Origin: Clostridia bacterium
GTDB taxonomy: Bacteria; Bacillota; Clostridia; Oscillospirales; CAG-272
Reading direction: 5' to 3'
DNA: 64,000 nt
Assembly (NCBI GenBank): GCA_017410065.1
Contig: JAFQRL010000047.1
Coordinates: 3,921-67,920 of the forward strand
The notes beneath the pieces are model-generated. The model was given only the letters and a program-made list of their open reading frames with translations, made no database searches and was not told the DNA's origin. The first letter of the stretch is position 1. Each line of letters begins with the position of its first letter. Below are positions 1-64,000 of the stretch, one piece after another. Made by a program: the position numbers and the translations under genes.

Positions 1-1332
1 GGTGTCGTCGTAATGAAGCATTTTGTCTATCATAATGAGTAGACCCATAGAGAAAATCACGGTTAAGATCGGAACAAGAGTGAGACCGAGAGCCGAGAGG
101 GTGTCCGAAATTCCAATATTCCAGCCGCCGAAGAGCTTACCGATAACGGCAAATGCATCCTCTATACTGTTTGCTCTGAAGAATATCCAGGCAAAGGAAA
201 CAAGCACGAAGGTGCCAACTCTGCGAAGCCACCTGAGAAGCCCCGAATCCTTCCCGAGACCCACTCGTTCCCAGAATATATCTCGGGGTCGCCTTGTGAG
301 TGTGCCGACCACCTGATATAAGCCGTGAATAGCTCCCCAAAGCACAAAGGTCCAGTTTGCTCCGTGCCAAAGTCCCGAAACAAGGAAAACGATAAACACG
401 TTCAGCATTGCCCGAGCCTTGCCTCTCCTGTTTCCGCCAAGGGGAATATAGAGATAATCCTTGAACCAGCCCGAAAGAGATATATGCCATCTTGCCCAGA
501 ATTCCTTTATACCCGTTGCCATATATGGATGATCGAAATTCTTCATCAGCCGAATTCCCATAACGCGGGCACAGCCTATGGCAATATCTGTGTAGCCCGA
601 GAAGTCGCAGTAGATCTGCACGGCAAAGAGGGCGGTCGCAATGATAACACCGAGGGCGGATGCGCTCTCAACGTTGTTATATACCGAATTTACGTAGACG
701 GCTATAAGATCCGCAACGCAGATCTTCTTGAAAAAGCCGACTATCATATGCTTCGCGCCCTTAACGGCGTTTTCATTCGACCAGGGGTGCCGCTCGCGGA
801 GCTGGGGCATAAGGTTGCCGGGTCGCTCGATAGGACCCGCAACGAGCTGTGGGAAGAAGGATACAAAGAGGGCGTAGAAGAAGAAATTACGCTCGGGAAG
901 AACGTCGCCTCTGTATACGTCGATAACGTAGGAGAGCGTTTGGAATGTATAGAAGGAAATACCCACGGGAAGGAGCAGATCTAGCTCAAATCGGGACACC
1001 TGCCCGCCGCAAAGGTTGATAAGTCCCGTAACCGTTCCCGAAAGGAAGTTAAAGTATTTATAGAAGAAAAGGACTCCGAAGCACACAACGAGCGCGAGCG
1101 TGAGCCAAAGCTTCTTCACCGCTTTTCGCTCGGTCCTCTTTATTGCGTGAGAGGCGAGCCAGGAGATAAGAGTCGTGCCCGCAATAAGCACCACAAGCTC
1201 CGCCTGATAGCACATATAGAAATAATAGCTTGCGACAAGGAGCATCGGCCACACCGCCCGCCTTGGCAATACAAAATAAAGAAGGGCGACTATGGGATAA
1301 AAGATGAGGAATTCAAGCGAATTAAAGGTCAT
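1..1332 (-). CDS. MBOAT-family membrane-bound O-acyltransferase (AlgI/DltB-like); 3' end cut by window edge
   Basis: This ORF is absent from the track because it runs off the window. My reverse translation from the ATG at 1332 gives MTFNSLEFLIFYPIVALLYFVLPRRAVWPMLLVASYYFYM...KRTERKAVKKLWLTLALVVCFGVLFFYKYFNFLSG. The frame stays open to nt 1. It contains the MBOAT His block FLVSGLWHGANWTFVLWG (His codon 364-366). The start overlaps the stop of the upstream small ORF (ATGA). Confidence 0.85.
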   Translation of the reverse strand, partial: MTFNSLEFLIFYPIVALLYFVLPRRAVWPMLLVASYYFYMCYQAELVVLIAGTTLISWLASHAIKRTERKAVKKLWLTLALVVCFGVLFFYKYFNFLSGTVTGLINLCGGQVSRFELDLLLPVGISFYTFQTLSYVIDVYRGDVLPERNFFFYALFVSFFPQLVAGPIERPGNLMPQLRERHPWSNENAVKGAKHMIVGFFKKICVADLIAVYVNSVYNNVESASALGVIIATALFAVQIYCDFSGYTDIAIGCARVMGIRLMKNFDHPYMATGIKEFWARWHISLSGWFKDYLYIPLGGNRRGKARAMLNVFIVFLVSGLWHGANWTFVLWGAIHGLYQVVGTLTRRPRDIFWERVGLGKDSGLLRWLRRVGTFVLVSFAWIFFRANSIEDAFAVIGKLFGGWNIGISDTLSALGLTLVPILTVIFSMGLLIMIDKMLHYDDT

Positions 1333-1589
1333 CTCACGCCTCCCTTCCCTAGTCTCTCGGATATAAGGTAAGAGAGAGTGAACACAAATGCAGAAATAAG
1401 AAGGGTGAGAACCACCTCGTCAAAGGGTATGCTCACGAGAAGCATAGCAATAAATAGCCCGATATGTAAAGCAATATTTACAATTTCGGCTATAAACGAG
1501 GCTTTGCCCCGAAGCACTCTTGGCAATACGTGAAGGCAGATCACAGCTATTGCCGAAGCAAAAAGCAAGGGATGAGAAAGTAATATCAT
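1329..1589 (-). CDS. small (86 aa) multi-pass membrane protein, function unknown
   Basis: This lies inside track ORF 1329..1703. The ATG at 1589 is preceded by GGAG. There are three hydrophobic segments (LLSHPLLFASAIAVICLHVL, IVNIALHIGLFIAMLLVSI, VVLTLLISAFVFTLSYLI). It sits between the SGNH lipoprotein gene and the MBOAT gene. Confidence 0.6.
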   Translation of the reverse strand: MILLSHPLLFASAIAVICLHVLPRVLRGKASFIAEIVNIALHIGLFIAMLLVSIPFDEVVLTLLISAFVFTLSYLISERLGKGGVR

Positions 1590-1726
1590 TTTCTGCTCCG
1601 TTGATATGGATTTATATTTGATCTTGGATAGCACCGAGGTGCAGGCCGCGCCGCGTAGCTTCTCTGCTGCTTGAAGCATTTTCGGCAGACGGCAGCACCA
1701 CATCTTTTGAAATTATGCGCTGTCCC

Positions 1727-4081
1727 TTATTCGGGGATCGCAGGGGTGACGGGTCCGTTTGTCGCGCCCTTTTCGTATGCGCAGCCCTCAAAGTAAAGTG
1801 CCTTATCAAGCACCTTATAGGGTGTTTTCACGCCAAGCATCGGGCAAAGATCAAGATACATCTGATAGGTGCGATATACTCTGCCGTAGTTATTGGGATG
1901 GAAGGCATTGTTGTAGAAATAAATATGATTGAAGATATAGTCCTCGGTCTCGCCGAGAACACCGTCGAAGCAATAATTCGTTTTTATAAAGAGCTCGTAT
2001 TCGTCGCACCAAGTCGCAAGGCTTGCCTTGGCATCCGCCGTCACCGCGTCGTAGTCGATAGGTGCGAAGGTGAAGTACACTTTTGCGCCCGAGCTTTTCG
2101 CCGCCGCTATTGCCCTGTTCATATTTGCGAGGTACACCGCCTCGTCTGCCGAGCACCACTTCTCCGAGGTGCGCCAGTCCTCCTCTGCGGGATTTGCCGT
2201 GGAGAACTCCCCCTCAAGGATAGACTTGAATCGGTTATTGAGGGTGATCTCATAGACCGCCTTGTAATTTTCCTCCTTAAGATAGCCCTCCATCTGGGAC
2301 GTATTGTATTCACCGAGCTCATTGAAGCTACCCGAGAGAACAACGTCGCCGTATTCTCCCGCGACCCTCACATATCTGCCCTTCTCAAAGAAGTCGTAAG
2401 CCCCTTCGGTGCTACCCGTGTTAAATTCTCTGAACGCGCCGAAGATATTTTCATAGCCCGAGATATCAACGTAGCGGAAGATATTATACATACCCTCAAG
2501 GTCGCGAAGGGTCTTCCAATAGAGCCTCGGCTCGCCCATCTCGTAGATGCTGTTTTCGGGCGCGTAGAGGATAATATCTCCCTCCTTTGCGTATCCTTTC
2601 ATTGCCTCAAGATACATATATATCTGGGTCGTTCTGGTCGTGCCGAAGTTGATGACCGCATAATCCTCGTTATCGATCAGTGCCTCAAGATATTCGGTGG
2701 AAAGACCGCAATATGAGGAGGAGCCCGAAATAACGATTATCCGCTTTTTATCCGCGCTAGAGAGAAGTCTTGTGAATTTCTTTGCAAAGCATCCGCCCTC
2801 GCTCTTCGAAAATCTCGGCGCGATGGTGGCGTTAACGTAGAAGTGCTTGAAATTAGAATAGGTGGTGGAATCGAAGATATCGTTTGAAACGTATGCAATA
2901 CCGTCGGGATAGTAAAGGGTGGTGAGACTGTTACAGCCCGCGAACGCGCCGTCCTCGATCATTGCAATTCGTCTGTTCAGCACAAGAGTGTGGAAGCTTT
3001 TATTAACAAACGCGCCCTCACCGATGGCAATAACGAATTTGTCTCCGATCTTCTCGGGAATGGTGACGACGTCCGCATTGCCAATATACCCTGTTATCAT
3101 AATTCCGTCCGTCACGAAGTTGGGGGCGAGAGCCGCGCCCGACCCCTCGGGCATTCCAACCGTCACGTCCTTATACTGAAAATCGCCGTGGCGTGTGTCC
3201 TCTGCCCAGATGCAATAAAGGACCGCGCCCTCGTCCATAGGATATTTTGAGCCGAGGCTGTATCCTGTGCCCGTGCCGTCCGCCTTGGTGTTATACTCCA
3301 TAAGCACGTAGCCCTCGCGAGTGAAGCTGCCGTCGTCCCAGAAGGTGTATGGCGCGCCGACCTCCTCATACCAATCCGCATTGAATTTCACGTGCGCTAC
3401 CGTCTCACTTTGGGTAACGGTATAATACTTTGTCGCCTTAAGGTTCTCGGAGGAATAATTTATAACTCCGCCGTTTACGTCGTATTTAAGAAGCCCCGCC
3501 GCCGAATAATTCGCAAAGACGTAGCACATACCGCTGTTTGCGTACTTTTCCGAGAGATCAAAGGAGATATCGCGCTCTGTGGAAATAAGCGTGCCGCCGC
3601 TTGAAAGAGGACCGCCGTAGCTCCAGCCGTCAAACACGCGGCTCGTGTCTTTTGCGGAAAGGCTGATGAGCGTTCCCGCATAGTATCTGCCGTTTTGGTG
3701 GCTTGAGGTGTCCTGATTTCCGCCAACAAATCCAAACTCAAGCTTTGCCGAGGTGTCGTAGCCAACGTCCTCGCAGTTGAATTGAAGCCTTGTGTTTCCT
3801 CTTATATTGCTAACGGTGAGCTTGCCGCTTTCGGGGTCGTATTCTGCACCGACCGCCTTGCCGCCCGAGGTAACTCCTCTATATGCAACAGTCTCGCCGA
3901 GCTTCACCGTGAATTCGGCGGTGCCGCCCTCCGAAACGAAGACAGGATTATCTCCCACGATCTCCGCTCCCTTTGAGGCTACAAGCTGAACGCGATATCC
4001 CTCGCCCTCCTCCTCGCCCGAGCAGGCAAAGAGCGCAAGAGCCGAGATGAGCGCAATAAGTATTAAAAAAAGCTTCTTCAT
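1727..4081 (-). CDS. multidomain lipoprotein: surface repeats (BspA-type LRR, Listeria/Bacteroides-type repeat) + C-terminal SGNH/DltD-like domain
   Basis: The track ORF is 1727..4123. The likely start is the ATG at 4081 (GAGGTG RBS), which gives MKKLFLILIALISALALFAC|SG, a lipobox. An LRR-like segment reads FVIAIGEGAFVNKSF...IEDGAFAGCNSLTTL. A repeat reads GYVLMEYNTKADGTGTGY. The C-terminal part has SGNH-like blocks (IIVISGSSSYCG and FHPNNYG). Confidence 0.7.
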   Translation of the reverse strand: MKKLFLILIALISALALFACSGEEEGEGYRVQLVASKGAEIVGDNPVFVSEGGTAEFTVKLGETVAYRGVTSGGKAVGAEYDPESGKLTVSNIRGNTRLQFNCEDVGYDTSAKLEFGFVGGNQDTSSHQNGRYYAGTLISLSAKDTSRVFDGWSYGGPLSSGGTLISTERDISFDLSEKYANSGMCYVFANYSAAGLLKYDVNGGVINYSSENLKATKYYTVTQSETVAHVKFNADWYEEVGAPYTFWDDGSFTREGYVLMEYNTKADGTGTGYSLGSKYPMDEGAVLYCIWAEDTRHGDFQYKDVTVGMPEGSGAALAPNFVTDGIMITGYIGNADVVTIPEKIGDKFVIAIGEGAFVNKSFHTLVLNRRIAMIEDGAFAGCNSLTTLYYPDGIAYVSNDIFDSTTYSNFKHFYVNATIAPRFSKSEGGCFAKKFTRLLSSADKKRIIVISGSSSYCGLSTEYLEALIDNEDYAVINFGTTRTTQIYMYLEAMKGYAKEGDIILYAPENSIYEMGEPRLYWKTLRDLEGMYNIFRYVDISGYENIFGAFREFNTGSTEGAYDFFEKGRYVRVAGEYGDVVLSGSFNELGEYNTSQMEGYLKEENYKAVYEITLNNRFKSILEGEFSTANPAEEDWRTSEKWCSADEAVYLANMNRAIAAAKSSGAKVYFTFAPIDYDAVTADAKASLATWCDEYELFIKTNYCFDGVLGETEDYIFNHIYFYNNAFHPNNYGRVYRTYQMYLDLCPMLGVKTPYKVLDKALYFEGCAYEKGATNGPVTPAIPE

Positions 4082-4379
4082 AGTCCACCTCTGATAGTTT
4101 TCAAGTCGGGGCTTTCGCCCCATATTTTTTGTATTTTACCATATTTAAATAATAATTGGAAGAGCACAATTTTTAATATTTTTTTAATTTCAACAAAGGA
4201 GAGAAAACTTGCACAAAATAATCACCGCCGCTTTGTGTAGAATGTATATTAAAAAGAGATGCCCCGATCAAAGTCGAAGCATCTCCCTTTATTTTACCTA
4301 TTTCCTGTTTAACGATGTAAGTCGCGTAACTTACACACAACTAAGCTCCCTACTTTTGAAGGAAATCTCAAAGCGACCA

Positions 4380-4631
4380 ACTTTATTTTTTATCGAGTTA
4401 ACATCAACCGAGGACGATATGTCCGTCTTCAAGATGGTTCGGGACGGTATGGGACTCGCCGTCACCTCTCGGCTTATCGCCGAGGAAAACACCGACGGAG
4501 TAAGAATTCTCACCCTTACTCCGCCCCTGCGCCGCGACCTTTGCTACATCACCTCAAAATCATCTCGCCGTTCCTTCGCCCTGCGCGAATTTATCGCTCA
4601 CCTCAAAGCCTGCTGCGGCGAGCTTTCATAA
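4380..4631 (+). pseudogene. remnant of a LysR-family regulator (C-terminal substrate-binding end only)
   Basis: Only the last ~80 aa of track ORF 4209..4631 look LysR-like (DDMSVFKMVRDGMGLAVTSRLIAEE...LRRDLCYITSKSSRRSFALREFIAHL). No HTH or N-terminal two thirds is present; the upstream part is AT-rich non-coding-looking sequence. Confidence 0.6.
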
Positions 4632-4695
4632 AAATCAACCTTCAAAAAGCAGAAAAAGGCGATTTTCACCGCCTTTTTCTGCGTTTTTATTCATA

Positions 4696-5937
4696 TTATC
4701 CCTTGTAACCCCAAACGACAGGACGGCGTGAAGAGTTCCACTTTGAATCCCATCCGCTTGGCTCGCTTTCCGCCTCGCAATATATCGTAAGGCTGCTGCA
4801 AATTCCGAACGCATAATCACCGATGCTTGTGACGCTATCAGGGATAGTCACGCTCGTAAGGCTGGTGCATCCATAGAACGCATAATAGCCGATGCTTGTG
4901 ACGCTATTCGGGATAGTCACGCTCGTAAGGCCGGTGCAACCATAGAACGCACCATCGCCGATGCTTGTGACGCTATCAGGAATTACAAAGCTTGTATCAG
5001 TCTTTCCTATTGCATATTGAATTAAAATTTTGCCGTCCTCTGAATAAAGGTTTCCGTCAATGGATTTATATACAGTGTTTCCTTCACTAACTGTAATACT
5101 CGTAAGGCCGGTGCAATTAAAGAACGCCAAATCGCCGATGCTTGTGACGCTATCAGGAATTGTCACGCTCGTAAGGCCGGTGCAACCCTCGAACGCCCAC
5201 CAGCCGATGCTTGTGACATAATCGGGGATTACTAGTTCGGTTACGGTTTTATCGTACAGACCGGCAATTTCGCAAGAGGTAGTCGTCGAGGTGAATTTGA
5301 AGTTTTTCATTTCATCCTTTAGCTTGGTTTTTGCTTTCACAACGACATCACCTGTTATAGGCTTTGTGAAGTCAAAATCCCAACCTAAAAATTCATAACC
5401 CAACTTCGTGGTAACGTTCCCCGTTGGGGCTGTTGCGAAGAACCCCTCTTCGATATATTGAGTTTCAGCTGCAATAACGTCTTCAGCAACAAATGAAACC
5501 TCGTAAACCTCGGTTCTGTGAATAACAACTGTATATACCGCCGCCGCCTCATCATTCACCATTTCTATTATATAGAAAGTGTTATCTCCTTCGTTAAGGC
5601 TGACCGTTTTAGTTGCGACGGTTTGCATTCCGAGCGAATCGAGTGCAACAACGTATTTTGCATTTCCCGAAACCTTAATTTCGTTGGCAAATTCAAAGAT
5701 TTCCTTGTCCTTTGATACCCTTCCGTAAACGTCGGTTCCGTTTACCTCAAGTGTTTTAAAGGATATTTCATCCTTTTCGGGCTCGGGCTTTGGTTCCGGT
5801 TGCGGCTCGGGCTTTGTTCCGTCATCGGCGGAATTATCTCCGGGATTGCTTTGCGTATCATCCCCGCACGCCGTGAACGCAAAGCACGCCGCAGAAAGCG
5901 TTAAGATCATCGCGAAAAGAAGCAAGAATTTTCTCAT
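4696..5937 (-). CDS. BspA-type leucine-rich-repeat surface lipoprotein
   Basis: The track ORF is 4696..6060. The likely start is the ATG at 5937 (AAGGAGAA RBS), giving MRKFLLLFAMILTLSAACFAFTAC|GDD, a lipobox. It has a PEPQPEPKPEPE linker. At least 5 copies of the 23-aa unit IPDSVTSIGDxAFxGCTxLTSVT are present. Confidence 0.85.
   Translation of the reverse strand: MRKFLLLFAMILTLSAACFAFTACGDDTQSNPGDNSADDGTKPEPQPEPKPEPEKDEISFKTLEVNGTDVYGRVSKDKEIFEFANEIKVSGNAKYVVALDSLGMQTVATKTVSLNEGDNTFYIIEMVNDEAAAVYTVVIHRTEVYEVSFVAEDVIAAETQYIEEGFFATAPTGNVTTKLGYEFLGWDFDFTKPITGDVVVKAKTKLKDEMKNFKFTSTTTSCEIAGLYDKTVTELVIPDYVTSIGWWAFEGCTGLTSVTIPDSVTSIGDLAFFNCTGLTSITVSEGNTVYKSIDGNLYSEDGKILIQYAIGKTDTSFVIPDSVTSIGDGAFYGCTGLTSVTIPNSVTSIGYYAFYGCTSLTSVTIPDSVTSIGDYAFGICSSLTIYCEAESEPSGWDSKWNSSRRPVVWGYKG
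4790..5235. repeat. tandem ~69-nt coding repeats (LRR units) inside the lipoprotein gene
   Basis: Near-identical DNA units recur every 69 nt, e.g. gatgcttgtgacgctatcaggga/aatagtcacgctcgtaaggcc/tggtgca. Confidence 0.7.
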
Positions 5938-6294
5938 TTTAGTTCTCCTTTTTAAGATTCTTATTTTGTTGGCTTTGCCCAAAAGGGCTGAAAAATTAAA
6001 AAAATGCGCCCGCAAAGCGAGCGCACCCCAACTAAGTACTCCCGATTTGCTGCGACACAAAACTTATCCATACAGGTATATGAAAAGATGGGAAGTACTA
6101 AATTTGGCATAGTACACCCCTGTATGGAATTATTAAGTTTTATGTCGCAACCCCATTATAGCACAATAATTTTCAAAAGTAAATAATTTTTTGGAAATTT
6201 TTAATTATTTTATTTAGCACGCTAAATTATCTTCGATAAAAAGCGACCCGTGTTAACACCGCGGCACGAAAGCAAATGCTTTAAAATGCAAAAA

Positions 6295-6338
6295 ACGAGC
6301 AGAAGCTAAGGGCGCAAAAGCCTTTAATTTCCGCTCGT
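6295..6338 (-). terminator. hairpin terminator downstream of eda (possibly bidirectional)
   Basis: ACGAGC...GCTCGT forms the outer stem and AAGGC/GCCTT an inner stem. The hairpin is flanked by an A-run (6290-6294) and a T-run (6339-6341). Confidence 0.5.
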
Positions 6339-6364
6339 TTTAAATTATCCTGTTATTTCAAAAA

Positions 6365-7330
6365 TTACTTCTGAAGAAGGTGGATAGCGAAGCCGCAGAT
6401 CTCGTCCTTGAAGTATGCGAACTTGGGCTTGCCTGTCTTGTCGTCGTAGGTGACGGAGGACTCGTCAAACTCGAAGCCCATTCTCTTGAAGTATGCCATA
6501 GCTCTGTCAACGAAGTTGGTTCTGATGGCGATATGGCCGCACTTGCCGGGACCCTTGCCCATCATAAACTCGAAGGCGTCGCCTGCGAAGATGGACTTGC
6601 TGGTCTCTCTGATAGGCATACCGAACATAAGCTCAAAGAGCTTTGCGCCCTTCATAGCCTCATCGGCGGAGTCGTTATTAATGCCCATATGAATGAACTC
6701 AAGGCCGAGCATCTTCTTAACTGCGTTCTTGGTGAGCGCGGTGATATCGTCCCACTTCTTCTCCTTAACGAGCTCGTCCTTAACCATAAAGGAGCCGCCG
6801 CAAGCAACTATCTTATTGAACTTAAGGTAATCAAGGAGGTTATCTGCGTTGATACCGCCTGTGGGCATAAAGGTGAGCTGACCGTAGGGAGCCGCCATAG
6901 CCTTAAGCATCTTAAGACCGCCAACAGCCTCTGCGGGGAAGAACTTTACTGTGGAAAGACCAAGCTCGAGAGCCGCCTCAACGTCGGAGGGGTTAGCGCA
7001 ACCGGGAAGCATAGGAACGCCCTTGGACTGTGCGTATGCAACTACCTTGGGATTAAGGCCGGGAGAAACGAGGAACTTGGAGCCTGCCGCGATAGCCGCG
7101 TCTACCTGCTCGGTGGTGAGAACGGTGCCCGCACCGACAAGCATCTCGGGATAAGCCTCGGTGATGTTCTTAATAGCCTCTGCCGCGCAAGCAGTTCTAA
7201 AGGTGATCTCTGCTGCGGGAAGACCGCCGTCGATAAGTGCCTTTGCAAGCGGAACGGCATCATCGGGATTCTCGATCTTGATTACGGGAATAAGACCGAT
7301 GGAATAGAGTTCGGAAATCATTTTATCCAT
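6365..7330 (-). CDS. eda: KDPG/KHG aldolase (Eda) with ~105-aa C-terminal VOC/glyoxalase-like extension
   Basis: The N-terminal ~210 aa matches the Eda pattern (LIPVIKIENPDDAVPLAKALIDGGLPAAEITFRT...GAGTVLT...FLVSPG...VKFFPAE...PTGGI). The tail GLEFIHMGINN...CGHIAIRTNFVDRAMAYFKRMGFEF resembles a VOC-fold module. An AAGGAGA RBS is present. Confidence 0.85.
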   Translation of the reverse strand: MDKMISELYSIGLIPVIKIENPDDAVPLAKALIDGGLPAAEITFRTACAAEAIKNITEAYPEMLVGAGTVLTTEQVDAAIAAGSKFLVSPGLNPKVVAYAQSKGVPMLPGCANPSDVEAALELGLSTVKFFPAEAVGGLKMLKAMAAPYGQLTFMPTGGINADNLLDYLKFNKIVACGGSFMVKDELVKEKKWDDITALTKNAVKKMLGLEFIHMGINNDSADEAMKGAKLFELMFGMPIRETSKSIFAGDAFEFMMGKGPGKCGHIAIRTNFVDRAMAYFKRMGFEFDESSVTYDDKTGKPKFAYFKDEICGFAIHLLQK

Positions 7331-7459
7331 TGTTTTTTCTCCTTTTGAAAAACATATTTTGCTATCTTATTATACAATATTATAAGCCTTCACAACAATT
7401 GCAAAGCTTGCCCTCGACTTTGCATATATTGACCTTGATGAAATGTGCACGTCTTTGTA

Positions 7460-7488
7460 TTGACAAAATCCAAAATTTATAATATAAT
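7460..7488 (+). promoter_or_regulatory. sigma-70/SigA-type promoter (TTGACA-17-TATAAT)
   Basis: TTGACA lies at 7460-7465, followed by a 17-nt spacer and TATAAT at 7483-7488. It is ~40 nt upstream of the GGAGG RBS and TTG start at 7527. Confidence 0.7.
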
Positions 7489-7526
7489 TATTCTAATAAA
7501 TTAGATTTAACTTCGGAGGTGCCAAG

Positions 7527-8249
7527 TTGAGAATAGCCGTATACACAAGATCAAGCTTTCTTTATCAAAAGATAAAGCTTGCCGTCTCGGGCACAGCGGA
7601 GGCTGTGCGAGTTCACTCTCCGAGGGAGGCTCTCGGCTTTGAATTGTTGCTTGCCGAGGCTGAATTCGCGGCGGCTGATAAGGATTTTTTGAAGGCTTCG
7701 GCGCAAATATCCGATGGTGCAAAGGATGGTTTGGCACAAGCAGCTGACGGTGCCCCGAATTTTTCGGCAGATAGCTCAAAATTCGGACACGTGGTCGGGC
7801 AAAGCGCCTTTACCCGAGAGCTTTATGAGCTTGGGAATGGCACGCGCTCTCTGCCGCGAATCGTTCTTATGGGCGAGGGATGCGAGCTTCCTCTGCCCTT
7901 CACCTACGGTCAGCTTCTTTCGGTGATAGAAGAAAGAAAGGACGGCTCCCCCGCGCTTATGATCGGCGAGGGGTGCGCTTATCTGCGAGGCGAGAGGATC
8001 GCTCTCACCGAGGTGGAATTTGCGCTCTTTGAGGAGCTTTACCGCAAGGGCGGCGAGTTTGTCTCAAAGGAGCAGCTCCTCGGCAAGGTCTGGGGCGAGG
8101 GGACGGACGGCGGCGTTGTTAACGTTTACGTTCACTATCTGCGGCAGAAGCTTGAGCGAGGCGAGCGGATAATTCTCAATTCCCGAATGAACGGATATAA
8201 GATCGACGAGCGATTTTTGAAGGGAGGAAAAGATCAATGCTTCGAATAA
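7527..8249 (+). CDS. OmpR/PhoB-type winged-helix DNA-binding protein with degenerate (pseudo-)receiver N-terminus
   Basis: The start is TTG after a GGAGG. The C-terminus ALTEVEFALFEELYRKGGEFVSKEQLLGKVWGEG...VNVYVHYLRQKLE...NGYKI is a Trans_reg_C-like wHTH. The N-terminus MRIAVYTRSS...ELLLAEAEF lacks the acidic pocket and phospho-acceptor Asp. The gene overlaps the addB start by 13 nt. Confidence 0.75.
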   Translation: MRIAVYTRSSFLYQKIKLAVSGTAEAVRVHSPREALGFELLLAEAEFAAADKDFLKASAQISDGAKDGLAQAADGAPNFSADSSKFGHVVGQSAFTRELYELGNGTRSLPRIVLMGEGCELPLPFTYGQLLSVIEERKDGSPALMIGEGCAYLRGERIALTEVEFALFEELYRKGGEFVSKEQLLGKVWGEGTDGGVVNVYVHYLRQKLERGERIILNSRMNGYKIDERFLKGGKDQCFE

Positions 8250-11200
8250 TCAGGACACGTCTTGGCGCTTACGGCTCCTTGCAGCTTGACGGGGAGATCA
8301 AAAAGACCGTCGAAGACGGCACACAGGGCTATCTTATCGTTCCCGAGCAGGACACGGTTATGCGTGAGTCTGCCGCGGCGAGCATACTTCCCTCCTCATC
8401 TCCGCTTACCTTCGAGGTAACGAACTTCACAAGGTTTGCAAACTCCACCTTCCGCGCCCTTGGCGGACTTGCGGGCGAATACTGCGATAAAAAGAGACGC
8501 TCTCTCGTTATGTGGCAAGCACTCACCGAACTCTCCCCCCATCTTTCAGTCACCGCGGGCAAATCGGAGATAAATGCGGGACTTGTGGATCGGGCAACGG
8601 CGGCTATCGGAGATCTCCGAGCCGCAGGCATATCTCCCGAGGAGCTCACAGAGGCATACAGGCAGAGCACCGCTCTCACAGATAAAAGACTTAAAGCAAA
8701 GCTCACCGACCTTGAGCTTATCTACACCCTTTATAAAAAGCTTCTTCTGGAGAAATATTCCGCCACAGGCGACGATTACGACGCTATGATCTCAAGGCTT
8801 AAGGATAACAGAGACTTCCTGCGCGGCGCAAGGATCTTTATTAACGGCTTCAATTCCTTCACCGAGCCCCAATACAAGCTGATAGGGCTTCTTTCCGAGC
8901 GCGCGGAGGTTAGCGTTTATATTCCTCTGCCCAAGGGATGCGAGGATGCTTTTGAATACACCGAGGTTGCGGCGGCACAGGAAAACCTTAAGGCGGCGGC
9001 TCGCCGCGCTATGGCAGACGTACAGATAAAATATGATATTCAAAGCCTTGGTACACCCGAAGCGATCTACGGCATAGCAGACGAACTTTGGCGTAAAAAT
9101 ACGAATTTTGACTATAATAGTTTACAAAATAACCACATTATAAGAATATTTGAAGCCGACTCCCCCTTTGATATGTGTGATTTCATTGCGGCAGATATCA
9201 AGCGGCGAGTGATGGCGGGAGCCTCATATTCGGATTTCGCGATCATCGCGCGCCGAGCCGAAAGCTACCGCGGAATGATAGATACATCTCTCTCCGACGC
9301 GGGCATACCTGGCTTTATTTCCTACGGCAGAGACGCAGGCGAATTTGAAGCTATCAAGCTTATCTACACCGCCTATGCGGCTATTCGCTCCCGCTTTGCA
9401 AGAGAAGACGTTATCACCTATGCGAAGTGCGGACTCGTGGGTGTTTCACGAGACGAGTGCGACGAATTTGAAAGCTACGTTAACACCTGGCGACTCAGCG
9501 GCGGTGCGTTCACCTCTGGAGTTCTCTGGAATATGAGCCCCAAGGGCTACGACACCGACAAAAGAGGAGACACCGCCGAGCGGCTTCTTCGCATAAACGC
9601 CACAAGGGACAAGCTCATCTCTCCTCTGCTCGCCTTCAAGGAATCGATCGAAAGTGCTAAAACCGTAAAGGAGCACGCGGAGGCGTTGCTCGGATTTCTC
9701 CTTTCCCTAGGTCTTGAGGAGCTCCTTTCCGACAGAGCAAGAAAGCTTTCCTCCCTCGGCGAGGAGGCTCAGGCAGAGGACAATACAAGGCTTTGGGGCA
9801 TAATTTGCGACACCCTCGACACCTTGGTTGAGGTCAGCGGCGACCGCCCCTCTGATGCCGAAGCCTTTCTCGGGCAATTCAAGCTGCTCATCTCCGGTGA
9901 GACCATCGGGAAGATCCCCTCGTATATCGACACGGTAACAGTAGGTTCTGCCGATATGCTCAGGCTTCGCGGAAAGAAGCACGTTTATCTTATGGGTGCT
10001 AACGCGGGCGAGCTCCCCTCGGCGGCAAGCGAGTCCTCTTATTTCAGCGAGCGGGACAAGCTTAAGCTTTGCGAGCTTGGTCTTCCCCTATCTCCCGAGG
10101 CGGAAAAGCTTGGGGCAAGAGAGCTCTTTATTGTGAGCCGCGCTATGTGCTATGCAGGCGAGAGCCTCACCATTCTATATTCAAGGACAAATAACCGCTT
10201 CAAGGCGATAGAGCCCTCGCCGATCATAGAGAAGATCGTGAAGATGACGGACGGCAGGATCTCCCCCATCAAGATCTCCTCTCTCCCTGTGGCGGATAGG
10301 CTATGGTCTGCCGAGGCAGCTTTGAGATGCTCACCCGAGGCGGCACCCGAGGACTACTCCTCCATTCGCACAGCACTTAAGCTTTGCGGTCACACCTCCC
10401 GCCTTGCCATCGGCGAGGGCGATATAACCAACGGAAATATGGCACTTGGGGAGGAGCTCTGCCGCGAGATCTATTCGGGCGAGATGATCCTATCCCAGTC
10501 GAAGCTGGACAAATTCCTCGGCTGCCCTATGTCATATTTCTGCAAGTACACCGCAAGACTTTCCGGCGAGGTGGTTGCCGAATTTGACGCATCGAAGATC
10601 GGCTCCTTCATTCACTCCATTCTTGAAAACTTCTTCGCCGAGCTGACGAGAAAAAATATCTCCGCAGCAAGCCTCACCGAGGACGAGCGCAAGGCTCTCA
10701 CTCTTGACGTTGCGAAAAAGTATATCTCCTCTCTTGGAGAGGACCCCTCCTCGCCCATTACCGAGATCAAGCTCAAAAGGCTTTGCCGCGCGGCGCAGCC
10801 CGTGGTGGAGGGTCTTTGCGAGGAGCTTTCGGGTAGCGGCTTTACCCCAAGGCTCTTTGAGCTCAATATCACGGATAAGCGGGAGGATTGCCCCTCGCCA
10901 TTGAAAATTGTCAGCCCCGACGGCAGAGAGATCAGCATCGGCGGTGCGATAGACAGAGTGGACACCTTTGAGGAGGACGGCAAGGTTTACGTCAGGGTCA
11001 TAGACTATAAAACAGGTCAAAAATCCTTCAGCCCCGACGATCTCGGAAAGGGCAAAAATCTTCAGATGTTCCTTTATCTCGACGCAATACTTTCATCCGA
11101 TAGCGAAAGCTTCAAGAGGCGTCTCGGTGCAGAGGGCAAGGAGCTCTTGCCCGCAGGCGTTATATACGTTAAGACCTCCGTTGCCGACGTTAAGGTCACA

Positions 11201-11542
11201 AGCTCAAGCGACGCCCTTGCAAACACAGCCGTCAAGGAAGCTCAGCAAAGAGAAGGTATGGTTCTCGACGATGAAAAGGTCATCTCGGCTATGGGTCTCC
11301 GATACACCCCTCTTTATAACCCCAAAAAGCCAAATGAAGTCCCCGATAAAAAAAGAGCACTCCTTTTCACCGAGAGCGGCTTTGAGGCTCTTATGGATAC
11401 GGTGCGCGACTCGGTTGGCAGAATGGCAGACGATATAGCGCGCGGAAATGCTAGCGCAACTCCTAACGTGGAGGGCAAAAGGTCGCCCTGCGATTGGTGC
11501 GAATTCAAGCCGATCTGCCGCAAGATCGTTCAAGGAAAATAA
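8237..11542 (+). CDS. addB: helicase-nuclease AddAB subunit B (AddB/RexB type)
   Basis: The protein is 1101 aa. The C-terminal PD-(D/E)XK block reads GAIDRVD...VRVIDYKTG. Fe-S cysteines are present (CPMSYFC ... CDWCEFKPIC). The N-terminal Walker A position is degenerate (RLGAYGSLQL). Confidence 0.85.
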   Translation: MLRIIRTRLGAYGSLQLDGEIKKTVEDGTQGYLIVPEQDTVMRESAAASILPSSSPLTFEVTNFTRFANSTFRALGGLAGEYCDKKRRSLVMWQALTELSPHLSVTAGKSEINAGLVDRATAAIGDLRAAGISPEELTEAYRQSTALTDKRLKAKLTDLELIYTLYKKLLLEKYSATGDDYDAMISRLKDNRDFLRGARIFINGFNSFTEPQYKLIGLLSERAEVSVYIPLPKGCEDAFEYTEVAAAQENLKAAARRAMADVQIKYDIQSLGTPEAIYGIADELWRKNTNFDYNSLQNNHIIRIFEADSPFDMCDFIAADIKRRVMAGASYSDFAIIARRAESYRGMIDTSLSDAGIPGFISYGRDAGEFEAIKLIYTAYAAIRSRFAREDVITYAKCGLVGVSRDECDEFESYVNTWRLSGGAFTSGVLWNMSPKGYDTDKRGDTAERLLRINATRDKLISPLLAFKESIESAKTVKEHAEALLGFLLSLGLEELLSDRARKLSSLGEEAQAEDNTRLWGIICDTLDTLVEVSGDRPSDAEAFLGQFKLLISGETIGKIPSYIDTVTVGSADMLRLRGKKHVYLMGANAGELPSAASESSYFSERDKLKLCELGLPLSPEAEKLGARELFIVSRAMCYAGESLTILYSRTNNRFKAIEPSPIIEKIVKMTDGRISPIKISSLPVADRLWSAEAALRCSPEAAPEDYSSIRTALKLCGHTSRLAIGEGDITNGNMALGEELCREIYSGEMILSQSKLDKFLGCPMSYFCKYTARLSGEVVAEFDASKIGSFIHSILENFFAELTRKNISAASLTEDERKALTLDVAKKYISSLGEDPSSPITEIKLKRLCRAAQPVVEGLCEELSGSGFTPRLFELNITDKREDCPSPLKIVSPDGREISIGGAIDRVDTFEEDGKVYVRVIDYKTGQKSFSPDDLGKGKNLQMFLYLDAILSSDSESFKRRLGAEGKELLPAGVIYVKTSVADVKVTSSSDALANTAVKEAQQREGMVLDDEKVISAMGLRYTPLYNPKKPNEVPDKKRALLFTESGFEALMDTVRDSVGRMADDIARGNASATPNVEGKRSPCDWCEFKPICRKIVQGK

Positions 11543-11560
11543 GCAAAAAATACAAAAAAA

Positions 11561-11598
11561 CAGGCTGAAATGTAAATCATAGTTTGCATTTTAGCCTG
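11561..11598 (-). terminator. intrinsic terminator downstream of the carD-like gene (also closes addB)
   Basis: The stem pairs CAGGCTGAAATG with CATTTTAGCCTG (1 mismatch). The A-run at 11545-11560 becomes a T-run on the minus strand. Confidence 0.6.
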
Positions 11599-11657
11599 AT
11601 CAATATTAATATAATAGGTTTTACGGTGTTTGAAAAATTATGTTTTTTAGCACCGTT

Positions 11658-12158
11658 TTATTTATTTGCACGAATAAAATCGGCAACCTCCTCCTCGGGG
11701 ATACCGAGCACAAGAGAAAATTCGGAATAGAGCACGTGCTCCGCCTTTTGCATTGCCGCCTCATCCACAAGATAATTCTTCTTGCCCTCCTCCTCGCGGC
11801 GGATACCGCTTGAATAGATGGACTTGATCATTGCGATGATCGCTCTGTGGTCTCCCGACTCAATTACCCTTTTGAAGCCATCCTGACGGCGGCGGCTATC
11901 CTGTATCCATTCAGCCTCAGCAATAGAATCAATATCCTTGATGATCGCAAGCACCTCGCCCTTTGAGAGAAGCGGGCGCATAGCCGACGTAAGCTTTTCA
12001 TTATCAACAGGCACGAAGGTGAGAGAGCCCTTGCTATCCCGTGGCGCCTTCAGAACGTAATATCTGCGAGAGACGTCCGCGATGGTCTCCTCTCTGATAT
12101 CAACGACCGACATAACGCCGCTCGCTCCGTACACTACATTTTCACCGATGCTATACAT
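11658..12158 (-). CDS. CarD/CdnL-family RNA-polymerase-binding transcription factor
   Basis: The N-terminus MYSIGENVVYGASGVMSVVDIREETIADVSRRYYVLKAP is a typical CarD_CdnL_TRCF domain. The protein is 166 aa. Confidence 0.85.
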   Translation of the reverse strand: MYSIGENVVYGASGVMSVVDIREETIADVSRRYYVLKAPRDSKGSLTFVPVDNEKLTSAMRPLLSKGEVLAIIKDIDSIAEAEWIQDSRRRQDGFKRVIESGDHRAIIAMIKSIYSSGIRREEEGKKNYLVDEAAMQKAEHVLYSEFSLVLGIPEEEVADFIRANK

Positions 12159-12480
12159 TTTGTTTTCCTCCGTGAGTCACGACTCGCATTATACCGTCCT
12201 TGCTTAAGAAACAAGCGAGCGCGGAGTTGTTTTTCAGGTTGCAGAGCGCAAAGGCAACGTCTCTTGCACCCATTCTTTTACCTATCTTATTTTACCATAT
12301 TTTGACCTTTAAATTCAAGGGGCAAAGTGCACAAATAAAAACATTTTATTTGTGTTTTTATGAGAAAACCGACCATAGCCGCAGTCCCAAAGCTTTAAAA
12401 CCGAGCGCACATATCCGAGGTATATTCTCCCTTCTCCTTGACCCCTGCAAAAGTGCTTACAGATCAAATTCATAAAAAAA

Positions 12481-12511
12481 GCTCCCCTGCGCCAAGATGG
12501 CACAGGGGAGC
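12481..12511 (-). terminator. intrinsic terminator for the 12659..14059 gene
   Basis: A perfect 9-bp stem GCTCCCCTG/CAGGGGAGC is preceded on the plus strand by AAAAAAA, which is a T-run on the minus strand. Confidence 0.7.
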
Positions 12512-12658
12512 AAAGCTTATTCGGGTTATAAAATAAAGCTTATTCGGGTTATAAAATAAAATTCGGGACGGTGCTCAACAAAAAGCAGACCTTCATAAGT
12601 AAATTAGCAGAGCCTTAATCAAAGCCACCGCAAACCCGATCGAAGCTCGTCGCGACTA

Positions 12659-14059
12659 TCAAAGCTCGCCGCGAGCCACCTTTTCCTTATTTGCCCTTAT
12701 CTCTCTTGCAAAGGGCGTGTCGTAATTATAATAATATTCGTCTCCGGGATATTCGTTCACCTTGGGATATTGCTCCGCCGTCTTGATAAGATAATTGAAG
12801 AGCTCGCCGTCCGCCTCGGTGAAAACGGGAATTTTGGGGATACCAAGCATATCGCAAACGTTTGGAATAACGCCATTCAAGGCTATGGTGCAGCCGTTTA
12901 TATCATCGTCATAAACACGAAGTCCAACCGCCATTCCCTGGGAAACTCCGCCGCTTTTGCTACCGTATTCGTGGTAGCGATAAACGCCCTCGTGCTCGGT
13001 TGACCGACAGCAAAGAACCTTCTCTCGGGTCCTTCTTAAAAGCTCGGGAGCAGATCTTATAAGCTGTGCACGCAACTGTTCGCACCGCTCCTCACCACTG
13101 GTCTTGCTAACGCTTCTGAGAAGGTTGCAGATCGTGACGAGGGGGTTATAGAATTGGCAAACAAAGGTTATCTTCTGATCTGAAAGAGCCGCGCTGATGG
13201 TGCTCTCAAGCGCCTTTTCTGCTCTGGGGATCGGAATACCGAAGGAGGAATAAATAAGACCAAGCTTCATCAGTCCGTTCACAGAATCATAGTTCACGAC
13301 CTGCTGCCAAAGACCGTTATCCTCCCGCTGATTTTCCTCAAGCCAATCCATCAGGATCTTAATATACTCACTTCCCGCGGCACGGATCTCGGGTGCCTGC
13401 GCCTGAAGCTGATTACCGATGAAATAGGATGCCCTCGAAAGATCTCTTTCGGCAAGGTACGAGCGGAATTTTTCGGGGTCGCAAAGATGCTCGGGGAGAG
13501 CTGAGGACTTCTCGCCATCCTCACTGTTTGCCTCCTTAAGCCTATCTATCGCTGTCGGATAGGGCGCTCTTGCACCAAGCTCCGAGAGCATACCCGTTGC
13601 CCAGGAAATATCTCTGCCTCGGCGCGAAATAGTTATAGCCTTGCCCCATTGGGGATGATAGAAGTAGCCGTCCCTCGGGTCCTCAAGCGAGCAAACGAAG
13701 CCGCAAAGCTTTTTCTTCATATCGACGCTGATACCCGATGCATAGCCCTTGCCGCCGAACATACCGTTGCTTGCAAGGCATCTGAGTGCCTGCGCGGTGG
13801 ACTCAATATCGGGTAAGAGCCCCTTTGTGTCCCTTCCCGATTCGGAGAAATAAAAGCCGCCGATCTCGGGATCCCAAAGTCCCGCAAGCCAGATATAGAT
13901 ACGCTCGTCGTAAAGCGCGTAAAGGTCTCGCAGGGCATCTGTCGCCTCCTTGCCGAGCTTCTTTTCGGCAGCCGCAAAATGCGTCTTTTGTACCTCGCGC
14001 CTTGCCGCTCTGCACCTATCAAGCATTTCGGCAGGTATTCTCTCCATCACCTTTTTCAT
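12659..14059 (-). CDS. hypothetical protein (possibly alpha/alpha-toroid, prenyltransferase/terpene-cyclase-like fold)
   Basis: The track ORF is 12659..14107. The ATG at 14059 has a GAGG RBS (MKKVMERIPAEML...). I recognise no catalytic motif. WDPEIGGFYFSESG and STAQALRCLASNGMF are reminiscent of toroid repeats only. Confidence 0.5.
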   Translation of the reverse strand: MKKVMERIPAEMLDRCRAARREVQKTHFAAAEKKLGKEATDALRDLYALYDERIYIWLAGLWDPEIGGFYFSESGRDTKGLLPDIESTAQALRCLASNGMFGGKGYASGISVDMKKKLCGFVCSLEDPRDGYFYHPQWGKAITISRRGRDISWATGMLSELGARAPYPTAIDRLKEANSEDGEKSSALPEHLCDPEKFRSYLAERDLSRASYFIGNQLQAQAPEIRAAGSEYIKILMDWLEENQREDNGLWQQVVNYDSVNGLMKLGLIYSSFGIPIPRAEKALESTISAALSDQKITFVCQFYNPLVTICNLLRSVSKTSGEERCEQLRAQLIRSAPELLRRTREKVLCCRSTEHEGVYRYHEYGSKSGGVSQGMAVGLRVYDDDINGCTIALNGVIPNVCDMLGIPKIPVFTEADGELFNYLIKTAEQYPKVNEYPGDEYYYNYDTPFAREIRANKEKVARGEL

Positions 14060-14172
14060 AATAGTACCTCTGAAAATTAACCAAGATTTTTTGCTCGGCT
14101 TAAGCAAGTCGCCCTAGCCGCATTGCGAATTTTTGCACTATTTGTAAATAATTATTTACAAAAACCATTGAT

Positions 14173-15198
14173 TTAGAAATTATAATCGGGCTTTACAGGC
14201 AAGCCTCCAAGCCTTGCCGACTCCACCGCCGCAAGTCCGACCGCAACGGTTTTTGCCCCCTCAAGCGCATCGCAGGAAATGGGCGTTCCGTCAAGGATAG
14301 CCGAACAAAGCTCCTCGATCTCGCTCTCAACGTTATGCCCCTCGGAAAAGGAGATCGGGATATAAAGCTCATCAAACTCGTGGGATATATCAAAATCGGC
14401 CTTGGGCTTATGAAGCATCATACCGTTGGTTTTAGACATACATTCAAGAGTCGCCTTCGTGCCCGAATATATTGCGCTCATAACGTATTTTCTTTGAATA
14501 CCGATACTGTTGGTAACTCTGGCGATCGCTCCGCTCGGCATCTTCATCAATGCCACGGTGCAGTCGTCCACGGGCCAATCCTTAAGAGCTATATGATTTG
14601 ATATAGCGATAACCTCCGTTGGATCCTCGCCCATCGTCCATCTGAGAATATCTATGGCGTGGCAACCGCCGCCGATTATCGGGTAGCGAAGATTAACAGG
14701 ATCTCTGCGCCACTCGGGCTTAAGATGAGAATAATTATGAGAATATTCAAGCTCCGCCTGGAATATCTCGCCAAGCTCTCCGCTCTTTATCATCTCTCTC
14801 GCCGTGCTGAAGCACTCCGCCTTTCTCAAGGACTGACCGCAGGAAAAGCATCTTCCCGTTTTTCTTTGAGCCTCAACTATCCTTTTGCAGTCCTCGCGAT
14901 TGAGCGCAAGCGGCTTTTCGCAAAATACGTGATAGCCCGCCTCCATTGCCGCGACTGCTATTTCCGCGTGAGCCTGATCCTGTACGGCTATCGTTATCGC
15001 GTCGAAGCCTCCGTCCTCCAGCATTTCCTTATAGTCGGTGTAATAGGTACAACCGAAGGTGTCTGCCCAATTCATTGCGCGACTTTGTATCACGTCGCAG
15101 ACGGCGACCAGCTCTCCTCTTTCGGAGCATTTTATTGCAGAGGCGTGTCTTCTGCCAAATCCGCCAACGCCGATGACCGCAAATCTTACCTTTTTCAT
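14173..15198 (-). CDS. Gfo/Idh/MocA-family NAD(P)-dependent oxidoreductase
   Basis: The N-terminal Rossmann segment reads MKKVRFAVIGVGGFGRRHA. The EKP motif (VFCEKPLAL) is present. The protein is 341 aa. Confidence 0.85.
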   Translation of the reverse strand: MKKVRFAVIGVGGFGRRHASAIKCSERGELVAVCDVIQSRAMNWADTFGCTYYTDYKEMLEDGGFDAITIAVQDQAHAEIAVAAMEAGYHVFCEKPLALNREDCKRIVEAQRKTGRCFSCGQSLRKAECFSTAREMIKSGELGEIFQAELEYSHNYSHLKPEWRRDPVNLRYPIIGGGCHAIDILRWTMGEDPTEVIAISNHIALKDWPVDDCTVALMKMPSGAIARVTNSIGIQRKYVMSAIYSGTKATLECMSKTNGMMLHKPKADFDISHEFDELYIPISFSEGHNVESEIEELCSAILDGTPISCDALEGAKTVAVGLAAVESARLGGLPVKPDYNF

Positions 15199-15326
15199 AA
15201 TGCTCCTCCCTTATCGTTTTCTGTGTTTAGTTTATCATAAACAGAGGAAATGTCAAGTAGTTTTTTGAATTTCATACGAATATTTTTCGTAAGGTATAAA
15301 ATTATTATTCATTAGGTATAAAATAA

Positions 15327-15360
15327 GACCCAAGAGAGAAAATCCATACTCTCTTGGGTC
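15327..15360 (-). terminator. intrinsic terminator after infB
   Basis: A perfect 12-bp stem GACCCAAGAGAG/CTCTCTTGGGTC is followed by a T-rich tract on the minus strand. A second GC hairpin lies at ~15365-15382. Confidence 0.75.
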
Positions 15361-15434
15361 TTCTGCCGCCCTCGGGGCGGTGTGCTTTATTGCTTATTTT
15401 TCGGAAGTGTGGGCTCTTTCCGATGGGGATTGGA

Positions 15435-18365
15435 TCAGTCCTTGACCTCCTCCATAACGAACGCCTCAAGGGTATCTCCCTCGCGGATATCGTTGAACTT
15501 CTCGATGCCAACACCGCACTCATAGCCCTCTGCAACCTCGCGGACGTCGTCCTTGAAGCGGCGAAGCGATGCGATCTTATCCTCGAAGATAACTATACCG
15601 TCACGCACGATACGGATCTGCGCGTTTCTCGTGATCTTACCGTCCTGAATATAGCATCCTGCGATAATGCCGACTCCGGGCACCTTGATGGTCTGTCTGA
15701 CCTCTGCGTGACCGAGAAGCACCTCCTTGAAGGTGGGCGCAAGCATACCCTTCATTGCCGCCTCGATCTCGTCTATGATCTCATAGATGATCCTGTGGCA
15801 ACGGATATCAACGTTGTTTCTCTCTGCGGAATCAAGCGCGTTCTTATCGGGGCGGACGTTGAAGCCCACGATGATAGCGTTTGAAGCGGTAGCGAGCATA
15901 ACGTCGCTCTCTGTGATACCGCCGACAGCCGAGTGAATAACCGCAACCTTGACCTCGTCGTTGGAAAGCTTAAGGAGCGACGCCTTAACAGCCTCCACCG
16001 AGCCTGCAACGTCTGCCTTAACGACTATATTGAGGGTCTGAACGCCTGCGGCGATCTGACCGAAGAGCTCGTCAAGATTAACTCTTGCGTTAGCGGCGAG
16101 GATCTCCTGGCGCTGCTTATCGCGGCGCTGCTCTGCAAGATCCTTTGCCATTCTCTCGTTCTCAACTGCGTTGAGCTCGTCACCTGCCTGCGGAACGTCG
16201 TCAAGACCGATGATCTCAACGGGAACCGAGGGGCCTGCAACCTTGGCGGTCTTGCCCTTATCGTCAACCATTGCTCTCACACGGCCAACCGCGTTACCAA
16301 CGATAACGTAGTCTCCCTGATGGAGAGTACCGTTCTGAACAAGGACTGTGGCAACGGGACCTCTGCCCTTATCAAGCTTGGACTCGATAACGATACCCTT
16401 TGCGCGACGCTTGGGGTTAGCCTTAAGCTCCTTGACCTCGGCAACGAGAAGAACGCTTTCAAGAAGGTCCTCCATACCGAGACCTGTGTGAGCCGAAACG
16501 GGAACGCAGATAACGTCACCGCCCCACGCCTCGGGAACAAGCTCATACTGGGTGAGCTGATTGAGAACGTTATCGGGATTTGCGGTGGGCTTATCCATTT
16601 TGTTGATCGCTACTATAATATCAATTCCTGCCGCCTTTGCGTGGTTGATAGCCTCAACCGTCTGGGGCATAACGCCGTCGTCTGCCGCAACAACGAGAAT
16701 TGCTATATCTGTGGACTTTGCTCCGCGCATACGCATTGCTGTGAACGCCTCGTGACCGGGGGTATCAAGGAAGGTGATATCCTTGCCGTTTACCTTAACT
16801 CTGTATGCACCGATAGCCTGGGTGATACCGCCCGCCTCGCCGCGGGTTACGTTTGTGTGCCTGATGGCGTCAAGAATAGAGGTCTTACCGTGGTCAACGT
16901 GACCCATAACGCAAACGACGGGAGCTCTCTCCTCAAGGTCTGCATCGGTGTCCTCCGCCTCTGTGAAGAGCTTTTCCTCGATGGTGACGACCACCTCTTT
17001 AGTTACCTTTGCGCCAAACTCATCCGCGATAAGCTCTGCGGTTGCGTAATCGATGGTGTCGTTAAGACCCTTCATCTCGCCCATAAACATAAGCTTCTTG
17101 ATGACCTCACCCGCAGACTTCTTAAGTCTCGCGGAGAATTCGACCACCGTGATCTCATCGGGAACGGTGAATTCAAGCTGCTTATTTCTTGCGCGCTCTG
17201 CCTCAAGTCTCTTGATCTTTTCCTGTGCCGCGCGCTCCTTATCCTTTGCGCTCTTCTGGTTCTGACCCTTGTTATCCTGCTTCTTGAGCTTCTGCTTGGA
17301 GCTCTTGCTGTCGGTGCCGTTGAGGATCGCGTAATACTGATCGTTGTATCTGTCGTCGTACTTGGAAAGATCAACGTCGGTGGTTCTCATATCAACGACA
17401 CGGGTCTTGCCGCGAGTATCGGAGGAGGAATAGTCGCCGCCGATATTAACTCCGCCCTTAACGTTGGATTTATCAATGGTGGGAGTGATCGTCTTGAACT
17501 GCTGCTTCTGCGCCTTCTTTTCTTCCTTCTTGGGCTTCTCTGCCTGAGGCTTTGCCTCTGCCCTCTGCTTTTCAAGCTTCTGCGCCTTTTCTATCTGCGC
17601 CTGCTGTGCGGGGCGGACTGTGTTTTGCGCGGGCTGTGCAACAGATGCCGCCTTGGGAGCTGCTGGCTGTGCCACAGGTGCCGCTTTCTGGTTATTATTC
17701 AACACGGGGGTGGGCTTTTGCTGCTCGGGACGCTTGCCGCCGTCGTGCTTCTGCCACTCCGAATTGGGGTTACGGAAGCCCTGCGCCGCTCTCTGCATAT
17801 TATCAAGCTTCTTGGCGAAGGGGTTCTCCTGGGGAGCCGCGCTATACTTATTGTAGGAGGAATTCTGGGGGCGTTGAGGACGCTGCTGATTATCGCGCCT
17901 ATCGCCTCTGTCGGGTCTCTGCTGTCTATCCTGTGCGCCGACCTGACCTCTTGCGCTCTGTTGAGGCTTCTGCTCGGGGCGGGAGGGTCTTGCCTCTGCC
18001 TTTGCCTCGGGTCTTGCCTCTGCCTTGGGAGCGGGCTTTACCTCGGGCTTTACCTCTGCCTTGGGTACAGGCTTCTCCTCGGGCTTTACCTCGGGGGTGG
18101 GCTCGGGCTTCTTTGCCTCCGCCTTTGCCTTCTTCTCCTTGGCGATAATTTTATTCTTACCGCTTCTGTAGCCTTCAAGATCCTTGATCATATGAGAGGA
18201 GGTGAGGCTCTGAACGAGAATATCAAACTCCTCGCTATCGATAGAGCCGCCGCTTGACTTCTCTATTCCAAGCCCCTTATAAAAATCAAGTATATCTTTG
18301 CTTTTTATGTCAAAATCCGTGCAAATCTGTTTAATCTTTATCGGAAACGTTGCCATAAGGTTCAC
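15435..18365 (-). CDS. infB: translation initiation factor IF-2
   Basis: The G-domain reads [27 protein letters not shown] and NKMD. The N-terminus has a long P/E/K/A/Q low-complexity region. The start is either GTG at 18365 or ATG at 18356. Confidence 0.95.
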
Positions 18366-18374
18366 CGACTTCCT

Positions 18375-18713
18375 TTACGGAAGCTTCCTTTCTGTTATTT
18401 GCTTGTTGCTACTCTCGCATCGGCTATCAAGAGCCGCCGCTATCTCTTTTGCAAATCCGTCGTCACACACCGCTATCACCGCGGGAGCAAAGCTTTTTCC
18501 GAGCAATGCGCCCAGCTCCTCGGAGGGTATCCCCGAATCCATAAGTGGCAGTCCGTAGAATTCGCATTTTGTGGTAATTTTCTTTTTAGTTCCCTCGGAT
18601 GCGCTCGCCGACAGCAGCACCAGCCTTATTCGGCAGGGTCGCCGTCTCATCTCCGCACAAATGAGCTCCGTGCCAAAAAGCACCTTGCCCGCTCTCATTG
18701 CGAAGCCGAGCAT
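18375..18713 (-). CDS. ylxQ: L7Ae-family RNA-binding protein (YlxQ-like)
   Basis: MLGFAMRAGKVLFGTELICAEM...LVLLSASASEGTKKKI matches the YlxQ pattern, and the gene sits between ylxR and infB. The start is uncertain: ATG at 18713 or an upstream TTG/CTG overlapping the ylxR end. Confidence 0.7.
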   Translation of the reverse strand: MLGFAMRAGKVLFGTELICAEMRRRPCRIRLVLLSASASEGTKKKITTKCEFYGLPLMDSGIPSEELGALLGKSFAPAVIAVCDDGFAKEIAAALDSRCESSNKQITERKLP

Positions 18714-18729
18714 TCCGCGAAAACGAACG

Positions 18730-19017
18730 TCAGCTCTCTTTTCCAACAGCAAGCTCCTCTTCAAGCTTAATGTATACCTCATCGGGTATCTTACATTCAA
18801 GAGACGACTCAAGCCTCTTGGACTTGACCGCCTTCTTAAAGCAAGCAACACTCTTGCAAAGATAAGCACCTCTGCCCGACCGCTTGCCAACAAGATCGAG
18901 AACTATCTCGCCCTCGGGGGTCCTGAGCACTCTTATGAGTGAGCTTTTCGGCAGATGCTCGCCGCAGCCGACGCATCTTCTCGTGGGGATCTTCTTCTGC
19001 TTTACAGCCTGTGCCAT
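18730..19017 (-). CDS. ylxR: YlxR/RnpM (DUF448) RNA-binding protein
   Basis: RRCVGCGEHLPKSSLIRV...GRGAYLC is the conserved YlxR motif. The gene lies immediately after nusA. Confidence 0.9.
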   Translation of the reverse strand: MAQAVKQKKIPTRRCVGCGEHLPKSSLIRVLRTPEGEIVLDLVGKRSGRGAYLCKSVACFKKAVKSKRLESSLECKIPDEVYIKLEEELAVGKES

Positions 19018-19020
19018 AAT

Positions 19021-20052
19021 TTACGCCTTTATATCTATCTTGCAGCCTGTGAGACGGGCAACAAGCTTAGCATTTCTACCTTCCTTACCGATAGCAAGAG
19101 AGAGCTGATCGGGAGAAACGGTTACTCTGCAGGTCCTCTCGTCCTCAAGGTAAACGTCAAGCACCTTGGCGGGAGAGAGAGCCTCTGCAACGTACTCGCA
19201 AAGATCATCGGAATACTTGATGATATCCACCTTCTCGCCCTGAAGCTCCGCGAGAATGGAGTTGATTCTCATACCGTTCTTACCGATGCAGGAGCCGACC
19301 GCGTCAACGTTCTCGTCTCTTGACTCAACCGCGATCTTGGTTCTCACGCCTGCCTCGCGGGCAACGCCCTTGATGAGGATAGTGCCGTCCATAATCTCGG
19401 GAACCTCAAGCTCAAAGAGTCTCTTAACGAAGCTGGGGTGGATCCTGGAGAGTGAAACGATGGGGCCGCGGGTCTCGCCGCTCTTGACCTCGGAGATGAA
19501 CACCTTGATCCTATCGCCGACCTCAAAGGTCTCGCCGGGGATCTGCTCCTCCTTAAGGAGAGTTGCGTAGCCTGTGCCTGTGTCGAGGATCGCGCTTCCG
19601 TTGACGGTGTCGACCTTATCAACGATAGCCGTGATGATCTCTTCCTTCTTGTTCTCGTATTCCTTTGTCTGACGCTCGCGCTCGGCGGTTCTGATCGCCT
19701 GAACGATCATCTGCTTACCTGCGGTTGCAGAAAGTCTTCTGAAGTCCTTCGTTTTAAGCTCGGTCTCAACGACGCCGCCCATCTTATGGCGACGGGAGAG
19801 AGCCTTTGCGGCGGTGTAGCCGATCTCGCGCTTATCATCGTAAACCTCGTCGTCGGGCACTACTGTGCGCTGCTGGAATACTCTCATATCCTTCTTCACG
19901 GGATCAAGCTGTACTCTGATTACCGTGGAGGGTCCGACCTCCTTCCTACAAGCATTTGCAAGTGCAAGCTCGATCTGAGAGATCATATACTCCTTTGAAA
20001 TACCGTTCTCGCTTTCAAGAAGCTCAAGAGCGGTGAAGAATTCCGCGTTCAT
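19021..20052 (-). CDS. nusA: transcription termination/antitermination factor NusA
   Basis: The protein is 343 aa. It has an S1 domain (GDRIKVFISEV) and two KH domains (CIGKNGMRINSI, AIGKEGRNAKLVARLTG). Confidence 0.95.
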   Translation of the reverse strand: MNAEFFTALELLESENGISKEYMISQIELALANACRKEVGPSTVIRVQLDPVKKDMRVFQQRTVVPDDEVYDDKREIGYTAAKALSRRHKMGGVVETELKTKDFRRLSATAGKQMIVQAIRTAERERQTKEYENKKEEIITAIVDKVDTVNGSAILDTGTGYATLLKEEQIPGETFEVGDRIKVFISEVKSGETRGPIVSLSRIHPSFVKRLFELEVPEIMDGTILIKGVAREAGVRTKIAVESRDENVDAVGSCIGKNGMRINSILAELQGEKVDIIKYSDDLCEYVAEALSPAKVLDVYLEDERTCRVTVSPDQLSLAIGKEGRNAKLVARLTGCKIDIKA

Positions 20053-20133
20053 TTTTCCCTTTTACCGTCGGCGACAAGCGCCGTCCTTTCTTTTTGATGA
20101 AATATATTTTTTATTTTAATAACCGAATAAGAT

Positions 20134-20598
20134 TCAGCTCTCCTCGGCGTATACCGTGTTGAGCCTGGATATTTTATCGGAGGGTATCCTGATCTCGCCG
20201 ATCTCATCCTTGATGGTGACGCTCTCGCCGTCGCCTGCGATCAGCTCGCCAAGCACCGACTTTCTGCCCTCGTATGCCGCAAAAAGCTTTGCCTCCACCA
20301 CAGCTCCAACGCTTGCCGCAATATGCTCGGGAGTGCGAAGCTCGCGCTCAAGCCCTGGGCTTGAAACGTCAAGATAATAGAAGCCCTCGATGGGATCCAC
20401 CTCGTCAAGAATAGGGTCTATGGCGCGATGAACGCGCTCGCAATCGTTGATATCTATGCCCGACTCCTTATCAATGGTGATCTCAAGGTGATAATCCGCG
20501 CCCACCTTGCCGAAGGTGATATCCCAGATGGAATAACCGAGCTCGGTGACGGTTGGCTCGATGGCGGCTCTGACTGTTTCGCTGACTGATCTTTTCAT
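20134..20598 (-). CDS. rimP: ribosome maturation factor RimP
   Basis: The track ORF starts at a TTG at 20610. The ATG at 20598 lies 5 nt after a GGAGG. The sequence MKRSVSETVRAAIEPTVTELGYSIWDITF...YLDVSSPGLEREL is RimP-like. Confidence 0.9.
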   Translation of the reverse strand: MKRSVSETVRAAIEPTVTELGYSIWDITFGKVGADYHLEITIDKESGIDINDCERVHRAIDPILDEVDPIEGFYYLDVSSPGLERELRTPEHIAASVGAVVEAKLFAAYEGRKSVLGELIAGDGESVTIKDEIGEIRIPSDKISRLNTVYAEES

Positions 20599-20670
20599 AC
20601 TATCCTCCAATCAATGAAATGAAGAGTGACCCGAGAGCCACTCTTCACAGTAAACTATTCAACTATAAAC

Positions 20671-20698
20671 ATTATATCACATTTTTTAAAAAAATCAA
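20671..20698 (-). promoter_or_regulatory. promoter of the rimP-nusA-infB operon (TTGATT-16-TGaTATAAT)
   Basis: On the minus strand the -35 element is TTGATT (20698-20693) and the extended -10 is TGATATAAT (20679-20671). The leader contains an 8-bp hairpin (20621-20646). Confidence 0.6.
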
Positions 20699-20735
20699 TA
20701 GTTTTTTTGAAATTTGTGAAATTTTAACGAATATA

Positions 20736-20764
20736 TTTACAAGCCGCAGAAAATATGCTATAAT
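20736..20764 (+). promoter_or_regulatory. near-consensus promoter (TTTACA-17-TATAAT) driving the candidate sRNA
   Basis: TTTACA lies at 20736-20741, followed by a 17-nt spacer and TATAAT at 20759-20764. It is divergent from and back-to-back with the rimP promoter. Confidence 0.6.
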
Positions 20765-20770
20765 AATTGT

Positions 20771-20983
20771 GCCAAACGAACTTAATAATCACGCTTATAG
20801 GTATATTTTTCTTTATGGAATAACTATACCCTTTTTTGCACATCATTAAACGATAGACATTCGGTAAAAATGCGGCTCCCGTTTGATGGTGTGAAAGCCT
20901 ATCTGCGTATAAGTTCGTTTGGCGACAACTTGGAGAGCGCGTTTTTCGGTGCGGTAACTCCGGTTGCCGCACTTTTTGTTTTT
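20771..20983 (+). ncRNA. candidate structured small RNA (~210 nt), family not recognised
   Basis: It has its own promoter. A 14-bp perfect closing helix pairs 20771-20784 with 20910-20923, extended by 20791-20801 with 20898-20908. A 14-bp internal hairpin pairs 20839-20852 with 20880-20893 and contains two G.U pairs that are only valid on the plus strand. The terminator GCGGTAAC-tccg-GTTGCCGC plus T-run lies at 20951-20983. Confidence 0.5.
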
Positions 20984-21044
20984 AAAAGGAGGTTATATGA
21001 GCAGGCATATCCCAAAGAAGGTCATCGATATTTAATAACAAAAT

Positions 21045-21072
21045 GGCGCACCCGCAATAATGCAGGTGCGCC
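21045..21072 (-). terminator. terminator at the end of the giant-protein operon
   Basis: A perfect 8-bp stem GGCGCACC/GGTGCGCC has a 12-nt loop and is followed by T-rich sequence on the minus strand. Confidence 0.65.
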
Positions 21073-21078
21073 AAGCGT

Positions 21079-21321
21079 TTACTTTTGCTCCTCAAGGACG
21101 TCTCTTATCGCGCCTGTTACGGAGGAATAGATGCGGTCGGTTTCGGAAACCGATTTTCTTATGAGGCTCTTTTTGCCTGTTGCGCGAGCGTACTCGGCAA
21201 CAAGTCTTTCAAGCTCCTCGGTTATCTCTCTTTTTCTCTTTTCAAGCTTAAGCGCCTCCTCGGAGCGGCTCTTGATGGAGAGAGTCTGATTTATTCTTTC
21301 AACTGTTTTTTCTTTTTTCAT
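21079..21321 (-). CDS. small (80 aa) charged coiled-coil protein, unknown function
   Basis: The ORF begins 18 nt downstream of the giant gene. The E/K/R-rich helix reads SEEALKLEKRKREITEELERLVAEYA. Confidence 0.55.
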   Translation of the reverse strand: MKKEKTVERINQTLSIKSRSEEALKLEKRKREITEELERLVAEYARATGKKSLIRKSVSETDRIYSSVTGAIRDVLEEQK

Positions 21322-21339
21322 AACTTTTCTCCTTCAAAA

Positions 21340-24300
21340 TCACTGCTGGAAGAAGCCAAGGAAGCTTCCGAGATTTTCAAGATTACCCGAGCCGAAGAGC
21401 CAGATGAAGCCTGCAACGATCGCGCCGAGAACAAGGAGCATAAGTCCTATACCCGCGAGCCATCCAAGACCCGAATCGTTATCGGGAAGGCATCTCTGAT
21501 AGGTGCGCTTAAACTGCGCGTGAGCGCGAGCCTGGGTCTCTATCTGAGCCTCCCTATCGTATTTAAGCTGCTTGATCTCGTAGGGTGTGAGGTTATCGTC
21601 CTTTGCGTGCTTCAGCCTGTATTCTATCACGGCGATGTTGGACTCTGCCTCGATCTGATCGTTTATGTAGCCGTAGAGGGTCTCGCGATCGTATGGATCG
21701 GAGATGCGCTTATCCACCTTTTTAGCCATTGCCTTGATGGACTTATTGTTGTGCATCCTCTTTGCCGCCTGAGCCTTCACCTGACGGATATCAAAGGTGA
21801 GGGGTCTGCCGCCGAGATCCATTACCTGACCCTCGTAGATGGAGATAAGGAGACCGTTGATGCGGTCGCGCTCATTAAGGAGCTTCATTATCTCGTCGCG
21901 GAGATAGGTGATATCCTGCTTCGTGTACTTCTTTCTGAAGAAGGGGATCGCCTTCCATCTTCTCTTTTTGCCAACGGGAGGTACTGCATCGGGATGAGTA
22001 GTCACTACCTCGTAGTATCTCTTGTTAGCTTCGTTTTCGGCATTGAGAGCCGCCTTACCCGTGCGGTCTATCTTCTTGCAGCGAGCAACGATATTCTCGC
22101 TCTTTCTGCGCTCGACCTTCTTCGTGATACCGTAGCTGTAATTGCGCGCATCGTCCTCGCATTGGATAAGACCCTTTGCGTACATAAACGCGGCGGCAAC
22201 CGCTCTGTTATCCTTATCTGCCTGACGCTTTACCTGGTTCTTAAGGCTTGCAAGCTCATAGCTTATAGCATTCTGCTTTTCAGCCTCTGCCTGTGCTTTT
22301 GCAACCGCAAATTCGTGCTGGGCGTCACGGTTTGCATCGTATCCGTCGTAGTTTGCGTACTGATAATCGTATCCGCTTGCAAACACGGCGACCTCAAGCT
22401 CCTTGATCCTTGTGAAGGGCTGACCGTTCACGATCTTCTCAGCCATCTGAACGTCTGCTCCGCTAAGCTTATCGCCTGTGAACTCCGCATATTCGTCAGC
22501 AAGAGAATTATACGCCTTAAGCTCCGCCTCGACCTTCTTCTTCTGCTTTGCGATCTGACCCTTTGCAGAGCCTGCCGCAACCATATAAACAAGCGAGCTT
22601 GCCTCTGCCTCTGCCGCCGCTCTCTGCGCATTAAGCTGGCTGACGAGAAGCTTATGCTTCTCAACACCTACCGCCGCGCGCTTTTTAGTCTCAAGATCTT
22701 CAAGCTGGGCAGACACGGTCTTAAGCTTCTTCTCGTTGCTCTTAAGGCGTGCCGAAAGCTCCTTTTTGCCGACCTCTCCGCTAACGTAAAGATCGCGGTG
22801 GCTCCCCTCATCAGCACCCTTTGCCGAGCTCTTGCCGTCGGCACTTGCGCTCTGATTATAAATAAGCTGACTTGTGGGATGCTCTGCGATCTCAAGGCTG
22901 ATCTTGGGCACCTTGCGGTAGCCCTTGCCCGAGGTTACCTGGTCGTAAAGATCTGCGGGTGCCTTGGAGAGAGGCGCAACGCCAAGCTTTGCTATCTCGT
23001 CAACCAGCGCGTTGTGAGCCGAGATCTCCGCTTCAAGCTTCTTTTTCGTTTCCTTAAGAAGCTTTGCGTTGCCCGAGCTGTGGGCGATAGCGGCAGTCTC
23101 GCAAAGGCCGTCTATTATCTCCTTGCGGACGGTGAGAGCCTTAAGATCAACGTCAATGCGCTCCGCGCCCTTCGCGTTCCTTGAGGACTTGGCAAGTGCC
23201 GCCGCCTCGTCGGAGAGCTCCTTATACTTCCTTGAACTGACCTTAACGTGCTTTTTCATCTCCTTGCCCGAAAGAACGGGGGAGCTTACAGCGCCGCTCG
23301 TGAGATTATACATCTTCACCTCGGGTGCCGCCGCGCCGAGAACTTCCTCCTCGCCGTCGATGCGGTATTCAAGCCTGGGAGCCTTAACGTAGCCCTTGCC
23401 GGAAAGTATATCGTCTATAACGGCGGAGCTGATCTTCGATGCCTCCATACCGTTCTTTTTCGAGAATGCATCAGCCGCCGCATTGTGCGACTTGATCTCA
23501 TCCGCGAGCTTCTTTTTAGTGCTTGCAATAAACGCCTTGTCCTCCGCGCCTCTTGCGACCACAAGATCGTTGCAAAGCGCGTCTATTCTCTCGCGGCGGG
23601 CGTTGATGCCTGCGATCTCCGCCTGCATAAGCTCCTCGCCCGACTTGCCCTTATAAGAGCTCTCTATGCCTGCCACGGTCTTTTCGGAGGCGGCATAAGC
23701 CTTTGCGCTCTCCGCTTTATAGCTCTTAAGCTCCTTTTTGGACATAGCCGCCGCGGGGGAGGATATCTGCTGGATACTCTCTGCGGGTGCCTTCACGAAT
23801 TCAAGCCTTGCGCACTTGCGGTAGCCCTTGCCCTTTGAAATATCGTCTATAATGCTGACGGGAAGCCTTGAGACGGACGTTCCGTTCTTTGCGTTAAGGC
23901 TGTCAACAGCCTCGTTGTGCTTCTTGATCTGCTCGGCAAGACGAGCCTCGGTGCTCTTAACGAAGCGAGCGTCGCCCGACGCGCCTGCAACCGCGAGACT
24001 CTCGCAGAGCATATCTATAAGTGCGCGCTGCTCAACGATGCAATCAAGCTCGGCTTTCACAAGCTCCTCGCCCGACTTCTTTCCTATCGCCCTTCTCTGC
24101 TCCTCTATGCGCGCCTTTGCCGAAGCATAGGTCTTTTCGGAATTCTTCGCGTAGCGAGAGAGCTCCTTGCCCGAGAGAACGGCTGCCGCGCCTGCGGCTG
24201 CTCCTGCGGTCTCAACCACAGCTGCCGAGGAGCCTGCACTCACCTTCTGAACAGAGGGCTGCTCTACGACCTGATATTCGATCTTGGGAGTTTTGTGATA

Positions 24301-27297
24301 GCCCTTGCCCGAAACGATCTCGGAATAGAAGCTATCGGGAATATGGCTGAATTTAACGCCGCCAATAAGGCCGAGGTCGTCAACGAGAGCGTTATGCACC
24401 TCTATCTCCTCAAGGAGTCTCTTTCGGGACTTTTTGAGGAAGCCGCCGTCCTTTGAGGAATCAGCCACGAACACGCCCTCTGCGAGAGTGTCTATAAGCT
24501 CCTTCTCAACGACGAGAGCGCGGACGTCAAGCTCAAATCTTTCGTCTCCGCGAGCTGCCGCACGGGCGCGCTCTATCTCGGAGAGCTGTTTCTTGGATTC
24601 TTTATAAAGCCTGTTGTTTTCCTTCTTGAATGCCGCAAGCTTTGCGCCGCTGAGCACTCCTCCGCGGAGAGGGTCAACCTTATCCGCACTCACGACGGTA
24701 TATCTTTTTCCGTCTGCGACCGCCTCCTTGCGCTCGGGGGCAACGTCAACGTACGCACCCATACACATAGGAGGATAAGGCATACCCTTCACAGGATAAT
24801 GCTGCCCCTCGTTCACCTTAGCCGATGCGCCACCGCTTGCGCTCGTTTTTTCTGCTGCGGGCGAATTTGCCGCATTAGCGGCAACGGTTACTTTCGAACC
24901 ACCGATGAGAAAGGTGAAGCTCCCGTCGGGGTCACTGGCTTTTTTTCCCGAAGGATCTCCTACTATGCGAGTGGTATCTCCCACAGTTTCAAAGAGCTCG
25001 TTTACGTGCACCATCAAAGGCATATCGGGAATAAGCATTGCCTCTGCCACCTTGGAGGCGGTGAGGGGATGTATCTTTGTTACGGTCGTGTTGCAAATGC
25101 GATCGCACGCGCTTGCCGCCTTATTATATCTGCCGAAGAGCTCCTCAAGCTTGATCCTCTCCTCGCCGATATATTTAGCCTTGCCAAGCTTGACCGCACC
25201 GATGAGAACGCGAGAGCCGACGAGAACTCTCTCTCTTTCAAGAAGAAGCGCCGCCACAGCCTTTTCGGGAGTGACAATGCCGCCGAGGCTCTTGACCTTC
25301 TTATCGATGGTCTTATTAGCCTTCTTCGCAAGCTTGCGAAGCTTCTTGAAGCTCTTCTTCGACGTTACCTCGGGCTTGTTTGCAAGAAGGTCGCGCTCAA
25401 GGAGAGCCGACTCAACTATCACCTTCGTGGTGATGGGGTTCTTCTTTTTCTCGCCGCCAACGGCAACGACGGAGGAGACTGCCTCAGCCGTCTCGCCCGA
25501 CTTAAGGGAGGTGACGCTGGGGAAGCTTACTATGTAAGACTTCGGGATCTCGGGATCGTCGGGTGTGAGCTGCTCGTATCTGTCTCTGTATGCGAGAACG
25601 GGAATAACAGCCTTGCCTGTCTGGTTTGTGATATGGTCGGGAAGGAATGCGGACACGCGGGTGAGCATCTCGCCTGTTTCAGCCGCGAATTCGGTTGCCT
25701 TGCGGTTAAATCTTTCGATCTGGGAGTAGAGCATAAGCCTGAGCTTCTTAACGAACTTATCGTTGCGAAGTCTTGCCGCCGCCGCGAGATTATCGCATCT
25801 GATCTCAAGGATCTTGCCGCACTCGTTCATAGAGTAGCAAAGCGCAGCTCTTGAACGCTCCTCGTCGGAAATCTGGCGAGCAGCCTCGTAGGTCTCGATT
25901 TTCTTTTCGATCTTCTTTATAGCCTTCTTGCTCTTCTTTACGTACTTTTTAAGCTGACGCTTGGTCATAACCGCCTCGCCCATCTTGCGAAGCTTCTCAA
26001 CGATGGGATCGTTGCTGATAACGGGCTTATGAAGGATCTTCTCCTCCTCGGGCTCCGAGGCGGGCTCCTCCTTCTTCTCCTCTGCGGGAGCCTTTGCCGC
26101 CGCAAGAGCGGTGAGAGCGGCGATCTCCTCAAGCATAGACTGACGGCGCTGCTCCTGAAGGAGAACGAGCTCGTCTCTGTGTGCTCTGATCGCTTCCATT
26201 TCCTTTGCGAATCTTTCCTGCTCGTCTGCAAGCATACGAGCCATCTCTTCTCTTGCAAGCTTTGTGCTTTCCTGGATCATACGGAGAGCCGCCTCGTGGT
26301 CTGCAAGTGCCTTTGCGAATTTACATTCGTCGGCATCCTCTGCCTCCTCGGGCTCCTCCTCCTCGGGCATATCCGCGGGGATCATACTTTCGGGAATGAT
26401 GGCAGGGTCGTCCTTATTGGTGAGGGACACAGTCATATCCTCGTCCTCGATATTGAGAACGAAGCTATCACCCTCAACAGTCATCATCTCGCCAACGAGG
26501 AAGTCCTCAACCTCACGGCGAGCCGCGTCTGCCTTATCCTCTGCCACGGGAGCGACCTTTGCCGCCTCCCGGCGAGCCGCAGCCTCTGCCTTTGCGATAG
26601 CCTCAGCCTTGAGAGCCTCCTCTGCCTGAGAGGCGGCTTTAGCCTCTGCCTCGGCTCTTTCGTTTTCAGCCTTCTCCTTGAGAAGGTCCATCTTATCTAC
26701 CATACGGAGATTGCCGTTTTCATCAACCACGGCGCACTTTGTTACGCGGTTGAGAAGCTCTGTTGCCTTCTCGCCGCGAGCTCTCGCCTCTTCCCTCTCC
26801 TTTTCAAGGAGAGCCGCTATCTCCTGCGCTCTTGCCTCACGAGCCTTTGCCTCCTCAGCCTCGCGCTCTGCCTTTTCACGAGCCTTAGCCGCGGACATTG
26901 CCTTTTCTCTGTCCTTCTGGAGCTTCTTTCTGTAATTCTGGGCATAGTTAAGAGCCGCCAGCTTCTGCTCTGCAACGAGCTTTGCCTTCTCTCTGTCCGC
27001 CTTCAATTTCTTCTCGGCGTCCTCAAGCCTTGCCTGAGCCTCCGCCTCGGTTTGCTTTCTGTCCTTTTCCTGTTCGGACTTGCGAGCGCGCGCGCCTGCA
27101 TCGGCACGGCGGATATTTCCTGCCGCAGCCTTGAGCTTTTCGGAGATATTCTGCTCCGCAGCCTCCGCCACGGGCGCATCCGCCGCAGTCTCAGCAGCTA
27201 CGACCTCGGTCGCATCCTGAACTGCAGTCTCGGTAACAGTCTCCGACGGAGCTTCCGCTTCGCCGACGATAGGCATTTTCTTTTCGTCTGCCATCAT
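21340..27297 (-). CDS. giant (1985 aa) tail-anchored coiled-coil repeat protein, unknown function
   Basis: It is a single uninterrupted ORF. No N-terminal signal peptide is present. The first ~450 aa are E/K/A-rich. Five tandem ~145-165-aa repeats each end in SGKGY(R/H/V)KxPxxE. One C-terminal TM segment reads GWLAGIGLMLLVLGAIVAGFIWLF. Confidence 0.8.
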   Translation of the reverse strand: MMADEKKMPIVGEAEAPSETVTETAVQDATEVVAAETAADAPVAEAAEQNISEKLKAAAGNIRRADAGARARKSEQEKDRKQTEAEAQARLEDAEKKLKADREKAKLVAEQKLAALNYAQNYRKKLQKDREKAMSAAKAREKAEREAEEAKAREARAQEIAALLEKEREEARARGEKATELLNRVTKCAVVDENGNLRMVDKMDLLKEKAENERAEAEAKAASQAEEALKAEAIAKAEAAARREAAKVAPVAEDKADAARREVEDFLVGEMMTVEGDSFVLNIEDEDMTVSLTNKDDPAIIPESMIPADMPEEEEPEEAEDADECKFAKALADHEAALRMIQESTKLAREEMARMLADEQERFAKEMEAIRAHRDELVLLQEQRRQSMLEEIAALTALAAAKAPAEEKKEEPASEPEEEKILHKPVISNDPIVEKLRKMGEAVMTKRQLKKYVKKSKKAIKKIEKKIETYEAARQISDEERSRAALCYSMNECGKILEIRCDNLAAAARLRNDKFVKKLRLMLYSQIERFNRKATEFAAETGEMLTRVSAFLPDHITNQTGKAVIPVLAYRDRYEQLTPDDPEIPKSYIVSFPSVTSLKSGETAEAVSSVVAVGGEKKKNPITTKVIVESALLERDLLANKPEVTSKKSFKKLRKLAKKANKTIDKKVKSLGGIVTPEKAVAALLLERERVLVGSRVLIGAVKLGKAKYIGEERIKLEELFGRYNKAASACDRICNTTVTKIHPLTASKVAEAMLIPDMPLMVHVNELFETVGDTTRIVGDPSGKKASDPDGSFTFLIGGSKVTVAANAANSPAAEKTSASGGASAKVNEGQHYPVKGMPYPPMCMGAYVDVAPERKEAVADGKRYTVVSADKVDPLRGGVLSGAKLAAFKKENNRLYKESKKQLSEIERARAAARGDERFELDVRALVVEKELIDTLAEGVFVADSSKDGGFLKKSRKRLLEEIEVHNALVDDLGLIGGVKFSHIPDSFYSEIVSGKGYHKTPKIEYQVVEQPSVQKVSAGSSAAVVETAGAAAGAAAVLSGKELSRYAKNSEKTYASAKARIEEQRRAIGKKSGEELVKAELDCIVEQRALIDMLCESLAVAGASGDARFVKSTEARLAEQIKKHNEAVDSLNAKNGTSVSRLPVSIIDDISKGKGYRKCARLEFVKAPAESIQQISSPAAAMSKKELKSYKAESAKAYAASEKTVAGIESSYKGKSGEELMQAEIAGINARRERIDALCNDLVVARGAEDKAFIASTKKKLADEIKSHNAAADAFSKKNGMEASKISSAVIDDILSGKGYVKAPRLEYRIDGEEEVLGAAAPEVKMYNLTSGAVSSPVLSGKEMKKHVKVSSRKYKELSDEAAALAKSSRNAKGAERIDVDLKALTVRKEIIDGLCETAAIAHSSGNAKLLKETKKKLEAEISAHNALVDEIAKLGVAPLSKAPADLYDQVTSGKGYRKVPKISLEIAEHPTSQLIYNQSASADGKSSAKGADEGSHRDLYVSGEVGKKELSARLKSNEKKLKTVSAQLEDLETKKRAAVGVEKHKLLVSQLNAQRAAAEAEASSLVYMVAAGSAKGQIAKQKKKVEAELKAYNSLADEYAEFTGDKLSGADVQMAEKIVNGQPFTRIKELEVAVFASGYDYQYANYDGYDANRDAQHEFAVAKAQAEAEKQNAISYELASLKNQVKRQADKDNRAVAAAFMYAKGLIQCEDDARNYSYGITKKVERRKSENIVARCKKIDRTGKAALNAENEANKRYYEVVTTHPDAVPPVGKKRRWKAIPFFRKKYTKQDITYLRDEIMKLLNERDRINGLLISIYEGQVMDLGGRPLTFDIRQVKAQAAKRMHNNKSIKAMAKKVDKRISDPYDRETLYGYINDQIEAESNIAVIEYRLKHAKDDNLTPYEIKQLKYDREAQIETQARAHAQFKRTYQRCLPDNDSGLGWLAGIGLMLLVLGAIVAGFIWLFGSGNLENLGSFLGFFQQ
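22390..24720. repeat. five tandem ~430-500-nt coding repeats within the giant gene
   Basis: The in-frame GKGY codons recur at 22918, 23389, 23821 and 24298 (gta/ata-gcccttgcc), plus a diverged unit near 22400 (NGQPFTRIKELEV). Confidence 0.75.
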
Positions 27298-27707
27298 GTG
27301 TTCCCCCTGTCATTGTCATTATAAAATTTTAATAAATAATTTAAAATATCACGCCTTAATATGATGCCGATAAAGCATCCTCTGTCGTCAACGACGGGCA
27401 CGAAGTTATGCTCCTTAACGCCCTCGATAACGTCCTCAAGCGATGCCGTGTGATAAAGAGGCTTAACGTGGTTTTCACCGATTATATCGGCGATCCCGAC
27501 GCTTTCGGTAGCCTTGGCACTGCACTCGCCGGTTTCAAAAAAGTATTTCAGAATATCGTCGTTTCGCAGAGAGCCGACGTAAACGCCTTCGTCGTCAAGC
27601 ACGGGAATTGCGGCGTATCTGTGATAGCGCATCTTCTCAATGCCCTGACGCACCGTGCTGTTTACCGTTACGTATTCGACCATACTCTTTGGAATAACGA
27701 ACATCAT
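27294..27707 (-). CDS. CBS-domain pair protein
   Basis: The track ORF is 27294..27845. The ATG at 27707 avoids overlap with coaW. MMFVIPKSMVEYVTVNSTVRQGIEKMRYHRYAAIPVLDDEGVYVGSL...FVPVVDDRGCFIGIILRRDIL gives two CBS motifs. The stop overlaps the giant-gene start. Confidence 0.8.
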   Translation of the reverse strand: MMFVIPKSMVEYVTVNSTVRQGIEKMRYHRYAAIPVLDDEGVYVGSLRNDDILKYFFETGECSAKATESVGIADIIGENHVKPLYHTASLEDVIEGVKEHNFVPVVDDRGCFIGIILRRDILNYLLKFYNDNDRGNT

Positions 27708-27712
27708 TAAAT

Positions 27713-28570
27713 TCACGGAGCACCTCCTACGCCGTCCAGACCGCAAAGTGCCGTGCCGATGACCGTGGCAAATCTGGAATGCTCGGGAATTATGAAGCGA
27801 ACGCCGTAGCCCATTCCGTTCAGCTCCTCGAATTTGCGGCGGCAAAGCTCAAGCTGGGTGACGTTACCCGTGAGAACTATATCTCTGACGCCCACCGACC
27901 TTGCGGCGAACAGAGAGACCATAGCCACCGTTTCAAAGACCATATTTAATATTCCGAGGGATATATCGCTTTTGCTCGCCATCTCGGAAACGTTGCCGAA
28001 GTTTGAGGCGGTGAGATCTCTCGAAAGAGCCTCAAGCGCATCGGGCGAGGTGATATCCTTGATGCGCAGATCCACGTTTTCAAGGTTGCCGCCCTCGGCA
28101 AATTCGGCAATGTGCTCGATGTTCTCTGCTCCCACAAGCAGCTTTGCAAGCCCGACAAGACTGCCTCCGCCAACGCCTGTGCCGCCGAGGTATCTCATCT
28201 TGTCTCCGCGCCTTGCGTGGACGAGTGCTGTGCCTGTGCCCATACTGACCACAAGTGCTTCGTCGAGCCCCGAGAGATAAAGACCTCCCTTGCCGATGCC
28301 GTCGAACTCCTTGATCCTCTCGGATGCGAGTCCGTAAAGATTCTTTTTGATGTAGGAGGAGCCAACGCCCGTCATCATCACCTTGGTGATATCCGAGATA
28401 TCAAGCTCGTTTTCGTCGGTGAACTTACCGAACGCTCCGTAGGTTGCCGTGATGGGGTCGTTTGCTCTGACGTGTTGAGGTGCTATGATCGTCCTCTTGC
28501 CGAGCTCCTCCTTAACGCCAACTATCTTCGTGGTGCTTCCGCCCACGTCTATACCGATTATAAGGCTCAT
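27713..28570 (-). CDS. coaW: type II pantothenate kinase (CoaW)
   Basis: IIGIDVGGSTTKIVG, VSMGTGTALV, YLGGTGVGGGSLVGLAKLL, DLTASNFG and FATVIGTAL align block by block with the staphylococcal CoaW pattern. Confidence 0.8.
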   Translation of the reverse strand: MSLIIGIDVGGSTTKIVGVKEELGKRTIIAPQHVRANDPITATYGAFGKFTDENELDISDITKVMMTGVGSSYIKKNLYGLASERIKEFDGIGKGGLYLSGLDEALVVSMGTGTALVHARRGDKMRYLGGTGVGGGSLVGLAKLLVGAENIEHIAEFAEGGNLENVDLRIKDITSPDALEALSRDLTASNFGNVSEMASKSDISLGILNMVFETVAMVSLFAARSVGVRDIVLTGNVTQLELCRRKFEELNGMGYGVRFIIPEHSRFATVIGTALCGLDGVGGAP

Positions 28571-30189
28571 CTTCCCTCTCCTCTCTGCTCCCTTGCTCGG
28601 GACACTAACGTGTCGAAGGAAAGACCGTATTTATATGCAATATCTCTTGCGTATGATTTTCCGTCGGGCTTTGCCCTGTGTATCTTGAAGGAGCGACGTC
28701 CCTCCTCTATTCCCGCAACGAGAGTATCTATCATCACTCCGCCCTCCTTTGCCGAGCGTTCGTTTATCTCGGGAACTGCCGCGGCAAGCTCGTGAAGGTG
28801 AGTTGAGAAGATGCCTCTGCATCTGACGGTGGCAAACGCGGTGAGTATCTCCGAGGCAATATACGAAGCCTCGTATGCTCCCGTAGAGGAGAGCGACTCA
28901 TCAAGAAGTATCAGGCTGTTGCCCGTTACCGCGTCGAATATCTCCTTAAGCCTCTGACATTCCTCGCCGAGCCTTCCCTTGTCTATCGTGTCGTCAGCAC
29001 CCTCGGGGAAGTGGGTGAATATTCCGTCCGCGGGAGAGATGACCGCCTCGCTTGCGGGGACGGGCAAGCCAAGCTGGCACATTGCCTGCGCGGCACCCAT
29101 CGCAACCGTGATGACCGACTTGCCTCCTCGGTTAGGACCTGTGAGCACGTATATGCCCGCGCGCTCGTCCAGCACAAGGTCGTTTACGACTATCTCATCA
29201 TCTATTGCGAGAGCAACTCTCGGATTATAAAGCTCCCTTGCCGAAAATCTTCCCTCTCCCATAGGAGCAAGGCTCGGTGTGACCACCCTGCATCCCGGGT
29301 GCGACCTAAGCTTTGCTATAAGCTCTGCCGCCTTCGTGACGAATTCGATCTCGGGGAGAAGCTTGAGAAGGAAGTCGGTGTTTTCTATAACATACTCTCC
29401 AACGATATTGCGCCAGCCTCTCACCGAGGAATGGAACACCTCCTCGATAGCGGTGTTGAAGGCTCCGATAAGTGCCTCCTGGCGGTTTTCGCTCTGACCC
29501 TTACCGAAGGGAGCAAGCTCCGCTATACAGGTGAAGGCGTCGTTTTTAAAGGAGAAGCGAAGTATTTTATCAAGAAGCTTGCCCGATTTGAATTGCTCGG
29601 AGTTCACCGAAATAACTCCCGCAGAAACGGGGCGAAGCTCTCTGTCAAGGTTTACGCCGACGGTGATGCTCCTCACCTCGTGGACTCTCGCCGCAAGGGC
29701 GGAGAGCTTTTTATTCAGCTCGGAATAATATTCCGAATCCACAAGCTCCACGGTGAAGTCCGCAAGATTTTTGAAGGCAGGGCTCACAAGCCTCTCCCTC
29801 ACCGAGCGAAGACCCGCCGCCAGAGCATCAAGGCAGGAGACGTAAAGCTCTATCTCGGTTATGCTGTATAGATAAGATTCGCCCGCGTTGCTTTCCCTGT
29901 CAAGGCGGCGAAGCTCAACGATGTCGTCCAGTATCGGGTGGACCTTTGCGAGGGTCGCGGCAAGCTCGGGAACCTCTTCCATATCCTTAAGCGTTCCCTG
30001 GCGGTATTTTATCACCGCCTCGTCCATAGTGAAGAAGTCGGAAAGCCTGCCCGCCTTAAGGTCGAATATCTCGCAGAGGCCAAGCTCCTCGCAGACCTGC
30101 TCGGATATATCGGGGCGAAGCGCTCCCGAGACGTGGGCGTTATATGATTCCTTGCTCGGATAGAGCAAGCTTATAAATTTATCTTCCAT
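28567..30189 (-). CDS. MutS-family ATPase lacking mismatch-binding and Smr domains (MutS domain V protein)
   Basis: The track ORF extends to 30291. The ATG at 30189 gives MEDKFISLLYP. Walker A is LTGPNRGGKSV, Walker B is ILLDESLSST, and FSTHLHEL is present. There is a 4-nt overlap with coaW. Confidence 0.8.
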   Translation of the reverse strand: MEDKFISLLYPSKESYNAHVSGALRPDISEQVCEELGLCEIFDLKAGRLSDFFTMDEAVIKYRQGTLKDMEEVPELAATLAKVHPILDDIVELRRLDRESNAGESYLYSITEIELYVSCLDALAAGLRSVRERLVSPAFKNLADFTVELVDSEYYSELNKKLSALAARVHEVRSITVGVNLDRELRPVSAGVISVNSEQFKSGKLLDKILRFSFKNDAFTCIAELAPFGKGQSENRQEALIGAFNTAIEEVFHSSVRGWRNIVGEYVIENTDFLLKLLPEIEFVTKAAELIAKLRSHPGCRVVTPSLAPMGEGRFSARELYNPRVALAIDDEIVVNDLVLDERAGIYVLTGPNRGGKSVITVAMGAAQAMCQLGLPVPASEAVISPADGIFTHFPEGADDTIDKGRLGEECQRLKEIFDAVTGNSLILLDESLSSTGAYEASYIASEILTAFATVRCRGIFSTHLHELAAAVPEINERSAKEGGVMIDTLVAGIEEGRRSFKIHRAKPDGKSYARDIAYKYGLSFDTLVSRAREQRGEGR

Positions 30190-30552
30190 TGTGCACTCTC
30201 CTTCCTCGGCAACCGAAAAGCTTCGTCGAAGCCGAATTCGCGGCACCGCGCCGCGCCTCTCTCGCACGCGCGAGAAAACACGCGCAGACACGAAAATATA
30301 ATAATATACTTAATTATAACATAAAGGTGTCCCACTTTCAAGAGGCTTTGGAAGATTTTTTCCGCACTTAACAGTTTTTTTACAGTAAAAATAAAAAATC
30401 CGCCACGAAGAATAACAAATTCCCCGCTATCTCTTGCATTGGCGGCACTTTTATGCTAGAATATGCGTATACTGTATCCGATGCCGACCGCTTTTATCTG
30501 CGAGGCTCGGCGTATACCGTATCAGAAACCAACCGAACGAAAGGAAAAACCA

Positions 30553-31173
30553 ATGAAAGTTCTTTTGATAAACGGAAGCCCTCATAAGGCAGGCACCACC
30601 TTCACCGCCCTCAGCGAGGCAAAGGCGCAGCTGGAGGCAGAGGGGATCGAGACCGAGCTTATACAGGTCGGCTCAAAGAATATCCGCGGCTGCGCGGGCT
30701 GCCTTTCCTGCAAGAGTACGGGCAGGTGCGCCATAGACGACGGCGTAAACGAGATCGCCGCAAAGCTCGACGAAGCAGACGGCATCATAGTCGGCTCTCC
30801 CGTATACTACGCATCCCCAAACGGCACTCTTATCTCCTTCCTTGACAGAATGTTTTACAGCTCCAAGTCGGATAAGACTATGAAGGTCGGCGCGGCGGTG
30901 GTCTGCGCAAGGCGCGGCGGCTGCACGGCATCCTTCGACGTTCTCAATAAATACTTCTCCATCTCGGGTATGCCCATCGCCACCTCCAGCTATTGGAATC
31001 AGGTCCACGGCGCGGTAGCAGAGGATGCTCTCCTGGATCTTGAGGGTATGCAGACGATGCGCAATCTTGCAAGGAATATGGCGTTCCTTATCAAGTCTAT
31101 TGCCCTCGGCAAGGCAGAGCTCGGCTTGCCCTCCCCCGAGCGCGGCGCGAGAACGAATTTCATTAAGAAATAA
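30553..31173 (+). CDS. iron-sulfur flavoprotein (Isf)-like NADPH-dependent FMN reductase family protein
   Basis: The ATG at 30553 gives MKVLLINGSPHKAGTT. A compact CX2CX2CX5C motif (CAGCLSCKSTGRC) is present, along with GSPVYY. Confidence 0.75.
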   Translation: MKVLLINGSPHKAGTTFTALSEAKAQLEAEGIETELIQVGSKNIRGCAGCLSCKSTGRCAIDDGVNEIAAKLDEADGIIVGSPVYYASPNGTLISFLDRMFYSSKSDKTMKVGAAVVCARRGGCTASFDVLNKYFSISGMPIATSSYWNQVHGAVAEDALLDLEGMQTMRNLARNMAFLIKSIALGKAELGLPSPERGARTNFIKK

Positions 31174-31508
31174 GTCTTGCCGCCCTGTGCCTTGCGGTGC
31201 TTGATGTGTGTAAATATTTGTTTACATAGCATTTTTTGAACGGCGTTTTTTATTCGGCATAAAGCAGGCAAAAATGCGCGAAAAACTCGACATCACCCCC
31301 CTCTTTTCGATTTTTTTGGAAATTTCCGCAAAAAGTAGAGGCGAATAGATCAAAACGAATTTCGGTCGGGCGAGCGATTGCAAAATCGGGCTTTATTATA
31401 CCCGACGTACAAAACGGACCTCGGAGCTTTTCCTTATGGAAATTGCCCAAGGCCCGTTTCTTTTTTATTCTTTTTTATGGATCGACCGTCCCTTTTTTCA
31501 AGGCTTTA

Positions 31509-32351
31509 TCACTTCGATGCGGAGAGCACCGTCTCCTTCTCCGCTACCGCCGCGCCCTTGCGTGAAAAGCGACTGTGGAGCTTTGCGATACCGATGCTTA
31601 AATAGGTGAAAATAACGGTGAGACCAAGGTATCCCGCGACGGCGATAAACGTCCAGAATATACGGTGAGGAAGTCTGTCGGCAATAAAGCTGAATATGGT
31701 GAGAGCCGACTGATCGTAGGTATACATATAGTCGCACTCAAAGATGCAATTGAAGATGAACACGGGAACGGCTATCACGCAGAACACGGCAAAGCCGAGA
31801 AGAAAGTCCTTTTTCTCGGGCTTATAGTAGCCCGTGATGAGCATAGTGGTGGAGGTGAGAAGTATCATCATATGATAGATCTGTATCTGCGATCCGTAAT
31901 AGGATGTGAAGGAATAGCAGCCCATCATTGCGACGCAAAGGAACATTCCCATCATACCTCCCCAAAGGAGTATGGTGCATTGGTAGTTGCAAAAGGCCCT
32001 TTTGATGCGCTCGTTCTTGATGAATATCGCAAGAGGAGCAACGTACCAATACGAGGAGCAGGTGTGAAGCGGCAGTCCCGCAAACATACTGAATTCCTGC
32101 TCGGGCAGGATCGCCGTGTAGGTCCAGCTTATTATCCATTTGGTGATATCGTAGAAAAGAGCAAACGCCCATATTCCTATAAGGAATTTCTCAACCGTCC
32201 TTCTCTTGCATTTTCTGAGAAGAAGCGGCACGGCAATAACGCACGCAACCGCAAAAGCAAAGAAAATAAGATACTCGTAGTGATATAAATATGAGTCAAG
32301 ATCGCGATTCTGCCAGTCTCTACCCTCGAAGAATTCTTGGTATTTCAGCAT
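31509..32351 (-). CDS. YwaF/TMEM164-like integral membrane protein
   Basis: The ATG at 32351 follows a GGAG RBS. The protein has multiple TM segments and the family-typical GLPLHTCSS motif. Confidence 0.6.
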   Translation of the reverse strand: MLKYQEFFEGRDWQNRDLDSYLYHYEYLIFFAFAVACVIAVPLLLRKCKRRTVEKFLIGIWAFALFYDITKWIISWTYTAILPEQEFSMFAGLPLHTCSSYWYVAPLAIFIKNERIKRAFCNYQCTILLWGGMMGMFLCVAMMGCYSFTSYYGSQIQIYHMMILLTSTTMLITGYYKPEKKDFLLGFAVFCVIAVPVFIFNCIFECDYMYTYDQSALTIFSFIADRLPHRIFWTFIAVAGYLGLTVIFTYLSIGIAKLHSRFSRKGAAVAEKETVLSASK

Positions 32352-32787
32352 AGCTTTCTCCAATCAATTTACTTTATATTTACGTCTTACCCTTCTAATG
32401 ATACCACCTTTGTCGTTTTATGTCAATTGTTAGCATATACAGTTAATAATAGTTTATATATAAGAGTATTTGCGGGGTCGCCTTTCACCTATCTTTCCAT
32501 CTGAAGGTGCCCCGCATTTTTCTTCATTATATTATATTACGCGCGCGAGCCGATAATTGGTGCAGAGCAACGCCCATTATCGTGTGCCGCCTCGCTGTCT
32601 CGTCTGCCGCTTGAGGTCACAGAGGGGCAGGCTTTCAAGCGGCGCAATGCGCGCCTCGTTTAAATCAATTTGCACCGCAAGCGTTTGCTTTTCAATATTA
32701 TCTGCAAGAAATACAGAAAATGCAAACTATTATTTTCATTTTCTCTGTTTTAGACAAAAAGTGATAACCTAATGTTCTCCGCTGATA

Positions 32788-32817
32788 TTGACAAAAGCAC
32801 CCTACGGATGCTATAAT
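32788..32817 (+). promoter_or_regulatory. promoter of the trehalase gene (TTGACA-18-TGcTATAAT)
   Basis: TTGACA lies at 32788-32793 and the extended -10 TGCTATAAT at 32809-32817. Confidence 0.6.
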
Positions 32818-32840
32818 AATACAAAAAACGGAGGGCTATT

Positions 32841-34136
32841 ATGAAGCAGCTTATAGATTTTATACACAACAATTGGGACGGCACCTTAAGATATAACCCT
32901 CCAAAGGACGGCAAAAGGTTTGAGATGTATCAGGCGGGGTTTGATAGGCGTAATTGCACTCTCCCCGACGAAGACACCCTCATTCCCCTGCCGAAGCCAT
33001 ACACCGTGCCCAGCATAAGCGACGTTTTCAACGAGCTTTATTATTGGGACACCTATTTCACAAACCTCGGGCTTATCCGCTCGGGCAAGGTGGAATACGC
33101 CCGCGACAACGTGGAGAATATAGCTTATCTTATAAACACCTACGGCTATATGCCAAACGGCAACCGCACCTATTATCTCACGCGTAGCCAGCCACCCTTC
33201 TTTTCTCATATGGTCCTTGACGTCTATTCCGCCACGGGCGACAAGGCTTGGCTTGCCGAGATGTTCTCCGCCGCAAAGCGCGAATACACCTTCTGGCAGG
33301 AAAAGCGAATGACAGAAAGCGGGCTCAACCGCTACTACCACAACTTCGATAACAGCGACAGAGCCGCCCTTGAAAGCTCTGCATCTATATGGGCAAGGAG
33401 AGTAAATCTCGATCCTCCGAAAAGCGACGAGGAGCTTCTCTCTTATGCCGAGAATGTAAGGGTCGTTTGCGAGAGCGGCTGGGATTGCAATTCAAGATTC
33501 GGCACTCGCACCTTTGAATATAACTGGGTGGATCTCAATTGTCTGCTTTACGGAATGGAGAGCAATATGGCGCATCTCTCCCGAGAGCTCGGTAACGGCG
33601 AGGAGGAGCTTTGGCTCTCTCGCGCAGAGTCGCGCCGCGCACTTATGAACGAGCTTTGCTTCAACAAGGAGCTTGGAGCATTCTGCGACTACGATTTCGT
33701 GAATAAGAGGCAAAGCGACTTCTTCTCCTGCGCATCCTTCTATGCCCTTTGGGTGGGTCTTTGCACCCCCGAGCAGGCAGAGAGCACGGTAAAGCTTCTC
33801 CCAAGGCTTGAGGAGGAATTCGGCGTTGCCTGCTGTGAGAGAAGACCTGACTCAATGGGGCTTCAATGGGATCATCCCCACGGCTGGGCTTGCCTCCAAT
33901 ATATCGTGATAGAGGGTCTTCGCCGCTACGGATATGAGTCCGACGCCATAAGAATTGCCGAAAAGTATGCCGCCACCGTTGAGCGCAACTTTCTTGAAAC
34001 AGGCAATATCTGGGAGCATTACGACACAGTCTCGGGCAGGGTCTCCGTCACCAAGGAAAAATCCTATCAGATAACTATGATGGGCTGGAGCGCGGGTGTT
34101 TATCTCCACGCGGCAGATCTGCTCGGCAAGCTTTAA
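32841..34136 (+). CDS. GH37-family trehalase (cytoplasmic; no signal peptide)
   Basis: FNELYYWDTYF, RSQPPFF and QWDHPHGWACLQ match the trehalase signature blocks. The protein is 431 aa. Confidence 0.8.
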   Translation: MKQLIDFIHNNWDGTLRYNPPKDGKRFEMYQAGFDRRNCTLPDEDTLIPLPKPYTVPSISDVFNELYYWDTYFTNLGLIRSGKVEYARDNVENIAYLINTYGYMPNGNRTYYLTRSQPPFFSHMVLDVYSATGDKAWLAEMFSAAKREYTFWQEKRMTESGLNRYYHNFDNSDRAALESSASIWARRVNLDPPKSDEELLSYAENVRVVCESGWDCNSRFGTRTFEYNWVDLNCLLYGMESNMAHLSRELGNGEEELWLSRAESRRALMNELCFNKELGAFCDYDFVNKRQSDFFSCASFYALWVGLCTPEQAESTVKLLPRLEEEFGVACCERRPDSMGLQWDHPHGWACLQYIVIEGLRRYGYESDAIRIAEKYAATVERNFLETGNIWEHYDTVSGRVSVTKEKSYQITMMGWSAGVYLHAADLLGKL

Positions 34137-34268
34137 TAAGGCACCCCTCGAAGTAGTGCCGAGGGCTGATCTTGCTTTTCTTTCCAATCAAATCAGAATA
34201 CCTTACATTAAAAATTCCCCTGCGAGAGGGTCGGTGCAGCAAGCCGATCGGGGTCGCAGGGGAGTTGT

Positions 34269-35456
34269 TTATTTTTTCTCCTTTTTCTCGTGATGGAAAA
34301 GGCTTGCAAGAGCCGTTCTGTGAACCTTCATCGCGCTCTTGGGGCAAAATTCCTGGCAGCAGAAGCATCTGATGCAGGTCTTTTTATTTATCCTTGCCTT
34401 TCCGTTTTTTATAACTATCGCCTTTGCGGGGCAGATGTTCTTGCAAATGCCGCAGCCAACGCAAAGATCGGCTTTAAGGCGGGGGCGTGTACGCAAAATC
34501 GCGCCCGCTATCCTTCCAAAGAGCCTCTTTATGCCCGACTTTCCGTTGCCTGTAAATTCAAGCGAACGCCGCTCGACCACCCTCTCAAAGTCCTTCACGC
34601 GAAGGGGATCGAGGCTACCGATAAGGTTAAGCTCGGAGAAGCTCTCGGGAGCGAGCCCTCTCCTGTATGCCGCGTCAAGAATAGGAAGCTCCTCCCTGGT
34701 GAAGCCGAGAAGCTCCGCGGCGGCGGTGTCAAGGCAATGAGGTGAGCGGGAGGCAAGAATACAGTTCATAGCCTTGGGTGTGCCCGCGGTAGGTCCGTTG
34801 CCCTCCATTCCAACCACCGCATCGGCTATGGAAAGGGTCGGGTGGAAATATTCGTCAAGATCAACTATCATATCCGCAAAGTCCTCGTATTTCGGGAAGC
34901 GGTAATGATATTCGGGCTTGATTATACCGGGGATCACGCCAAACATATTTTTTGCCGCGCAGGACATACCCATCATTCCGTGGCTTTTCAGCTTGCAGAA
35001 ATTAATTATGTGATCGGCTTTATCAAGATAGCTTGTGTATGTGAAGCTGTGAAGCACCTTGCCCTCGGGAAATTCTGCGGTGCTTTGGGAATAGTCGGAA
35101 TTAAGAGTCGCTCCGTGAGCCTCCGCCTCGTGCATACCCGTTACGTTATACACCCTTCCAACAAACGCCGCGTTATAAAGTCCTCCTGGGCTATCTCCTA
35201 TAACCACCGAGCACTCCCTCTCCGCCAGCATATCGCAAAGAGCGCATATCAGAGTCGGGTGAGTGGTTGCCGCCTCGTCGGGCTTCATTGCCGAAACGAG
35301 ATTTGCCTTGATAACCACACGCGACCCCCTCGGGATACATTCAAGACCGCCGATCGGTGCAAGCACCGCCTCCAGCGCGGCTCTGGCACCATCAATGGTG
35401 TATTCTCCCATCGGATAAATCGACACGGGGTCGCTCTTTGAATAAAATCCGCCCAT
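34269..35456 (-). CDS. DUF362-domain protein with C-terminal 2x[4Fe-4S] ferredoxin domain
   Basis: CVGCGICKNICP and CIRCFCCQEFCP are present. The DUF362-like core reads VVIKANL...DSPGG...KLKSHGMMGMS. Confidence 0.75.
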   Translation of the reverse strand: MGGFYSKSDPVSIYPMGEYTIDGARAALEAVLAPIGGLECIPRGSRVVIKANLVSAMKPDEAATTHPTLICALCDMLAERECSVVIGDSPGGLYNAAFVGRVYNVTGMHEAEAHGATLNSDYSQSTAEFPEGKVLHSFTYTSYLDKADHIINFCKLKSHGMMGMSCAAKNMFGVIPGIIKPEYHYRFPKYEDFADMIVDLDEYFHPTLSIADAVVGMEGNGPTAGTPKAMNCILASRSPHCLDTAAAELLGFTREELPILDAAYRRGLAPESFSELNLIGSLDPLRVKDFERVVERRSLEFTGNGKSGIKRLFGRIAGAILRTRPRLKADLCVGCGICKNICPAKAIVIKNGKARINKKTCIRCFCCQEFCPKSAMKVHRTALASLFHHEKKEKK

Positions 35457-35683
35457 TTTATATCCTTTCGTCGGCTGGGAAACCTCCCCGCCGTTTTTTC
35501 TTTTTCAAGCCCTCGCCAAGTGCCGCACGCCTCCATCACGCGCGCACCCACCGCAAAGCAAAAATATACTGTAACTATTATACAACCGAATCCCCCGCTT
35601 GTCAAGCACTGCGAAAATATATACGCAGAGCCAAGTGAAAAAGTGAAAATTCTTCAAAAAGCAAAAATTCTTCAAAAAACCTA

Positions 35684-35712
35684 TTGACTTTTGTTTTTTC
35701 TTGTGGTATAAT
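35684..35712 (+). promoter_or_regulatory. promoter of the tRNA-Met/tRNA-Glu operon (TTGACT-17-TGgTATAAT)
   Basis: TTGACT lies at 35684-35689 and TATAAT at 35707-35712, with a TG at -15/-14. Confidence 0.7.
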
Positions 35713-35729
35713 ACCATAGCGAGCAAAAT

Positions 35730-35806
35730 GGCGGATTAGCTCAGTTGGCTAGAGCGTCCGGTTCATACCCGGCAGGTCGTTGGTTCAAATCCGACATCCG
35801 CTACCA
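35730..35806 (+). tRNA. tRNA-Met (CAT), elongator type
   Basis: The cloverleaf is GGCGGAT/ATCCGCT acceptor, GCTCAGTTGGCTAGAGC D-arm, anticodon CAT at 35764-35766, GGTTCAAATCC T-arm and an encoded CCA. It closely resembles the Bacillus elongator tRNA-Met. Confidence 0.9.
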
Positions 35807-35842
35807 TAGTGTGTCGAGGGTATCCCCCTCGACATATTGCTC

Positions 35843-35917
35843 GGCCCGTTGGTCAAGCGGCTAAGACACGGCCCTTTCACGGCTGTAACATGGGTTCGAT
35901 TCCCGTACGGGTCACCA
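35843..35917 (+). tRNA. tRNA-Glu (TTC)
   Basis: GGCCCGTTGGTCAAGCGG...CCCTTTCACGG (anticodon 35876-35878)...ATGGGTTCGATTCCCGTACGGGTCACCA is almost identical in pattern to Bacillus tRNA-Glu. Confidence 0.95.
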
Positions 35918-35956
35918 AAACAAAAGGACACTCCTTAGAGCTGTTCTCTAAAGGAC
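35915..35956. other. attL of the integrative mobilizable element
   Basis: The outer arm CCAAAACAAAAGGACACTC (35915-35933) is a perfect 19-bp inverted copy of 52745-52763. The inner arm GTTCTCTAAAGGAC (35943-35956) is a 12/14 inverted copy of 52721-52734. The centre contains GAGC, which is shared with attR. Confidence 0.7.
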
Positions 35957-35962
35957 AGTTTT

Positions 35963-36011
35963 GCAAGAATACGGTATATCTCGAAAGAGGTATGCCGTAT
36001 TCTTGCTTTTT
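35963..36011 (+). terminator. element-borne strong hairpin + T-run just inside attL
   Basis: A perfect 12-bp stem GCAAGAATACGG/CCGTATTCTTGC is followed by TTTTT at 36007-36011. The T-run is present only on the plus strand, which is the tRNA read-through direction. Confidence 0.65.
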
Positions 36012-36016
36012 AGTCC

Positions 36017-37729
<1,713 letters not shown>

Positions 37730-37765
37730 TTATTATACAATGCCCGGCGCATCCTTGCAATTCTG

Positions 37766-38062
37766 TCACATTAGGTCGTCGGTCAGCTTTTGAGCGAGTA
37801 TCAGATCACGAAACTGCGAAAGCAAAGTGCTTTTGCCTTCCTTGGCAAAATGGGTATTCACCTCATAATCAACGGTTCCGATACGCTTTGTGAAATTGAG
37901 TGCCGTAGGATAAGGGATGACGCGCAAATCACGCCTATCGGTTGTATAAGGTCTTGGGTGCGGAATGTGGTCATCCAAAATGATCGGCTCATCAATATTG
38001 ATTGGCTCACGGATGATAACGCCGCGAATGTCGGGCATTTCTATTTTCTTTATCATAGGCAC
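37766..38062 (-). CDS. hypothetical protein (98 aa)
   Basis: The ORF is packed between the parB-like and recombinase genes. No motif is recognised. Confidence 0.5.
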   Translation of the reverse strand: MPMIKKIEMPDIRGVIIREPINIDEPIILDDHIPHPRPYTTDRRDLRVIPYPTALNFTKRIGTVDYEVNTHFAKEGKSTLLSQFRDLILAQKLTDDLM

Positions 38063-38069
38063 TCTCCTT

Positions 38070-38957
38070 TCATCTGTCCTCGCGCTCGCTGCGCTTCTTT
38101 ATCTGACGGATACGCTCTTGTTCCAATAAGTTCAAAATGGTGGCTTCTATCTTTGCCACGGGAACACCACGCCCGAAATACTTATCGAGCTTTTCTCTCT
38201 GTATCTTGACTGTTTCCTTTTGGTTCGGCTTTTCCTCGGTCATAATATCGAAGATGGTGTCCATATCCAATTTGCCATCTTGGCTGAGCCGCTTCATACG
38301 GATTGCTTGGCTAAGCGAAGGGGTGGCATCCTCGCTCTCAATGGTTGTGAGTAGGTCGTACTGCTCTTGCTCCTGCAAATGCGAAAGCTCTACGGCAGGG
38401 CGGAAGGCAATGCGCCCCTCGTCCACCATATCAAGCAGTTCGGGGATAAGGAGATTTAAGCGGATATAACGGAACACTTGGTCACGGCTCTCGCCCGCCG
38501 CACTTCCAATCTCTGCTGCGCTGTCGATTGCCGACTTTGTTGCCATTGGCGACAAAGTAAGATCGGTGCGCTCTCCTTGTCTTTTCATCGCGTCCATTTT
38601 CATCTTGTAAGCCTTCGCTTTCTCGCTCGGTAGGATATGCTCTCGGTGAAGGTTGGAGTCCACCATTTCAAGAATAGCATCCTCGCGGCTGAGCTCTTTG
38701 ACGATGGCGGGGATTACTTTGATGCCGAGCTTCTGACACGCGAACAAGCGGCGGTGTCCCGATACGATTTCATATTCGCCATTGGATAGCGGGCGCACGG
38801 TGATGGGTGTGAGTATGCCTTGATTGTAGATGCTATCCACAAGGCTCGCCATTTCCTCATTGTCAACTACCTTGTAGGGATGCTCCTCGAAGGAGCGAAG
38901 CGCGGTAACGGGTAAATCAATTACTGTAATTTTCTCTCTGCTCTTGGTTTCGCTCAT
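38070..38957 (-). CDS. ParB/Spo0J-like nuclease-domain protein
   Basis: The ParB N-terminal box reads ILTPITVRPLSNGEYEIVSGHRRLFACQKLG. The protein is 295 aa. Confidence 0.85.
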   Translation of the reverse strand: MSETKSREKITVIDLPVTALRSFEEHPYKVVDNEEMASLVDSIYNQGILTPITVRPLSNGEYEIVSGHRRLFACQKLGIKVIPAIVKELSREDAILEMVDSNLHREHILPSEKAKAYKMKMDAMKRQGERTDLTLSPMATKSAIDSAAEIGSAAGESRDQVFRYIRLNLLIPELLDMVDEGRIAFRPAVELSHLQEQEQYDLLTTIESEDATPSLSQAIRMKRLSQDGKLDMDTIFDIMTEEKPNQKETVKIQREKLDKYFGRGVPVAKIEATILNLLEQERIRQIKKRSEREDR

Positions 38958-39247
38958 CCATTGTCCTCCTTATTGTTGATCTCGTTCATCTTGGCTCTTG
39001 CCAAAGCCTTACGTTCCTCGGTGTACGGCTCTGTGATGCGGTAGGCAAACCTTTTCTTATCAATCTCAAAGGAAAGGCATCCAAGCTCGTCATCATCGGT
39101 CAGCCGACAAAGCGTGGGAAACTTCTCGGCAAAGGCAAGCAGCCGCTTCTTCAAAGCTGTGTTGTGCGTCCGTATTACGACGTGCACGGGTGTTTCATCA
39201 AAATAGATTTCGGTTGTCTTTTCGTTCTTTTTCTTATTTGTAATCAT
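38954..39247 (-). CDS. hypothetical protein (97 aa)
   Basis: The ORF has a 4-nt overlap with the parB-like gene and an AGGAGGAC RBS upstream of the ATG at 39247. Confidence 0.55.
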   Translation of the reverse strand: MITNKKKNEKTTEIYFDETPVHVVIRTHNTALKKRLLAFAEKFPTLCRLTDDDELGCLSFEIDKKRFAYRITEPYTEERKALARAKMNEINNKEDNG

Positions 39248-39406
39248 AAAGTCCTCCTAAATTGGGTTTATTTTTGAAGTAAGGCGTTTTTCGCTCAAAA
39301 AGGCTCGATCAAGAGCGTTGAAAAATGCAGATTTTCCAATAGAAAACGCCTTTTTAATGTGGGATACGATTTTAGGTGTTAGAAAAGGAAAAATGCCGTT
39401 TTTCTT

Positions 39407-39465
39407 CGGTCAAGACCGTAAAACTGCCTTCGCGGGCGGTAGCAAATTTTAACGGTCAAGACCGT
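39407..39465. promoter_or_regulatory. two copies of the inverted repeat CGGTC-AA-GACCG (possible ParB/operator sites)
   Basis: CGGTCAAGACCG lies at 39407-39418 and ACGGTCAAGACCGT at 39452-39465. Both are upstream of the 97-aa/parB-like operon. The 2-nt loop is too short for an RNA hairpin. Confidence 0.4.
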
Positions 39466-39469
39466 GTTT

Positions 39470-40819
39470 TTATCTGTCCTCGCGTCCGTCCTTTTTGGGG
39501 GCGGATTTTTGTTTTTCTTGCTCCAATAGTTGCGGGAACTCGATCAGCATTACAGTTCGCTCAACGGATGCGCTTCGGTCATAGACATCCTTGCACATTG
39601 CGAACTCCTTGCGAAGCGTTTTTATCTTGGCAGAGATTGCAAAGATTTCATCGCGTATCGGTTGTTCCTGCTCGGGATCCTTTTCCCAACGGATTTTGTT
39701 CCAAAGTGCTCGTCGTTCCTTGCACAACACTTTAATCTGAGGATCAATCTTCAGCGCGTGCTGAATAAGATCGTCCTTCGTTTCAAGTCCGTACTTGCCG
39801 AGGAACTTTGCTTGCTCCGAGTACATACGGGCGCGGCGAATATCATCCTTGATGGCGGCATAAGCTTCGGGATTTTTAGGAATGACCTTCGGTATCGAAC
39901 CAAGCAGGTAGAGGTAGTGAAGATATAGGGCGCGAAGTCCTTTTGGCTTCTCCTGCAAGGTTGGCTTGTAATACTCAATCTTTTTCCATTCCATCGTCTG
40001 TGCATTACGCCTTACCCTCGCTTCTATATCAGCCTCGGTATATCCCGCGCCGAGCTTGTCCATACGGAAGAACTTGTTAGAGCCATACGGCTTGATGCGA
40101 AGATACTGTCCTCGGTATTCAAACGTGTAGCCGAGGTCGCGCATACGTCTATAAAAGTTTTTCAAGGTAAGTTCAAAATTGGATATTGCCATAATATCCG
40201 CGCGTATCTGATCTCGCATTGTGGGAATACCTTTCTTTTCTGCGTGAACCTCTGCAATATGCTTGGTGTCTTGCTGCTTCGGCTTCTCGATAACCGACAG
40301 ACCGTACTCCCTGCAAAGTCTGTCCGAGGTTTCGCGCATTAGCTTATAGGTCGCCTTGCAATCGTGATACCGCTTTCCCGAAAATCCCGTTGCCGATAGA
40401 CAGAAGTGATTGTGTACGTGTCCGCGATCTATATGGGTGGCGACGACAACGGGAAAGTCTTCGCCCCATAGCTCATTAGCAAGCTGAACACCAATAGCGT
40501 GAGCAACGTCGGGAGTAACCTCGCCGGGCTTGAAGGATTGGTAGGCGTGATAGGCTTGAATGTCTGAACTGTCTGTATCCTCCAAGAGTGTTAGCATCAC
40601 ATCGTTCGCGTTCTCGGGTGTGCAGTTAATTCCCGTGACAAATTTCTTTTCCTCCGTTGCGAAATGTTCGGGTGGTAGTCCAAGTATCTCGGCGGCAAGT
40701 TGTTCTGCTACGTCAACGTTTTTGTTCTCCATCTCAATCGTGGTTTTGTTCTTGTTCGCAACGTAAGCGAGCAGCTTACTGACGTGTGCGCTTACGTCCC
40801 AAATTTTAGTTGTTGCCAA
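39470..40819 (-). CDS. MobA/VirD2-family relaxase
   Basis: The histidine triad is HIDRGHVHNHF. The N-terminal relaxase fold region spans ~200 aa. The protein is 449 aa. Confidence 0.85.
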   Translation of the reverse strand: MATTKIWDVSAHVSKLLAYVANKNKTTIEMENKNVDVAEQLAAEILGLPPEHFATEEKKFVTGINCTPENANDVMLTLLEDTDSSDIQAYHAYQSFKPGEVTPDVAHAIGVQLANELWGEDFPVVVATHIDRGHVHNHFCLSATGFSGKRYHDCKATYKLMRETSDRLCREYGLSVIEKPKQQDTKHIAEVHAEKKGIPTMRDQIRADIMAISNFELTLKNFYRRMRDLGYTFEYRGQYLRIKPYGSNKFFRMDKLGAGYTEADIEARVRRNAQTMEWKKIEYYKPTLQEKPKGLRALYLHYLYLLGSIPKVIPKNPEAYAAIKDDIRRARMYSEQAKFLGKYGLETKDDLIQHALKIDPQIKVLCKERRALWNKIRWEKDPEQEQPIRDEIFAISAKIKTLRKEFAMCKDVYDRSASVERTVMLIEFPQLLEQEKQKSAPKKDGREDR

Positions 40820-41177
40820 ACACCTTCACTCCTTTCTTCGCGTACTCTTGTTGAATTGTTCCAAGCACCTTCATCACCTCGTCAGCGGTTCGTTTGTATT
40901 CAAGCTCATCCACAAATCCAAGCGAGTGCGCCTTCGCCGCGATTTGATTCATACTTACACCCAAACGTCTTAGCTCACGAGTAAATTCCTTTACCTCCAC
41001 AGAGGGCGGTTCAATGGGAGCTATCCATTGAATGACGAGGCGTAGATATTTGCTCTTGTCACGCCCGAAGGTTGCTGCATTTTCGCACAGCTTCTGATAT
41101 TCCTCGTCGTTCAAATAGAACTTAACGAGGTTCTTGCGCTTGCGCCCGCCTTTTACCGTTACTTGCTTTTCTTCCAT
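40806..41177 (-). CDS. MobC-like relaxosome accessory protein
   Basis: The RHH-like N-terminus is KRKNLVKFYLNDEEYQKL. ELRRLGVSMNQIAAKAH matches the MobC motif. The gene overlaps the relaxase start. Confidence 0.8.
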   Translation of the reverse strand: MEEKQVTVKGGRKRKNLVKFYLNDEEYQKLCENAATFGRDKSKYLRLVIQWIAPIEPPSVEVKEFTRELRRLGVSMNQIAAKAHSLGFVDELEYKRTADEVMKVLGTIQQEYAKKGVKVFGNN

Positions 41178-41257
41178 TTGAATTGTCCTCCTTAATTTTT
41201 TTCAAAATTTTGTTGCGGATTTTGAAGTACGGGGGTCTGGGGTTCTCCACATCTTTC

Positions 41258-41278
41258 GCATTTTGTGTCCACAAATGC
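41258..41278. other. candidate oriT inverted repeat
   Basis: GCATTTTGTG-tc-CACAAATGC lies ~80 nt upstream of mobC. A second imperfect inverted repeat, TTGTCAA-gaaaa-TTGACAG, lies at ~41284-41302. Confidence 0.3.
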
Positions 41279-41852
41279 AGTGCTTGTCAAGAAAATTGAC
41301 AGACGAAAAGTCCGTGACAAATTAGAGGTAAACCCTCGCATCCGACTCGCCGTTTTCACCTTCCGAGAAAGCACTCAAAATTGCTTTGACAAAACAAAAA
41401 AGACCCGTACTTACACACACGGATCACGGGAAACACCAAAAAGCGAACGGCGCACGTTCGCTAAAAAATGTCCCGCGCCTATGTATAAGTACGAGTCTAT
41501 AAGCTCGTTTCAATAAGAGAATGCAAGCGCATTCAATGCCGGTTTAGTGGCTGATGGCGACGGATTTCTTGTGAAATAGATTACTGATCAGCGGCTAATG
41601 ATGCCGCGCGTTCTATCTTGTTTTCCAAGCGGCACGAGGTTCATTCTCCACCGCAAGTATTCACGCGAAATATATCTTATTCAGTTGTATAGAACTCAAT
41701 TTGGATGGCAATACTAATAATGGGAAAGTATGCCTATGTAAAATCGAGTATTATATTATATCACAAGCAAGCGGATTTGTCAATAGCTTTTATAAAATTT
41801 CTTAAAAATATTTTTCAAAACTGCCTATCAAGTGGTAAAAGAGCAAAAAGAA

Positions 41853-41893
41853 AGCCGCTATCCAAGCGTGATTTACACGTTAGGATAGCGGCT
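41853..41893 (-). terminator. intrinsic terminator closing the cargo operon
   Basis: A perfect 11-bp stem AGCCGCTATCC/GGATAGCGGCT is followed on the minus strand by TTCTTTTTGCTCTTTT. Confidence 0.8.
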
Positions 41894-41908
41894 ATATTAG
41901 ATTATAAA

Positions 41909-43618
41909 TTATTGCAACAGAGCATTAAGGGATGCAGCTAACATCTTCTTCGGCGGCTTGCCTTGAAGCGTATTTCCAAGGATCTCGCTTACAAATCTGC
42001 ACTCATCATCACTCATATTGACGATAATGCTGAGGCGAAACCTTGCGCGCGATGCACCAACATAGAAGACTAAGTTGTTGCCTCCCACGTCAAACGTACT
42101 TCTTGTTACATCAACCAATACTATCGCATCAGCTTCAAGACCTTTGAACTTCCGGCAAGAGGTGAACTTGATTTGACGATTGTTAAATGGATAGCTACCA
42201 TTAACACAATGCGCAGAAAGCCAACTTTGATCTTCGGTTGTGCAAGTTAAGATTACAATGTCCTCGTATTTTTCATCGGTAAGCTTCTTCAAAACCTTGT
42301 TTAGATACTCCAAGGAATCGGCTTCAGATGATGCAATATGTATGTCGGGCGACACGCCCTTAACGCAGCCTTGGAACATCTTTGGCTTCTTGTCTTTTCC
42401 AAGCGGGCGCATAGATGTAATAGCTATGTTTTCGGTATTTCTGCAATTCTTATAAAGGGTTAATTTGCAATCTGAGTCAGCAATATACTGTGGGATTTGG
42501 CGACCTTGAACAAGCTGATTTTTATCGTAGAACAAGTAGAACGTGCCCTTGATTTCATCACTTAAAACTATGCTTTCCAAGGTTTGAATCACGCTTGATT
42601 CCTCTATACGATTTTGTCCAAAGTCTTGTCCTTCGTCAATGATTATGTGTTTATACGGGAACACTCCCGAGTAATACATCTCCATCAAAGTGTTCTCCAA
42701 TTGACCGTAATCAGCCGTTGAAGTATTACACAGATAGCAAGCAAGCGCGTCTATCGTATAGTAGTGAACATTCTCACCCATATATTTCTCGCGAAGGAAG
42801 TCACACAACTTTCTGTTATAACAGAGGAACAAAACCTTCTCTCCGATTTCAGAATGCCTTCTTGCTTTCTCAACGGCAATCATCGTCTTACCCGTACCTG
42901 CCACTCCGCTTATAACTGCATAGGGTTGTTCTTCAAGAAAGTTTAGCAATACCGATTGCTCTTTTAGCAAACGATTAAACGCATTTCTCTTGACAGCTAA
43001 CTCTGATGCAACCGCGGGAACCAAGTCAAACGTCGGACACAAAACCATCGACAAAACCTTTTGAGTTTCCGCTTGGTTTAAGCTTGTTTCTATGTTTGCA
43101 GGCAACTGTATATCGAATATTTTATCAATATCCTCTTTGATATTGGTAAGAGATTCTTTAGTCAAGGTTATGCTTTTATCTCCGTCAGAAGGCATCTGTA
43201 TCATATTCAAGTATGCCCTCGTAATTGAAGGAAACCAAACCGCGTGAAGCACCTTGCACTTATCCCAAAGATTTTGCAGTCCTTTGCGTTGGAAATACTT
43301 TTGGAGCTTCCATTTGTCCGAGTCAGCCTTTCTATATGGCCCTCCGTGGCTCATTTCTATACCGGAGCCATACATCCATTTGCCCGACTCACACTTTACT
43401 TGTCCCGCCTTCGCCTCAATGCAAATGATTCCTTTTTGCGGATTGAAAATGATGAAATCGGTTTCGCTTTCATACTGCACACCATTGACATTATTGATTA
43501 TAACAAAAGAATGAAAGACGTAATATTCATCCGGCAGCTTTGACAGTGCGATAAACATTTCATCTTCGTGACTGCCAATAGGTATATCTATGGGTTTCTC
43601 GGGTATCATTATTGCCAT
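41909..43618 (-). CDS. NERD-nuclease domain fused to SF1 (UvrD-like) helicase/ATPase; Nhi-like architecture
   Basis: The NERD/PD-(D/E)xK residues are ETD54FIIF...ICIE68AK70. Walker A is GVAGTGKT (aa 238-245) and Walker B is IIIDEGQDF. Further SF1 blocks are YKNCRNTENI, FKGLEADAIVLVD and FYVGASRARFRL. Confidence 0.8.
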   Translation of the reverse strand: MAIMIPEKPIDIPIGSHEDEMFIALSKLPDEYYVFHSFVIINNVNGVQYESETDFIIFNPQKGIICIEAKAGQVKCESGKWMYGSGIEMSHGGPYRKADSDKWKLQKYFQRKGLQNLWDKCKVLHAVWFPSITRAYLNMIQMPSDGDKSITLTKESLTNIKEDIDKIFDIQLPANIETSLNQAETQKVLSMVLCPTFDLVPAVASELAVKRNAFNRLLKEQSVLLNFLEEQPYAVISGVAGTGKTMIAVEKARRHSEIGEKVLFLCYNRKLCDFLREKYMGENVHYYTIDALACYLCNTSTADYGQLENTLMEMYYSGVFPYKHIIIDEGQDFGQNRIEESSVIQTLESIVLSDEIKGTFYLFYDKNQLVQGRQIPQYIADSDCKLTLYKNCRNTENIAITSMRPLGKDKKPKMFQGCVKGVSPDIHIASSEADSLEYLNKVLKKLTDEKYEDIVILTCTTEDQSWLSAHCVNGSYPFNNRQIKFTSCRKFKGLEADAIVLVDVTRSTFDVGGNNLVFYVGASRARFRLSIIVNMSDDECRFVSEILGNTLQGKPPKKMLAASLNALLQ

Positions 43619-43630
43619 AATGAACGCCTC

Positions 43631-46600
43631 CTATCTTTTGATTTTTTGAATAAATGCGGGAATATTAAAATTATCATCAAGACAAAAGCTTGTCCAATTA
43701 GTTGATTGAGCTGCTTCAAAGCTCTCGGCATTTTCTCTTAAGAAAAGCAATACTTTAGATGCAGGCCAAACCAAATCAGCAATGATCTTGGTTTCGTCTT
43801 GTACAGTTGTAATGCTTGCGGAATAATGTGGCTTGTCATAGCTACCTTCTTCCATCTGAGAAGCAATCGTTTGAATCAATTCCAATTGATCCTCATCCTC
43901 GGTATCCTGCGATAAGTAATTCCATATTTCATCATACGACATCATCGATTGGTCTTGTCCATCGTTGTTGAAATATGCATTTTGTGTTAAAATGTCCTCC
44001 GCAGGCGGTACAACATCTTCATCTTCAAGCTGAATACCAAAGAAGAAATCCTGCCCATTTTTAACCGAGTTCAAGAAATCAATTGCATAACGGCGCTGCA
44101 AAATGTCGTGTTGCTTTTGATTGTAGTAGTTGCACAAACAACCGTAGCAAGCAGTATCTCCTACCTCACCGCCACAAGTGCATTTACTCACAATAGCCAA
44201 GGCGGCTTCAAGCATTGACATAAACGTGGAAACATTTCTTAATTGACGAACGTAACCCGCGCCACCGGGAGTATTGTCAAAGAGAACAAAACCATAGTTG
44301 CCCATATTGCCCATTGCTTCATTCCTATACCAATGTAAGCATCCCGACAATTCGGTTCGGTCAATATGAAGGCACTTGCTCAATCCCTCAAGCAGTGCAT
44401 ACAAAATTGTCCACGCCTCATTAAGGTCAACTAAGTTTTCGGAAACGAATTTCAGCAAAACAACATCTGTTTGGAATTCGTGACCGATAGAATATCGAGT
44501 TAAGGTATCGCAAGAGCAATTGTATCCATCGGGCTTTTGATGTTTTTCCTTCTTCGACAAATCGTTGCTATCATCATACACCTTGCCATATCCACAAGTG
44601 TTGCAGATGAAGAAGTTCGAAGTATTAAGCACAGCAAGCTCATCCATCTTACTCGTTCCAACCACAACCTTTTTGTTACATACAGAATAGGTATGTGATT
44701 CAATACGTTTACCATCACCTATATAGGAAATAGAACCTTTGTAGGTTCTTTCAGGCTTATCCGTTCCCACATCAACGGGTTCAGCATTATCAACGACAAA
44801 GCCAAATTTAGGAATGATATATTGATGCGTTCCCTTGGGTAATTCGTGTCCGCATTGTCTGCACAACTGAGGAAGCTTTTCTGTCCAAATCGTGCGATTC
44901 AGCGTCTGACACGCGCTACACGTAGCGTAATTGTATTTAGGCCACGAGTAGCCGTTTAACACACGAACATAACGGCTTGTAATCAGTTTGCCATCAGCAA
45001 CCACCTCAGAGTCGGGGGCATATTCAGAAATAGCCGAGAACAAATCTCTATCCAAGCGCAAATCGTTCAAATCACCGCCTTTGCCAAGGCTCGTAAGCTC
45101 GACAGTATCGACCGGGAAACCGTACTTTGGTATTAGATTGTTTCTTGAAAGGAATTCAATCAACCGTTGCTCTTTAATCGTCTTGATAGATGTTCCAATG
45201 TTAATCAGTCTAAACTGAATGTCACGATATTCCTTTGAGCCAAGTTCTAATCCTCTCTGAAGTCTTTGGCATTCTCTGCTTGCACGCTCCAATTCACCAA
45301 TGTCGGTACAATACTTATTGTAAGCAAGTACAAAAACACCGGGAGCATCCGTATCCTCTGAGAACAATCGGTCAACCCAGGCAAATGTATCTACGCCGTA
45401 GAATACCTGCAACTCGCGGCTTACAATACTCTGCAAATATTCTTTTAATTCTTCAGGCTTGGATTGTAAATAGCTCTTTAATTCAGCCATTCCATTGAGA
45501 TCAAAGAACTCGCCAATATTTTTCTTGAACAACTCGGGAGCTTTCTTCCAAAAGAACGAAAATGCCGATGCAAAAATGTGTCTGAGTACAATTTTCTCAT
45601 TATCCACATTAAACGCAGGTGGGATAATCGTTCCTTTGATCATATCCACAGGATTTTTGAAATAGTTCAAATCGTGAGAACTGTTCGGGCAATATGTGAG
45701 AGCATATGCTGCGGACTTTATACTTCGTCCGGCACGTCCTGCTCTCTGTGCATAGTTTGCGGGAGAGGGTGGCATATTTCTCATAAAGACGGTTTCCAAA
45801 GAACCAACGTCAACACCCATTTCAAATGTTGTAGAACAACTCAACACATTGATATGCTCGTTCTTAAAATCGTTTTGATAAGCATATGCCTTTTGAGAGC
45901 CAAGCTGTGCCGTATGCTCCTTTGCAATCATATCTGTCATATTAAGATGACGATAAATGTTATGATAGTGGTCGTGCTCCAAAGCATCTTCAAAGTTATA
46001 TTCCGTCAAATGACCATTACACTTAGGATTACTACAAGTGCCATTAAGGTAGAACGGCGTTACCATCTTACACTCATTACACTTATAAAGTTTTTCAACA
46101 GTTCTAACCGTGATAGCATTTGTTGAAAGCAAATAGCGATTATTAGCACTATCGAAAGATAAAACACCGCTTGTATTAAGCTTTGACCAAATAGACTCCA
46201 ACAGTTTTATAACCATTTCATCAGATAAGTCAGGCTTAATTCTCTTAATCAGCAAAGTTCTAATATTATCCTTGCCGGTAGCGGGAAGCCAAGGTTCAAT
46301 GTATTTGCGTGTGGTATGGTCTTTTACAAAACCAAAGGAAACACCATTGTAAAATATCTCAGCACTCTCAGCCTTACTTACTGTAATCGGCAATTCTATG
46401 GCAGCCTTCTTAACAAAATACAATGCCATCAGTTTGAAAAGAGCCGTAACTTCGCTTGCGCTCATACCCAACTTCGCATTGTCGGGCATATTGATATTTA
46501 TATCAAAATACAGTATGCCCTTGTTCTGCAATGAATTTTTAGCCTTGTAGTTGGTAAGCTCTTTTATAGCATAAATCCACGCCACCTTGTGCCTTGTTTC

Positions 46601-48754
46601 GGGAGCACCGATTTTCAATTGCTCCATTTGTTCTTCCAACAAAGAAACAAAATGGTCTAAGGTAATGCCTCTATTAAACTGCTCGATATTATCCTCGCAG
46701 ATTTTGGTCATTACTCGCTTCATCAAATTACTACGGTAGGTGGTTTCCAAATAGGATGCAAAGAAAGCTGCCGCTTGACGACTATCCGAGAAAGTTAAGA
46801 ACTGCTTGACCAACTCTTTCCTTTCTTCAATCTCCATTTCTTCGGTTTCTCCAAAGAAATCATCCTCCATAACAACGCGCTTTTTAGTTATTTGAGAGTC
46901 CGGCAATACATTGTAAAGTCCCGTTGCAATAACCGCAGTAGCAGCTTCATTACCAAGAAAATACGGTCTTACTATACTTCTCCGAGTATTGATAATATGA
47001 CAGCAAGGGCAACTGTGCAGAGCGTCACCTTTTTCTTTAACCTTCCGCAATAAATTGTGGTACTGCTTATCGTGTCCGCACGATAAACCATCTAAGGAAG
47101 TAGCGTGTTTAATAGCACCGCACTTTGCGCAAACCACATATTTATTGTCCGCTTCCGCTTCATCAATCTCTGACTCATCGTAATCGCCTTCTAAAAGGTA
47201 GACTTCCGGCTCGTAATCGTCGTTGAACTTGGATTTTTGAACCAAATACCCATCTTCCGTTTGACCGACGATGAAAGTAGCATTACAGTTATGGCAGAAA
47301 GAAATAGCAAAGACCTTATAACCGCAATCGTCCGAGAATGGATCTTCCTTGTAGGTTTCCATTTTTCTAACGAACAGATGTCTGTCGGGATTTAGAGTTA
47401 CGTAAACGCCCTCAATTCCTCTCAAAAACATATGGTATCTTGCTTCAAACAGTTTATCCCCGGACACCTGTGCGTTGGATGCTACGGCAATAAAATCCGT
47501 AAGATCGTTAATATCCATACGGAGTTCACTTGCAATTTGGTTCAAGGGCTTTGTTTGATTGAGCATCAACGCTCTAAATTCATAGTAGAACGAGTCGCCC
47601 AATATCATATTGAACAAAGTTTTTTCAAGAGATTTATTGTCATCTGCATCGGCAGCAATAGCAACGCCTTTGGAGCGCAACCACTCCAACACATCGCAAG
47701 AAGCAATATTATCTCTGATTTTTTCAGAAAGTTCCTTGTAAATAGCAAAGTCCAATTTCTCAACCTTTGCAGGCTTCGTGGGTGCTATTGTATGAGATCG
47801 TATGATTGAGCTTTCTTCAAATCTCGTGCTACATAAAGATTGAGCAAAGTTGACGATTTGCTGATTGGATTTGTTATCTCCCAAGGTTGCAGATGTAAGT
47901 ATGAATTGAATATCATCCCTTTTGAGCATAGCCTTAACACGCTTCAAAAGAGTTCCTACCTCAATACCTTTCGCTCCACCGTATGTATGAGCCTCATCAA
48001 GAATAATTGTTTGCCATTTGTCAGCGGTTGCTTCGCTAAAGAATGCCACATCACCCGGTCTGAGCAAGAGGTATTCCAACATCGCATAGTTGGTTATCAG
48101 TATGTTGGGCGGAGTCTTACGCATCTGTTCACGACATATAAGCTCATTTTTAGGCGGCTCAATGCCTTCACGCTCAACGAACTCATTCCTTGCGCGAGTA
48201 AAATCTTCAGCAGTTTCGCCCGTGAACTTACCATAAGTGATAGCGCAGCCTTCATAACTTGCAAACAGTTCTCGGAGTCTTCGTATTTGGTCATTGACCA
48301 AAGCGTTCATTGGATAAATGATCAACGCTCTTACTCCCGCACCAAGAGTTCCTGTTTCTTGTTCCTTCAAGAGTTCATTGACCACGGGAATCAAAAAGCA
48401 CTCGGTTTTACCCGAACCCGTTCCGGTTGTGATTATGAGATTTTTCTTTTCTCCCGCTTTCAAAGCAGCTTCGACTTGGTGGCGGTACAATCTTCTTGCG
48501 TACGGATCAAGTTTGCCGAGATTAAGCATACTTTCACATAAAACGCGCTCGTCTACCAACTCAGATATAGTCTTTTCTTTTTCGTATGAATCACTTACAC
48601 TTACATAAGGACCGCTTGAAATTACGCCGTCCTTTCTAAGCTCCGCTTCGAGCTGACTATTATATTTATCATCGGTTGTCTGAAAAGTTGTAAGCAAGTA
48701 GTTTCTATAAAAGTCTACTATCTGCTTTGAACTTTCAGCAGGTCTAAATAGCAT
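43631..48754 (-). CDS. giant SF2 DEAH helicase with C-terminal DUF1998/MrfA-type Zn-binding domain (DruE-like)
   Basis: Helicase motifs are GTGSGKT (aa 111-117), DEAH (253-256), FSDSRQ (655-660) and QRAGRAGR (1003-1010). The DUF1998 core is LIPKYGFPVD...FDNTPGGAGYV...CTCGGEVGDTACYGCLCNYYNQKQH (Cys 1525-1541). The start ATG shares nt 48754 with the upstream stop. Confidence 0.85.
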   Translation of the reverse strand: MLFRPAESSKQIVDFYRNYLLTTFQTTDDKYNSQLEAELRKDGVISSGPYVSVSDSYEKEKTISELVDERVLCESMLNLGKLDPYARRLYRHQVEAALKAGEKKNLIITTGTGSGKTECFLIPVVNELLKEQETGTLGAGVRALIIYPMNALVNDQIRRLRELFASYEGCAITYGKFTGETAEDFTRARNEFVEREGIEPPKNELICREQMRKTPPNILITNYAMLEYLLLRPGDVAFFSEATADKWQTIILDEAHTYGGAKGIEVGTLLKRVKAMLKRDDIQFILTSATLGDNKSNQQIVNFAQSLCSTRFEESSIIRSHTIAPTKPAKVEKLDFAIYKELSEKIRDNIASCDVLEWLRSKGVAIAADADDNKSLEKTLFNMILGDSFYYEFRALMLNQTKPLNQIASELRMDINDLTDFIAVASNAQVSGDKLFEARYHMFLRGIEGVYVTLNPDRHLFVRKMETYKEDPFSDDCGYKVFAISFCHNCNATFIVGQTEDGYLVQKSKFNDDYEPEVYLLEGDYDESEIDEAEADNKYVVCAKCGAIKHATSLDGLSCGHDKQYHNLLRKVKEKGDALHSCPCCHIINTRRSIVRPYFLGNEAATAVIATGLYNVLPDSQITKKRVVMEDDFFGETEEMEIEERKELVKQFLTFSDSRQAAAFFASYLETTYRSNLMKRVMTKICEDNIEQFNRGITLDHFVSLLEEQMEQLKIGAPETRHKVAWIYAIKELTNYKAKNSLQNKGILYFDININMPDNAKLGMSASEVTALFKLMALYFVKKAAIELPITVSKAESAEIFYNGVSFGFVKDHTTRKYIEPWLPATGKDNIRTLLIKRIKPDLSDEMVIKLLESIWSKLNTSGVLSFDSANNRYLLSTNAITVRTVEKLYKCNECKMVTPFYLNGTCSNPKCNGHLTEYNFEDALEHDHYHNIYRHLNMTDMIAKEHTAQLGSQKAYAYQNDFKNEHINVLSCSTTFEMGVDVGSLETVFMRNMPPSPANYAQRAGRAGRSIKSAAYALTYCPNSSHDLNYFKNPVDMIKGTIIPPAFNVDNEKIVLRHIFASAFSFFWKKAPELFKKNIGEFFDLNGMAELKSYLQSKPEELKEYLQSIVSRELQVFYGVDTFAWVDRLFSEDTDAPGVFVLAYNKYCTDIGELERASRECQRLQRGLELGSKEYRDIQFRLINIGTSIKTIKEQRLIEFLSRNNLIPKYGFPVDTVELTSLGKGGDLNDLRLDRDLFSAISEYAPDSEVVADGKLITSRYVRVLNGYSWPKYNYATCSACQTLNRTIWTEKLPQLCRQCGHELPKGTHQYIIPKFGFVVDNAEPVDVGTDKPERTYKGSISYIGDGKRIESHTYSVCNKKVVVGTSKMDELAVLNTSNFFICNTCGYGKVYDDSNDLSKKEKHQKPDGYNCSCDTLTRYSIGHEFQTDVVLLKFVSENLVDLNEAWTILYALLEGLSKCLHIDRTELSGCLHWYRNEAMGNMGNYGFVLFDNTPGGAGYVRQLRNVSTFMSMLEAALAIVSKCTCGGEVGDTACYGCLCNYYNQKQHDILQRRYAIDFLNSVKNGQDFFFGIQLEDEDVVPPAEDILTQNAYFNNDGQDQSMMSYDEIWNYLSQDTEDEDQLELIQTIASQMEEGSYDKPHYSASITTVQDETKIIADLVWPASKVLLFLRENAESFEAAQSTNWTSFCLDDNFNIPAFIQKIKR

Positions 48755-51579
48755 TATCTCACCCTCCTAAAATCTACATAGTAGGTTGTTTCATCTTCAT
48801 ATAGTGGAATGTAGCGCTTGAACTCTTTTGATTTCAAAAGAATGTCGCTATTTTCACTAATCAATACTTGCGCTGTGCTATCATAATACGGAATAAATGC
48901 ATCCTCATCCTCGATAATGTTCAGCGACAAAACTTGAATTTTAGATTCGTCAAGAACAACCTCAAATCGCACTTTTTCAAATAAAGTGCGCGGTTTTTGT
49001 TTCGGTGCGCCCCCCTTTACCTTGGGAAAATACATCAGTTTACCCAAATACACGGTATCCGTTTCTTTTTGTATATCAAAGACAACGTAAGTGTATTGCT
49101 GCTTCAACCATCTCTCTTTCTTTGAAATTGAAGTAATGAACATTTTGCAATTCGACAAATCCGACACATCTACATATCCATATTTGTGTAATGGTTCGCC
49201 CAAAGGAATATAGTTGTCATCAAAGCCAAATTCGTCACTCTCCACCTCATATCTCTTTAGGGTGTAAAGCTTATCTCTGCTGATTTGAGGAAAGTATGTA
49301 ATCCCATTTTCAAGTTGAGTTCCAACCACTAATTCTTTTGTGTCAAAGTCGTAAAACTCCACATACAAAGGATTTCTACTTTGATACTTTGCATCAAGAG
49401 CCATTGTACCATTCTCGCAAATAAGCGCGAAACGGTCTATCCACGGTCTTACTTGTACCCTATATAGCGAAATACTCCGCCAACGATTGTCGCAAAACAT
49501 CAGATTAATATATACCATTGAGTTTGTGGTTTCCTTTATCTCCGCAACAAACTCCGATATATCCAATTTGAATTTGCCATCCTCGTACATATCACCCCAA
49601 ATACAATCCGACTCATTTTTATTTAAGTAGACCTTAATCTCGGTAGCTCCGGGTATTGACACGTACAACTCATTCTTTAAGTCGCTATACCATAAAAATT
49701 CGGGACGAATTAACTGCCACTGCTTTTCAAATCCAAACTTGAAAACTCTTAACGGAACTAAAAGTTTATATGTTTCCTTTTGAAATTCAAGTTCAAACTC
49801 TCCCGCTTCGTTGCCCTCTAACAAATTAACCACATATTCGCCATATTCATTCATATAGCAATTCAAGGGATTCGTAAGGTAATCACCCGAAAGCTTTATT
49901 TCCGCCGTACTACAAAAAGTATATCTTGGTTTGCTTGTCCGGCATCTTAATTCTGTAATTAGAATATAGCGAGTGAGCAGATGAGGATTCTTTCCCGGTT
50001 CATCCAAGCTGATTTGGTATACTCCGTCCATACACGGCAAGAGCGTATCCAAATCGATTGATACACCTACAACATCTTTTTCATTAGGAAAATCGAATAC
50101 GGTAATATTGCAATCGTTTTCAATGCTATAAGGATCTTCATTTACAAACAATCTCGTTCTTGGCAGCATCCCCTTATTAATCTTGAAAGAAACAATCGGA
50201 TGTTTATATGCAGTTTGAACTTGCCGTCCGTTTTTATAGAGCAAATATTCTTTAGAAACACACTCGAACAAGGGCTTGTCCGAAAATTCTCCTATCAAAG
50301 ACAGAGGTTTGCCATTTATATAAATCACAGAGTTTTCGGATACATCATCATAGCAATACTTATCCCACAAGACGCAAGCTGTATCGACAAAACGCTCTGT
50401 TATATTGCCGCTAACATACAAGCCTTTTCGAACCAATAAATAGTTAGTGCCTTTTTTAAGCTTGCTGCTTTCGTCAAAATCCTCGTCGAATACTCGATAC
50501 TCCTTGCTTGGAATAAGGTATTCTTGGGTTGCATTAGCAGAGATGACCACCTTATATTCGGCAAACAAATCCGTAATAGGCAGCTTGATTTCTTCTGAAA
50601 CCAATACACCGTATGCTTTATACACTTCAAGGTGTTTAGTAATCAACTCTCCGCCAACACGAATTTCAACCTTTGCATCATTTACAAAGCCTTCAGTCCT
50701 AAACTTTTGGCTTGGAATCATTAGATAAAGTTGGCTATTGTTGCGATCAATCAAGAAGTGCGGCTTGTGGAAGAACGATTCTTTTGCTTTGCGCTTTCTG
50801 CTAATGCTATCAGAAGCGTTAATTTCGCTGTTCTTCTTTTCAACCCACTCTTGGAATGCTTCGGAAAAGCGGTCTGCCTTTGGCGGCAATTTACCGTCAT
50901 AGTAATAGTTGTCCATCAAAACGAGATGGTCAAAAAACGTATCACTTACAACGGTTGACGTGGATTGGGCTATCAAAGCTCTTGTTGCCTTAAGTAGCTT
51001 ATATGATTTAGCAGGCTTGTTACCGCTTTTTTCAATAGAAACAACGTCACCGCTTCTGCTCAAAGACTCAGACACAAATCCGATCAAGTCATCAATATCT
51101 TCGTCAATTTCATCTGTTAATTGACGGAACAAGTTTCTATCATAGAACGAGAACAAAAAGTCAAAGTAATTATGCAGATATTGATTAGGAACAAAAGCGT
51201 GAGCCTTTATGTTTTCTACGTATGAATATTTGGATTGATTTTCTTGTTCCAACTCAAACAGTTTGTATTTCTGTATGGTTTTTGCGAAGATCTGCGCAAA
51301 ATAATATTTTTTGCTCTGTGAGATTTCAACGCCAACTTCCTCGTCGAAATAATCCCAATAGTTACCCTCGGAATATACACGAATGGCTATTTGTACCATC
51401 GCAACCGAAAGAACTTCATCTGACGGAACAAGCATTTGAACATATGAGTTTTTAACCTTATCACGAACGTATTGCAAGAGTTCTTCGTATTCATCGTCCG
51501 AGATGGCAATTTGACTTATCAACTCAAAACGTGAAGAAGTGAATTCTTCTCTAATACGTTTTACTAACTCAAAAAGCAT
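48754..51579 (-). CDS. large (941 aa) hypothetical protein; DruH-like by size and position only
   Basis: The ORF is uninterrupted and AT-rich. I recognise no catalytic or nucleotide-binding motif. The N-terminal ~170 aa look helical and the remainder looks beta-rich. It is translationally coupled to the helicase gene. Confidence 0.6.
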   Translation of the reverse strand: MLFELVKRIREEFTSSRFELISQIAISDDEYEELLQYVRDKVKNSYVQMLVPSDEVLSVAMVQIAIRVYSEGNYWDYFDEEVGVEISQSKKYYFAQIFAKTIQKYKLFELEQENQSKYSYVENIKAHAFVPNQYLHNYFDFLFSFYDRNLFRQLTDEIDEDIDDLIGFVSESLSRSGDVVSIEKSGNKPAKSYKLLKATRALIAQSTSTVVSDTFFDHLVLMDNYYYDGKLPPKADRFSEAFQEWVEKKNSEINASDSISRKRKAKESFFHKPHFLIDRNNSQLYLMIPSQKFRTEGFVNDAKVEIRVGGELITKHLEVYKAYGVLVSEEIKLPITDLFAEYKVVISANATQEYLIPSKEYRVFDEDFDESSKLKKGTNYLLVRKGLYVSGNITERFVDTACVLWDKYCYDDVSENSVIYINGKPLSLIGEFSDKPLFECVSKEYLLYKNGRQVQTAYKHPIVSFKINKGMLPRTRLFVNEDPYSIENDCNITVFDFPNEKDVVGVSIDLDTLLPCMDGVYQISLDEPGKNPHLLTRYILITELRCRTSKPRYTFCSTAEIKLSGDYLTNPLNCYMNEYGEYVVNLLEGNEAGEFELEFQKETYKLLVPLRVFKFGFEKQWQLIRPEFLWYSDLKNELYVSIPGATEIKVYLNKNESDCIWGDMYEDGKFKLDISEFVAEIKETTNSMVYINLMFCDNRWRSISLYRVQVRPWIDRFALICENGTMALDAKYQSRNPLYVEFYDFDTKELVVGTQLENGITYFPQISRDKLYTLKRYEVESDEFGFDDNYIPLGEPLHKYGYVDVSDLSNCKMFITSISKKERWLKQQYTYVVFDIQKETDTVYLGKLMYFPKVKGGAPKQKPRTLFEKVRFEVVLDESKIQVLSLNIIEDEDAFIPYYDSTAQVLISENSDILLKSKEFKRYIPLYEDETTYYVDFRRVR

Positions 51580-51598
51580 TAAGCAATCCTCCGTTCAA

Positions 51599-51787
51599 TT
51601 ATTTCTCAGCTGCGTTTCCTGCTTTTACCCAAGCATCAACCTCGGACACCTTGAATTTCCAAAGACGTCCAACTTTTGAAGCCGGCATATTGCGCTTTGC
51701 GATCCATACAAGCACGGTATCGCGGCTAACACCAAGGTGCTCCATAATCTCTTTGAGTGAATACCATCTTTCCGTTTCGTTAGTCAT
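51599..51787 (-). CDS. excisionase-family (MerR-like) HTH DNA-binding protein
   Basis: [46 protein letters not shown] is the Xis/HTH_17 pattern. The protein is 62 aa. It lies 20 nt upstream of the 941-aa gene. Confidence 0.8.
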
Positions 51788-51827
51788 TTCAATTCTCCTT
51801 CGACAAAAAGATACAATTATTTACTCT

Positions 51828-51856
51828 ATTATACTATAATATCATCAATTTGTCAA
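51828..51856 (-). promoter_or_regulatory. consensus promoter (TTGACA-17-TATAAT) for the HTH + cargo operon
   Basis: On the minus strand TTGACA lies at 51856-51851 and TATAAT at 51833-51828. The promoter is ~40 nt upstream of the GGAG RBS and the ATG at 51787. Confidence 0.7.
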
Positions 51857-51909
51857 TCAGTTATGATTGTTTATCGTCGGTTTATGACGGTTTATTTGTC
51901 AACAGAAAA

Positions 51910-51933
51910 GGCGGCGAGATTTCTCCCGCCGCC
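51910..51933 (-). terminator. terminator after the tnpV/DUF6809-like gene pair
   Basis: The GC hairpin pairs GGCGGCGAGA with TCCCGCCGCC (1 mismatch). The A-rich tract at 51904-51909 gives a U-tract on the minus strand. Confidence 0.55.
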
Positions 51934-51939
51934 GAGTGC

Positions 51940-52206
51940 TTATTCGGTTAGTGTTTCAATAGCAATTTGCATTCCGAGTTTGAAAGCATATGTAAATATA
52001 GCTGCTTCACCAAGGCTCATATACTCACTCCAACAATCGTGGAACTTTTCAAATGTTTCTTTCTGTTCCTCTGTGAAGCTTTTTTCCAAATCCTCGTGAT
52101 GCCGTGACATATATCCGAGCAGTTCTTTCATTTCCTTGGAGTTGGTTCGGCTATCTTCTTGCGGGATAATATTTCCGTGCCAAAGTTCATTGATAATCGA
52201 CTTCAT
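51940..52206 (-). CDS. small helical protein commonly paired with TnpV (DUF6809-like)
   Basis: The 88-aa protein reads INELWHGNIIPQEDSR...EEQKETFEKFHDCWSEY. It has a 4-nt overlap with the tnpV-like gene. Confidence 0.6.
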   Translation of the reverse strand: MKSIINELWHGNIIPQEDSRTNSKEMKELLGYMSRHHEDLEKSFTEEQKETFEKFHDCWSEYMSLGEAAIFTYAFKLGMQIAIETLTE

Positions 52207-52568
52207 ACCAACACCACCTCCCGCAAAACGATCTCCTCTGCGCTTGCCTTGATGTTGTTCATCTCAGCAACCCAACGGAGCATATCGCGAGTTTTCAAAT
52301 TCTCGTCAATACCTCTTTCAGCAGCAAGTCGAGTGATTATGGTTTCGACCATCGTTTTTGCTTCAACATCAACATCATAGAGCCGCTGATTAAGAGTACC
52401 TTCCGAGAGAAGATTGGTGTAACGACCTTTGCGATGCGCTTTGAGATATTCGAGGTGCAATCTTCCGTACTTGCCGATTTCCTTTTGTTCGGGAAGTTCA
52501 AGCAAGGGGTAATATTGCTCGCCTCTGAGTTCGTAGGTAATTCCGTTTTCTTTAATGTACTTTTCCAT
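52203..52568 (-). CDS. tnpV: TnpV-family transposon protein
   Basis: The ATG at 52568 has an AGGAAGGTG RBS. MEKYIKENGITYELRGEQYYPLLELPEQKEIGKYGRLHLEYLKAHRKGRYTNLL matches the TnpV pattern of clostridial mobilizable transposons. Confidence 0.75.
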   Translation of the reverse strand: MEKYIKENGITYELRGEQYYPLLELPEQKEIGKYGRLHLEYLKAHRKGRYTNLLSEGTLNQRLYDVDVEAKTMVETIITRLAAERGIDENLKTRDMLRWVAEMNNIKASAEEIVLREVVLV

Positions 52569-52720
52569 ATATTGCACCTTCCTTTCCTTAGGTGCTTTAA
52601 GTGTACTATAAAGACGGAAAATCTGCAAATGTGCAAAAAAGAAAAATACGAGAAACACCGAAATGTTCTCGTATCTTTCTTCGCCTTCGCAATGCTCGTA
52701 GTTCTTAATTTTCAGAAACT

Positions 52721-52763
52721 GTCCTTAAGGGAACTGAGCATTGCGAGTGTCCTTTTGTTTTGG
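52721..52763. other. attR of the integrative mobilizable element
   Basis: The inner arm is GTCCTTAAGGGAAC (52721-52734). The centre TGAGCATTGC contains GAGC. The outer arm GAGTGTCCTTTTGTTTTGG (52745-52763) is the reverse complement of 35915-35933. Confidence 0.7.
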
Positions 52764-53296
52764 CGATGCGTCGGAATCGACGCAGCGCAAGTGCTCTCGG
52801 CATCTTGCGCTATGGGTTCGCATTTGAGCCGAAAGCCGTCGGGGAGCTCGCTCACCAGCGGCTCGGCGAAAACTCTTCGCCGAAGGCGAAATTCCCGTAT
52901 ATGATAAACACCACCCATATTCGGGTGGTATTTTTTTGCTGATGCGTCGGAATCGACGCAGCGCAAGTGCTCTCGGCATCTTGCGCTATGGGGGCGAATC
53001 TCTGCCTCGCCGTTTCGCCAAGCGAAACCTCGCAGGGCGAGGCAGATTCCCGTACCAAGACACTCCTTGTGGGTGTCCTTTTGTTTTGGCGATGCGTCGG
53101 AATCGACGCAGCGCTGTGCGCTATGGGTTCGCATACCCCACCCGAAGATCTGAAAGCTCGCTTTCAAGGTAGCGAAGCGGCACGAAGGTCTAAGAAAACG
53201 ATTGATAATCGTTTTCCCCTGAGTGTGACCGAGCCGAAGCGAGAAGGGTGTGGGTATATTCATCTGTGATGAAATTCCCGTACCAAGACACTCCTT
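52764..53296. repeat. degenerate tandem array (3-4 units) of a 52-nt box plus tRNA-Glu T-arm fragments and terminator-like hairpins
   Basis: A 52-nt box is identical at 52765-52816 and 52941-52992. A third copy with a 15-nt deletion lies at 53091-53127. ATTCCCGTA(C), which equals tRNA-Glu 35899-35908, recurs at 52891, 53046 and 53274. An intact paralogue of the attB hairpin lies at ~53057-53092. Confidence 0.75.
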
Positions 53297-53419
53297 GCAG
53301 GTGGTTTTCTTGCCGATCTAACCGCCACAAATTACAGCTTATATTTATCAACAAATCTCAAAAAACTTTCTAGGTACAACAAGCTCACCTTAAACCACCT
53401 CCACACGGCTCATTTTCTA

Positions 53420-53448
53420 TTGACAAGCGGATGCGCGTGTGCTAAAAT
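53420..53448 (+). promoter_or_regulatory. promoter (TTGACA-17-TGcTAAAAT)
   Basis: TTGACA lies at 53420-53425 and TAAAAT at 53443-53448, with an upstream TG. It precedes the Pr6Pr/hydrolase gene pair. Confidence 0.55.
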
Positions 53449-53581
53449 TAAACTATAAAAACCAAGGGTATAGTGCACCGCAAAGTTTTAAAAAAGCATT
53501 AAAGCGGCGATTTAATCGCAAGCAAATAACACATAATAAACGTATGGTCAAATCAGAAGGACTTCAAAAGGGGGTGCGAAA

Positions 53582-54322
53582 ATGAAAATACAAGCGGCTC
53601 GCGGCGAGCACAGCTCACTACGGATAACGAAAGCGGAGCTATCTCTCGCCCTTAATTTTCTGATCTTTTCATTTGCCACCGTAGGCATCACACTTGCCTT
53701 TTTACTGTCCGATGCGGAGGGCTACTCCCACCCATATAAAAGGCTTCTTTATTTCACACAGCAATCCAATATATGGATAGGGCTGATTTCCGGCGCATTT
53801 TTCGTCTTACTGCTTATTGAAAGGCGGCGCGGTATCAGGCTTATCGGCAGAGGGCTTCGTGTTGCAAAGTACGTTTTCACCGTGTCAATAACCGTCACTT
53901 GCCTTATCTTCTGCTCTCTGCTTGCTCCCTTTGCCGACTACAACGTGTGGAGCTTCCAGAGCATTATCACTCACGTTATAGTGCCCGCCCTTTCGGTGGT
54001 TGAATTATTCTTTTGTCAATCGAGAGACGAGCTTCGTCCGAGCCATTGCTTCCTCGCCCTAGTTCCGCCATCATTTTACTTTGTTTTGACAACAATACTT
54101 TGCATTTTCAAGGTGGATTTCGGAAAAGGCGATGCATTTCCCTACTTCTTTATGGACTTTTATTCCGAGGTCGGAATGTTTGGAGCAGACTTCTCGGGAC
54201 TGCCGAAGCTCGGTACCTTTTACTGGATAATCTTCCTGCTTTCTCTGATGCTTGGACTGGCATTTGGCTACCGCTATGTATATAACCGTATCGGCAGGCG
54301 CAGAGAGGAGGCAGAAGAGTGA
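53582..54322 (+). CDS. Pr6Pr-family (FAR-17a/AIG1-like) membrane protein
   Basis: The protein has six predicted TM segments and the YFTQQSNIWIG motif. Confidence 0.6.
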   Translation: MKIQAARGEHSSLRITKAELSLALNFLIFSFATVGITLAFLLSDAEGYSHPYKRLLYFTQQSNIWIGLISGAFFVLLLIERRRGIRLIGRGLRVAKYVFTVSITVTCLIFCSLLAPFADYNVWSFQSIITHVIVPALSVVELFFCQSRDELRPSHCFLALVPPSFYFVLTTILCIFKVDFGKGDAFPYFFMDFYSEVGMFGADFSGLPKLGTFYWIIFLLSLMLGLAFGYRYVYNRIGRRREEAEE

Positions 54323-55365
54323 TCGCTATACCCATTATCTCGGCTGTCCTCGCGCTGCTTTTGGCTCTCGCAATATTCTCCCACGCATACTACGGCAGAA
54401 CTCTTATTGCCACGGTGGTCGAATGGTATTTGCGGCTCACAGAAAAGCATTATTCTGTCCCCGAGCTTGAAGCCGCACTTCAAAAGCGAAGAAAAGATGG
54501 CGACTCGCCCTACACCCTGCGGGGAAAATATGAAAAGCGAAGGCTCGCATATATGGCAGAGTGCGCCGACACGACTTGCCCTCGCGCCAAAGGCAGAACG
54601 AAGCAACCTATCACCGAAGAGGATTTCGGCGGTATGCAGGTTTTCTGCTTTGGAGAAACAAACGGTGCCGACTCGGCGATCCTCTATCTTCACGGTGGCG
54701 CATATTACAGAAAGCCGAGGCGACAGCACATTCGTTTTATGTCTCGCTTAAGCCGCGAGACGGGCGTGCCACTTATCGCTCCCATCTATAAGAAAGCCCC
54801 AAACCACACCTGCTCCGAGGTATATGAGCTGCTGACCGAGCTTTACTTGAAGCTTTCATCGAAATACGATCGGATCATTCTCGGCGGAGACTCCTCTGGC
54901 GGCGGTCTTGCCCTCGGGCTTGCCTGCCATCTTAAGGCAGCGGCTCTCCCATCTCCCGAGCTGCTCATATTGCTTTCCCCTTGGGTCGACGTAGCTCTTG
55001 AAAACCCGATGATCGAAGACTACATAAAAGCAGACCCCATAGTTTTTCTCGACAACGTGAAGCTTCTCGGCAAGGCATACGCGGGAGAGCTGCCCCTCGG
55101 GGACCCCAAGGTAAGCCCAATTAACGCAGACCTTCGCGGACTTTGCCCCTCCCATATTTTCGTTGGCACCCGAGAGGTGCTCTATCCCGACTGCACCCGG
55201 CTATTTAATAAAATGAAGGAGTGCGGGGTCTCCTCAAAGCTCCATATAGCGAGAGGACAAAACCACGTCTACCCCGTCTTTCCTATACCGGAAGGACGCG
55301 CGGCGCGAGGCGAGATCTCGTCGATCATCAGGGAAACACTTTCAGGCAATTTGGAGAAAGGCTGA
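54319..55365 (+). CDS. alpha/beta hydrolase, hormone-sensitive-lipase-like esterase family
   Basis: The oxyanion HGG box is LYLHGGAYY and the nucleophile elbow is GDSSGGGLA. The GTG start overlaps the upstream stop. Confidence 0.8.
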   Translation: MIAIPIISAVLALLLALAIFSHAYYGRTLIATVVEWYLRLTEKHYSVPELEAALQKRRKDGDSPYTLRGKYEKRRLAYMAECADTTCPRAKGRTKQPITEEDFGGMQVFCFGETNGADSAILYLHGGAYYRKPRRQHIRFMSRLSRETGVPLIAPIYKKAPNHTCSEVYELLTELYLKLSSKYDRIILGGDSSGGGLALGLACHLKAAALPSPELLILLSPWVDVALENPMIEDYIKADPIVFLDNVKLLGKAYAGELPLGDPKVSPINADLRGLCPSHIFVGTREVLYPDCTRLFNKMKECGVSSKLHIARGQNHVYPVFPIPEGRAARGEISSIIRETLSGNLEKG

Positions 55366-55526
55366 TATTTCGGGCGCAAGCTTTTTAAAAAGCTTTATAA
55401 AAGCTGTCTTTCGCCGCAAAAAATAATCATAAAAAAACAAAACCGCAGATCGGGATTTATCCATTTTCTGCGGTTTTTGCATACAATTGTTTACATTTTT
55501 GGTTATTTCAACCGTTTTCGATCAAA

Positions 55527-56996
55527 TCAGAAAAACAGATTGTTCTTCTTCTCGCCATCCTCGCTCTCGAGCTTATATACTATCGCAAAGAGCACGGCAT
55601 ACATAAACATAGGAAGAATATTGAAGATGAAGTTATCGAGAAGCGAGCCTCCAAGGACTGTGAGCATTGCTCCGCCGAGCATAGTTTTCAGGTAGCTTGG
55701 CTTCTTGAAGAAGGGACGGAAGGAGCATATACGGTAGAAGCCGTATGCAAGGAGACCGAACACGCCCATAGCACCGAGGAACTGGGCGACCGTGTTATGA
55801 GACATATCGGGAAGGAAGGCTATTGTGGATATGGGATTTGAAATGTTGAAATACTCGGAAAGGCCGAAGAAGCCCTTACCGAAGGTGGGAGCTGTTGTGA
55901 AGGCTCTGAGAGCCTCTGCCCAAAGGCTGAATCTGCCTGTGTCTCCAACGCCGCGTTTGATATAGTCCTGAAGGGCTGTGAAAATAATATTGTTGAAGGA
56001 AATAACGATTATCGCAACACCCACAAGCACCGCGCCGACCTCAATAAGAAATCTCGGCTTTTTATTGGACTTGATAAAGGAGACCACCGTGCAGACCGCA
56101 TAAGCCATACCGCCGATAAGAAAGCCCGAGCGGGAGACGTTGAGGAAGATGCCGAGCATCGCAAGAGTTGCCATCGCGAAGTAATAGACCTGCCTCTTAT
56201 TGCCGCCGAGAGTCGCGCCGATAAACAGAATGGGAATAAGCACAACGAGTGCCTGCGCGCCTGTGTTGCAGTTGCCCCAGCCGTAGGTGAACAGCTCTCT
56301 CACAACGCCTCTATCCTCTGTTATGATACCGTCTGTGTTAAGATAGATATCCGCAACCTCAATAAGAAGAATAATCACGATGAGAGAAGCAAGGAAAACG
56401 AAATATGAAATAAGGCTGCCCGACTTTTCGTTCTTCAAGCCGAGAATGAAAAGATACGGAATAATAAACCATATAAACGCCTGAACAAGACCGAAGCCCA
56501 GGTTCCCGACAGTCCAGCCTCCGCTGAGCACGCCGTTGAGCGCAAAGGCAAGCGCAAGCACGCCCGAGGGGATAAGCATCGGAAGTGAACGAAGCGACGC
56601 CTTGTTTATAAGCTTATTTCTTATAAAGAACATAACAAGGGCACAAGCCACGGGAACGAAGCTGAGCACGAAGATAACGCCTCTTGCTCCCTCAAAATAA
56701 TAAAGGTTGGTTTGCGCCTCGTCCATATTGAAATCCGCGGGCGTGTGATGCCTTGAGATCTGGAAGACGAAGGTGCAAAGCACGGTTATCACAGGGCGAA
56801 GAGAATCCACGTGGAAAAGAGCAACGGTTAACAATGCCATATTGATAAGATGGAGATAAAACTCCGCGCCCGTCAGATATCCGACGACCACTATCACGCA
56901 AACAAGCACCGCGTAATATTTGCTCATAAAGAAGGCTCTCAAGCTATCGTGAGAGAAAATATCCTTTAGCGAAAATTTCGTCCTTACGCTACTCAT
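55527..56996 (-). CDS. O-antigen ligase/polymerase-like (Wzy_C) polytopic membrane protein
   Basis: The track ORF extends to 57095, and the ATG at 56996 gives MSSVRTKF. The protein has more than 10 TM segments. FLNVSRSGFLIGGMAY resembles the Wzy_C loop. Confidence 0.6.
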   Translation of the reverse strand: MSSVRTKFSLKDIFSHDSLRAFFMSKYYAVLVCVIVVVGYLTGAEFYLHLINMALLTVALFHVDSLRPVITVLCTFVFQISRHHTPADFNMDEAQTNLYYFEGARGVIFVLSFVPVACALVMFFIRNKLINKASLRSLPMLIPSGVLALAFALNGVLSGGWTVGNLGFGLVQAFIWFIIPYLFILGLKNEKSGSLISYFVFLASLIVIILLIEVADIYLNTDGIITEDRGVVRELFTYGWGNCNTGAQALVVLIPILFIGATLGGNKRQVYYFAMATLAMLGIFLNVSRSGFLIGGMAYAVCTVVSFIKSNKKPRFLIEVGAVLVGVAIIVISFNNIIFTALQDYIKRGVGDTGRFSLWAEALRAFTTAPTFGKGFFGLSEYFNISNPISTIAFLPDMSHNTVAQFLGAMGVFGLLAYGFYRICSFRPFFKKPSYLKTMLGGAMLTVLGGSLLDNFIFNILPMFMYAVLFAIVYKLESEDGEKKNNLFF

Positions 56997-57398
56997 TTTT
57001 GCCCCTTTCCGAAAAAAATTCTCAAAAATATGACAATTTATCCTTGAATTATACAGTATTATATCACGCACATTTGCATTTGTCAAGCGACTCATTCACA
57101 ATATAAATAATATTTGTTATTTGTTTATTAATATTTTGGCTGTTTTAAATAACTTTTGTTAGCATTTTTATATCATTTAATTATATTTAATAGTTACGCG
57201 CGCAAAAATTTGCGCGCGAGGAGTGTCACCCTTCATTATATGTTTCTGTTGACAAACGGGTGAAAAAATGATAAAATAAAATACGCGGTCCCGATCAAAA
57301 GAAGGGGCGGCGCAACCTTTACAGCTCGCCAATGCCAACCTGAATCGAATTCAATTTTAGGTTGATATTCGCTACCCACACAAAAATCGGAGAAAACA

Positions 57399-58607
57399 AT
57401 GGATTTCAAAAGCAATATAAAAATCATAGAAGGAAGGATCGGCTACGTCTTTCGCGATAAGTCTCTTTTAAAGCAGGCATTCACAAGGACGAGCTATTGC
57501 AACGAAAAAAACTACGGCGGCAAGGAGTGCTTCAGCTCAAACGAGGTGCTTGAATTCTTTGGCGACAGCGTGCTTTCCACAGCGATCGTCACCCTTCTTT
57601 TAAGGAAAAATACGAAAAGATACGAGCACGGAATTTCCACCGAGCTGACCGAGGGCGATTTCTCGAATATCCGCTCAAAGCTCAGCGATAAGCGCAACCT
57701 CTCAAAAAGTCTTGCTGCGCTTGGGCTTCAGAAATATATGCTTCTCGGCGAGGGCGACGAAAAAATGGGCATAAACGAGGAGCCCTCGGTTATGGAGGAT
57801 CTTTTTGAAAGCATCGTCGGCGCGATCTATATCGATTCGGATATGAATATTGAAACGGTTATCGGCGCGGTATCAAATATGCTCGACGTCACCGCTTATG
57901 CCGAGGGCGAGCCGGCTATGCAGAGCTATAAGAACGCCCTCCAGGAGTGGTGCGCAGATAAGAAAAACCGCCTCCCCTCCCCTGTTTACAAAACCGTCTC
58001 GGAAACAGGACCCGATCACAAAAAGACCTATGAGCGCGGAGTGTATATCGGAGATAAGCTCTGGGGTGTTGGCAAGGGTAAAAATCAGAAGCTCGCGGAT
58101 GCGGCGGCGGCAGAGGCTGCCCTCATAGCTCTTAAGGAAGCAAAGGAAAGGGAGAAGCGGGAGCAGACCGTCCGAGGCACAGTCGGCGCGGCGAAGGAGC
58201 TTCGGGATCTTGCAAGCCAAAGAAAGCTTTCCTCTCCCGAATATCACGACCTTGGCGAAGCTCCCGAATCCACCGAGACCCAAAGGGTCTATCTCGTTGA
58301 ATGTGTCTTTAACGGCGCATCAGCCATAGCAAAGGGCTATTCAAAGCAAGAGGCGCGAGACCTTGCAAGCGCAGAAATGATCGCTCATCTCGGCAAGGAG
58401 AAAAAGCAATCTGGCTCGGCAAAGGCACCCCGCAAAGTCGAAAATAAAAAGACTGCCGAAAAAGGCTGCTTCATCAAGAGTTCGGGCACAAAGCGTCAAG
58501 AGAGTAAGAAGCCCCACGTCGCAAAAATGCCGAAGGGCGCGGCGAATAGCGGAGCAAAAAATCCCTCGCCAAAGCGCAAGCCGCTCCACCACACAAAGCG
58601 GTCATAA
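57399..58607 (+). CDS. rnc: ribonuclease III with duplicated dsRBD and Lys-rich tail
   Basis: The catalytic signature is NEVLEFFGDSVL plus EDLFESIVGAIYID. dsRBD1 spans aa ~174-245 (ETGPDHKKTYERGVYIGDKLWGVGKGKNQKLADAAAAEAAL). A second dsRBD-like module spans aa ~263-332 (VYLVECVFNGASAIAKGYSKQEARDLASAEMI). A basic tail runs to aa 402. Confidence 0.85.
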   Translation: MDFKSNIKIIEGRIGYVFRDKSLLKQAFTRTSYCNEKNYGGKECFSSNEVLEFFGDSVLSTAIVTLLLRKNTKRYEHGISTELTEGDFSNIRSKLSDKRNLSKSLAALGLQKYMLLGEGDEKMGINEEPSVMEDLFESIVGAIYIDSDMNIETVIGAVSNMLDVTAYAEGEPAMQSYKNALQEWCADKKNRLPSPVYKTVSETGPDHKKTYERGVYIGDKLWGVGKGKNQKLADAAAAEAALIALKEAKEREKREQTVRGTVGAAKELRDLASQRKLSSPEYHDLGEAPESTETQRVYLVECVFNGASAIAKGYSKQEARDLASAEMIAHLGKEKKQSGSAKAPRKVENKKTAEKGCFIKSSGTKRQESKKPHVAKMPKGAANSGAKNPSPKRKPLHHTKRS

Positions 58608-58701
58608 GGGCTTTTTTGACTATATTTCTTTACATATTCCTACTATTTAAAACTATTTCAGCTCTTTTTCCAAAGCTTCATAATGTGAAGCTTTGAAAAA
58701 A

Positions 58702-58734
58702 AGATAGCCGTCCGACAGTGTCGGGCGGCTATCT
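58702..58734. terminator. bidirectional intrinsic terminator between rnc and fucO
   Basis: AGATAGCCG-T-CCGAC-agt-GTCGG-G-CGGCTATCT is flanked by an A-run at 58695-58701 and a T-run at 58735-58739. Confidence 0.8.
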
Positions 58735-58809
58735 TTTTTAGTTTTCGCAAGTAGCACCTTGCATTTGGTTTTATGAGATTTTATACTAATTAAGTGATGC
58801 CGAGCAAGA

Positions 58810-59954
58810 TCAAAGAAGCTTACGGTAAAGCTCTGCGATCTCCTCAACGCTGGTCTCTCTGGGGTTGCCGGGACGGCAAGCATCGTCGTATGCGGACTGA
58901 GCGAGGAAGGGTACGTCCTCGGGCTTAACGATATCCTTAAGATCTGCGGGGATACCAACGTCAAGAGAAAGCTGCTTAACAGCCGCAACAGCCGCCGCAC
59001 GGTACTCCTCAACGGTCATCTTGTCCGTGCCCTCAACGCCCATAGCCTCTGCGATGTGCTTATACTTCTCGCCTGTTGCGGGTGCGTTATACTCCATAAC
59101 GGTGGGAAGGATTATCGCGTTGGCAACGCCGTGAGGTGTGTCGTAGAGCGCGCCGAGAGGATGAGCCATAGAGTGAACGATACCGAGACCAACGTTGGAG
59201 AAGCCCATTCCCGCAACGTACTGACCGAGAGCCATTCCCTCTCTGCCCTCGTCCGTACCTGCAACAGCGCCTCTCAAGGACCTTGCAATAATTCTGATAG
59301 CCTCGATATGGAACATATCGGAGAGTGCCCAAGCACCGCCTGTGATGTAGCCCTCGATGGCGTGAGTGAGAGCATCCATACCTGTTGCCGCCGTGAGACC
59401 CTTGGGCATAGTTGCCATCATATCGGGGTCAACCACCGCAACGACGGGAATGTCGTGAACGTCAACGCAAACCATCTTTCTGTTCTTTTCAACGTCTGTG
59501 ATAACGTAATTTATAGTTACCTCTGCGGCTGTGCCCGCAGTGGTGGGAACCGCTATAATCGGAACGCATTTATTCTTTGTGGGAGCAACGCCCTCAAGGC
59601 TTCTCACGTCAGCGAACTCGGGGTTTGCGATAATAATACCGATAGCCTTCGCCGTATCCATAGATGAGCCGCCGCCGATAGCCACGATGCAATCAGCACC
59701 CGATGCCTTGAATGCGGCAACACCTGCCTGAACGTTCTCAATGGTGGGGTTGGGCTTGATCTCGGAGAATACCGAATATTCGATAGCCGCTCCGTCAAGC
59801 ACCGCGAGAACCTTTGCGGTAACGCCAAACTTGATAAGATCGGGGTCGGAGGCAACAAACACCTTCTTAAAGCCTCTTGCCTTTACCTCGTCGGCAACTG
59901 CGGCGATAGCACCTTGCCGTGATAGGACGTTTCGTTAAGTACAAATCTGTTCAT
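58810..59954 (-). pseudogene. fucO: lactaldehyde reductase / 1,2-propanediol oxidoreductase (FucO-type Fe-ADH) with a 1-nt frameshift at codon 15
   Basis: ORF 58810..59862 is collinear with FucO (GGGSSMDTAKAIG, PTTAGTAAEVT, HGVANAIILP). The true N-terminus MNRFVLNETSYHGK starts at the ATG at 59954 in another frame. The frames join if one C is added at ~59912-59913 (GGCAAGG-TGCT versus the expected GGCAAGGGTGCT). Confidence 0.8.
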
Positions 59955-60092
59955 TTGTTTTTTCCTTTCGGTTTTTAATTAAATCCTCCGCAGCACCTGC
60001 GGTAAATTTACAAGAATAGTATACAACAAAACAGGCTTTTTTGTCAAGGTAAATCCCGAAGATTGATAAAAAATTAACGCATTTTTCGTTTT

Positions 60093-60695
60093 TTATATAC
60101 AAAAAACTTGCGAGACCAGCTTTTTATATTCGTCGTAGCCGTATAGAAGGTTCAAGGCTTCAAGTAGCGCGTTTGCCGTCATATCGGAGGGCAGCTCGCA
60201 AAGCGAGCAAAGCGCGGCACGTCTCTCTGCCGAATTGTCTCTGCCCGAAAGACCGTCAAGATAAAGGTCGGTCTTTGTTATTTCTCTGCCTCGCGACACC
60301 GCCTCGCCACCATCTGCAAAGGGCAAAAGAAGCCTCTCCAGCACCTCTCGGCTCATCCCCTCAACTCCGAGCCTTCCCGAGCGGGACGGACGAGCCTTTC
60401 GCCCCTCCTTGCCCTCGATCTCGGGGATAAAAAGATGATGTATCTTATCCTTCGGAATTATTCCCGAAAGGAAGGCTCTGATCTGTCTGCCGCCGCCGTC
60501 AGAGTCGGTCATAACGATAACTCCGTCCTTGGCGATTCGCCTGATAAGTGCTTGCTTTTCCTTGTTGTTGAAGATGGAAAAGCCTCCCGTGGTTATAACC
60601 GTGCCCGAGATAAAGCCCGAAAGTGTTGACTTATCATATCTGCCCTCCACGACAAGAGGCAGCTTCAGCTTTATTTTCTTTTCATTGCTTTCCAT
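60093..60695 (-). CDS. Toprim-domain protein (RNase M5-like / DUF4093 family)
   Basis: Toprim acidic residues are present in LVVEGRYDKSTL and VIVMTDSDGGGRQIR. The protein is 200 aa. Confidence 0.7.
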   Translation of the reverse strand: MESNEKKIKLKLPLVVEGRYDKSTLSGFISGTVITTGGFSIFNNKEKQALIRRIAKDGVIVMTDSDGGGRQIRAFLSGIIPKDKIHHLFIPEIEGKEGRKARPSRSGRLGVEGMSREVLERLLLPFADGGEAVSRGREITKTDLYLDGLSGRDNSAERRAALCSLCELPSDMTANALLEALNLLYGYDEYKKLVSQVFCI

Positions 60696-60740
60696 AGAAA
60701 CCCCCTCTAATGCAGTGCTCCATAGAGCTGTTTGATGCCG

Positions 60741-61418
60741 TCATTTGCCGCACTTTTCGTGATGAAGGCAAAGCTCCGACAAAGGGCAAGCCTCGCACTT
60801 CGGACCTCTTGCAAGGCATATTTGCCTACCAAAGTTTACAATTCTATGGCAAAAATCGCTTCCCTCGGCAGGGTCCATAAGATCTCTTAATATCATTTCT
60901 ATCTTGGTTGGATCCTTCAGCTTTTCGGGATACATACCAAGCCTTGCGCATATTCTTATGCAATGGGTGTCGCAAACTATTGCCTCACCGCCGAATATGT
61001 CTCCTATAAGAAGATTTGCTATCTTTCTGCCAACACCGGGCAGCTTTAAAAGCTCGTCCATCTCGCTCGGTAGCCTACCGCCGAAATCGGTTATGAGCAT
61101 ACGTGAAGCGTCCTTAATATTTGCCGCCTTCATTCGGTGAAGTCCGCAAGGGCGAACAAGCTCCTCAAGCTCACCGATATCGGCGTTTGCCATAGCCTCG
61201 GGCGTTGGGTATTTTTCAAACAGAGGAAGGCTTACCTCGTTCACCCTCGCATCGGTGCATTGAGCCGAAAGCCTTCCCATAACGAGAAGCTTCCAAGGGT
61301 CGCCGCCATACTTCAGAGCACATTCGCTTTCGGGATATATCTCCTTAAGCCGCTCAATTATTTTGGCAAGTCTCTCTCGCTTTTGCGCCTTTGTCATATC
61401 AAGACTCCTCCTCGCCAC
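60741..61418 (-). CDS. nth: endonuclease III (DNA glycosylase/AP lyase)
   Basis: The HhH-GPD segment is LLKLPGVGRKIANLLIGDIFG. The Fe-S cluster loop is CLARGPKCEACPLSELC. Confidence 0.9.
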   Translation of the reverse strand: MARRSLDMTKAQKRERLAKIIERLKEIYPESECALKYGGDPWKLLVMGRLSAQCTDARVNEVSLPLFEKYPTPEAMANADIGELEELVRPCGLHRMKAANIKDASRMLITDFGGRLPSEMDELLKLPGVGRKIANLLIGDIFGGEAIVCDTHCIRICARLGMYPEKLKDPTKIEMILRDLMDPAEGSDFCHRIVNFGRQICLARGPKCEACPLSELCLHHEKCGK

Positions 61419-61974
61419 TTTTGGCTTCCCTCATAAGCCTCTCCGTCAAGGTGAGCGAAAGGCCCATTATGCTTTCAAATTCCCCATCAAAGCCAAGAAC
61501 GAATTTGCCTCCGATGCCCTGAATACCGTACGCGCCTGCCTTATCCATCGGCTCGCCTGTGGCAATATATCCGTCGATCTCCTCCTCCGTCATCTCACGG
61601 AAGGTAACGCGAGAGGTGTGCACACCGCTGAAAACTCTACCTCTATAATGGACAGCCACGCCCGTGTGCACGTTGTGGGTATTGCCCGAAAGCATTTTGA
61701 GCATCTGCATTGCATCCTCGCGATCCTTGGGCTTACCAAGCGGCTTGCCCCCAAGCTCCACAAGGGTGTCGGAGGAGATTATCATAGTGTCACGATCCTC
61801 CGTGGGGAGCACCGCCGTGCCCTTCCTCACTGCAAGAAGCTCAACGCCCTCTCTCGGATGCATACCCTCGGGCAGTGATTCATCTGCATCGGCAACCTTT
61901 ATTTCAAATTTTTCAACAAGCCTTGAAAGCAGCTCTCGCCTTCTCGGGGATTTGGATGCTAAAACTATCTTCAT
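61399..61974 (-). CDS. maf: Maf-family nucleoside-triphosphate pyrophosphatase
   Basis: MKIVLASKSPRRRELL...DTLV...GKP...KAGAYGIQG matches the family pattern. The protein is 191 aa. Confidence 0.9.
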   Translation of the reverse strand: MKIVLASKSPRRRELLSRLVEKFEIKVADADESLPEGMHPREGVELLAVRKGTAVLPTEDRDTMIISSDTLVELGGKPLGKPKDREDAMQMLKMLSGNTHNVHTGVAVHYRGRVFSGVHTSRVTFREMTEEEIDGYIATGEPMDKAGAYGIQGIGGKFVLGFDGEFESIMGLSLTLTERLMREAKSGEEES

Positions 61975-62132
61975 TTATTACTCCGTGCGCCGCGTGCGCG
62001 TATTTATTTATTCTACATTATATTCTACAACATAATTAGTTAATTTTCAAGTGGTCTCTTCATTTGTTTTTAATATTGTTGGTGATGTTACGAACCTTTT
62101 CGGCGCATTATCGCGAAAAATATGCGCAAAAA

Positions 62133-62158
62133 ATCAGGGATGCCGAAGCATCCCTGAT
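62133..62158 (-). terminator. intrinsic terminator after the solute-binding-protein gene
   Basis: A perfect 11-bp stem ATCAGGGATGC-cgaa-GCATCCCTGAT has a preceding A-run that becomes a T-run on the minus strand. Confidence 0.8.
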
Positions 62159-62211
62159 CCCTTATTGCCCTTCGGGCATTATTCGCTTGTGTTTAATTTA
62201 AGTAAATTGAA

Positions 62212-64000
62212 TTACTTAAGTCCGTTCCAAGCTTTGATAACGTTCTTAAGATCGGCGGACTTGGTGTCCTTGTGCTCTCCGTATACAGTACCCATATTGG
62301 GGATCTGGAACTTGTTGATACGAAGGATCTCGTGCCATCTTCTAAGCTCAGCGGACTGGTCGGTAGAGCCGTTGAAGTCGCCCATTACGTCCTCGTAGGT
62401 CTTATCGAATACGTTACGTACGTGGTTACGAATGTAGATAAGCATCTCTGTGTTATCGTTACCTACCTCACCGTCAAGAGACTGTGCAAGCTCCTCGGTG
62501 TAGTACATCTCAAGGATGTCGGAGGAATTCTTGGACTGGTAGTCAAGGTAAGCTGTGATCTGCTCAAAGCGGTCGGTAAGACGAGCTATGGCAATAACAC
62601 GTGCATTGTTATGTACGAAGGTCTGATATTCGTCGCCTGCCTTGTATACAGGAACGGGAACGATACCGAAGCCCTGGCCCTGTCTCATGCTCTGGTAGTC
62701 AGCATCCTCAAGAGAACCGAGAGAGATGATCGAACCGAAGAGCATCTTACCGCCAACGAAGCTTGTACGAATCGAATTATAACCATCGTTGTTTTCAACA
62801 ACACATACGCCCTGAGTCTTACCAAGAGAGAAGAGACTGTTAAGAGCATCTGCATATGCTGTGAAGTCGGGGTTGGTATCGGGATAGGTAATAAGATAGT
62901 TACCTGCGATATACTCAGCAAGGCCTCTGTCTATAATCTCACCCTTCTCGTTGAGAGTATCGTCGGAAGTATCAGCAAGGATCTGAGCCTTTCTCTCGGC
63001 AGTAAGGAGCTCCTTGTCTACGATCTGAACAGTAGAGGTGTAAAGGATACCGGAAGCGGGAAGACCTCCTCCAGCGGCGATACCAAAGCCGAGGGTATCG
63101 GTGATATCTGCGTTAGCAACACCGCCCGCAACGCTTGTGCCTGCATCGGAGTAAACTGCCTTGGAGAATTTAAGAAGAGTATCGTAGGTCCACTGATCTG
63201 CCCAAACAGCCTCATAGAAGAACTGGATATTGGTCATATCCTCACCGTATACAATATCGGTGAACTTGGGAAGCTTGGTCTTATCGATGCTATTCATAAG
63301 CTCGATGTTAACGGGAACGACGTGGAATGCACGAACAAGGTCGGTGCAGTAGTCGGAGCCAAGAACGTAGAGCTTATCGTTAGAGAGGGTAAGAGAGAGC
63401 ATATACTGATAGAAGTAACCGCCGCTCGCCTTAGAGTTGAAGTAGTCTTCGGGATCGATGGAATAGCTATAGCCATCCTTGGAGAACTCGAAGAAGTTCT
63501 TACCCATTCCGTAGGAGGATTCGGAGCCCTCTGTGTTAGAAAGAAGGTTCGCGAAGCAGCCCTTTACGGTTGCGCAAGCAAGGTCATATACGAAGTTACA
63601 GTAAATATCGATAGACTTACCTGCTGTGTAGGTGGTGGAGTTCTTAAGAATGGTATCAACGCTCGCAGACCACTCGTTGGCCTTGGTATCGGGAAGGTAA
63701 GAATAGTTGATCTTAACCTTAGCCGCCTTCTCAGCCGCGCTGTTTCTGTTACGAATGCTTACGTCGATAAGCTTGGTGGAAGCTGTGTCGCCGCCTGCGT
63801 AGTATCTTCTGGTTCCTGCTGTAAACTGCTTGGCATCAGAGGACTCGGTGAGCTGGAAGTTGATGGGGGTTTCCTTCCAGTAGGTGTCGTAGAGCCCTTG
63901 ATCAGGCGTATCGGGAACAACGCCGGGTTTATCGGGATCGACCTTATTGCCGCCGTCCGTGGAAGCATCGTCGCCGCAAGACACGAGCATACCGAGCACC
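62212..64000 (-). CDS. large extracellular solute-binding lipoprotein of an ABC (carbohydrate-type) transporter; 5' end outside window
   Basis: The ORF is open to the window edge. LGMLVSCGDD looks like the end of a lipoprotein signal and lipobox. Its size and composition are typical of family-1 sugar-binding proteins. No specific ligand can be called. Confidence 0.6.
   Translation of the reverse strand, partial: VLGMLVSCGDDASTDGGNKVDPDKPGVVPDTPDQGLYDTYWKETPINFQLTESSDAKQFTAGTRRYYAGGDTASTKLIDVSIRNRNSAAEKAAKVKINYSYLPDTKANEWSASVDTILKNSTTYTAGKSIDIYCNFVYDLACATVKGCFANLLSNTEGSESSYGMGKNFFEFSKDGYSYSIDPEDYFNSKASGGYFYQYMLSLTLSNDKLYVLGSDYCTDLVRAFHVVPVNIELMNSIDKTKLPKFTDIVYGEDMTNIQFFYEAVWADQWTYDTLLKFSKAVYSDAGTSVAGGVANADITDTLGFGIAAGGGLPASGILYTSTVQIVDKELLTAERKAQILADTSDDTLNEKGEIIDRGLAEYIAGNYLITYPDTNPDFTAYADALNSLFSLGKTQGVCVVENNDGYNSIRTSFVGGKMLFGSIISLGSLEDADYQSMRQGQGFGIVPVPVYKAGDEYQTFVHNNARVIAIARLTDRFEQITAYLDYQSKNSSDILEMYYTEELAQSLDGEVGNDNTEMLIYIRNHVRNVFDKTYEDVMGDFNGSTDQSAELRRWHEILRINKFQIPNMGTVYGEHKDTKSADLKNVIKAWNGLK

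Follow-up and report, generated by a model that had tools for sequence, protein, structure and literature searches.

We conclude that a minus-strand operon in the window analyzed here, a 64,000-nucleotide stretch of a Clostridia genome, encodes a new, three-gene Druantia III-B variant. The gene products probably act as one system of three components against phages or MGEs, in which a Druantia III-B-type pair works together with a dedicated, physically recruited nuclease-helicase effector. The strongest evidence comes from the tail of the DruE-like helicase, which shows co-variation with the third gene and is found again on the DISARM protein DrmB. The initial annotation had considered either a Druantia pair next to an Nhi-like gene or a genuine three-component system; the evidence favors the latter.

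Organization and genetic context of the operon

The operon and its expression signals comprise the following features:

51910-51933, minus strand: intrinsic terminator of the upstream DUF6809 gene (10-bp stem, 8 GC pairs, T tail)
51828-51856, minus strand: sigma-70-type promoter, TTGACA-17-TATAAT (12/12 consensus match)
51599-51787, minus strand: 62-aa ORF, HTH_17/excisionase-type DNA-binding protein, MAD1-like (Pfam HTH_17, E=1e-13)
48754-51579, minus strand: 941-aa ORF, X941 (AF2 model, pLDDT 83)
50818-51579, minus strand: predicted N-terminal helical domain of X941 (invariant alignment columns; predicted secondary structure)
43631-48754, minus strand: 1707-aa ORF, DruE-like YprA-family SF2 helicase, apparently without PLD nuclease region (profile matches)
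44135-44401, minus strand: MZB/DUF1998 (MrfA-type Zn-binding) domain of DruE, aa 1452-1540 (Pfam PF09369, E=5e-11; Cys motifs at 1525 and 1536)
43634-43987, minus strand: tail domain of DruE, aa ~1590-1707, ~118 residues (co-occurrence with the NERD-helicase; AF2 pLDDT 83)
41909-43618, minus strand: 569-aa ORF, NERD-SF1 protein with a NERD-type PD-(D/E)xK nuclease (aa ~1-130) and an SF1 UvrD-like helicase (aa ~215-545) (profile matches)
41853-41893 (about), minus strand: terminator hairpin closing the operon (read from the sequence: 11-bp stem, ~19-nt loop, T-rich tail)

The coordinates of all four ORFs were confirmed, and the layout described in the initial annotation, including promoter and terminator, was borne out by coordinates and sequence. 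The X941 and DruE genes overlap by 1 nt, as nt 48754 is common to the TAA of the former and the ATG of the latter, and an AGGAGG ribosome-binding site lies upstream. The gap between the DruE and NERD-SF1 genes is 12 nt, and the DruE stop codon TAG overlaps a GGAGG ribosome-binding site. Over the 10.7 kb scanned (41.6-52.3 kb), the operon promoter is one of only two perfect consensus matches; promoter-like sites in this region were not above chance (26 observed vs 28.1 expected). The DUF6809 terminator is located just upstream of the promoter and sets the operon apart as a separate transcription unit. The stem arms of the downstream hairpin are AGCCGCTATCC/GGATAGCGGCT. This hairpin was missing from the terminator scan because its loop is beyond the loop-length limit of the scanner.

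A Tn4451-like mobilizable transposon carries the operon as low-GC cargo, in agreement with the earlier proposal of an AT-rich cargo. The GC content is 0.385-0.418 over 42-52 kb, compared to about 0.45-0.55 in the surrounding sequence, and the neighboring genes encode a large serine recombinase with DUF4368, ParB, a MobA/VirD2 relaxase, NikA, DUF6809, and TnpV. Downstream, the block common to relatives stops at 41845-41909. The HTH gene, which had been placed at the head of the block, is restricted to the closest relatives (L001-L004 and L023; similarity to L005 ends at 51580) and is no conserved component. The encoded protein matched NCBIfam MADS1 at E=5e-17, under the family cut-off, and is probably a local regulator.

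The position of the operon between the mobilization genes and TnpV might indicate that it serves the element itself, for instance by repairing or processing DNA in the course of transfer or by excluding competing plasmids, with an MrfA-like repair helicase; genuine repair enzymes do exist among the YprA/MrfA helicases. We regard this reading as highly improbable, because the 1707-aa protein reached 600 bits on DruE profiles versus 91 bits on the closest helicase family of NCBIfam, whose cut-off is 874. Furthermore, the three-gene cassette moves between different elements and is also found in chromosomal contexts, the same effector module ends methyltransferase-carrying DISARM operons, and low-GC cargo is typical of defense islands. 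We therefore infer a defense function for the operon.

The DruE-like helicase and its partner X941

The 1707-aa protein matched the PADLOC profiles DruE1 (E=4e-180) and DruE3 (E=5e-168) about equally well, contained the Pfam domains DEAD, Helicase_C, and MZB, and had sequence matches in the PDB to 9tu7, 9wae, and MrfA (6znp). The motifs GTGSGKT (at 111), DEAH (253), QRAGRAGR (1003), CTCG (1525), and CYGCLC (1536) named in the initial annotation were found, as were those of the 569-aa protein. The assignment as DruE-like was likewise upheld, and a housekeeping MrfA/Lhr orthologue was rejected, the NCBIfam scores being far under the cut-offs. The alignment to E. coli DruE stops at residue 1747 of 2114 of the latter; judged from this comparison, the 1707-aa protein has no counterpart to the PLD nuclease region at the C-terminus of E. 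coli DruE. The suggested Druantia III likeness thus holds for the "III-B" class, to which a pair with a PLD-less DruE is closest, and not for canonical III-A.

Druantia III-B consists of a compact DruE without PLD domains and a DruH-like partner, that is, of two genes only (Bell et al. 2025, PMC12458937; Himpich et al. 2026, 10.64898/2026.05.13.724758). Likened to III-B by this description, the operon encodes a YprA-family DruE with DEAH and MZB, an immediately upstream, translationally coupled partner of ~1000 aa without annotated domains, and is carried as mobile-element cargo. In contrast to the two-gene III-B systems, it adds the NERD-SF1 gene together with a corresponding tail at the C-terminus of DruE.

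For the 941-aa protein, no membership in the DruH family was detectable. X941 gave no PADLOC DruH, Pfam, or NCBIfam match, its hhalign comparison with the true DruH profile yielded E=0.01 at a probability of 4%, and it fell outside the DruH family (PF27205/PF27201) in all sequence tests. Its N-terminal domain alone produced a profile match, a weak one, with the N-terminus of DruH. Structure prediction, suggested by the initial annotation, gave an AF2 model whose Foldseek matches were Ig-domain arrays, and X941 is accordingly modeled as an N-terminal helical domain followed by an Ig-like array. The N-terminal domain is dense in invariant polar and aromatic residues, e.g., E122, N123, K125, H127, N149, R152, and D223 (alignment A1), and is a candidate DNA-binding or catalytic cleft. 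The X941 family counts 745 representatives at the 50% identity level. Of the 20 genome loci, 18 encode X941 directly upstream of a DruE-like gene, and the remaining two encode it ~3 kb upstream.

The order of partner and DruE and the homologous DruE helicase core (27-31% identity) are shared with Druantia III-A (DruH-DruE of E. coli and P. aeruginosa), whose DruE is reported to be a helicase with PLD nuclease and whose DruH is reported to be an ssDNA-binding exonuclease. The predicted succession of a helical domain and Ig-like domains in X941 resembles the cryo-EM structures of III-A DruH. However, the III-A systems have PLD domains on DruE, a partner within the DruH family, and no third gene. 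Moreover, the C-terminus of X941 is predicted to be β-rich, whereas in DruH this end is an α-helical domain that engages the DruE stalk and binds ssDNA/ATP. X941 is DruH-like in position, size, and predicted architecture only.

The 569-aa NERD-SF1 protein

The product of the third gene matched PADLOC RTasNERD-Hel over its full length (E=7e-61; residues 1-539 vs profile positions 1-516 of 519), in addition to PADLOC NERD+UvrD (E=7e-15) and Pfam AAA_19 and UvrD_C_2. It contains ETDF at 52 (D54), EAK at 68-70, GTGKT at 241 (K244), DEGQD at 328, and VGASRA at 520; alignment A3 shows no variation in D54, E68, K70, or any of the SF1 motifs. We propose that it is a trans-acting nuclease-helicase effector.

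Nhi is a staphylococcal single-gene immunity system with nuclease and SF1 helicase in one polypeptide. The 569-aa protein has the same combination, but the Nhi-like assignment made initially had to be dropped at the family level: the Nhi profile matched at E=2e-6 over the helicase core only, and members of the 569-aa family almost never stand alone.

The DruE tail is coupled to the NERD-helicase

The order X941-DruE-NERD-helicase was kept in 12 of 20 genome loci and in 26 metagenome loci, confirming the expected co-occurrence of the three genes. The NERD-helicase was absent from 6 of 18 complete X941-DruE loci, which makes the third gene accessory rather than essential. Its presence corresponded to the length of DruE. 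All 12 genome loci with the NERD-helicase encode a DruE of 1687-1711 aa, in which the tail follows the Zn-binding MZB domain, whereas all six complete genome loci without it encode a tail-less DruE of 1558-1612 aa. In the DruE tree, tail-less forms occur in at least three separate places, and a truncated tail stub kept in L007 indicates deletion of the tail; deep branches with the NERD-helicase are biased, as the metagenome loci were sampled via this gene.

An HMM built from the DruE tails alone matched the C-termini of DrmB proteins at E=1e-13 to 1e-21, and a divergent tail was found on more divergent DruEs (hhalign E=8e-5). Among 54 NERD-helicase relatives with at least 40% identity, 52 are encoded directly behind a tail (26 on DruE, 25 on DrmB, and one on a fragment), separated by a few nucleotides or overlapping. 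In L032 and L063, PADLOC assigned the genes preceding the NERD-helicase to DrmMII, DrmE, DrmA, and DrmB. In DISARM, the DUF1998 protein is normally followed by DrmC, a PLD nuclease; in the variant, the order is DrmMII-DrmE-DrmA-DrmB+tail-NERD-helicase, with the NERD-helicase in the usual position of DrmC. The three ORFs downstream of the NERD-helicase in one such locus contained no recognizable defense gene, DrmC included. DrmB measures ~785 aa rather than ~600 aa in these variants, owing to the added tail. Class 2 DISARM (DrmMII-DrmE-DrmA-DrmB-DrmC) and the operon described here both encode a YprA-family helicase, divided between DrmA and DrmB in DISARM, ahead of a nuclease gene; the window itself is devoid of Drm genes. 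We conclude that tail and NERD-helicase constitute a portable adaptor-plus-effector module common to the Druantia III-B variant and DISARM.

In a mirror-tree analysis based on simple NJ distances and non-independent pairs, as was the tree analysis, NERD-helicase and tail co-varied with r=0.74 (Mantel p≈5e-4). When the adjacent MZB was controlled for, NERD-helicase and tail retained a partial r of 0.61, against only 0.15 for NERD-helicase and MZB with the tail controlled for.

These data bear on the possibility that the operon joins two independent systems, a Druantia III-B gene pair and an autonomous nuclease-helicase that acts like Nhi, co-transcribed merely through defense-gene clustering. 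Single-gene nuclease-SF1 helicase defenses such as Nhi exist, the 569-aa protein weakly matches the Nhi, AbiO, and GajB profiles, one third of the complete X941-DruE loci dispense with the NERD-helicase, and its relatives of very low similarity (<40% identity) have different gene neighborhoods. Yet even these are found behind other defense helicases and not alone. Loss of the tail accompanied loss of the NERD-helicase each time, on at least three occasions, and the tail-helicase co-variation exceeds the share explained by the neighboring MZB. Given also the restricted Nhi match and the 52 relatives behind tail-bearing YprA-family proteins, independence of the two is quite improbable.

We propose that the tail is a docking adaptor for the NERD-helicase, and infer direct contact between the two. 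The tail gave weak Foldseek matches (E=0.2-1.5), the best being the Vsr-like domains of PvuRts1I and AbaSI, and its fold is possibly degenerate Vsr-like. The third gene might accordingly belong to the system with the tail as a nuclease remnant that serves DNA binding or autoinhibition, leaving the NERD-helicase without direct DruE contact. Active or inactivated C-terminal Vsr-type domains have been reported in other YprA-family helicases, and the would-be catalytic Asp of the tail is not invariant. This alternative is conceivable but rather unlikely: the strict coupling of tail and downstream gene in two otherwise different hosts, DruE and DrmB, and the partial correlations are predicted by a direct interface and harder to explain by a cis function alone. 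The tail could also be a relic domain merely linked to the downstream gene.

Proposed mechanism and related helicase-nuclease systems

By analogy with DruH, X941 would recognize or pre-process exposed ssDNA or DNA ends of the invader, DNA being the presumed substrate of the system. It would then license DruE, which, according to its family membership and intact helicase motifs, may load on ssDNA and unwind it in the 3'-to-5' direction. The PLD-less DruE would use its tail to recruit the NERD-SF1 protein, which would contribute a second motor as well as a PD-(D/E)xK nuclease and degrade the unwound DNA. In one study, the PLD domains of III-A DruE were dispensable for defense, so that a nuclease may not be needed at all.

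AddAB and RecBCD combine two motors with a PD-(D/E)xK nuclease and degrade DNA during unwinding. The hypothetical assembly of DruE and NERD-SF1 would be akin to these machines as a mechanistic analogy, with homology limited to SF1 and PD-(D/E)xK superfamily membership. RTasNERD-Hel (PADLOC, DRT class) shares the NERD+SF1 architecture of the 569-aa protein and, like it, is an accessory to a different defense enzyme; its partner is a reverse transcriptase, whereas that of the 569-aa protein is a YprA-family helicase, and no RT gene was present in the window or among those related loci that were inspected. ArmD of ARMADA type II unites a RelE-like RNase with a GajB-like UvrD helicase (PMC12458937). 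The operon differs from ARMADA in having neither BrxHII nor PglX, in a NERD domain with PD-(D/E)xK DNase-type fold instead of RelE, and in the adaptor tail, which is not described for ARMADA. Nevertheless, in both cases the last gene, located after that of a YprA-family helicase, codes for a fusion of a toxin or nuclease domain with an SF1 UvrD-like helicase, and the 569-aa protein weakly matches GajB profiles.

Organization and genetic setting of the operon

The operon region of the window contains four ORFs on the minus strand, at exactly the coordinates assigned to them in the initial annotation, and they are preceded by a promoter and a strong terminator:

51933-51910: strong terminator ahead of the operon promoter (scan)
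51856-51828: operon promoter
51787-51599, minus strand: HTH gene, 62 aa (ORF)
51579-48754, minus strand: gene for X941, the 941-aa protein (ORF)
48754-43631, minus strand: gene for DruE, the 1707-aa protein (ORF)
43618-41909, minus strand: gene for the NERD-helicase, 569 aa (ORF)

Nucleotide 48754 is common to the TAA of the X941 gene and the ATG of the DruE gene, with an AGGAGG upstream, and the TAG stop codon of DruE overlaps a GGAGG and lies 12 nt ahead of the ATG of the 569-aa protein. The promoter is a perfect 12/12 match to the consensus and one of two such sites within the 10.7 kb scanned, where promoter-like sites overall were not enriched (26 found versus 28.1 expected). Downstream, a hairpin was read in the sequence, formed by an 11-bp stem and a ~19-nt loop and followed by a T-rich stretch; its loop exceeds the length limit of the scanner. 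The X941, DruE, and NERD-helicase genes form a single transcription unit. Just past the operon terminator lies the second perfect TTGACA-17-TATAAT (41755-41783, minus strand), with an extended -10 TG, placed such that it could drive transcription of the mobilisation genes (NikA, relaxase).

The description of the block as AT-rich cargo of a mobilizable element also held: its GC content is 0.385-0.418, compared with about 0.45-0.55 in the surroundings, and the flanks encode a large serine recombinase with DUF4368, ParB, a MobA/VirD2 relaxase, NikA, DUF6809, and TnpV, which together identify a Tn4451-like mobilizable transposon. Every protein motif cited earlier was recovered at its residue. A near-identical cassette was found on different elements, and one of these loci (L005) shares the three genes only (41845-51580). 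This supports the three genes as a functional unit that excludes the HTH gene. As the HTH gene is confined to the closest relatives, we rejected it as a part of the system. Its product (51599-51787, minus strand) resembles MAD1 of the methylation-associated defence system (MADS) with E=5e-17, below the NCBIfam cut-off, and the NERD-type N-terminus of the 569-aa protein (41909-43618, minus strand) is similar to the N-terminal part of MAD6, the MADS kinase (E=2e-6). These similarities suggest domains common to the operon proteins and MADS.

The 1707-aa protein is a DruE without the PLD region

The 1707-aa protein, proposed earlier to be DruE-like, matched the PADLOC profiles DruE1 (E=4e-180) and DruE3 (E=5e-168), and Pfam assigned DEAD (E=6e-23), Helicase_C, and MZB (E=5e-11) domains. 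With its SF2 DEAH core, MrfA-type Zn-binding MZB/DUF1998 domain, and strong DruE profile match, it is a member of the DruE/YprA family. In the PDB, the closest sequences are those of two ~2000-aa helicases (9tu7, 9wae) and of MrfA/YprA (6znp). A housekeeping MrfA/Lhr identity was ruled out, the NCBIfam scores being far under the cut-offs.

DruE of E. coli (2114 aa) scores 2695 bits on the DruE3 profile. In BLASTP, its alignment with the window DruE ends at E. coli residue 1747 of 2114, which indicates that the PLD nuclease region is missing from the window protein; the two C-terminal PLD-like nuclease domains that are the hallmark of Druantia III-A were not found by this comparison. The window DruE ends in a ~118-residue domain behind MZB, hereafter the tail, whose HMM gave no match to E. 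coli DruE. A secondary, partial match of the tail HMM (model positions 62-114) falls in the N-terminal part of the closest DruE proteins (L001-L005 and L023), at DruE aa 222-274 (window ~47933-48091); it may reflect chance or an internal repeat of the alpha/beta unit.

A Pfam scan of the tail returned only noise (E≥0.017). Its structural model is a small alpha/beta domain (pLDDT 83). In fold comparison, PvuRts1I and AbaSI ranked best, through their Vsr-like nuclease domains, with weak matches (E=0.2-1.5). The presumptive catalytic Asp is not conserved throughout. The tail may have a degenerate Vsr-like fold.

The third gene encodes an SF1 helicase with a putative NERD nuclease domain

Against PADLOC, the 569-aa protein matched RTasNERD-Hel along its entire length (E=7e-61) and NERD+UvrD (E=7e-15). 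Both matches take in its N-terminus, which also matched the N-terminus of MADS6. A Pfam scan yielded AAA_19 with 27.1 bits (above the cut-off) and UvrD_C_2 with 26.1 bits (just under), and listed no NERD-domain match at E≤0.01. In the NERD-helicase alignment, comprising relatives down to 47% identity, D54, E68, and K70, the putative D...ExK signature of a PD-(D/E)xK nuclease, as well as all SF1 motifs (GTGKT, DEGQD, CRNT, KGLEAD, YVGxSRA) are invariant. The protein is an SF1 UvrD-like helicase. The earlier proposal of an Nhi-like gene was not borne out: the Nhi profile reached only E=1.8e-6 across residues 231-399, that is, the helicase core, and the gene is not stand-alone. A sequence search of solved structures gave zero matches. 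In viral contigs, no close relatives were found, the single match being weak (25% identity).

X941 is DruH-like in position and predicted build

The initial annotation had interpreted the first two genes as a Druantia type III-like pair. This reading stands for DruE and fails for DruH, as X941 failed every sequence test (PF27205 and PF27201, PADLOC DruH3, and the STY4851/ECs_5259 family). BLASTP against E. coli DruH gave E=1.4, and hhalign of the X941 alignment with the DruH profile gave E=0.01 at a probability of 4%, with only the two N-terminal domains aligning. The detour via distant family members did not improve the result (hhalign E=0.2; 0/40 of these members matched the DruH models). 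The same models scored E. coli DruH, the positive control, with 1830 bits. X941 itself had zero matches in PADLOC (even at E≤10), Pfam, and NCBIfam.

The AF2 model of X941 shows a helical N-domain (aa 1-254), a long Ig-like array, and a C-terminus that is beta-rich rather than helical. Foldseek matches were Ig-domain arrays, for example Robo2, contactin, and NCAM, and no DruH structure was among the matches listed. Sequence searches of solved structures likewise returned marginal Ig-domain matches only. Because the DruH sequence tests all failed, we designate X941 as DruH-like in position and predicted build, and not as a demonstrated DruH homologue.

The X941 family falls into 139 clusters at a 90% identity threshold and has 745 representatives when the threshold is 50%. 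In an exhaustive profile search, the best 150 matches listed were all strong. Source names were few and uninformative, and only one listed member had a precomputed Pfam domain. Many members of the family, which includes proteins P0294-P0373, have N-terminal extensions, for total protein lengths of up to 2149 aa, and a few distant ones match the PADLOC candidate models PDC-S14, PDC-S57, and PDC-M03B.

The tail and the NERD-helicase occur, vary, and disappear together

A scan for the X941 family, covering one genome per species, yielded 20 loci. A DruE-like helicase lies downstream of X941 in all of them, directly adjacent in 18 and, in two distant loci, behind a ~3-kb insert. The expectation that the three genes co-occur elsewhere was confirmed: the NERD-helicase follows DruE in 12/20 loci (one frameshifted). 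The length of DruE differs accordingly, with 1687-1711 aa in 12/12 loci with the NERD-helicase and 1558-1612 aa in all six complete loci lacking it, and the difference corresponds to the discrete C-terminal tail. Tail-less DruE proteins occupy at least three separate places on a simple NJ tree of DruE, and L007 retains a truncated tail stub, which points to deletion. Since one third of the X941-DruE loci lack the tail and the NERD-helicase, the module is accessory in X941-DruE systems.

A metagenome scan with the NERD-helicase alignment yielded 80 loci, a set biased by this sampling. The tail lies immediately upstream in 52 of the 54 NERD-helicase relatives with ≥40% identity whose upstream DNA could be read, carried by DruE (26), by the DISARM protein DrmB (25), or by a disrupted fragment (1). 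In more divergent DruE proteins (1726-1743 aa), the tail is divergent as well (hhalign E=8e-5). The pairwise distances of the NERD-helicase correlate with those of the tail (r=0.74, Mantel p≈5e-4). Controlling for the adjacent MZB domain leaves a partial correlation of 0.61, compared with only 0.15 for NERD-helicase and MZB when the tail is controlled for. We conclude that tail and third gene co-occur, are co-lost, and co-vary in two different host systems. Below 40% identity, the gene ahead of the NERD-helicase encodes another defence helicase (DpdF/"alt-Cas3"-like), a HerA-like ATPase, or a WYL regulator.

The same module in DISARM loci

In the DISARM loci, the gene order is DrmMII-DrmE-DrmA-DrmB-NERD-helicase. 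Their DrmB of ~785 aa ends in the same tail, which is detected at E=1e-13 to 1e-21 by the tail HMM, itself built solely from DruE proteins. The position of the NERD-helicase is normally occupied by the PLD nuclease DrmC. None of the three ORFs downstream of the NERD-helicase in L032 matched a PADLOC model, and a PLD regex (HxK(x)4D…G[ST]xN) is uninformative on the absence of DrmC/PLD, E. coli DruE having gone unmatched as the positive control. The window itself encodes no DrmA, DrmB, or DISARM methyltransferase; these were found only in the related loci from metagenomes, which have the tail and the NERD-helicase in common with it.

One such locus, L032:20-11707, is DISARM class-2-like (DrmMII-DrmE-DrmA-DrmB), with a ~150-aa C-terminal extension of DrmB and a NERD-SF1 helicase at the DrmC position. 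The operon also occurs in L029, L033, L035-L046, L049, L063-L066, L073, L075, and L079, and is common in gut and rumen metagenomes. L035 and L036 lie ~19.5 kb apart on contig OLGD01000827.1 (23188-44876 and 3642-25330) with matching gene coordinates and search scores, and could represent a duplication or an assembly repeat.

Relation to known systems

The compact, PLD-less form of DruE is known in the literature as Druantia III-B, described as consisting of DruE and DruH only (Bell et al., 2025, PMC12458937; Himpich et al., 2026, 10.64898/2026.05.13.724758). Helicases of the "Druantia III-like" branch are most often without a nuclease domain (Bell et al., PMC12458937). As in III-B, the window DruE is compact and PLD-less and is preceded by a large partner without annotated domains; unlike the two-gene III-B, a tightly coupled third gene is present here and in the 12/20 genome loci. 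By the published description of that class, whose reference sequence is GIH50614.1, the X941-DruE pair is closest to Druantia III-B. Matches on annotated actinobacterial plasmids and in Nostoc (cyanobacterial), considered as III-B references, were instead ARMADA I and Druantia I/II-like.

The third gene is similar in logic only to ArmD of ARMADA II, a RelE-UvrD fusion behind a YprA helicase, and to DrmC of DISARM. In the searchable literature, we found neither a NERD-SF1 helicase described as a Druantia or DISARM component nor a description of the tail; Bell et al. (PMC12458937) mention NERD for TALON only. We rate the locus, annotated initially as a candidate new defence system, as a variant of a known system type and not as categorically new.

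Proposed function of the module

By analogy with work on III-A, the DruH-like X941 would sense or trim exposed ssDNA or DNA ends, and DruE would load and unwind in the 3'-to-5' direction. The tail would then recruit the NERD-SF1 helicase, whose nuclease and second motor would destroy the invader DNA. Directly observed were the single transcription unit, the family assignments (DruE, SF1 helicase), the intact catalytic motifs, and the joint occurrence, loss, and variation of tail and third gene. On balance, we lean towards the view that tail and NERD-SF1 constitute a previously unrecognised, exchangeable adaptor-effector pair on the Zn-binding end of at least two YprA-family immune helicases (DruE, DrmB), replacing PLD nucleases. 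The assembled machine would be a helicase-nuclease with two motors, similar to RecBCD, and would destroy the DNA of the invader. If so, effector modules of helicase immunity would be swappable via a dedicated docking domain, and a nuclease subunit that is separable by nature would offer a way to test the disputed nuclease need in Druantia and DISARM.

Four 2026 preprints disagree on the importance of the PLD nuclease of DruE: it is reported to be dispensable in one, and others describe helicase-coupled DNA degradation. The PLD-less III-B class has so far been without an obvious effector. The locus suggests a possible answer: in many Druantia systems without PLD domains, and in the DISARM variant with a NERD-SF1 helicase at the DrmC position, this helicase would supply the nuclease in trans, and the partnership would be marked by a small domain at the C-terminus of the protein that bears MZB. 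The common accessory module links Druantia and DISARM, and its candidate protein-protein interface and separable nuclease subunit make a role of DNA degradation in YprA-family immunity genetically testable. Current defence-finding profiles miss the roles of two of the three proteins, and X941 is unrecognised by the family libraries used; the tail HMM and the gene triplet are possible additions to annotation tools.

Divergent relatives and further observations

The most divergent NERD-SF1 helicases (34-36% identity) are found in L085:5038-11725, L098:2949-6309, L092:9006-11719, and L101:5745-11740. They come after other genes of defence type, which encode a DpdF/'alt-Cas3'-like helicase with an MzaA-like protein ahead of it, a DpdF/PsyrT-like helicase, a WYL regulator, and a HerA/mad8-like ATPase. 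In L018:112-5724 and L019:6-4379, an X941-like region is part of larger proteins (1870 and 1457 aa) ~3 kb before the DruE-like gene. A two-gene relative resides on the annotated Clostridium butyricum megaplasmid pNPD4_2 (L022:3780-11665), where the gene for a 1069-aa hypothetical protein with an X941-related N-terminus (E=1e-14) overlaps that for a 1559-aa DruE-like helicase. This helicase has no tail, the locus has no NERD-helicase, and PADLOC recognises the helicase only.

Elsewhere in the window, a 1985-aa ORF with zero Pfam matches (21340-27297, minus strand) lies in the chromosomal part near nusA and infB. An RNase III homologue (57399-58607, plus strand) has Pfam domains that stop near residue 243, followed by an unmatched C-terminal extension of ~160 aa, and comprises 402 aa compared with the usual ~230 aa.
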